From Nostoc sp. PCC 7120 = FACHB-418 (GTDB taxonomy: Bacteria > Cyanobacteriota > Cyanobacteriia > Cyanobacteriales > Nostocaceae): 32,000 nt of DNA. The stretch lies in NCBI RefSeq assembly GCF_000009705.1, contig NC_003272.1, positions 540,001-572,000 on the forward strand. The letters are read 5' to 3'. The notes beneath the pieces were generated by a model. It was not told the origin of the DNA. It did not search any database and saw only the letters and a program-made list of their open reading frames with translations. Positions 1 through 32,000 of the stretch are shown here, one piece after another. A program made the position numbers and the translations under genes. Numbering within the stretch: the stretch's first letter is position 1; each line of letters opens with the position of its first letter.

Positions 1-2032
1 GTTTGGGGCATCCGGCATCTAGCATTTCTAGTAAGCGAAATAGGGCTGTAGGTGCGTTCCCAATGGCGACAACTGCCCCTTCTAGATGTGGTCTCCACAA
101 TTCCAAAGCCGCCGCCGACCGCGTATTACCCAATTTTTTTGCTAGTTCTGGTACTTCTGGTTCATTCAAGGTGCAGATAACTTGATTATTGGCTCCTAAG
201 CGCCGTCTTGTCACCCCGTCGGCTACCATACGGCAATCGCACAAAATCGGTGCGCCGGCTGCTAGTGCTGCCCTGCCTGACTGTGCCGCCGTGGCTGAAT
301 ATCCTAAGTCTGTGACAATATCCGTCATTCCACAGGCATGAATCAGGCGTACTGCAACTTTTGCTATGTCTGGCGGGAGTATATCTAGGTTGGCTTCTGA
401 CCGGATGATAGCAAAGGAATTGCGGTAGATTTCATTAGCATCGTGGATGTAGTCAGACATAGGATTTGGTTGAGAAAATAACTGTTTTAGTTGGGGTGTC
501 TCATAGTGATTAGCGAATTGCCCAAAAGATTCGTTTGTTTTTGTGCATTCGTTTTTATACACTTTTAGTATTCGCTCTATCGTTGTCGGCAATTCAGCAA
601 CAGTTATATAGGGGTGAATTTCTCGACCGAATTTTTCATTACTATCACCGTCACCCACATAAACTTGATACCCCTCTCCCATTTCATTATTAACACCGAG
701 TAGAGTAATATCACTATTGCCGTGGTGGGCGCAGGATTTATCACAACCGCTAAAGTGGATAGTTACTGGGTGTTCTAGACTGATGTGAGAATCTAGATAA
801 TTTGCTAGCGCGAGGGCATGACTTTTAGTATCTGTAGCAGCCGCCGCACAACCTTGAATACCAGAACAAGCTACTAATCCACTCTTGATATTTGCGAGTG
901 AGAAATCTAATCCTAACCCCAAAACTTGACTCTGAACGTCAGTCAGCGATTGTTGAGGAATGTCTGTTAACAACAAGTTCTGCCAAGGTGTCAGCCTGAG
1001 AGTTCCATTCCCATATTTGGTAGATAAATCAGCTAAACCCCTGACTTGCCAAGTTTCCAAACGACCAAGGGGTAAAACAAGACCAATGTAATATAAGTTT
1101 TGTTGGTGTTGGGGATGAATGCCGATGTGGTGGTATTTACTATTTGACCTCCCCCCCAACCCCTCTTCTACAAGGATAGGGGAGAAATGCCTTGTCTTCT
1201 CCCCCTTCCCTCGTAGGGAAGGGGGTAGGGGGGTTAGGTTCTTTCCCCCAAGGGGAATCGTTAAACGTTTTTCAGCTTCTTGAAGATAATTATTTAACCC
1301 CAAACTGTTCACTACTTCTCGCAGACGGGGCTTGCGTTTACTGCTAGCGTCAGTATGCAATAAGTAAACATCCGCCAAGGCTGTTAAGACTGGTAAGCAT
1401 TCCTCTGGTAACAACAAAATTCCGATGTCAACAGGCGGTTTTCCTTTTGCACCGATACTTAAACACAGACGGAAGCAAACTTTGTTCTCTACTAAAGTGG
1501 CAGTAAAGGTGATATCGTTGAGGCGATCGCTTACCGAAACTAGTCCCCCACCATCAAAACACACGCTAAACTTTGCCGATAGTCCTGAGAAGACAGAATT
1601 TTCAGTAATGTAATTATCCCAGCTTCTAACGAAGGGGCGGGTATCGATTAATTCTTGAGGATCAATACCAGCCGTGGGACTGGTCATAATATTGCGGATT
1701 TGGTCTACGCCTGCATTGCTAGAACCCAAACCCAAATCTTGCAAATACTTGAGGACTGTAGAATCTATGCTGGCGCGTATTTCCCGGATTTGGACGTTAG
1801 CACGATTTGTCACATCGACATAGCCGCCACCATATTGGTCAGCAATATCTGCGATCGCCTGACATTGTGTACTATTAATAATTCCACCCGGTATTCTGAT
1901 GCGAGACAAGATCCCATCTTGGGCAGGCGTGGCATAAAACAAGCCAGGACAAGGTGTTAAACCAGACAACAAGACAATCACTCCTTCCCTGTGCGACGCA
2001 GAGATTAGACAGCTAACTCTTGGAATTGGCAT
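1..2032 (-). CDS. cobG: CobG-like precorrin-3B synthase (sulfite/nitrite-reductase-type hemoprotein) fused in frame to CobH/CbiC precorrin-8X methylmutase; the 3' end runs off the left edge
   Basis: Absent from the ORF track because no stop codon lies inside the window. My manual minus-strand translation from the ATG at 2032 stays open to position 1. It begins MPIPRVSCLISASHREGVIVLLSGLTPCPGLFYATPAQDGILSRIRIPGG and contains RLTPWQN. It carries the SiR/NiR-type cysteine cluster CX5C (ACSGIQGC) and CX3C (SGCDKSC). With no stop it continues as ..QPNPMSDYIHDANEIYRNSFAIIRSE..IHACGMTD..AIGNAPTALFRLLEML, which is typical of CobH/CbiC. I checked the frame codon by codon over 1-60, 421-1320 and 1921-2040; 61-420 and 1321-1920 were translated once without stops but not re-checked. 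Confidence 0.8.
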   Translation of the reverse strand, partial: MPIPRVSCLISASHREGVIVLLSGLTPCPGLFYATPAQDGILSRIRIPGGIINSTQCQAIADIADQYGGGYVDVTNRANVQIREIRASIDSTVLKYLQDLGLGSSNAGVDQIRNIMTSPTAGIDPQELIDTRPFVRSWDNYITENSVFSGLSAKFSVCFDGGGLVSVSDRLNDITFTATLVENKVCFRLCLSIGAKGKPPVDIGILLLPEECLPVLTALADVYLLHTDASSKRKPRLREVVNSLGLNNYLQEAEKRLTIPLGGKNLTPLPPSLRGKGEKTRHFSPILVEEGLGGRSNSKYHHIGIHPQHQQNLYYIGLVLPLGRLETWQVRGLADLSTKYGNGTLRLTPWQNLLLTDIPQQSLTDVQSQVLGLGLDFSLANIKSGLVACSGIQGCAAAATDTKSHALALANYLDSHISLEHPVTIHFSGCDKSCAHHGNSDITLLGVNNEMGEGYQVYVGDGDSNEKFGREIHPYITVAELPTTIERILKVYKNECTKTNESFGQFANHYETPQLKQLFSQPNPMSDYIHDANEIYRNSFAIIRSEANLDILPPDIAKVAVRLIHACGMTDIVTDLGYSATAAQSGRAALAAGAPILCDCRMVADGVTRRRLGANNQVICTLNEPEVPELAKKLGNTRSAAALELWRPHLEGAVVAIGNAPTALFRLLEMLDAGCPK
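1148..1240. repeat. GC-rich palindromic dispersed-repeat-like element embedded in frame in the cobG coding sequence
   Basis: The sequence cctcccccccaacccctcttctacaaggatagggga...ccccttccctcgtagggaagggggtaggggggttagg contains a perfect 9-bp hairpin (ccccttccc/gggaagggg) and a second imperfect hairpin (cccctcttc/ggatagggg). The outer arms are imperfectly inverted. On the minus strand it translates without a stop as ..GGKNLTPLPPSLRGKGEKTRHFSPILVEEGLGGRS... Its composition contrasts sharply with the flanking coding DNA. Confidence 0.6.
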
Positions 2033-2150
2033 TCTGACTCGGAAAGTTACAAGAGAAATTCTTGGGACTTTTCATCACAGCTGCGGCACAGCCCCGGAAT
2101 CGCACCGGAGTTTCCCAACACCAAGTTCTAGTAATCTACCATGAGTTGCC
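2025..2150 (-). promoter_or_regulatory. Cobalamin (B12) riboswitch in the cobG leader
   Basis: The minus-strand RNA reads GGUGUUGGGAAACUCCGGUGCGAUUCCGGGGCUGUGCCGCAGCUGUGAUGAAAAGUCCCAAG...GAGUCAGAAUGCC. This matches the conserved core GGGAA..GGUG..AUUCC..GCUG..CCGC..CUGU and a B12-box-like AGUCAGAAUGCC. The cobG AUG (2032-2030) lies inside the B12-box segment. Confidence 0.75.
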
Positions 2151-2350
2151 ACTCATCATATTGACTGCTTCATATTTTTCATTAACTCGATAGTCTTTGT
2201 TAATTAGAATAAATATTAAATAAACAGAAATTAATATACGATTCATACTTAATTTCTAAAATGTACATGGCGGGCAATGCCCAGTAAACACATACTGATA
2301 TTTTGCAAAAATTAAATCTGATTCCTATAGTTGTATTCAGTACTAATTAT

Positions 2351-2387
2351 AAAAAAGATAACCGATTTATTAAGTAAATCGGTTATC
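2351..2387 (-). terminator. Rho-independent terminator downstream of the GSP17M/ChaB gene
   Basis: A perfect 13-bp stem gataaccgattta / taaatcggttatc (2357-2369 and 2375-2387) with a 5-nt loop. On the minus strand a U-run follows it (the plus-strand A-run at 2351-2356). Confidence 0.6.
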
Positions 2388-2434
2388 TCAAATTTTAGCT
2401 CTTAAACTATTAACAAATGACAACAATATTATTG

Positions 2435-3202
2435 CTAAACTCCGACTTTAGCCTTTGACCAAACACCGTTTTCATCTTCGTCAAATTTTTGATGAACAGC
2501 TTCCCAAGCTGCTTGTTCAGCTGTAAACTCGTCAGTTGTCTCATTTAACACACCGTTATAACGTTCAATAAAGGTGCTTTGAGCTTCTGAGGAAAGGTGA
2601 GAACGGACTTCAGGAGATAAATCTTCTGGACTCTTGCAAGGCCCAGGACAAGGACGAGCCAAGGTTTTATCAATTGTGCTGAGTTCTTCTGCACCAGCAC
2701 TTTCCAAGAGGAGCTGGAATTCGCCGGCGCGATCGCTTGGTACTTCGGTTAATAACAAAAATTCGCCAGCTTGTAGGCGGGTTTGGTAGATTGCAGCTTT
2801 CTCCTCTGGCATCCCCAATGTGGTCAGAACGGAAACTAAACCAGCGCCAGCACTACCGGCGATCGCCCCACTAGCTGCCCCCAATAGTAAAGCACTGATG
2901 GGGCCTGCTGCCACAATCGGCCCGACGAAGGGAATAAACAGTACGCCTACACCTGTTAACAAACTGAGGAAGGAACCAAACAGGGAACCAAAAATTGCTC
3001 CTGTTCGCAAACCACCCAAAATCACATCTCTTTTGGTGATAAAACCTGCAATCCGAGTTTCAGATTGGAAGTTTCTGCCCATGACGGAGATATGGTCTCT
3101 GGGTACACCTCTATCTAACAAACGGCGAATTACATCATCAACTTGTTTCTGCTCTTTAAATACGGCAGATATAGTACGTTCTGCTTGATAAACTTCTGGC
3201 AC
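2435..3202 (-). CDS. Membrane protein with a general-stress-protein-17M-like N-terminus, a Gly-rich transmembrane core and a ChaB-like C-terminus
   Basis: 255-aa ORF. The N-terminus [32 protein letters not shown] resembles the GSP17M/YflT-type domain. It has a long Gly/Ala-rich hydrophobic segment. The C-terminus [45 protein letters not shown] resembles the ChaB family. The family assignment comes from motif recall only. Confidence 0.65.
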
Positions 3203-3390
3203 TTCTATACTCCCTAATTTTATTTGTACTGCGTGTGTTAGTTGTCAGTTGTTTTTATATCCGGTGTAATACTTTCCCTGTGAGTAGTCTTTCCATGATT
3301 TCCCCAGGGAAATTTTTGATTTCTCCATATCTCTGGGCCTTTGTGGTGGAAAAGTCTTTCCTGAATTACAAAGGCACAGAGAAAAAAGCA

Positions 3391-3930
3391 TTACACACCA
3401 ACAGGTGTTTTAGTTTCTGTTGCTGGTTGTGTACCATTTGGCTCAATTGGTTGCCCTTCAATAAATGAGCGCAACATCCAAGCAATCTCTTCATGTTCTT
3501 CCATGAGTCCGGTGAGGAAGTCGGCAGTTCCTTGATCTTGGAACTCATCACCACTGCGGTCTACATGGTCTCTAAGGTTGCGAATCAATTGCTCATGATC
3601 CTGCACAAGATTAGCGACCATTCCCGTAGCGCTAGGAACATCTCCAGCGTGTTCTTTGAGGGTGGCAAGTTGCAAAAATCCTTCCATTGAACCTATAGGA
3701 TAACCACCTAAAGTCCGGACTCGTTCAGCGATCGCATCAATATTCTCTGTCAGTTTTTCGTAGTGTTCTTCCCATAGTTGATGTAGACTGCGGAACTGTG
3801 GCCCAACCACATCCCAATGGTATTTTTTTGTTTTCACCAAAAGTAAATAAGAATCTGCTAAATCTTGATTCAACAGATTAATTACTCCTTGACGCTGTTC
3901 GTCTGTTAAACCAATGTTTATTCTAGGCAT
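3391..3930 (-). CDS. dps: Dps family DNA-protection/ferritin-like protein
   Basis: 179-aa ORF with LNQDLADSYLLLVKTKKYHWDVVGPQFRSLHQLWEEHYE...IAERVRTLGG, the characteristic Dps ferroxidase-centre region (HW..G..F..LH....EE). Confidence 0.9.
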   Translation of the reverse strand: MPRINIGLTDEQRQGVINLLNQDLADSYLLLVKTKKYHWDVVGPQFRSLHQLWEEHYEKLTENIDAIAERVRTLGGYPIGSMEGFLQLATLKEHAGDVPSATGMVANLVQDHEQLIRNLRDHVDRSGDEFQDQGTADFLTGLMEEHEEIAWMLRSFIEGQPIEPNGTQPATETKTPVGV

Positions 3931-4228
3931 TGCTTTTCATTCTCCGGTGAACCTATAGATTAAGTTCTCAAAATATCGGTTATATTTACATCGGTCACTG
4001 GAAAGATTGTCCTTTATGCGTAATTACAACTAAAGGATTACTTCGAGATTTGATTATGAAAAAATCCAAATATTATTAAGGTGGGTAATACCTAACAAAA
4101 CCCGTTCATGACTGGCAATAACCACACTACTCGTAATTCAAAAATTCCAGAGTATTTTTACAAGACTTATTGGCTGATTCGTGAAATTGCTCCCACATAC
4201 TAAATAATAGGCAGTAGGTATTTTGGGC

Positions 4229-4257
4229 GATTACCTATTACCTATTACCTATTATTG
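4229..4257. repeat. Heptamer tandem repeat (ttaccta x3), STRR-like
   Basis: gattacctattacctattacctatt lies in the intergenic spacer. A similar attaccc x3 array is at 15611-15631. Confidence 0.5.
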
Positions 4258-4301
4258 AAACCTTATCCTTTGATAGGTGGAGATTTCAAGATTCTTTATG
4301 C

Positions 4302-4661
4302 TTAATTTTTACCGGTGACTTTTTCCAGGAAGTTTTGGATATCACCTTCTACTGAGCTTGAGTCTTGGGAATTTGCAGGACGCTTCTGCTTATTGATATC
4401 TGCGGCTCCTTGAACTTCGTTTAGTCCTTCATTCGATTTCTTTTGAACTTCTTTTAGCCCAAGAGGTGCGGATCTAGCAACTTCATCAGTCGCTTTCTGG
4501 GTTTCTAAAAGTTGGTCTGTAGCTTCTGTAGGCTCACTTTGGTAGCTACTAATGGCAAAAGCAGGAACTGTGCTAGATAGAAATAGCAATGCACAAGTAA
4601 AAGCAACAATTAAAAAGCGGACTGGGCGTAACATAGATAAAGCAACACTAAAAATCTTCAT
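4302..4661 (-). CDS. Small secreted hypothetical protein (signal peptide, charged low-complexity body)
   Basis: 119-aa ORF. The N-terminus MKIFSVALSMLRPVRFLIVAFTCALLFLSSTVPAFA looks like a signal peptide with an AxA-type cleavage site. I recognise no family. Confidence 0.5.
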   Translation of the reverse strand: MKIFSVALSMLRPVRFLIVAFTCALLFLSSTVPAFAISSYQSEPTEATDQLLETQKATDEVARSAPLGLKEVQKKSNEGLNEVQGAADINKQKRPANSQDSSSVEGDIQNFLEKVTGKN

Positions 4662-5433
4662 TTGTAACCCTCATCGTTAGCATCAACTACTCTTAACTTT
4701 TACTTTGAGAAAGAAGCACATATTTTTATTTAAGCAAATTAAATAAATAGACTGCTTCTTTTGAAGTTGTTAAGTTACAAGCTTGGCGAATAATTATTTC
4801 TGATATACCTGTATTGAATTGGAAAATTCAAGTATTCAATCGGTTTTAGTTATTCCGCTTAAAGGCTTGCATGATGATTTTATATCCTAAAAAAATAAAC
4901 TAATACATCGACCCGTGGAGTGAATTTATCTTTGTTATTATTTACAATAAAATCATTCTTTAGATAGATCGAATTACAAATGAATTATCTATTTAATTAT
5001 TATATCAAAATTATTTATTCTTCAAAATATAGAAACCAAATAATCTGTTACTTAAAACAGTGATCTTTAAAGGTTGAATTATAATTACTGATGATAAAAA
5101 ATAAAGGTTTAAAACTACGTAGTAATACGGCAAAAATTCCCCAGGGCTGGTAATGAGTAAAAACTCTATAGTATACGGATATAAGATTTTCAGTTTGTTT
5201 TTATAATTATGTGATTTTGTAGTGATTTTCTGCGTAAGAATCCCTGGTATAGTTCATAAAAATGGTTTTTATGTAGTATCAAATTTCAGAAGAAGAAGCG
5301 ATCGCCTGAGCTATCGTTCCGCAAATGCGCTGACGATTCCCTTGCCCACCTTGATAAATTCAGCAGAATCACGGTTACGTAAATTTGTGCTTTTGATCAA
5401 AACTTCGATTATCCAGTTTATGAGGGTGAGTTG

Positions 5434-5679
5434 ATGATTAACCCTGTAACGAACGTCATTCGCGTCAATCAGGCAATGGCAAAAGAAGTTGCTCATGAGT
5501 GGGAGCGAGCCTCATGTAGTGAAATCAGTGCCTACTGTTTACATATCTTGCAAGAGATTGGTTGTAGTTATACTGAACTCCCAGAAAACCTACAAACACG
5601 CGAACAGCAACTTAACTTAATCGCAGGCTTTGCATCTTATGCTTTTGGGGAGGTAGAAAATGTCCAAACTGCTAATTGA
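5434..5679 (+). CDS. Hypothetical small protein, first of an overlapping pair
   Basis: The ORF-track entry starts at a TTG at 5431, and an ATG follows at 5434. Its 3' end overlaps the next ORF by 20 nt. I recognise no family. Confidence 0.4.
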   Translation: MINPVTNVIRVNQAMAKEVAHEWERASCSEISAYCLHILQEIGCSYTELPENLQTREQQLNLIAGFASYAFGEVENVQTAN

Positions 5680-5950
5680 AGATAATTTTGAAGATAATTT
5701 CTATGCTTCAGAATGGGCAGAGACGGTAACTGTACCAGCAACGGATGATGATTTGTTAATTTTGACTCAAAAGTTATCTAATCAGTTCGTCCCGACCCAG
5801 GTATTTTTTCAAGCTGTAGCGATCGCTGCCTATGATGGTGCATCCGCTTTCCGCTATGCTGATAATTATTTGACTAGCGCTAAACATAAAAATAGGCGTA
5901 AAAATCCCTTGTTGTTCAGGAAACCGTTGACAAATTTTGATTATAACTAA
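5660..5950 (+). CDS. Hypothetical small acidic protein, second of an overlapping pair
   Basis: 96-aa ORF whose start overlaps the upstream ORF, which suggests translational coupling. I recognise no family. Confidence 0.4.
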   Translation: MSKLLIEDNFEDNFYASEWAETVTVPATDDDLLILTQKLSNQFVPTQVFFQAVAIAAYDGASAFRYADNYLTSAKHKNRRKNPLLFRKPLTNFDYN

Positions 5951-6124
5951 AGCTTTACAGGTGTAGGTTTTTCACATCAGAGCTAGTCACCTCCTACGAT
6001 AGATTCTCTATTTATCTCTTCTCTGACTTGTTCAGCATTATTGTAAAAAACCTACATTCAAAATTAAAGATTACTGAGCTTGTGTCCCAAACTATCCAAG
6101 TCAGTATAGCTACATGAACAATCA

Positions 6125-9100
6125 TCAAAATCGAGTTTCATACTCAAATAAGAATTGACTTTCGTTTCCTAAATTAGTGGAGCCGCGCACCAGAATTTCA
6201 TCACTAAGACGATAGAGCAGGTTATAGCGCAAAGGTTCAGTAGTAGAAAAAGCTCGTGATAAAGAGACGGATAGATTGGGATTAAGGTTAAACACACCCT
6301 CTGCTGATAAATCGAGAACTGAAGCTCTTCTAGATTCCTGATTAGTGGTAGGGGTAGGAAAGATGCGAAATTCACTAAAACCAATAGCCTGTCCAATTGC
6401 CGTAATTGTGCCTTGCAAACCACCTAAAATAGTAGAACTGGCAAAATTAGTCAGCCCTTGTGTCGCATCGCCTTGAGCAAAGTCACTCAAAATCGAGCCA
6501 CCCAGCAGACTAATAATTTCGCCTCGGCTACGGCGTGGTTCGCTTGTTAGTTCCAGATTATTTGTTAATTCACTGGCTGGACCTGTCGCCCTTGCTTGTA
6601 CGCGAACGGTGCGTAAAGTTCCGAAGTTGTTAGCAGAAACATCACTGATTTCCGCAGAGAAAGGTGATTCTAAGATGCGATCGCTCCTAGTCGATGCTTC
6701 TGGTACAATTGCTACCAGTCGCACGTCTAAAATAGGGTCTAGTCCTTGATTTGGGGTAAATCGTGCGGTTTGTTCATAGCCCCGCGCCAAGGTAAACTCG
6801 GTTGTAAACAGGCTGATTCTTCCCCCCGTTAAACGGATGACTCCTTCAGGGAGAGGACTTGCTAAGGTACCATTGATTATTAAATCGCCTTCGGCATCGA
6901 AACTAAGTATCGGCTGACTAAAAACCTCTCCCCCTGGTAAAAAACCTAGTAGAGACTGACTGGTGACACGCACATCATCACCCAGATTCAACCGCAAATC
7001 TGCAAACTCTACGGGCAAATTCGGTCGAGTTGGTGGTTGCTGTGTGACTGTTGCTTCGGGAATATTGCTATTTAATTCTATAGTTGTGGCACGAGTGTTA
7101 GTTTCTGTTGTCGTTGTTTGTTTTGAGTTAGCTGTAGTGTTGCCAATAGTCACTTGACCATTGCTAAGTGTAATCTCACCACCAATTCTAGGTCTGAGTG
7201 CTGTTCCCCTAATCACAGCATTACCACTGACATCTCCTGTATATAAGCCTGCAACCTGGAAATTGAGTTGATTTTGGATTGCTACTGTTAGGGGATTAGT
7301 TACAGTTTCTCCAGTTGCAAAAATTGGTAGGTTTCCCGATGCAGAAACTAAACCTTGATTATACGTGGCTTGAATCCCCTGGACATTCAACGTATCGCCA
7401 TTAAACTGTAATGTGCCTGTAACGTTGGTGAGGGGATTGGCTAAAGCTTGAGCGCCAATCGTTGCATTGGTGATTGTGGCATTACCATTAATTATTGGCT
7501 GCTCGAAAGTCCCTTGAATGTTGAGATTTACCTGTCCTTGACCATCTACCCAAGTGACTTGATTATTAGTCAAGACATTTAACAGCGCCAAGCCTTCATT
7601 GTTCACGCTGGCGTTAACACTAATGTGATTATTATCTGGTGGCTCGGCAACGAAAGGTAACTCGGCTGGTATGCTACCTGCAATTGCAATGGGTTGGGTT
7701 CCTGTTAACAGTAAAGTACTGTCAAAATTCACACGAGCATTGTTATAGTCAAAATTTAGTTGCCCTGTTTGTATAGGTTGCTGGTTAAAAGTTGCGTTAG
7801 CTAAGGCTACTTCCCCAGTCACCCTGGGTTGTTGTAAACTACCGGCTAAATTAGCGATCGCATTTACTTGTCCTGTAATATCTATAGGATATCGGGTGAT
7901 AAACGGATCGAAGAGTGATAGAGGTAGACTGTCTACCCTCAACTGTCCCGATAACTCCTCAGTTCCTAACTGTCCTGCAAAAGCCACCAATCCCTGATTT
8001 ATGCCTATACGTAATGGTGAGAGGGTGACAACACCATCAGCAAAATTACCATTAGCGACGACTTCATTAATTGAGTAATCACCCCATCGCCAATCAGCGC
8101 CTTGAAAATCAAAGCCGACATTTAACCCAGTCCGCAACGAACCACTGGCTGTAATTGCCCCACTTAAAGCACCCGTTAATTCTGATAGGCTAGGTAAAGC
8201 TGGTGTTTGTTGTCTATCTGCTTGTTGTTGTTGTCTGATGGATGCTTGAATTTTGGCGAAATATTCTAACTGGGTTTGCAAATCTGCATTAGGTAAACGC
8301 ACAGGCGTAGTGTTGAGTGCTTCCGCACCCGCTAAAGTCGGTGATTCTAAACCCCCACCAAAATCTCCAAAATCAAATATACTAAACGCTTGTAATAGAT
8401 TTTCAACTCTCGTTTGATTTAAGTTAGCTTGTAGTTGAAAGCTGGGGTCATTGCCTGCTTGCAAACTGCCACTAACAGCGATGTTACTATCACCTAACCT
8501 TAATAACCCGTTAGCTAAACTAGCAGTACCATCAGCGTAGTTAATATTACCGCGAAATTCGTCGGCTGAGGCTCTGGCAATCCGGGGATTAGCAATTGCC
8601 ACATCTCCAGCTACGGCATAAGTATTTAAATTAACAACTAAATTCCCCGATAACTCTCCGCCCAAAGGTCTGAATTGATTATTAGGTAGAAAACCACTCA
8701 CCAGAGCGATGGGGAACTGTTGAGCGTTGATGATTAAGTTATCTCCCTCGGTTCTACCTGTCGTGACAGCGCCAGCACGTTGGACTAAAAACGAACTGGG
8801 GCGATAATTGGCATCCAGGTTTAGGGCTATCTTGTCTTGCGTCCCGGCGAGTCGCAAACTCGCCCCTTGTCCTCCTTGAAAATTCACATTACCAGTTAAA
8901 ACCGGGTCAAATGCCAAACTACCCACATTGAAATTGCGTAGCCGGATATTGCCCCTAGCCGCAGGAGTATTGAGAGTGCCGGTCACTTGTCCATTAAAAT
9001 CCAGTAACCCAGCTATTGCTACATCTCCAGGGGTTTGAAAACCAGTTTTACTGAGGTCAAAATTCTGCGCGCGGACATTCAAATTCAAGCCTGCGATTTG

Positions 9101-11614
9101 GGGTGTACCCGTTTGAGGTAATTGTACAGCGATCGCACCACTCGCAGTTAATCCCGGAGTTGTGGCACGTTGTACTATAATCTGCTTGCCATTCCATTGA
9201 AATTGGGCGGTAATTGGTTGCGCTAACTGTGCCAACCCTTGAGAAGCGTTGATTTGTCCTGCGGCGCGAATATCTGCTAGTTGGAAAGATGCTGTCGTCC
9301 CTGCCAATTGAATGTTACTGCTGAGTCGTCCTTGCAGTTGGGGAGAAAAGCGGTTGAGTTGAATTTGGTCAGCATTAGCCACGGCTTGCCAGCGACCATC
9401 ATTTAAACTGACATTCCTCAGGTTAACTGCACCCCCAGCCACCTTCAAATTTGCTTGACCGTTAGCTTGGATAGTTGAGGGTTGGAAAGAAGCCGTGCTA
9501 CCTGACAAATTAAATACCGCATTGCTTAACACTCCCTGAAACTGGGGCGGTATCTGCTCAAATCGGTCGAGTTGAATTTGGGAAACATTCGCCACCGCTT
9601 GCCAACGCCCAGCATTGAGGTTGACATTCCTCAGGTTGACTGTACCACCTGCCACATTTAGGTTTGCTCGTCCTGTAGCTTGGATGGTTGAGGGTTGGAA
9701 AGAAGCCGTGCTACCTGACAAATTAAATACCGCATTGCTTAACACTCCCTGAAACTGGGTTGGTATCTGCTCAAATCGGTCGAGTTGAATTTGGGAAACA
9801 TTCGCCACCGCTTGCCAGCGTTGTTGAGCAACCCGACCTGTAGCCCTAATTGTACCGCCTGCCACATTCAAAACAGCACTGGGTAAAAGCAGATTATTTC
9901 CTTGTTGAGCAACAACAATTTCTCCTGTAGTGGGATAGGTAGCCGTTGGTGCTTGCACTTGTGTCACCGCCCGCAAATTGCCCAGAGTGCCAGAAACTCT
10001 AGCATTTGCCGATACATTACCAACTTTGACGGCTGCGTTTGTCTTCGTCAGTTCATCCCCCGGTAAATTTTGGGCTTGAATATTCAACGAAACGTTACCT
10101 TGGGGCGCAAGTTGGACTTGACCACTCCCGACAATTTGCCCCCCGGCTGGTGGTTGTACTTGAACACTAGAAATATTCAGTGCTAAAGGCTGTTGTCCCA
10201 AAGAACCAGTGATTTTTGCCCTAGCGGAGATATTTCCCACCTGAATAGGTGGAGTTATGCCATAACTACGTGACAGTATATCCCCTGAAATACCATCAGC
10301 CTGAATATCAAAATTTACATTGCCGCCCAGTTGACCTTGACCACTTCCTGTAATTTGACCACCTGCGGCGGGAATTAATATTAAATTAGGTACAGCAATT
10401 TGAGTTGCAGTTTCAGATACACTCAAGCGGAAATTAGTTTTTACGCCTGTAAATAGAACGCGGTCAACTTGAATCGGTTTGATACTGCTGGCTGTACCAC
10501 TCAGAATAGGTTGCTCTAATGCACCTTGGACTTTAATATCTGCTGTTACTTCCCCTGCTGCGGGGATTGGGGAATTTACCTTGAGGGTGTCTAAGAGTTG
10601 TTTGACACTAACCGACTTTACTTGAGCCGCCAGATTAAAACCTGTTTGAGTATTAACTGTGCCATTTGCGAACAAGGGAACTTGACCAAAGTTTGTCCTC
10701 AAATTCTCTAAAGCAATAGTCTGTCCTTGAAATATTAATCTGCCATTGGCTTTAGAAAAAGGTTGCGGAAGATTTTGAACTTTAGCTGTAACTTGATTGG
10801 CGGTGGCCGTTCCCGTAATCGATATTTCTGATTGATTGGCGGGAATCTGGGCTGCTAAGTCCGCGTCAATCCGCCCAGATTGAAAGACAATTGGCAACTG
10901 AACTAAACGACTGACATCTGATGCTAGTAAGCTTTGCGCTACAACCTGAACATTAGTAAGTTGTGTTTTTGGTTGCGTTTCACCGGAGATTTGAACTGTT
11001 CCTCCCCTGGTGAGTTGACCATTAATTTGATAACCTATTCTCTCGTTATCAGGCGAAAATCGGGCAACACCACCGACCTGCGTTAGTACAACCGAGCCTT
11101 GCGGTTTAGTTGGTGCGGAGGCTGATAATAATTCAATATTTCCATCAACAATATTTAGGGTTTGCAACTGAGTCTGGATTGCTCCACTTCCTTCACCTGT
11201 CTTTACTTCAGCCATCACCCAACGACCATCTTGCTCCTGTTGAATATAGACATTTGGTTTAACTAAGGTGACATCTAATACTAGCGTCCGAGTGACAAGA
11301 ATTTGCCACGGGGAAAACTGCACATCTACAGCTTGTGCTGTTACTGTATCAGGATCGGTAGGGGTTGCTGGTATTGATAGAGAGCTAAATCTGAGGCTGG
11401 AGAGGGTAAAACCTTCGACTTGCCCTAATTTTATAGAACGTCCGAGCAATTGCTCTAAATTTGTCTCAACTAAAGGTGCTAAATCGTTATATATGTAATT
11501 TCTCGCCCACCAAGCACCAGTAGCGATTCCTCCTAGCGCCATGACTCCTAATACCAGACTGGCTCGTCTGGCAAGAATTAGAGATAAACGGCGGTGATTT
11601 GGAGAGCGCGTCAT
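6125..11614 (-). CDS. tamB: TamB-like translocation and assembly module protein (AsmA-like/DUF490 C-terminus), inner-membrane anchored and periplasm spanning
   Basis: 1829-aa ORF with one N-terminal TM helix (LVLGVMALGGIATGAWW). The body is very long, beta-rich and G/N/Q/T/V-rich. The C-terminal region ..RLTGGRISLFTTEFTLARGY..FTPNQGLDPILDVRL.. ending in LFEYETRF is typical of the TamB C-terminal domain. Confidence 0.8.
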   Translation of the reverse strand: MTRSPNHRRLSLILARRASLVLGVMALGGIATGAWWARNYIYNDLAPLVETNLEQLLGRSIKLGQVEGFTLSSLRFSSLSIPATPTDPDTVTAQAVDVQFSPWQILVTRTLVLDVTLVKPNVYIQQEQDGRWVMAEVKTGEGSGAIQTQLQTLNIVDGNIELLSASAPTKPQGSVVLTQVGGVARFSPDNERIGYQINGQLTRGGTVQISGETQPKTQLTNVQVVAQSLLASDVSRLVQLPIVFQSGRIDADLAAQIPANQSEISITGTATANQVTAKVQNLPQPFSKANGRLIFQGQTIALENLRTNFGQVPLFANGTVNTQTGFNLAAQVKSVSVKQLLDTLKVNSPIPAAGEVTADIKVQGALEQPILSGTASSIKPIQVDRVLFTGVKTNFRLSVSETATQIAVPNLILIPAAGGQITGSGQGQLGGNVNFDIQADGISGDILSRSYGITPPIQVGNISARAKITGSLGQQPLALNISSVQVQPPAGGQIVGSGQVQLAPQGNVSLNIQAQNLPGDELTKTNAAVKVGNVSANARVSGTLGNLRAVTQVQAPTATYPTTGEIVVAQQGNNLLLPSAVLNVAGGTIRATGRVAQQRWQAVANVSQIQLDRFEQIPTQFQGVLSNAVFNLSGSTASFQPSTIQATGRANLNVAGGTVNLRNVNLNAGRWQAVANVSQIQLDRFEQIPPQFQGVLSNAVFNLSGSTASFQPSTIQANGQANLKVAGGAVNLRNVSLNDGRWQAVANADQIQLNRFSPQLQGRLSSNIQLAGTTASFQLADIRAAGQINASQGLAQLAQPITAQFQWNGKQIIVQRATTPGLTASGAIAVQLPQTGTPQIAGLNLNVRAQNFDLSKTGFQTPGDVAIAGLLDFNGQVTGTLNTPAARGNIRLRNFNVGSLAFDPVLTGNVNFQGGQGASLRLAGTQDKIALNLDANYRPSSFLVQRAGAVTTGRTEGDNLIINAQQFPIALVSGFLPNNQFRPLGGELSGNLVVNLNTYAVAGDVAIANPRIARASADEFRGNINYADGTASLANGLLRLGDSNIAVSGSLQAGNDPSFQLQANLNQTRVENLLQAFSIFDFGDFGGGLESPTLAGAEALNTTPVRLPNADLQTQLEYFAKIQASIRQQQQADRQQTPALPSLSELTGALSGAITASGSLRTGLNVGFDFQGADWRWGDYSINEVVANGNFADGVVTLSPLRIGINQGLVAFAGQLGTEELSGQLRVDSLPLSLFDPFITRYPIDITGQVNAIANLAGSLQQPRVTGEVALANATFNQQPIQTGQLNFDYNNARVNFDSTLLLTGTQPIAIAGSIPAELPFVAEPPDNNHISVNASVNNEGLALLNVLTNNQVTWVDGQGQVNLNIQGTFEQPIINGNATITNATIGAQALANPLTNVTGTLQFNGDTLNVQGIQATYNQGLVSASGNLPIFATGETVTNPLTVAIQNQLNFQVAGLYTGDVSGNAVIRGTALRPRIGGEITLSNGQVTIGNTTANSKQTTTTETNTRATTIELNSNIPEATVTQQPPTRPNLPVEFADLRLNLGDDVRVTSQSLLGFLPGGEVFSQPILSFDAEGDLIINGTLASPLPEGVIRLTGGRISLFTTEFTLARGYEQTARFTPNQGLDPILDVRLVAIVPEASTRSDRILESPFSAEISDVSANNFGTLRTVRVQARATGPASELTNNLELTSEPRRSRGEIISLLGGSILSDFAQGDATQGLTNFASSTILGGLQGTITAIGQAIGFSEFRIFPTPTTNQESRRASVLDLSAEGVFNLNPNLSVSLSRAFSTTEPLRYNLLYRLSDEILVRGSTNLGNESQFLFEYETRF
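9250..9820 (-). repeat. Internal tandem duplication in tamB: two 213-nt (71-aa) units plus a degenerate third
   Basis: The units start at 9820 and 9607, an exact 213-nt offset. Both encode RWQAVANVSQIQLDRFEQIP(T/P)QFQGVLSNAVFNLSGSTASFQPSTIQA... The cores at 9469-9608 and 9682-9821 are nearly identical at nucleotide level. A third diverged unit starts at 9394 (RWQAVANADQIQLNRFSPQLQGRLSS..). Confidence 0.85.
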
Positions 11615-11767
11615 TTCCGTTACTAAATATTGTTATTGAGTAACAAATGATTTATTACCCCACAATAAAATAGTGGTTTTACGCTTTGGGAACAACTCTT
11701 GAAAGATAGAGTTAGTATTTCCCTCTAATGAGGATTGACAATTGGTTATTAGTCAACACTTACAACT

Positions 11768-12307
11768 TTAATTAGAAACTCTGGCGCAAGATGCCCCAGC
11801 ACCTCCTGGATCAGCGAAAACAGCCAGGGTGTGATATTCTGGCGGGGTATCTTTATAAAGAACTTTAAAAGTATAAAGTTTGCTTTGACCTTGAGCTTCA
11901 GTAATTACTGTTAAAAGTGTATTGTCGGTACTCCGCACACCCGGAAGATTGAGTTTAGGAATCCGTCGCAGTTGAATAACATTAGCGGCTGAGTTTTGAC
12001 AATTAGCACCGCTTTCTGGGCCAAACTGCATACACATGGGGCCGTCAAAGTCTAGTGTTACCTGAGAAGGATCATTTAACCAAACTTTGCGAATTTTTTC
12101 GCCTGCGGGAATAAAGCTTAGGTTTGTCCCTTGTTCGTACCAGACTTTGATAGTCGGGACTAATCCACCTAAACCTTGTGCTTGGCAGGAAAAAATAGAA
12201 CGCAGAACAGAATTTTCAGCTACAGCACGACTTCCCAGTAAAACGATCGCACCAGAAAAAATCCAAGTAGCTAAAGACAAAGGAGAAAAATTATTTTTAG
12301 CCTTCAT
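11768..12307 (-). CDS. VirB9/TrbG-like periplasmic component (N-terminal-domain-like only), T4SS-like operon gene 9
   Basis: 179 aa with a signal peptide. The segment EKIRKVWLNDPSQVTLDFDG...NVIQLRRIPKL...TLLTVITEAQGQSKLYTFKVLY follows the VirB9 N-domain pattern (I..V..GD...W.V....l.iKP....TNl.V.T..R.Y.F.L). Its start lies 19 nt after the VirB10-like stop. Confidence 0.45.
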   Translation of the reverse strand: MKAKNNFSPLSLATWIFSGAIVLLGSRAVAENSVLRSIFSCQAQGLGGLVPTIKVWYEQGTNLSFIPAGEKIRKVWLNDPSQVTLDFDGPMCMQFGPESGANCQNSAANVIQLRRIPKLNLPGVRSTDNTLLTVITEAQGQSKLYTFKVLYKDTPPEYHTLAVFADPGGAGASCARVSN

Positions 12308-12326
12308 GAAACGAATGAAAAATTAC

Positions 12327-13847
12327 TTAAAGTTGTATTGGTTGATTGACATATATTTCTACTTCGGTTCCAGCGCCAAGAAGCCAAACATTCGTTTGCT
12401 GCATCATTTGGGCGATCGCCTGTTGATTACGCTGGGAAATTTGCGGGACGACGGAGTTTAAACCACCTTCCACAATCCCGGCCGCTAAGTTGCGTTGGGG
12501 GTTACTGCTGCTAATTGTGGTTCCAGCACTAGTAGAAGTTGTTACTTGGGATTCTGTGCGGTTAAATAACTCTGCGGCTTTAGCCACACCACCTAAAATA
12601 AACAAACCTGCATCCATGCCGGCAATAGATGAACCGCGATCAGGATATTGGCGTGCTAATAAAGGAGAACCTTGAGACCCCCGAATTGCCAGCGCATTGT
12701 TGGGTATATCTCTTTCCGAGAGTTCGCCATTATTCTCCACAATCATTTTGGCGATGTTGAGTTGCATCACCCCTTGTTCGGAAACCGATCGCACTTCAGT
12801 TAATAACTCCGTATTGGCAGGTAAGGCGATCGTTCCATCCACGCCTTTGAGGGGTTCTCTTAAGCGAACAACAAACAAATTTTTATTTTCGTTGTTGTCG
12901 TCATTGTTACCTCTCCCTCTGGTTGTTTCTCCAAAGACAGCTGTTGCCAACACAGCTTTTGCACTAGTTCCCACCTTCAATGATTGTGGGCTGCGGGATT
13001 GCCTTTGACTGATCAGCGAACTTGATGGTTGTGGCGGTTGTTCTCCATTAGAATTCGCGGTCGGCCGTGGGACATTAAGTGGCGGCGGACTAGAGACAGT
13101 CATACTTGGTTGATCTACAGCACTTGCTTGACCATAACTACCTAACTTAGCCATCCTCGACCATTCTTCCCAAGGATTGGGAGGGGTGGGTACAGAATTT
13201 GGCTGTGCTAAAGGTGGTGGCGGTAGTTGGGGAATTGTAGAACTGGCTACTGGCATCGGTGCAGGTGGATAGGGATTTTGAGCAGGACGCTCAATAATCA
13301 CAGTGCGGGGTGCTGATGTAGAGGTTGTTGGCGGTGCTACTCGTGTCACAGGAGCGTTAGTTGGGGGAACGGAAACCCTGGCAGCATTTCTGAGATTTTG
13401 CTGTGCGACTTTTACCGCCTGGGTTTGTTCAGCCAGTGCTAATTTAGTTTTTAAAGTTTCTACTTCTTGTTCCAGGTTTGGCTTTGGGTTGAAGTTGGTA
13501 GCTGCGGCTTCAGGCTGAGATACAGCTGCTGGATTCTGTGTTGGCTTTTGATTGTTAGCACTCATCAGCTGGGATAAAAACCCACCAGCTATGACAACTA
13601 AGACTAAAGTACCCGTACCCACCAAGGCTAATTTAGCAAAGGGGTTAGATGCGAGGGGTTGCTCTGTTTGTACCTCTTGTGGTAGCGCTGGGGATGGCTG
13701 GTTTGGTGCTGTATCTGCCACCTCTTGGGTGGGTTCTGCTGCCAATCCCACTAATCTAGCCATGTGGGATTCCCAATCAAAGGCATCTACTTCGGGGTGG
13801 GTTAGGGGTTTTGGTTGAGTTTCGGGAGTGGTGGAGTAAGGAGTCAT
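12327..13847 (-). CDS. VirB10/TrbI-like envelope-spanning component
   Basis: 506 aa with the canonical VirB10 layout. It has a cytoplasmic N-terminus, one TM helix (LALVGTGTLVLVVIAGGFL), a long Pro-rich linker (PPTNAPVTRVAPPTTS...PQLPPPPLAQPNSVPTPPNP) and a C-terminal beta domain. That domain reads GTSAKAVLATAV...ALPANTELLTEV...NVWLLGAGTEVEIYVNQPIQL, which parallels the TrbI/VirB10 motifs. Confidence 0.75.
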   Translation of the reverse strand: MTPYSTTPETQPKPLTHPEVDAFDWESHMARLVGLAAEPTQEVADTAPNQPSPALPQEVQTEQPLASNPFAKLALVGTGTLVLVVIAGGFLSQLMSANNQKPTQNPAAVSQPEAAATNFNPKPNLEQEVETLKTKLALAEQTQAVKVAQQNLRNAARVSVPPTNAPVTRVAPPTTSTSAPRTVIIERPAQNPYPPAPMPVASSTIPQLPPPPLAQPNSVPTPPNPWEEWSRMAKLGSYGQASAVDQPSMTVSSPPPLNVPRPTANSNGEQPPQPSSSLISQRQSRSPQSLKVGTSAKAVLATAVFGETTRGRGNNDDNNENKNLFVVRLREPLKGVDGTIALPANTELLTEVRSVSEQGVMQLNIAKMIVENNGELSERDIPNNALAIRGSQGSPLLARQYPDRGSSIAGMDAGLFILGGVAKAAELFNRTESQVTTSTSAGTTISSSNPQRNLAAGIVEGGLNSVVPQISQRNQQAIAQMMQQTNVWLLGAGTEVEIYVNQPIQL

Positions 13848-13872
13848 GGTGTATTAATTGGGGAGTGGGGAT

Positions 13873-14565
13873 TTAGTTAGCAGTTCCAGCGCAATTTGTA
13901 TCTTCGATATTGCAGATATTGTAGATTTCTAAGCGAGATTCCCCTAAGCGGAAAGCGGCTAAATGCCAAGGCTGGGGTTGAGATGGTAGAGAAATAGACG
14001 GTTCATCTATAGATCGAACTACAATTTGTTTATTAAAAGGAATTGACTTACCTAAATTGTCAGAACCATTAAAAATTAATTGATTGGCAAACATTTCTAC
14101 TTTCCATTGACCCTCGCTCACTAGTTTTGGTTGCGAGATTTTCTGGATTACCAATACATGATCATCACCTCTATTAGTATTACCAAATTGGCTCGGAGAA
14201 TTTAACTGATTAATTTCTGATAAAAATCTTGCTTGTAAATTATTAACTAATAACTGTGAACTAGCTTCCCAGATAGCTGCTGGTGGTTGTTTGCGTGACC
14301 AAGTAAGCATGAGGCTCATAGTTTCACCCACAAAGCGGCGGACTGTTTCTGGATGTCGCTCTGAACTTGGTTTGGGGTCTGCTGTAATGGCATTTCCATC
14401 AATAAGTTGTACCAAGCTTTGGGGTGTTAATTGACGATTTAATTGCTGTAACATCGACCCGTGGAACATCAGCAACAGTAAAGTAAACAGGTTTAACCCA
14501 AATGTCCCCACAGCGAACAGGGGTAAAATACTAGTTTTTTTATTTTCTGGTTTAAGTAGCTGCAT
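13873..14565 (-). CDS. VirB8/TrbF-like bitopic membrane protein, paralog B
   Basis: 230 aa with a short N-terminus, a single TM helix (ILPLFAVGTFGLNLFTLLLLMF) and a periplasmic domain of about 190 aa. It shares ETVRRFVGETMSLMLTWS, PFNKQIVVRSID and LEIYNICNIE with the upstream paralog. The VirB8 assignment rests on topology and operon position only. Confidence 0.45.
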   Translation of the reverse strand: MQLLKPENKKTSILPLFAVGTFGLNLFTLLLLMFHGSMLQQLNRQLTPQSLVQLIDGNAITADPKPSSERHPETVRRFVGETMSLMLTWSRKQPPAAIWEASSQLLVNNLQARFLSEINQLNSPSQFGNTNRGDDHVLVIQKISQPKLVSEGQWKVEMFANQLIFNGSDNLGKSIPFNKQIVVRSIDEPSISLPSQPQPWHLAAFRLGESRLEIYNICNIEDTNCAGTAN

Positions 14566-14578
14566 AAAGTTGGGGACT

Positions 14579-14663
14579 AATCAATTCAAAATTCGTCTTG
14601 AAAAGTTTCCTACGGCGGGAAACCCGCCTACAGAACTTTTCGCAAAATTCAAAATTCAAAATT
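14579..14663. repeat. Dispersed-repeat element inside the T4SS-like operon spacer
   Basis: The 16-mer aatcaattcaaaattc (14579-14594) recurs exactly at 28567-28582. It is followed by an interrupted hairpin gaaaagtt..ggcggg aaa cccgcc..aacttttc (14600-14641) and then caaaatt x3 (14643-14663). Confidence 0.55.
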
Positions 14664-14733
14664 ATAGTGACTTTGAGATGGTGAGGAAAAAATCAATAGC
14701 CTCTAGCCTATGTCCTACGTACCTCTGGGTAAA

Positions 14734-15555
14734 TTATCTAATAAAGCTGCCAGCTTCGCAGGGATAGGCTGCGCTTGGATTTGTGTTTTTATAGTCATCT
14801 AATAAACATAAATTGCGGATTTCATAAATTTCTAATTTGTCAGTGCGACTACTATAAATTGCTTTTTGTAGGTCGGTGCTATTTTCGGCTAAGGGATAAG
14901 GAAAATAGTCTACTGCACGTACTAATAAATCTTTATTGAAAGGAGTAATTGTTTTTCTGTTATCGCTACCTTTGGTTTGAATCAGGTCAGCTACCATCCC
15001 CACCCGCCAGGTTCCGGGTGCGATCGCCACTGGGGGGTAAACTCGTTTAATGGTTAATTGTGCTGACATAGCTTGAGTAGGATTGCTGGCAAAAACTTCT
15101 GGTGGAGTCATATCAGCGATCGCACTTAAGAAACCTTTGCGAAAATCCTCTGATAAGGCGAAACTCGCTACCCAACTACTAGTGCTGACTCGCTGGCTAC
15201 CTCCTTGCGCCGTTCTAATCAATATTCCTGGGTCTGGTTGGGGTTTGGCGATGTCTTCCGCGTTTTGTGGTGGTAGAGTTCCCGACCAATTAAACATGGA
15301 TATCATCGTTTTACTAACAAATTGGCGAATCACAAAGGGATCTCTGGCTAAATCGTCCGTAACGCCTGCTGGCTTACCATCAATTGTCTGCACAAAATTG
15401 GGGGGTTTGCGGATACTCAATTGGCGAATATTTAAGCCTTGGATGAGAAATATAACTAATACTAATAAGTGCAAACTAAAGGTGGCGATCGCAAATGTCG
15501 TCAGAATACTAACTGTTTGTTTTTTCTGTTGCAAAAAATTGACCATTTTCCCCAC
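14734..15555 (-). CDS. VirB8/TrbF-like bitopic membrane protein, paralog A
   Basis: 273 aa starting at the GTG at 15555, with an alternative ATG at 15546. It has a single TM helix (ILTTFAIATFSLHLLVLVIFLI). It shares FVIRQFVSKTMISMFNWSG, PFNKDLLVRAVD and LEIYEIRNLC with paralog B. Confidence 0.45.
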   Translation of the reverse strand: MGKMVNFLQQKKQTVSILTTFAIATFSLHLLVLVIFLIQGLNIRQLSIRKPPNFVQTIDGKPAGVTDDLARDPFVIRQFVSKTMISMFNWSGTLPPQNAEDIAKPQPDPGILIRTAQGGSQRVSTSSWVASFALSEDFRKGFLSAIADMTPPEVFASNPTQAMSAQLTIKRVYPPVAIAPGTWRVGMVADLIQTKGSDNRKTITPFNKDLLVRAVDYFPYPLAENSTDLQKAIYSSRTDKLEIYEIRNLCLLDDYKNTNPSAAYPCEAGSFIR

Positions 15556-15634
15556 CCAATTTATATAAAAATTCTATTTAATGTTAGAAGCTTAAACCCT
15601 ACTATTCCCAATTACCCATTACCCATTACCAATT

Positions 15635-16687
15635 CTAGATTCTGTCTCTAACGATAGTTGCTGCATTACTAATACCATTAAATACTGCTACAGCCCCCAA
15701 CCCTGCCAAAACTAAAGATAATAGTGGTGCTAAAACTCCTAAGAAAATCATAAACCACATCAAATCTGGATTAGCATTCGGGTCTTGTGCGGGGCCGTTG
15801 ACAATTACAGAGGCGGTGATAATAGCAATAATATTGAAGGAAAGTTTGGCAATTCCTGCTGATAAAAACCCAGTTAACCATAGAAAAATCGGTTTACCAG
15901 CTACAGGAAGTAAGGAACTACCTACCGCTAGCGGCCCTAAGACTGCTATGAGTAACATAGTTGCTTCTATGAGATTTTGAAAAGCATATTGCAAGGAAAC
16001 CAGAAAGTTTTTAATACTAGTTTGGACTGTATTGCCTATCAAAGCACTAAAGTTAGTTTCCGATATATTGCCTGTACCAAATCTGATTTGGTTAACTTGA
16101 GTTTCTAGCCTAACTATCCAAGGTTTATTCCCATATAAATTTCTATATTCTCTCCAGAGATTATCTATTTTTTCACTAGCTTTAGTAAAGCATTGAGTTT
16201 GTTGTTCACCAGTTAAAGATTGACAAGGACGAAGTAGTGAACCAGCTACTTCTTCAGCAATACTCATGTTTAATGCTTGCTGATAAACTAGGTCAGCATC
16301 TGCGGTGGTAACCACTTGCTGATTGACAGTATTGATAAAATTTCTGACACCTAATGTCAAAGTAGAAAGAAGACTACCATTACCTGAATTGCTTAACAGC
16401 ACAACTACAATAAAAGGCCAAACAAGAGCCGATATTGGACGGGAGTATTCGCTGTGAATCATATCATTAAACCACTGGAGGACAAAGAATAATAAGGTTC
16501 CGACAGCAAAGAATATTCCTAGTTTTGTTAAGGCTCCATATAAGTTATCATTGGTATTATTTTGTAATAAATCTAGCCATTGATTGTCCCAACCTTCTGT
16601 GATACTACGAGCCGTTGCCATACCGCTATTCAAGGTATCAGTAACGCCAATATCAGCTAGGAGCGTGTAAATCGGGAGTTTAATCAT
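15635..16687 (-). CDS. VirB6/TrbL-like polytopic inner-membrane protein
   Basis: 350 aa with several TM helices and a large hydrophilic loop between hydrophobic blocks (VVTTADADLVYQQ...ISETNFSA). It sits immediately after the VirB5/TrbJ-like gene, as in trbJ-trbL arrangements. Confidence 0.5.
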   Translation of the reverse strand: MIKLPIYTLLADIGVTDTLNSGMATARSITEGWDNQWLDLLQNNTNDNLYGALTKLGIFFAVGTLLFFVLQWFNDMIHSEYSRPISALVWPFIVVVLLSNSGNGSLLSTLTLGVRNFINTVNQQVVTTADADLVYQQALNMSIAEEVAGSLLRPCQSLTGEQQTQCFTKASEKIDNLWREYRNLYGNKPWIVRLETQVNQIRFGTGNISETNFSALIGNTVQTSIKNFLVSLQYAFQNLIEATMLLIAVLGPLAVGSSLLPVAGKPIFLWLTGFLSAGIAKLSFNIIAIITASVIVNGPAQDPNANPDLMWFMIFLGVLAPLLSLVLAGLGAVAVFNGISNAATIVRDRI

Positions 16688-16763
16688 AATATTTATACAA
16701 CTATATTCTCTATGTCTTTATGGCAGAAAATAATGACAAGAGAAAAATAGATAAAGTAGTAGT

Positions 16764-17561
16764 TTAATTTTCATTTTTTCGCCCAAATAAATCGATTTGA
16801 GCGGTAGTTCTCAACAGCCTCGCTGCTTCTGTGGATGTGTCTACTCGCCGCGCCCGATTTGCTTCTTCCATCTGCTGAGAAATATTTGCCAGATTTAAAT
16901 TAGAGTATTGTAAAGACTGATTTGCTAACACAGTTTGATATAAGTTTTCACTGATAATTTTTGATTGTTCAGTTTGAATTTTAATACTTTGCACTTGTAA
17001 GTCAGCTTGACTTTGAGCCGCATTCAGTGCTGGATTTGCAGCAGCCTCAGCAGTCTTAACGGCTGCCTGGAGAATGCTAGCTAAACCTGATTGGATTTGA
17101 TCAGTTAAAGCAGAATATTCCTCAATTTTGGTGATACTTGTTTCTGTATCTTCCAATTTTGCTTTCATTCTTCTTTGTCCATTTTTACCCAGTGTTCCTT
17201 CTACCGAACTCCGGGTGAGGTAACGATTAATTTCATTTGTCACTGAGTTGGAACGTATCGCTTGATTATTTTCAAATTTGTCAGGTCGAGAATTAAAAAA
17301 GATGATGTCTTTGCGAACCTGCTCACCAGCTGCAATAGGATTGGGTATATTCAAATCACCTGTTGCACCATTGAGAGCATTTTGACTGCTAGTTTCTAGA
17401 GGTTTTAAAGTTTCACTCAAGTTATATTTCAAATAGTTTTGCAAATCTGTGGAGTAGAATTGAAATTCAGTCCAAACTCTTCCTAGTTGTGCTGTAGCTG
17501 GCGCTATCAACAATCCCAGTAATCCCAATGTGAATAAAATAGTTTTTTTCATTGCCATCAC
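16764..17561 (-). CDS. VirB5/TrbJ-like secreted helical protein
   Basis: 265 aa. It has the signal peptide MMAMKKTILFTLGLLGLLIAPATAQ and a Q/N/A-rich, probably coiled-coil body. Its start lies 16 nt after the VirB4 stop. The assignment rests on size, export signal and position. Confidence 0.4.
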   Translation of the reverse strand: MMAMKKTILFTLGLLGLLIAPATAQLGRVWTEFQFYSTDLQNYLKYNLSETLKPLETSSQNALNGATGDLNIPNPIAAGEQVRKDIIFFNSRPDKFENNQAIRSNSVTNEINRYLTRSSVEGTLGKNGQRRMKAKLEDTETSITKIEEYSALTDQIQSGLASILQAAVKTAEAAANPALNAAQSQADLQVQSIKIQTEQSKIISENLYQTVLANQSLQYSNLNLANISQQMEEANRARRVDTSTEAARLLRTTAQIDLFGRKNEN

Positions 17562-17577
17562 CGTTCGTATTTTTTGA

Positions 17578-20325
17578 TTAACTACTACGCAAACTAGCTA
17601 CTAATTGACGGGCAAATACTGATATTGCTTCATATTTATTCCTGTAATCTTGCATTGCTTGTTGACGTGCTGTTTGCTCGTTGGGATTATTAGCAACTAC
17701 TGCCAATTGTTCATAGCCTGGATAATAACGACAGAAGGTATGAATGCCGTTATCATCTAATAGCCATTGGCTATAAACACCTTCTTTGCGGGGGAAAAAA
17801 CTTTCTGAGGCGTTACGTGCAATAATTTCTCTGGGATATTTGAGGATGCTAACGAAACTATCTACGGCAACTGGTTGGATACGACCAATTAATCTTGTGG
17901 TCAAGTTTTGTAAAATTTTGGATGAGGCTTTAGATTTGGCGATGGTGTCTGGGTCTTGTGCGGATAAAATAACCCTAATCCCTGCTTTAGCGCCGTTTGC
18001 ACACATCCTACCCACTAAATCAGATATTTGATCAAATTCAAATAAAATCGGTGCTTCATCAATAAAGAATATGGAGGCTGGACTACTTAAGGCGCGGCGT
18101 AAGGCGGCTGAATAAGCACTTAAGGATAGTACGGCTGCATCTTCGTTATCGGAGAGGTTGCGTAGTGCAAATACCAAAAGTTGTGCGTCTGTAGGAAAGC
18201 TAGAGGGTGCAGATATGGCTTGTCCTACCCGACTGGAAAGCCAAAAGCGTAAGCGTAGATGAATTTGACTGAGTGCGTCTTCAACTCGGCCACTGACGGA
18301 ATCTAGTTGCAGATGTTCTGGGGAACAAAAATGTAGAAAGTCGTGGAGAGTAGGGGTTTTTTGCCAGGCTGGAGTACCAAATCCACCAGCGATCGCCATT
18401 TTATATCTTTCTTGTATCCCTTGATCAGCGAAGAAGGCGCTTAAAGCCAAATTGAGTAGGGAACGGACGGTTTGTGTTAATAGTTGGTTGTCGTTGGATG
18501 AGCCTAACACCATTGTCATGAGGGCTGATTCCAAAAAGCCCGTATAATCGAGTAAGCGATCGCGTTGTTGTTCAGGATCGAGCGATCGTAAATCTGGTTG
18601 CTCAAATAAGTTATTTGATTGTCTAGAAATATCGAAATATGCCCCATTCCCTTCCATAAAATGGGCATAGTCGGTAAAGGTAGATGTCCCATCAGGTTTA
18701 GGAAAATCTAAGGCGACTACGGGAATCCCATGCGCCAAAGCCTGGGTTAAAATTCCTGACACCAACACTGATTTACCTGCGCGGGTAGTCGCAAACAAGG
18801 CTAAATTCTTGTGTTGGTTGAATAAATCTAACTGTACTGGTGTACCGCCTTCTTCGGCGATTAATTCAAAGCCGTGTTTATCACCAGCTTTGGTAATCAC
18901 TAAAGGCATTAAACCAGGTACTTCACTAGTTAAATATAACTGGCGACGGTTGAAGGGTTTGACTAATAAACCTTCCCAAACTATGGGTAAAGATTGTAGC
19001 CAAATCTTCCAAGCATATTCAGTTTCTCTCACCACCCGCGCCGGACGTTGAAAGCAGTTTTCAATATACCGTGTGGCTTCATCTAATTTTTCAACGGTGG
19101 GACGATGGACAAAAATAGCCAACCCTGTGTAAATTGGTACGGCTCCTTCAAATAATTGTTCTTGGGCTGCGACGGATTTTCTTAATTTCAATTGAGCGTT
19201 AACATCAATCGTTTTGCTCTTTTCCTGGGCTAACATAGCCGTCATGTTCGACTGTTTCAACACTCTTTGCAGAGTAGTCTTTACCAAAGCTGGATTCGCC
19301 GCCGTCAGTTGACACACAATTTCTGTATCTACTATCGATTCCCTCGCTAGGAGTTCCCATAGATAACGCAGTTGGGCAAATTTATTCGGCCAACCCCCTG
19401 GTTTTTCTAGAAAAGTCATCGCCCCAATGTAATTATTATTCACATTGACCCAACGGCGATCGGCACAAGGTACACCAGACTCCATCAACAGTGTCGTACT
19501 ATGAACATTTTCTATTAATAGTTGCGTACTAGATAAGTCAGAATGAGCTTGTTCATACAGTCCATTTTCATCTAGGGTTACTAATTGGGGAATTTCGATT
19601 GGTTGGGTATCATTAAACCTTCTCCAAACGTTTTCCCAAAGTTCCACCGCATTTAAAGGTTTAATATCTAAACCCATTTTGTTAGATAAAAGTTGCTCCC
19701 AACGACAAAATCCCTGTTGGTAAGCCTTAGCAATCACACTTTCGATTCGTTGGTTTTCAACTTCTGCAATATCACCTTTGAACTTTAACCACCATCCTTC
19801 TGCTTTTCCTAACAGCTTTTCAATCCAATCGTTGGCGTTGGTGGAACTCGGTTCAATTGTATAAGTAACGTATATTTTCAGAAATTTTGGCTTACGAATT
19901 CCCGCAGCAGTGAGTTCTTGCGCCCTAGCTCTCTCCGCCATCAACAAATATTTAATATCTCTTGAGGGAGTGCGCCTAATCAGGTCTGTTAATTCTATTT
20001 GCCGTTGTTGGTCTGAACTAAAAGACCCCATGTGCAGTGTCATTCTTTCCCCTTCGGGAATGTCCTTTAATCCAGATTCAATGTTATTAAAGATTGTGTC
20101 TATTTGTTCTTTTCTTAAAGTGGTGTGGATGCCTTTGCATTCAAACCCAAAAACAAAGCAAAATTTATCCTTTTGAGTTCCTTTTGTTAAAATATAAGCG
20201 CCAACATCACGACCATCCAACGCAATGCGTAGCATGGTTGACAAATGTAACGCATCTTCAAATGGCGTTAATCTACTTTCTTGTCCGGCGAGACCGATGC
20301 TTTGTTTTCCGATTTTTTGCTTCAT
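17578..20325 (-). CDS. virB4: VirB4/TrbE-family T4SS ATPase
   Basis: 915 aa. Walker A is ATTRAGKS in LFATTRAGKSVLVSG, encoded near 18774-18797. Walker B is IFFIDEAPILF. Overall length and the N-terminal CagE/TrbE/VirB4-like region fit the family. The start overlaps the upstream small ORF by 53 nt; an alternative start is the Met at residue 31. Confidence 0.9.
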   Translation of the reverse strand: MKQKIGKQSIGLAGQESRLTPFEDALHLSTMLRIALDGRDVGAYILTKGTQKDKFCFVFGFECKGIHTTLRKEQIDTIFNNIESGLKDIPEGERMTLHMGSFSSDQQRQIELTDLIRRTPSRDIKYLLMAERARAQELTAAGIRKPKFLKIYVTYTIEPSSTNANDWIEKLLGKAEGWWLKFKGDIAEVENQRIESVIAKAYQQGFCRWEQLLSNKMGLDIKPLNAVELWENVWRRFNDTQPIEIPQLVTLDENGLYEQAHSDLSSTQLLIENVHSTTLLMESGVPCADRRWVNVNNNYIGAMTFLEKPGGWPNKFAQLRYLWELLARESIVDTEIVCQLTAANPALVKTTLQRVLKQSNMTAMLAQEKSKTIDVNAQLKLRKSVAAQEQLFEGAVPIYTGLAIFVHRPTVEKLDEATRYIENCFQRPARVVRETEYAWKIWLQSLPIVWEGLLVKPFNRRQLYLTSEVPGLMPLVITKAGDKHGFELIAEEGGTPVQLDLFNQHKNLALFATTRAGKSVLVSGILTQALAHGIPVVALDFPKPDGTSTFTDYAHFMEGNGAYFDISRQSNNLFEQPDLRSLDPEQQRDRLLDYTGFLESALMTMVLGSSNDNQLLTQTVRSLLNLALSAFFADQGIQERYKMAIAGGFGTPAWQKTPTLHDFLHFCSPEHLQLDSVSGRVEDALSQIHLRLRFWLSSRVGQAISAPSSFPTDAQLLVFALRNLSDNEDAAVLSLSAYSAALRRALSSPASIFFIDEAPILFEFDQISDLVGRMCANGAKAGIRVILSAQDPDTIAKSKASSKILQNLTTRLIGRIQPVAVDSFVSILKYPREIIARNASESFFPRKEGVYSQWLLDDNGIHTFCRYYPGYEQLAVVANNPNEQTARQQAMQDYRNKYEAISVFARQLVASLRSS

Positions 20326-20656
20326 AGTTAACTTCTAGCAAGCTGTAATAACGAGCAAAGCCTCTTGTCCAAGTGGGAACCCCCATAAACTTACTTAAAA
20401 AGCGCCAGCTTCTACCACCCGATAATATCCACCAAGTGGCCATTCCCCAACCAGCAATGAGAAAAGTCCACAACCATCGTTGAAAGTCATCTGGGAAAAC
20501 ACCCCCAAAAATTCCATTGATGATGAAGTAAGCAGATAGACAAATAATTGTCCAAGGAAATATTTGATCGGCAGGAATTGGCCCTAGTGAGGGCTGAGAG
20601 CCTAAAATTTGATTGACTGGGCGAAATTCTTGTTGCCGTTCCTCAGACATAAACAA
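20273..20656 (-). CDS. VirB3/TrbD-like small membrane protein
   Basis: 127 aa with two hydrophobic helices (WTIICLSAYFIINGIFGGVF and WLWTFLIAGWGMATWWIL). It lies directly upstream of VirB4 and overlaps it, which is the canonical VirB3 position. Confidence 0.5.
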   Translation of the reverse strand: MFMSEERQQEFRPVNQILGSQPSLGPIPADQIFPWTIICLSAYFIINGIFGGVFPDDFQRWLWTFLIAGWGMATWWILSGGRSWRFLSKFMGVPTWTRGFARYYSLLEVNYEAKNRKTKHRSRRTRK

Positions 20657-20679
20657 TCCGTAAATATTTAAGCCATCAT

Positions 20680-21297
20680 CTACTTACTAGTATCACCTAT
20701 GACAAATCCTGTTAAAACATCTGCAATAGTGACAGCAATTACAACTAACAGAGGAGTCCTGGCAATACTTTGCCAATCCTCATCTTTACGTACTGCATTG
20801 ATTACGCCAATGAGAGATACTGCAATATACAGTAAGAATATTCCCCGTAATACGTTAAAAATTAAACTTACTGCTGGTTGCGTATTAGTATTATTTGTAG
20901 TTCCTTGGGTTAATGTATTTTTGAAAAAACTTTCTGCCTTGCCAAAGAATTGTGCCTGTGCCGGAAAGGCGAAATAATCTAACCAAAATAAACTGAAAAT
21001 GACTGCTACTGCTGATATTTGGCATACAATAAGCCACCGTTTTGGTAAATGCAATTGTTGTCCAATCTGTTGAATTATTATAGCGGTTAAACTACCAAAC
21101 AGTAAGCAAAAAAGGAGTAAGGGGCTTTTTAAGCTGATAACGCTTAAAAATACTGCACAAGCTAATAAAAATGGGGCTGATTCAACCAAGTTTATCCACA
21201 CTGCTTTTAAAGTCGATTTGAATTTATCCCCAGGTTGTGTTACCTTTCTTGCTAAACTTTGACCTTCTTTTTGGACGTTAACACTCTGTCTAGGCAT
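20680..21297 (-). CDS. Polytopic membrane protein with a VirB2/TrbC pilin-like C-terminal module; first gene of the operon
   Basis: 205 aa. After three N-terminal TM helices there is an AxA-type site (FPAQA/QFF). A two-helix hairpin follows, AVSLIFNVLRGIFLLYIAVSLIGVINAV - RKDEDWQSIAR - TPLLVVIAVTIADVLTGFVIG. That is the architecture of T4SS pilin subunits. Inference only. Confidence 0.35.
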   Translation of the reverse strand: MPRQSVNVQKEGQSLARKVTQPGDKFKSTLKAVWINLVESAPFLLACAVFLSVISLKSPLLLFCLLFGSLTAIIIQQIGQQLHLPKRWLIVCQISAVAVIFSLFWLDYFAFPAQAQFFGKAESFFKNTLTQGTTNNTNTQPAVSLIFNVLRGIFLLYIAVSLIGVINAVRKDEDWQSIARTPLLVVIAVTIADVLTGFVIGDTSK

Positions 21298-22025
21298 TTA
21301 CCAATTTCCTTGCTATTTATTAAAATTTTTTGTTGGTAATATTGTTTAAACTTTGATAATTTATCATGCAATAACGCCCTTTGTTCAACAAGTTATTGAT
21401 TCTAATTACAATACCTATCCATGATATTACATATTGTTAAAATTGAGTTAATGCAATCTTAACATTATGTTAAATCAAGATTGGCAACTGCACATATCGC
21501 ATGGCTGTAGGGTTGTCATATTCGCTTAAAGGTATTGATAGACAAGGTTTCAAAGATGTTTACTTAAAGCTTGCTTAATCTCCATAAAGAGAACTTAATT
21601 TTGTTGTAGATATCCAGCAATTTTCAATAACATTTTGAAGAATTGGCGAAAAATGCTATGCTTAACCAAAGAAATTATTTAATTTTTTAAAATCTTCAAT
21701 TGAACTTATTACTCCACTTAAAAGTGATTTTAGCTATAATAATAGCTCCTATGGTGTTTTGACTATGGGTTAAGCAACTATCATTTGCCACGCCCCTGAT
21801 AAATAAAGCCTAGTAGACGTGAGTGACTCCATCTCTCAAATGCACATCAAAAATTTTGTCATCAATAGCTAGTTATTAAACCACAAATGATCGCCTGTTT
21901 AACAACCTTTGCACTAGGTTAATAGATAGGTAGGTAAATGTCCAGCGTAAAACTCTCCAATTCGCTGGCTGTTGTCCGTATAGTTGTATTGGCTAGTCGA
22001 TTCAAAAATTTGTCTATTCTCATCA

Positions 22026-22592
22026 ATGATGAACAATCAGAACCGTTTACAGATGATTTTGGCTGATACGCCTGTGAGTCAAGTATTATCTGCAATGACT
22101 TCTAGTCGGTTAGAGACTATCAGCCAGGTGAATCTACCCAACTGGTGGTTAGCTGGGGGTGCAGTGCGAAACACTGTTTGGCGTTCCATCTTTGGAAACA
22201 ACTGTAAGTTATTTATTAAAGATTTTGATATTGCCTTTTTTGATGAAGCCGGAAACCGAGAGCAGGAATTAGCAGCCGAGAATTACCTTACAGAAAAATG
22301 CCCTAATTATCTGTTTGATGTAAAAAATCAAGCTAGTTTTGCTCGATGGCGCACGAGTGAACGTCCCTACACCAGCACAGAAGAGGGAATAGAAAATTGG
22401 CTACATACGGCTACGGCTGTAGGTGTACGATTAAATTTACAAGGGCAGTGGGAATTTTTTACACCCTACGGTTTAGATGATTTATTCGCTGGTATTATTC
22501 GACCGACACCAACCCACGTTCATAATCCAGATGCTCACAATAAAGCAGCCAATTTTTTATCAATGTGTCCTTGTCTACGGTTAGCTGATTAA
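22026..22592 (+). CDS. Nucleotidyltransferase family protein (DUF925/NTP_transf_6-like)
   Basis: The ORF track starts at a TTG at 21984, but the ATG at 22026 (MMNNQNRLQ) is more plausible. WWLAGGAVRNTVW...DFDIAFFD resembles the GG..R...D.D nucleotidyltransferase signature. Confidence 0.6.
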   Translation: MMNNQNRLQMILADTPVSQVLSAMTSSRLETISQVNLPNWWLAGGAVRNTVWRSIFGNNCKLFIKDFDIAFFDEAGNREQELAAENYLTEKCPNYLFDVKNQASFARWRTSERPYTSTEEGIENWLHTATAVGVRLNLQGQWEFFTPYGLDDLFAGIIRPTPTHVHNPDAHNKAANFLSMCPCLRLAD

Positions 22593-22796
22593 TTTAACAC
22601 TTGACACATAGATGAGAAATCATGAGCTTGCTTAGTAAACCTATGATATAGGACTCATACTTGATTTTTAGAAATAACTTGTGCATTATTTCCAGCACCA
22701 ATCTAATATAAGAAAAACTAGATTAAATAACGAACAAATAGAACAAACTAATAGAACTTAGGGGTTAATATGATTGTTTTTCTTCTCCCCATTAGC

Positions 22797-23570
22797 TTAT
22801 CCTAAAGTAATGTCTAGAAAAATCATTATTACAAAGCCAACCATTACGCCAATGGTTCCTTCTTTCTCTAAACCTTGGCGATGAGATTCAGGAATAATTT
22901 CATCACTAATTACAAACAACATTGCTCCTGCGGCAAATGCCATCGCCCACGGTAAGATATGATTCGCTACACTTACTACAGCTACGCCCACTAAAGCCCC
23001 GATGGGTTCCACTAAACCCGTAAGTAGGGAAATCCATATTGCATAAATAGGCGAATATTTCTCTGTAACTAAAGATAAAGCAACTACTAAACCTTCAGGA
23101 ATATTTTGCAGGGCAATTCCTAAAGCGATGGGAATACCATTATTGATATCATTATTGCCAAAGTTAACACCAACAGCTAATCCTTCAGGGAAGTTATGAA
23201 TAGTTATAGCGGCGATAAATAACCAAATGCGCTTGAGTTTCTGACCACGACAGTTTTCTTTTCCCTTGAAAAAATGTTCGTGGGGTAAAAACCGATGGGC
23301 TAGTTGCAGGAATAGTCCACCCAATAATACACCACCGACCATAATTAAAGCGGCATTGATGGGAGACTGACCCTGAGTAATTGCGGATTCAGTACCAGGG
23401 ACTATTAAGGAAAATGATGTCGCTGCTAACATCACTCCACCACCAAACCCTAGCATAATTCCTTGCGATCGCTGCGTAAACTTTATTGGTAATAATACTG
23501 GCAAAGCACCAAGGAAAGTGGCAAGTCCTACTCCTAAACTGACAAATGCACCAATTACAAGGCTGTTCAT
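22797..23570 (-). CDS. ZIP family divalent metal (zinc) transporter
   Basis: 257-aa polytopic protein with the ZIP signature HNFPEGLAVG and a second NIPEGLVVA motif. Confidence 0.9.
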   Translation of the reverse strand: MNSLVIGAFVSLGVGLATFLGALPVLLPIKFTQRSQGIMLGFGGGVMLAATSFSLIVPGTESAITQGQSPINAALIMVGGVLLGGLFLQLAHRFLPHEHFFKGKENCRGQKLKRIWLFIAAITIHNFPEGLAVGVNFGNNDINNGIPIALGIALQNIPEGLVVALSLVTEKYSPIYAIWISLLTGLVEPIGALVGVAVVSVANHILPWAMAFAAGAMLFVISDEIIPESHRQGLEKEGTIGVMVGFVIMIFLDITLG

Positions 23571-23900
23571 AGTTGAGATTGTTTGTTGAGTTATTTTAAT
23601 AAAGCATAGTTGAAATGACTATGACTTTCAATCAATGCTGGATATGAGTGTGTCGTGTGACTAAGGATTAGTTTAAGCAAAAAATCACTGCTTAGTGAAA
23701 ATACTTAAATATACACAAAATTTTATATAAATTTTTATACAGTAAATCTCTTAAAACAATCTTAATTTCTAGGATTTTTATCTCAGGATATTGCATAAAA
23801 GAAAGATCCCAAACAAATAAGTTAATTGAGGTACATAGTTTAATTCATGCACTCTGTATTCGGAGTATTAGCTAAAATATTTAATAGAAAATCATTGATT

Positions 23901-25637
23901 ATGAAAATTAGAAAAATCGCTTGTGCTTTAACCCTTGCTACTACCTTAATTGCAGGTATTACACTCAAGGCAAATGCTGAACAACCTCTTGGTGTAATTA
24001 CCCGTAAAAGTGAAGTTGCTCCGGAAGGTGTAGCGCGTGAAATTAGAGGAACTTTTCAATTAGAAAATGTCACGAAATATCCTTTGATCATCGAATTTTC
24101 TCCTGTGAGAACAGAATCATACTTATTTAATGTAGGGGAACGCAGAATTATTCTCAAGCCTGGTGAATCGAAGGAAATAGCTTATATAGGAGGGATTTTT
24201 CAAGACGGTAAGTGGCAAATTAACTTTCAATTAAGACTACTGAGTGAACAAGGTATTCTTGCTGGTCGTCATACTGTAGATGTTTATTTCTTAGTAGAAA
24301 AAGGTAAGTATCAAGCATCTACTTATGAAAAACTATTTTTAGTACCTGATGTACGAGATTCGGTATTGGGAGACTCATTTTCTGTCAATCAAGATGATGG
24401 ATCAATTCCTCGCGCACCTTTAGGAGATATTCGATATCCGGCAATGAAAGACTTGCTGAATATGCAGCGAGAGTCCATCTTGAAAATTCCTACAGAATCT
24501 TCAGGTAAAGCCGAAAGACCTACTGTTAATATCACTAATCCGACTATTCGCCAACCTAATATTCGCCAACCGATTTTATCTCCTACTCCTATTTTGAAGT
24601 CTCTGGCATCAAATAAAACTTTGTTAGCTTCTGGGACTGTACAAGCTAAGGGAGTGTTTTCTTGGAAGGGAATGGATAATCTGTTACATCCTGCATTTGG
24701 CTGGCGTGTACGCGCATGGCGGCTACAGGGTGGTAATTGGGTAAAAGTAGCAGAAGATTGGATTGAAAGTAATGGTTCTTGGAACCTTTCGTTTCCTCAA
24801 CAAGCGGGTAAAGTTAAGTTTCAGTATGTGGCGTTTAATCGCTTTTTTACCCCTCAAACCTCTTCAGGAGACACTTATCGCTGGGTAGGCCCAGAAAGAA
24901 GCAGTGTAAGTTTGACCCATAACGAAGGTGGCTGGATAGCAGATACATCTGGTGGTGCAGTCCGGGGATTGGGTGAAGTTTATAAAGAAGGGATGGATCT
25001 TTGGTCTAAACTATATTGGGATGGTGGGATTAATCCAGTACGTAAAGAATCAATCAAGGTAATTTTTCCCAATACGGCTTATGACTGTGGTAATGGTAGT
25101 GGAGTACCTTGGAGTTGCGCTAACACTGGCGGTAATATTTGGCTAATTCCTTCTCATGCCAGTCGTAACGGGGTGATGCAGCATGAATTGGCTCACCAAA
25201 TCAATTATGAGTATTGGGATAATAAAAGACCTGCGGGTTCTGGTGGTAGCCACACTTTAGGCGATTGTTATACACCTGGTTTAGCCATGATGGAAGGCTT
25301 CGCCAACTTTATGGTTTTCTGGACACAAGCTGCGCGTGGTGCATCTCCTGATGGTGGCTTTGATTTTGCGGTAGAAAATCCAGCTTTTGCTTGTCAGAAT
25401 CCCATTAATAGAAACGAGTCTTGGACTGCGGCTACATTCTGGGATTTTCATGACACCCGCGCCGATGGTCAGGACAATTTATGGTTTAATCATCCGGGTG
25501 CAGTTCCAGGAATTTATTTGCGTGCTGGGATGAAATCTAGCATGGCAGATTTTGCAACTATCTATCGTAATGGTGCCAATGCAGAACATCGCACTATTAT
25601 CGATAATATTGCTCGTCAAAACTTTATTATTCCTTAA
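23901..25637 (+). CDS. Secreted HEXXH protein, putative gluzincin-type metallopeptidase-like
   Basis: The likely start is MKIRKIACALTLATTLIAGITLKANA (signal peptide) at 23901; the ORF-track start is 23847. HELAH lies in NGVMQHELAHQINYEYW, and a downstream MMEGFANF could supply the third zinc ligand, as in HEXXH...EGF(A/T) families. Confidence 0.6.
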   Translation: MKIRKIACALTLATTLIAGITLKANAEQPLGVITRKSEVAPEGVAREIRGTFQLENVTKYPLIIEFSPVRTESYLFNVGERRIILKPGESKEIAYIGGIFQDGKWQINFQLRLLSEQGILAGRHTVDVYFLVEKGKYQASTYEKLFLVPDVRDSVLGDSFSVNQDDGSIPRAPLGDIRYPAMKDLLNMQRESILKIPTESSGKAERPTVNITNPTIRQPNIRQPILSPTPILKSLASNKTLLASGTVQAKGVFSWKGMDNLLHPAFGWRVRAWRLQGGNWVKVAEDWIESNGSWNLSFPQQAGKVKFQYVAFNRFFTPQTSSGDTYRWVGPERSSVSLTHNEGGWIADTSGGAVRGLGEVYKEGMDLWSKLYWDGGINPVRKESIKVIFPNTAYDCGNGSGVPWSCANTGGNIWLIPSHASRNGVMQHELAHQINYEYWDNKRPAGSGGSHTLGDCYTPGLAMMEGFANFMVFWTQAARGASPDGGFDFAVENPAFACQNPINRNESWTAATFWDFHDTRADGQDNLWFNHPGAVPGIYLRAGMKSSMADFATIYRNGANAEHRTIIDNIARQNFIIP

Positions 25638-25658
25638 TTGGTTTTGGCTGAGATATTA

Positions 25659-25691
25659 ACAGTAAACAGTTACCACAGCACTGTTTACTGT
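25659..25691. terminator. Bidirectional hairpin terminator between convergent genes
   Basis: A perfect 12-bp stem acagtaaacagt / actgtttactgt with a 9-nt loop. It sits between the stop of the HEXXH gene (25637) and the stop of the SDR gene (25700). Confidence 0.55.
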
Positions 25692-25699
25692 TGACTGAT

Positions 25700-26473
25700 T
25701 TAGGTTTGCCGATGAACTAGAGTGGCGCTGGCCTGGTCAACAGGCATGAGGATGACTTCATTAATATTGACATGAGGCGATCGCGTGGCACAAAAAAAGA
25801 TGACATCAGCAACATCCTCTGGTGTCAGTGGGTTGACTCCTTGGTAAACTTTTTTCGCCCGTTCTGTATCACCATGAAAGCGGACTTCACTAAATTCCGT
25901 TTCTACCATACCAGGGTCAACAGAAGTCACCCGTACTGGAGTACCTAACAAATCTTGTTTTAAGCCTTCGGAAATTGCCTTGACGGCAGCTTTTGTTCCA
26001 CAGTAAACATTACCACCAGGATAGGTTTGATGTCCGGCGATGGAACCAAGGTTGATGACATGACCACGGCCACGATTTACCATCCCTGGAACCACATAAC
26101 GAGTCAGATAAAGCAGACCTTTAACATTGGTATCAATCATCTCTTCCCAGTCTTGAAGGTCGCCTTCATGGAGCTTATCTAAACCGCGACTGAGACCAGC
26201 GTTATTAATAAGAATATCGATTGCCGACCAAGCAGGGGGTAAACTAGCAATAGCAGATTCAACACTAGGGCGATCGCGCACATCTAACTGTAATAAGTGA
26301 ATCTCTACACCAAAATCTTGATTTAGTTCATCAGCCAACTGCTGCAACCTTGCCAACCGTCGCGCCGCCAAGATCAGTTTTGCACCCGCACCAGCAAAAA
26401 TCCTAGCGCAAGCATTACCAATCCCACTACTTGCGCCGGTAATCAAAACAATTTGATTCTTCAGGGAAATCAT
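25700..26473 (-). CDS. SDR family NAD(P)-dependent oxidoreductase (YdfG-like)
   Basis: 257 aa with the cofactor motif TGASSGIG, NNAG, and catalytic YCGTKAAV (YxxxK). Confidence 0.9.
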   Translation of the reverse strand: MISLKNQIVLITGASSGIGNACARIFAGAGAKLILAARRLARLQQLADELNQDFGVEIHLLQLDVRDRPSVESAIASLPPAWSAIDILINNAGLSRGLDKLHEGDLQDWEEMIDTNVKGLLYLTRYVVPGMVNRGRGHVINLGSIAGHQTYPGGNVYCGTKAAVKAISEGLKQDLLGTPVRVTSVDPGMVETEFSEVRFHGDTERAKKVYQGVNPLTPEDVADVIFFCATRSPHVNINEVILMPVDQASATLVHRQT

Positions 26474-26580
26474 AGGTTAAGAGTCAATGGTCATTAGTCA
26501 AAACTTTGACAAGCTTTGTTACCACAGTCAACAGTCAACAATCAACTACAGACTATGGACTATTGACTATTGACTCAACT
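26474..26580. repeat. STRR-like heptamer repeat array
   Basis: The sequence cagtcaa cagtcaa caatcaa ctacaga ctatgga ctattga ctattga ctcaact keeps a 7-nt period. This is typical of heterocystous cyanobacterial STRR sequences. Confidence 0.6.
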
Positions 26581-26584
26581 ACTA

Positions 26585-27409
26585 CTATCTCACCACTTGT
26601 AAACGCTGCGTCACCATTGTCATACCATCTCCACGAAGGATAACGGCGGAAATCCAGCGATTACCTGGGGTGGATGGGGCGCGTCCAACTTTAAAGAGAC
26701 CACCGGAATTGAGTAATTGCAAATCTACAGATGTGGGGTTGAGATATTTAGCAGGTTGAATTGCTTCTTCTAATGCTGTTCCCAATAGCAAATCTTCCCC
26801 TAAAGGTTCTTGGACGATCGCATCAAAATTATACTGCTGTCCAACTTTTACCTGTTGTGGTAATTTAACATCTACTTGGGGAGGCTTGTTACCAGAAGTA
26901 ATTAAGGTACGTTCCGCTAGAATTTCTTGGCGAGAAATTTTTCCGCCTGTAATACGCTGACGGGATCTAATAGTGGCATTGAGAGCCAAGTTATTATTTC
27001 CTGACGCTGAACCAGTAATGTTAGTAACAGTTTCTGCGATAATGGCGTTACCTTCAGACTTCCATGACTGTAGTTGTGTGGTGTATTGCAATTTGGGGTA
27101 ACGCTGCCAAAATTTTACTAAGGCTTGTTCCAGAGTTTGGCGGTTTAACCCATCCCCATGAGTGAAAGTGGGGGTATAAAACTGCAATACTCCTTTAATA
27201 TCCCCTTTACTAGCCGCAGCATCAATTTGCGTCAACAGACTTTTTAATTCAGTAGGGGCGTTTTGGGTAGTTCTAGTCTGAGCTACTTCGATTGCTTGGG
27301 TAGGTTGCCAAATGTTGACAAGACCCAAGGATAAAATACACAAAATCAGCCAAATGCTACGAGGAAATCTACTTTGGCGTTTCAGTAACAAAAAAATCAT
27401 CTTTGTCAT
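26585..27409 (-). CDS. Conserved hypothetical exported or membrane-anchored protein, NTF2/SnoaL-like N-domain
   Basis: 274 aa with an N-terminal hydrophobic anchor (IWLILCILSLGLVNIW). LLTQIDAAASKGDIKGVLQFYTPTFTHGDGL...LVKFWQRYP resembles DUF4440/SnoaL-like domains. Family call from motif recall only. Confidence 0.55.
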   Translation of the reverse strand: MTKMIFLLLKRQSRFPRSIWLILCILSLGLVNIWQPTQAIEVAQTRTTQNAPTELKSLLTQIDAAASKGDIKGVLQFYTPTFTHGDGLNRQTLEQALVKFWQRYPKLQYTTQLQSWKSEGNAIIAETVTNITGSASGNNNLALNATIRSRQRITGGKISRQEILAERTLITSGNKPPQVDVKLPQQVKVGQQYNFDAIVQEPLGEDLLLGTALEEAIQPAKYLNPTSVDLQLLNSGGLFKVGRAPSTPGNRWISAVILRGDGMTMVTQRLQVVR

Positions 27410-27493
27410 AGCGAAGAGTTTACTGATGGGAGTGGAGAAGGACAGGAAATTGTTTTATCTTAGTTAAGCTAGGCGCTAAACGGTAGAGTTTGC

Positions 27494-28567
27494 ATGGTAA
27501 ACGCACCAATAAAATTACTAATAGCTGCCAGTGGGACTGGTGGACACTTGTTTCCGGCGATCGCACTGGCAGAAAAACTACCAGACTATGAGATTGAATG
27601 GCTTGGTGTTCCCAATCGCCTAGAGACTCAGCTAGTCCCTAAACAATATCCTTTGAATACTATTGCAGTCGAAGGGTTTCAGCAAGGCTTGGGAATTTCA
27701 TCTTTAGTCATATTAGGTAAACTGATCGGTTCAATCCTGAAAGTCCGCCGACTGTTGAAACAAGGTAATTTTCAAGGAGTCGTGACTACAGGTGGATATA
27801 TCGCCGGGCCAGCAGTGATTGCGGCGCGTTCTCTGGGTTTACCTGTAATTTTTCATGAATCTAACGCCTTACCTGGCAAAGTAACCCGCTTTTTTGGCCC
27901 TTGGTGTAGTGTAGTCGCCTTAGGATTTGACGTGGCTACCAAGTATCTACCCCGCGCTACAAGTGTTTGTGTGGGTACTCCAGTGCGATCGCAATTCTTA
28001 AATCTAGGTAATAATTCGCAACTAGATTTAGCCATTCCTGGAGATGTCCCTGTAATTGTGGTGTTTGGTGGTAGCCAAGGCGCGGTGGCGGTAAATCAGT
28101 TGGTGCGTCAAGCGGCTCCAGCTTGGTTTGAGGCTGGGGCTTACGTGGTACATTTGACAGGCGATCGCGATCCCGATGTTGATAGTCTCAAGCATCCCCA
28201 ATATATAGAATTACCCTTCTACGACAATATGGCCGCCTTGCTGCAACGGGCTAATTTAGCAATTAGCCGTTCTGGTGCTGGTAGCTTAACAGAATTGACA
28301 GTATGTGGCACACCGGCAATTTTGATTCCCTACCCCTTTGCGGCGGAAGACCATCAATCTTACAACGCCGAGGTATTTACCAAAGCTGGCGCAGCGTTAA
28401 CCTTTAAGCAATCTGATTTGACAGCAGAGTTATTGCAAACTCAAGTTTTAAATTTATTACAATCCCCCACAGAGTTAGCCAAAATGGGGGAAAATGCCAA
28501 GGCGATCGCTGTTCCCGATAGCGCTGATAAGTTGGCGACTCTAGTACGGGAAGTTGTGGAGAGATGA
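27494..28567 (+). CDS. murG: UDP-N-acetylglucosamine--N-acetylmuramyl-(pentapeptide) pyrophosphoryl-undecaprenol GlcNAc transferase
   Basis: 357 aa with ASGTGGHLFPAIALAE (the G-loop of MurG), GGYIAGP, VFGGSQGA and RSGAGSLTELTVCGTPAILIPYP. Confidence 0.93.
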   Translation: MVNAPIKLLIAASGTGGHLFPAIALAEKLPDYEIEWLGVPNRLETQLVPKQYPLNTIAVEGFQQGLGISSLVILGKLIGSILKVRRLLKQGNFQGVVTTGGYIAGPAVIAARSLGLPVIFHESNALPGKVTRFFGPWCSVVALGFDVATKYLPRATSVCVGTPVRSQFLNLGNNSQLDLAIPGDVPVIVVFGGSQGAVAVNQLVRQAAPAWFEAGAYVVHLTGDRDPDVDSLKHPQYIELPFYDNMAALLQRANLAISRSGAGSLTELTVCGTPAILIPYPFAAEDHQSYNAEVFTKAGAALTFKQSDLTAELLQTQVLNLLQSPTELAKMGENAKAIAVPDSADKLATLVREVVER

Positions 28568-28700
28568 ATCAATTCAAAATTCAAAATTCAAAATACCCTA
28601 CGGGTTCGCGTAGTGTCCTCGTTCGCGTTAGCGTCTCCGTTCGCGCAGCGTCTCCGACAGGAGAAGGAGAAGAGTAGGCTACGCCAACAAAATTCGAAAC
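28567..28700. repeat. Dispersed-repeat element in the convergent murG/WD40 spacer
   Basis: It begins with the same 16-mer aatcaattcaaaattc as 14579-14594. Then come caaaatt repeats and three gttcgcg-containing units (gttcgcgtagtgtcctc / gttcgcgttagcgtctcc / gttcgcgcagcgtctcc). A long-range inverted pair gcgtag...ctacgc is also present. Confidence 0.5.
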
Positions 28701-28721
28701 AAAGAGTCAACTGTCAACGTC

Positions 28722-31700
28722 TCACCTGTTACTAGTATCAGGGCATAAGGTGCGATCGCTCTTTGCCACATCCAAATTAGTTTTTAAGTAATCTTGTAGT
28801 AAATTACACCCTCGTACTAGTAAATTTTCTAGTTTAATTTCAGCTAAATTCAGGAAAATCACTTTACCATTCCCGCCGCCTACTGCCAAAATTTGACTGT
28901 CAGGACTGAAGGTAACACTGGTTAATTCATCTTTGTCGCCTTTTAAAACCATGAGCAATGTCCCTTTCTGGTTCCACAGCCTGATTTGATCATCACTATT
29001 AGCAGCTAACATCTTACCGTCAGGGCTAAAACTGACACTAATAAAACTATCACCATCACCCGGTAGATTTCTTGACAGGCTACCATCTCGATTCCACAGC
29101 TTAACTGTCCCGTCGATACTTGCAGAAGCTAAAATTTGCCCATCTGGCGACCATGCTACCCCGTTTACCCGGCGGCTATGTTCCTTGAGGGTGTGGAGTA
29201 GTTGACCGTCTCGACTCCATAACTTCACGGTGGTATCATCGCTGACGGAGGCTAACAACTTACCGTCAGGGCTAAAACTGACCCAATTAACTGCATCGGT
29301 ATGACCTTGTAAGGTGTGGAGTAGTTGCCCTCCCTGGCTCCAGATTTTCACTATTTTATCTTTACCAGCTGAAGCTATAACTTGACTATCTGACGACCAG
29401 GCTACAGCTAAAACTGCATCTTGATGACCTTGTAAGGTATGTAATATTTTGCCATCTTGATGCCATAATTTCACCGTTTGATCTTTACTGGCTGAGGCTA
29501 TCATCTGCCGATTTGGCGACCATGCTACGCCCCAAATTGATCCTGTATGCCCCTTGAAGGTGTTTAATAGTTTCCCATGCCGAGATAAAATTTTGACAGT
29601 TTGGTCTCGACTCGCCGCCGCCAAAGTTTCACCATCAGAACTAAAGCTAATACTTGTCACCCAGTCATTACCATCACCTTTGGGATTTCGTAATAGCACT
29701 TCATCCCAGCGCCAGAGTGTCACCGTTTTATCTCGGCTACCAGAGGCAAAGATGCGACCGTCAGGGCTAAAACTCACACTATTTACCCAACTGTTATGAC
29801 CCTTTAAGGTTCCCAACAGCAGGCCTTGAGGACTCCAAAGTTTCAAAGTTGCATCAATACTGGCGGAACCAATAGTTTCACCGTTAGGGCTGAAGGTAAC
29901 GGCTGTGACTCCCGCCGTGTGTCCTGATAAGGTTTTTAATAAATTACCTTGGCGATTCCACAGTTTAATAGTCTGATCAAAACTGGCGGTGGCAATTGTT
30001 TCACCCTTGGGCGACCATGCTACACCCAAGATTGCATCATCATGACCTTGCCAGGTTTTGAGTAGTTTACCGTCCCGATTCCAAAGCTTGATGTTTTTGT
30101 CAGCACCTACGGAAGCGAGAGTTTGACCATCAGGTGTCCAAGCTATGCCCAAAACTGCATCATTATGACCTGATAAAGTGTTGAGTAATTTCCCTTCTCG
30201 ACTCCATAGTTTTACCGTCTTGTCGCTACTCCCAGAAGCAATCAGGGAACCATCGGGGCTAAAACTAGCATTATTTACTACATCCCCATGCCCTTGTAGA
30301 GTAGTCACTAATTGACCAACTCGGTTCCATAGTTTGACTGTTTTGTCTTGGCTAGCGGACGCAATTAACAAGGCATCAGGGCTGAAGTTGACGCTATTGA
30401 CTACATTGGTATGTTTAGACAAGGTGTTAATTAAGCTGCCATCACTACGCCAGAGATTGATAGTATTATCGGCGCTGGCGGAAGCAATCAGGGAACCATC
30501 GGGGCTGAAGACCGCACTGTTTACTCCTGCGGTATGCCCCTCTAAGCGGTTGTATTCCCTCACTCCCACAACGGCTTGATAGAGTGCTGTCTGTACCTGT
30601 TCTCTGGTGTAAGGGTCTACCCAAATAGCCCGTTGCAGTTTTCTGGCGGCTTTGACACCTTCTTTCACCGCATCAAGCCCTTTTTGGGAAGCAAACAGGG
30701 CTTCACTGGAGACGCTGAGGGTTTTAATTTCGCTGTCTACTGCCGTAATAATAGAAACACTTAACCCCAGAATGGCGAGACATGAGGCAGTCAGGGCAAT
30801 TTTCAGTGAACGATTCAGCTTGGCTTCACTTAGCCTTTGTTGTTTCTGGCTTTCGGCTAGTTGGGCGGTTAATTCCTTTTCTTTCAGTTCCCCACGTAAT
30901 TGTTCAATTTCTAGTTGAGTTAGTTCCTCTCGCTTGCGTAATTCCCGCAATTCCGTGACTAAATCTAAACCCTGTTGGGGATGAGTATCTGTGAGTTTAG
31001 ATTGCTTTTTTTGGCTGAGTTCGCTTTTGAGGCGGGCAATTTCACTTTGACTTTGTTGGACTTTACGGCGTAATTGGTCAAGTTGTGCTTGTAAGCTGGA
31101 TTCCTGTTGTTGGAGATAACGAATTAAATCGACTAAATAATCATGAATTAGTTGATAACGTTCGGGAATATCAGGAAACAACACAACTAAGCCAGAATTA
31201 ACTAAAATATCTAAGACCAAATCTAATTTTTCAGGGTCTTCTAACTCTGCCAATTCAGTAGCTAATTCGGCACGGGTTTTAAAAGGTCGTTTGTTGCTTT
31301 CATCTGTTAACAAATATAAAACAAGTAAAGCTGCACGCTCATTTTCAGGGCCACACTCTTTGATTAGTTCTTTGATATATCTTTCTATGAGTTTGTTTGG
31401 TCGATATTGCTGATATTGTTTTAAGGTATTAATGCGCTCATCTTGGATTTGTGCGCCAACCACCTGCAATTCAATGGGGCGGACTTCTCCTAGTTCGGTT
31501 GATAAATCTTCCACCACCGCATCAATTAAAGCTGGTTCCAAATTGACTTGAGAACGTGCTGTTAATTTTTGAATTATGACTTTGGCATATTCTGGCGAAA
31601 AATTATTTAATTGATAACGAATTTGTTTATCGAGAATATTATTATTAATCGCTTCCAGGTAGGAAAGATGTTTAAATTCTAATAAGCGATGTAAATAATC

Positions 31701-32000
31701 TTCTCTAATGGAAAGAATGATTTTGACAAAGGATATATTCAGACATTGACTAAGAAATTGATCAAATTCTTTTTTCTGTTGACGATCGCTATAACCAAAG
31801 AAGAATTCTTCAAACTGGTCGAAAATCAGCACCGTGATCAGGTGGTTGTTGGCATTTTGGCGTAATTGTCCTAATATATCAGCGATCGCCATCGGTCGAG
31901 CATAGCCTATATCCATCGGCGGTGTCGGTGTTGATAAAATCTCCGGCGCAATGCTGACATCTCCGGAAATATGAGTCACAGCCTCAGTTAAAGCCTTCCC
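28722..32000 (-). CDS. STAND-type NTPase / coiled-coil / TM / multi-WD40-repeat protein; the 5' end runs off the right edge
   Basis: The frame stays open upstream of the listed Met at 31979 (..GKALTEAVTHISGD), so the gene is N-terminally truncated by the window. VLIFDQFEEFFF is Walker-B-like. A long coiled coil follows (QLDQLRRKVQQSQSEIARLKSEL...). One hydrophobic helix is present (IALTASCLAILGLSVSIITAV). Then come about 14 units of GH..V..V.FSPDG..IAS.S.DKTVKLW, roughly 28790-30560. Confidence 0.9.
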   Translation of the reverse strand, partial: GKALTEAVTHISGDVSIAPEILSTPTPPMDIGYARPMAIADILGQLRQNANNHLITVLIFDQFEEFFFGYSDRQQKKEFDQFLSQCLNISFVKIILSIREDYLHRLLEFKHLSYLEAINNNILDKQIRYQLNNFSPEYAKVIIQKLTARSQVNLEPALIDAVVEDLSTELGEVRPIELQVVGAQIQDERINTLKQYQQYRPNKLIERYIKELIKECGPENERAALLVLYLLTDESNKRPFKTRAELATELAELEDPEKLDLVLDILVNSGLVVLFPDIPERYQLIHDYLVDLIRYLQQQESSLQAQLDQLRRKVQQSQSEIARLKSELSQKKQSKLTDTHPQQGLDLVTELRELRKREELTQLEIEQLRGELKEKELTAQLAESQKQQRLSEAKLNRSLKIALTASCLAILGLSVSIITAVDSEIKTLSVSSEALFASQKGLDAVKEGVKAARKLQRAIWVDPYTREQVQTALYQAVVGVREYNRLEGHTAGVNSAVFSPDGSLIASASADNTINLWRSDGSLINTLSKHTNVVNSVNFSPDALLIASASQDKTVKLWNRVGQLVTTLQGHGDVVNNASFSPDGSLIASGSSDKTVKLWSREGKLLNTLSGHNDAVLGIAWTPDGQTLASVGADKNIKLWNRDGKLLKTWQGHDDAILGVAWSPKGETIATASFDQTIKLWNRQGNLLKTLSGHTAGVTAVTFSPNGETIGSASIDATLKLWSPQGLLLGTLKGHNSWVNSVSFSPDGRIFASGSRDKTVTLWRWDEVLLRNPKGDGNDWVTSISFSSDGETLAAASRDQTVKILSRHGKLLNTFKGHTGSIWGVAWSPNRQMIASASKDQTVKLWHQDGKILHTLQGHQDAVLAVAWSSDSQVIASAGKDKIVKIWSQGGQLLHTLQGHTDAVNWVSFSPDGKLLASVSDDTTVKLWSRDGQLLHTLKEHSRRVNGVAWSPDGQILASASIDGTVKLWNRDGSLSRNLPGDGDSFISVSFSPDGKMLAANSDDQIRLWNQKGTLLMVLKGDKDELTSVTFSPDSQILAVGGGNGKVIFLNLAEIKLENLLVRGCNLLQDYLKTNLDVAKSDRTLCPDTSNR

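Follow-up and report, generated by a model that had tools for sequence, protein, structure and literature searches.

The nine consecutive genes all0463 to all0471 of Nostoc/Anabaena sp. PCC 7120 raise the question of what a type IV secretion system (T4SS)-like operon is doing on a chromosome when neither a coupling protein nor a relaxase accompanies it. The genes occupy positions 11768-21297, on the minus strand, of a 32,000-nucleotide stretch of that chromosome (the window), and were identified by exact-sequence look-up. An earlier, sequence-only reading of the window had described nine co-directional genes, and nine ORFs are indeed present on that strand (Table 1), with hydropathy profiles that agree with the topologies it had assigned. 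The inter-gene gaps from all0471 to all0463 are 23, -53 (overlap), 16, 76, 79, 168, 25 and 19 nt, so that its description of genes that overlap or lie 16-79 nt apart holds in general, with a single 168-nt exception between all0466 and all0465. Orthologue alignments and RefSeq protein lengths put the probable true starts of all0470, all0468 and all0466 near 20650, 17552 and 15546, respectively, which differ slightly from the starts of the longest ORFs.

Table 1. Features of the all0463-all0471 locus, in window coordinates
Feature	Coordinates	Strand	Description
all0471	20680..21297	-	205 aa, VirB2/TrbC-pilin-like
all0470	20273..20656	-	~125 aa, VirB3-like small membrane protein
all0469	17578..20325	-	915 aa, VirB4-family ATPase, MPF-C clade
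all0468	16764..17561	-	~262 aa (longest ORF 265 aa), VirB5 position, secreted all-helical
all0467	15635..16687	-	350 aa, VirB6/TrbL-like polytopic inner-membrane protein
all0466	14734..15555	-	~270 aa (longest ORF 273 aa), predicted VirB8-fold bitopic protein, paralogue 1
all0465	13873..14565	-	230 aa, second VirB8-like paralogue
all0464	12327..13847	-	506 aa, VirB10/TrbI
all0463	11768..12307	-	179 aa, secreted single-domain VirB9-like protein
Region upstream of all0471	21298..21983	.	686-bp AT-rich intergenic region, presumed operon promoter region
Internal gap upstream of all0465	14566..14733	-	168 nt, possible internal promoter

The identity of the cluster follows most directly from comparison with plasmid-borne MPF-C systems, for which pCC7120alpha served as the model and pNPUN02, a Tolypothrix PCC 7601 plasmid, pNe_2, pANACY.01 and pREB6 as the compared set. 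All nine proteins have homologues at the matching positions of the plasmid loci, with 24-54% identity between chromosomal and plasmid counterparts, and the shared order runs through eight families (B2-like, B3-like, VirB4, B5-position, B6-like, B8-like, TrbI and B9-like). The proposal of a T4SS-like operon is thus borne out gene for gene, and VirB4, VirB10 and VirB8 also pass direct tests. The remaining components do not resolve into unrelated folds that would leave VirB4 and VirB10 as the only T4SS members; VirB9, VirB6 and VirB2 each find their best match in the expected canonical family.

The two firmest assignments are those of all0469 and all0464. The Walker A (ATTRAGKS) and Walker B (IFFIDE) motifs pointed out in all0469 are located at residues 512-519 and 752-757, and both are unchanged in 80 of 80 orthologues. 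The protein matches NCBIfam TraC/VirB4 (E ~1e-12), aligns with MPF-T VirB4 in hhalign with 98% probability (E 2e-13, 412 columns), shares 53-60% identity along its full length with the closest plasmid MPF-C VirB4 proteins, and evolves with a dN/dS of 0.04-0.06. It is firmly assigned to the MPF-C clade of VirB4-family ATPases, and it is the sole ATPase of the system. In a neighbor-joining tree its chromosomal clade is tight and short-branched, with the sequence from Gloeothece as sister, and nests among long-branched plasmid MPF-C VirB4s. For all0464, the architecture reported from sequence is confirmed: one TM helix (73-91), a linker (100-290) with 19% proline and a C-terminal TrbI domain, the last detected as Pfam PF03743 at residues 290-505 (E 2e-10) with a score of 41.3 bits, above the curated cut-off of 35 bits. 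It carries the RefSeq name TrbI/VirB10 family protein, and its assignment to VirB10/TrbI is likewise firm.

The evidence for the VirB8 pair is structural. Hydropathy gives all0466 and all0465 a single N-terminal TM helix each. At the sequence level, profile searches and hhalign detect no VirB8 signal in all0466, but its AlphaFold2 model (pLDDT 68, pTM 0.58) shows a predicted VirB8 fold: the best Foldseek match in the PDB is the VirB8-family periplasmic domain of IcmL-like 5cnl (E 1.6e-4, TM 0.69), and TraM 3wz3, Bartonella VirB8 4lso, DotI, CagV, R388 TrwG and Agrobacterium VirB8 are also among the matches. By jackhmmer and alignment, all0465 belongs to the same family (31% identity). Two VirB8-like copies are present in chromosomal-type loci and in Gloeothece, whereas plasmid MPF-C loci carry one. 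The last gene, all0463, encodes a protein with a signal peptide, the best profile match of which is MPF-T VirB9 (E 2.4e-4 over 150 columns, VirB9 positions 2-156), with all other canonical families at E 0.2 or worse; within its family, Pfam CagX matches 2 of 18 members (best 0.0013) and DUF4138/TraN 3 of 18. It lacks a C-terminal tail of ~90 aa found in plasmid homologues. The label B9 given to it can therefore be kept in modified form, as a modestly supported VirB9-like protein that would comprise the N-terminal domain only and is shorter than its plasmid counterparts.

Assignments at the other end of the operon are more graded. The opening gene, all0471, stands where virB2 does, and its product combines a long three-TM leader, an A-x-P-A-x-A-Q-F-F motif and a two-helix hydrophobic hairpin (TM segments at 37-106, 145-163 and 183-201 by hydropathy). 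Motif and hairpin are kept in chromosomal and plasmid homologues, and VirB2 ranks best among 7 canonical families for the C-terminal 98 aa (MPF-T VirB2, hhalign E 0.0045, 70 columns including the cleavage-like motif), which makes all0471 a modest VirB2-like pilin candidate. The product of all0467 has five TM segments and a large loop (103-243) with invariant cysteines C155 and C166; VirB6 is the best of 7 families in hhalign (E 0.006, 214 columns), one of 18 family members matches Pfam TrbL/VirB6 (E 4.8e-5), and a link from MPF-C to VirB6 has been published (PMC4027160), which together lend modest weight to a VirB6/TrbL-like identity. For all0470, which overlaps the start of all0469 by 53 nt, VirB3 is the best canonical match at E 0.05-0.1. 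In plasmid MPF-C loci its homologues immediately precede VirB4, and in plasmid loci L085, L086 and L087 the two are fused; an MPF-C family has been linked to VirB3/TraL by HHsearch (PMC4027160); position and fusion weakly suggest a VirB3-like protein. The designation of all0468 as B5 stands on position, with homologues at the equivalent place in plasmid loci, but a profile link is missing (best canonical match VirB5, E 0.088) and the all-helical AlphaFold2 model is poor (pLDDT 53), returning no Foldseek match below E 2, so that the assignment is positional only. The protein is Gln/Asn-rich, has a signal peptide and belongs to a small family (167 clusters at 50% identity).

What separates the chromosomal cluster from its plasmid relatives is what it has lost. 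In plasmid MPF-C loci the T4CP gene directly follows the MPF genes, several loci add a relaxase or DUF3854 gene, and a gene of 399 to 870 aa, with an M23 peptidase annotation in one locus, follows the B9-like gene; the chromosomal type has none of these. Searches with the pNPUN02 T4CP, DUF3854 (relaxase/primase-like) and 399-aa proteins found no homologue inside the window or, across 80 genomes, at up to 10 kb from the cluster, which agrees with the coupling protein and relaxase being missing from the window. Neither do a relaxase, T4CP or oriT lie just outside it, as in an ordinary integrated element: the flanks are housekeeping genes (TamB, Dps, ZIP, MurG and SDR), and the window contains no tRNA. 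Neither a VirB7-like lipoprotein, as anticipated, nor a cell-wall hydrolase turned up in the cluster to account for insertion into the outer membrane and passage through peptidoglycan, and the 168-nt gap upstream of all0465 contains no lipoprotein-like small ORF. The absence of VirB11, invoked earlier to describe a one-ATPase system, is real but only partly a chromosomal loss; VirB11 is missing from plasmid MPF-C as well and its absence is therefore a class trait, the T4CP being the specific loss.

The reduced cluster is strongly conserved. Wherever the contig is long enough, the nine-gene order is the same in all 80 Nostocales loci surveyed, far beyond what chance would give; this picture is drawn from the best 80-120 matches. 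Chlorogloeopsis PCC 6912, a transformable strain of Nostocales, is among those that carry the cluster. Flanks vary, no flanking gene family being common to more than 34 of the 80 loci, and dN/dS is 0.04-0.25 across the nine genes, indicating purifying selection. The cluster is chromosomal in PCC 7120, as claimed, but not strictly so elsewhere: it is annotated on a plasmid in Nostoc NIES-4103, and a rearranged chromosomal-type copy resides on an 879-kb replicon of unicellular Gloeothece PCC 7822. Nor is it strictly heterocyst-linked. A survey of 58 cyanobacterial genomes placed the all0463 orthologue group in heterocyst formers only (PMC4365693).

Taken together, the cluster is very likely a vertically inherited, domesticated derivative of an MPF-C conjugative T4SS, slow-evolving in a way that plasmid MPF-C is not; colinearity in 80 genomes and the lack of T4CP or relaxase homologues within 10 kb indicate that the domestication suggested from sequence is probably correct. 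There is little doubt that the envelope-spanning scaffold, in which the VirB3-like, VirB6-like and both VirB8-like proteins are placed in the inner membrane, VirB10 is assigned to span the periplasm and the one-domain VirB9-like protein to form the outer component, has been kept whole while the DNA-delivery parts (coupling protein and relaxase/primase-type genes) were lost. Since the cluster is intact in every heterocyst-forming relative sampled, it probably serves the host cell. We found no functional study of all0463-all0471 in the literature, and we infer that the apparatus would assemble, form a pilus and handle a substrate. Recruitment of a cytoplasmic substrate is not known in any T4SS that lacks a coupling protein; the cluster should therefore run in a coupling-protein-independent mode, and its combination with a domesticated MPF-C T4SS is, on balance, the explanation we favor. 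Tentatively, a VirB4 hexamer would dock on a VirB3/VirB6/VirB8 platform and pull the processed all0471 pilin-like subunit out of the inner membrane; subunits passing along the VirB10/VirB9-like channel would polymerize into a short filament at the surface, with all0468 perhaps at its tip. Either the filament or the channel might then mediate contact with surfaces or between cells, or capture DNA from outside, and would have no role in donor conjugation.

The cluster and MPF-T systems (R388 Trw and Agrobacterium VirB) have architecture and gene order in common, and the VirB4 ATPase domain aligns as noted above; unlike them, the cluster is without VirB1, VirB7, VirB11 and VirD4, and single-sequence PDB searches with its proteins gave no match, similarity to MPF-T being too low. 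The parallel with Helicobacter pylori ComB is one of content: chromosomal and host-serving, it has homologues of VirB2, B3, B4, B6, B8, B9 and B10 and no VirD4, VirB11 or relaxase. The resemblance to ComB remarked on in the sequence-only reading stands in this sense, as one of gene complement only. If the cluster worked likewise, external dsDNA would cross the outer membrane into the periplasm and enter the cell through a ComEC-type channel, and retention in free-living strains would fit such a gene-exchange role. We consider this unlikely. Natural competence as described in cyanobacteria relies on type IV pili and is not known to involve a T4SS, and comEC, comEA and dprA do not occur within 10 kb of the cluster. 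ComB, moreover, derives from MPF-T, so that any likeness to an MPF-C system would be convergent; it has a VirB7 and a two-domain VirB9 and no VirB5-position gene, whereas the cluster retains one together with two VirB8 paralogues. Bordetella pertussis Ptl, also a T4SS without a coupling protein, exports a substrate that is not delivered from the cytoplasm, and a comparable machine could carry a protein or envelope component that is already periplasmic through the outer membrane while heterocysts differentiate or thereafter. Two TrbI-like proteins do count among 96 heterocyst-specific orthologues (PMC3141437). Yet Ptl keeps VirB11 and its toxin substrate genes adjoin it, while the cluster has neither VirB11 nor a conserved neighboring substrate gene; the region upstream of all0471 (21298..21983) contains no DIF1 (TCCGGA) or NtcA (GTAN8TAC) motif, full-text literature searches returned no cluster gene as a heterocyst-defect (Fox) gene, and the Gloeothece copy belongs to a unicellular organism, all of which makes such a function improbable. 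The reported absence of all0463 from Nostoc azollae, a genome-eroded obligate symbiont that forms heterocysts (PMC4365693), also counts against it, and fits the uptake role instead.

A chromosomal mating channel lent to resident plasmids, which would supply coupling protein and relaxase in trans so that channel-less plasmids are mobilized, is a further candidate. Coupling protein-channel contacts are usually specific, which sits poorly with the divergence between chromosomal and plasmid proteins, even though the two systems are homologous throughout. Trans-supply is possible because plasmid alpha of PCC 7120 encodes a complete MPF-C system, VirD4 and a relaxase included (PMC8600333, PMC4027160), and relaxases are predicted on many Nostocales plasmids that have neither VirB4 nor VirD4 (PMC8600333). 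However, plasmid benefit poorly explains order-wide, strictly vertical retention at the dN/dS observed, and the VirB9-like tail and large post-B9 gene, retained in all conjugative versions, are gone, leaving this account very improbable. An integrated conjugative element in decay, its remains without function, would explain the missing coupling protein, relaxase and integrase and the low expression, but is effectively refuted by nine intact, colinear reading frames in 80 genomes, purifying selection on every gene and invariant Walker motifs in a short-branched clade; an identity gradient from 99% to 84% across genera also argues against recent transfers of a single element.

In bulk RNA, expression of the cluster is low (1 to 11 RNA-seq reads for all0463, with RPKM-like values of 0.1-4) and rises after nitrogen step-down, unevenly along the operon, all0465, all0467, all0470 and all0471 changing ~1-2-fold. 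We infer an operon promoter upstream of all0471, in a region where a sigma-70 scan found sites no more numerous than in shuffled sequence. Within the 168-nt internal gap, CAAAGTCACTATAATTTTG, which includes TATAAT, is a predicted FurC box (PMC10406281) and possibly marks an internal promoter.

Exact-sequence look-up placed the window on the chromosome of Nostoc/Anabaena sp. PCC 7120, and the interval in which the sequence-only reading had proposed nine co-directional genes is filled by nine minus-strand open reading frames, all0471 down to all0463. The proposed spacing, mostly 16-79 nt or overlap, holds for gaps of 23, -53, 16, 76, 79, 25 and 19 nt, with one exception of 168 nt. The Walker A (ATTRAGKS) and Walker B (IFFIDE) motifs lie at residues 512-519 and 752-757 of the 915-aa all0469 protein, the 506-aa all0464 protein has the VirB10/TrbI architecture ascribed to it (a transmembrane helix, a 19%-proline linker and a Pfam TrbI match that passes the curated threshold), and hydropathy profiles bear out the proposed topologies. 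The cluster makes up a complete type IV secretion system (T4SS) scaffold, including an ATPase with both Walker motifs intact; it has no substrate-recruitment module and is strongly conserved. We regard it as very probably a domesticated, coupling-protein-less derivative of MPF-C, the cyanobacterial mating-pair-formation class.

Features of the window, with the assignment of the nine cluster proteins and the evidence for each
Feature	Position (strand)	Assignment or description	Evidence	Grade
Cluster all0471 to all0463	11768-21297 (-)	Nine-gene T4SS cluster
all0471		VirB2-like	C-terminal 98 residues align over 70 columns, E 0.0045	modest
all0470		VirB3	Position; very weak best match; VirB4 fusion in three plasmid loci	weak
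all0469	17578-20325 (-)	VirB4	hhalign against MPF-T VirB4, 98% probability, E 2e-13	firm
all0468		"VirB5"	Secreted helical protein in VirB5 slot	positional only
all0467		VirB6	Best canonical match, E 0.006 over 214 columns	modest
all0466		VirB8	AlphaFold2 model (pLDDT 68) and Foldseek; no sequence signal	by fold
all0465		VirB8 paralogue	31% identity to all0466	by paralogy
all0464		VirB10/TrbI	Pfam TrbI E 2e-10, above curated cut-off	firm
all0463		VirB9 N-terminal half	hhalign E 2.4e-4 over 150 columns, family-specific	modest
Gap upstream of all0465	14566-14733	168 nt
GC-skew spike	13001-14000	Skew +0.25, GC 0.49; coincides with proline-rich linker of minus-strand all0464
all0462	6125-11614 (-)	TamB homologue, 1829 aa	Pfam TamB E 7.5e-79
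Tandem repeat in all0462	9347-9817	213 nt, 2.2 copies, 88% identity; duplicated 71-residue module
asr0460 and asr0461	~5431-5950 (+)	Two small ORFs	Matched by coordinates
alr0474	23847-25637 (+)	596 aa; signal-peptide-like N-terminus, HELAH (HExxH) metalloprotease-like motif	No Pfam match
WD40-repeat protein	28722-31979 (-)	>1085 aa, running past the window end; coiled-coil middle
Tandem repeat in WD40-repeat protein	29289-29528	123 nt

Standard resources were nearly blind to these proteins. Pfam and NCBIfam recognised TrbI, VirB4 weakly and no other family among the nine; PDB searches, run with family profiles for the B9-like and B8-like proteins and with the VirB4 and TrbI sequences singly, gave nothing or spurious matches only, to designed repeat proteins and a methyltransferase, and single sequences identified nothing. 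For this reason, family alignments were built from 80 chromosomal loci, the best 80 genome matches, together with 8 cyanobacterial plasmid loci, and were compared with small reference profiles, holding only five sequences each, drawn from five operons of the VirB reference class, MPF-T (R388, for which NC_028464 was used, an IncN plasmid, Campylobacter pTet, an IncX4 plasmid and a Mesorhizobium plasmid).

The all0469 protein also matches the NCBIfam TraC/VirB4 model (E ~1e-12), and its intact Walker A and B motifs are identical in 80/80 orthologues. The sole PADLOC match, mad8 on the ATPase domain of this protein (E 8.6e-15), is taken to be a generic sequence similarity among HerA/FtsK-type ATPases and no evidence for a defence role, and a reading of the locus as a defence system was rejected. 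Beyond the two firm anchors, the assignments made from architecture and position fared unevenly under profile and structure comparison: the VirB8 fold was recovered and VirB9, VirB6 and VirB2 found modest matches, but VirB3 is weak and VirB5 positional only. The top Foldseek matches of the all0466 model are IcmL-like 5cnl (E 1.6e-4), TraM, Bartonella VirB8, DotI, CagV and TrwG, all of the VirB8 family, with TM scores of 0.6-0.7 on the target. Members of the all0463 family give weak Pfam CagX and DUF4138 matches, and no C-terminal VirB9 domain is present in all0463; one member of the all0467 family matches Pfam TrbL/VirB6 (E 4.8e-5). The all0471 protein shares with VirB2 an A-x-P-A-x-A-Q cleavage-like motif followed by two hydrophobic helices, and VirB3 is the best canonical match of all0470 (E 0.05-0.1). 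For all0468 the VirB5 position is accompanied by a signal peptide and helical content; its AlphaFold2 model is of low confidence (pLDDT 53) and yielded no meaningful Foldseek match. When 1.84 billion cluster representatives were searched with a profile of this family, no more than 167 relatives came to light, none with a Pfam VirB5 or TrbJ domain; 111 remote relatives gave no Pfam VirB5 match. The B2, B3, B5 and B6 assignments are provisional. Earlier HHsearch comparisons linked MPF-C families to VirB3, VirB6, VirB8, VirB9 and VirB10 and found no VirB2 homologue (PMC4027160). Among the same remote relatives of all0468 (P0460-P0581), weak Pfam TrbC/VirB2 pilin matches were seen in 3/111 (best E 6.9e-4).

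Homologous clusters are found on plasmids. In a tblastn search, VirB4 relatives of full length, 24-76% identical, turned up on 136 plasmids, nearly all of them from cyanobacteria; the only other matches were short fragments in Vibrio. By jackhmmer all nine proteins are tied to equivalent positions in seven plasmid loci (E 1e-29 to 1e-170), which shows the accessory families particular to MPF-C to be present beside VirB4. The common order in the plasmid loci read is B2-like, B3-like, VirB4, B5-position, B6-like, one B8-like, TrbI and B9-like, with the B3-like gene sometimes fused to VirB4; in most of them a gene of 399-870 aa (an M23 peptidase in pREB6) follows the B9-like gene and precedes the coupling protein. 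MobF or DUF3854 genes lie nearby in two plasmid loci, the stretch of pANACY.01 read contains no coupling protein, and a Picosynechococcus plasmid locus is disrupted after the B5-position gene. In contrast to these systems, the chromosomal type lacks the coupling protein, the relaxase/primase-type genes, the large post-B9 gene and a C-terminal tail of ~90 residues on the B9-like protein, whereas it has two VirB8 paralogues where plasmids have one. The absence of a VirD4-type protein and a relaxase, which the sequence-only reading had claimed for the window, was borne out more widely: a tblastn search with the coupling protein of pNPUN02 found no homologue, either in the window or across the 80 loci, which took in the cluster and as much as 10 kb beyond it on both sides; the Pfam scan of the flanks was also negative, and homologues of DUF3854 or of the 399-aa gene were likewise missing within 10 kb of the cluster in the 80 loci. 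VirB11 is indeed absent, but this is not particular to the chromosomal cluster; none was found in the plasmid loci read, so that the lack of it characterises the class and is no special loss.

Neither a coupling protein nor a relaxase, an integrase or a tRNA/repeat attachment site of the kind that marks a self-transmissible element was found at the locus: the 32-kb window holds no tRNA, a Pfam scan of the flanking proteins detected no integrase or relaxase domains, and the flanks differ between genera. Relatives were surveyed among the best 80-120 matches. Of the best 80, two are metagenome bins labelled Leptolyngbyaceae and Acetobacteraceae, and the others are chromosomal contigs of Nostocales. 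VirB4 identity in this set, which spans Anabaena, Nodularia, Nostoc, Fischerella, Chlorogloeopsis, Scytonema and Tolypothrix, ranges from 99% down to 84%. Wherever the contig is long enough, these 80 loci keep the nine genes in order, with no conserved flanking gene (no family is common to more than 34/80 loci). VirB4 has a pairwise dN/dS of 0.04-0.06, and the remaining eight genes have values of 0.05-0.25. In a simple neighbour-joining distance tree, without support values, the chromosomal VirB4s form a tight, short-branched clade within a long-branched plasmid radiation and apart from MPF-T, which places the cluster VirB4 in the cyanobacterial MPF-C clade. Taken together, the retained order, variable flanks, low dN/dS, invariant Walker motifs and short-branched clade indicate a single ancient capture, probably followed by vertical inheritance under purifying selection, and not a decaying element. 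As sister to the chromosomal clade stands a copy, chromosomal-type in its gene content, that Gloeothece PCC 7822 carries on an 879-kb replicon. At this locus (L082, 6161-14745; Gloeothece verrucosa PCC 7822, unicellular), VirB4 is 76% identical, two VirB8-like genes are present and the gene order is permuted (0468-0467-0466-0465-0464-0471-0470-0469); no coupling protein was found within 12 kb, nor any detectable homologue of all0463. In Nostoc sp. NIES-4103 the all0463 and all0468 orthologues (P0129, P0430) are annotated as plasmid-borne, so the chromosomal-type cluster is not always on the main chromosome.

MPF-C is one of eight T4SS classes. T4SSs without relaxases are common, with ComB and Ptl as precedents, and a system of this kind is already known. 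We found no study, in the literature searched, of a lineage-wide, vertically inherited, coupling-protein-less MPF-C derivative in heterocyst formers, and a full-text search for all0462-all0471 returned no functional study and two table entries only. As the sequence-only reading had stated, MPF-C was defined computationally, on pCC7120alpha, and the papers defining it report no experimental knowledge (PMC3548315, PMC4027160, PMC5587801). One of the two table entries, covering 58 genomes, lists all0463 among orthologue groups confined to heterocyst formers; every non-heterocystous strain lacks it, as does the obligate symbiont Nostoc azollae (PMC4365693). Two TrbI-like proteins, possibly including all0464, are among 96 heterocyst-specific orthologues (PMC3141437).

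In bulk RNA-seq, expression of the cluster is low, and its induction on nitrogen starvation is uneven along the operon: all0465, all0467, all0470 and all0471 show little change after nitrogen step-down (Flaherty 2011 supplement). No DIF1 or NtcA motif was found upstream of the cluster, and a sigma-70 scan gave sites no more numerous than in shuffled sequence. A FurC box, CAAAGTCACTATAATTTTG, has been predicted upstream of all0465, in the 168-nt gap (PMC10406281), and contains TATAAT. The gap, in which no VirB7-like small lipoprotein ORF was found, may be an internal promoter for all0465-all0463.

To our knowledge, cytoplasmic substrates enter all studied T4SSs through a coupling protein. The activities known to do without one are pilus assembly, DNA uptake of the ComB type and export of a periplasmic substrate of the Ptl type. 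Since the cluster has kept a pilin-like gene, its cleavage-like motif conserved, along with a secreted VirB5-position protein, the minimal supported model is one of filament assembly, which we put forward tentatively: VirB4 might drive the building of a channel together with a short filament on the surface, and the filament or channel would then be used for contact or DNA capture. Uptake of DNA by a ComB-type system shares the gene complement, a T4SS core without coupling protein, VirB11 or relaxase, a likeness to which the sequence-only reading had rightly pointed, yet descent from the ComB lineage (MPF-T) is unlikely because the cluster VirB4 is of the MPF-C type, and we consider such uptake improbable. 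The Ptl precedent makes export of a periplasmic substrate conceivable, possibly linked to heterocysts, and we judge its chances to be low. Helper conjugation, in which the cluster would borrow the coupling protein of a plasmid such as those whose loci carry one, seems very unlikely. That the cluster is a dead remnant is scarcely credible in view of its intact colinear genes, purifying selection and invariant Walker motifs.

A further reading, which we hold to be unlikely, is that a plasmid conjugation machine was captured by heterocyst formers and became a lineage-wide cellular organelle, raised in nitrogen starvation. As a coupling-protein-less T4SS it would serve multicellular life, for example in exchange between differentiating cells, in export from them, or as a dedicated filament for DNA uptake or contact. 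If true, no T4SS before it would have been exapted for a developmental or physiological role in a multicellular bacterium, and the uncharacterised MPF-C class would gain its first functional handle. The all0463-all0471 locus is a natural minimal MPF-C, stripped of DNA-processing parts and under strong selection in a genetically tractable model host, so that two questions become directly testable: what a T4SS is capable of when it has no coupling protein, and for what reason the heterocyst formers all retain such a system. With nine genes, no VirB7 and no VirB11, it is also a compact structural target for a very divergent T4SS.

The window neighbours of the cluster encode TamB, Dps, a ChaB/YflT stress protein, a nucleotidyltransferase, a ZIP transporter, MurG and an SDR; the TamB homologue all0462 and Dps (all0458) lie downstream and ZupT (all0473) upstream. 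TamB was rejected as part of the system, as it adjoins the cluster only in the four closest relatives, and so were asr0460/asr0461, which adjoin it in four loci only. Like all0463, asr0460 and asr0461 are restricted to heterocyst formers and missing from Nostoc azollae (PMC4365693). The WD40-repeat protein is unrelated to the T4SS cluster. Expression of alr0474 rises ~5-fold after nitrogen step-down (Flaherty 2011 supplement).
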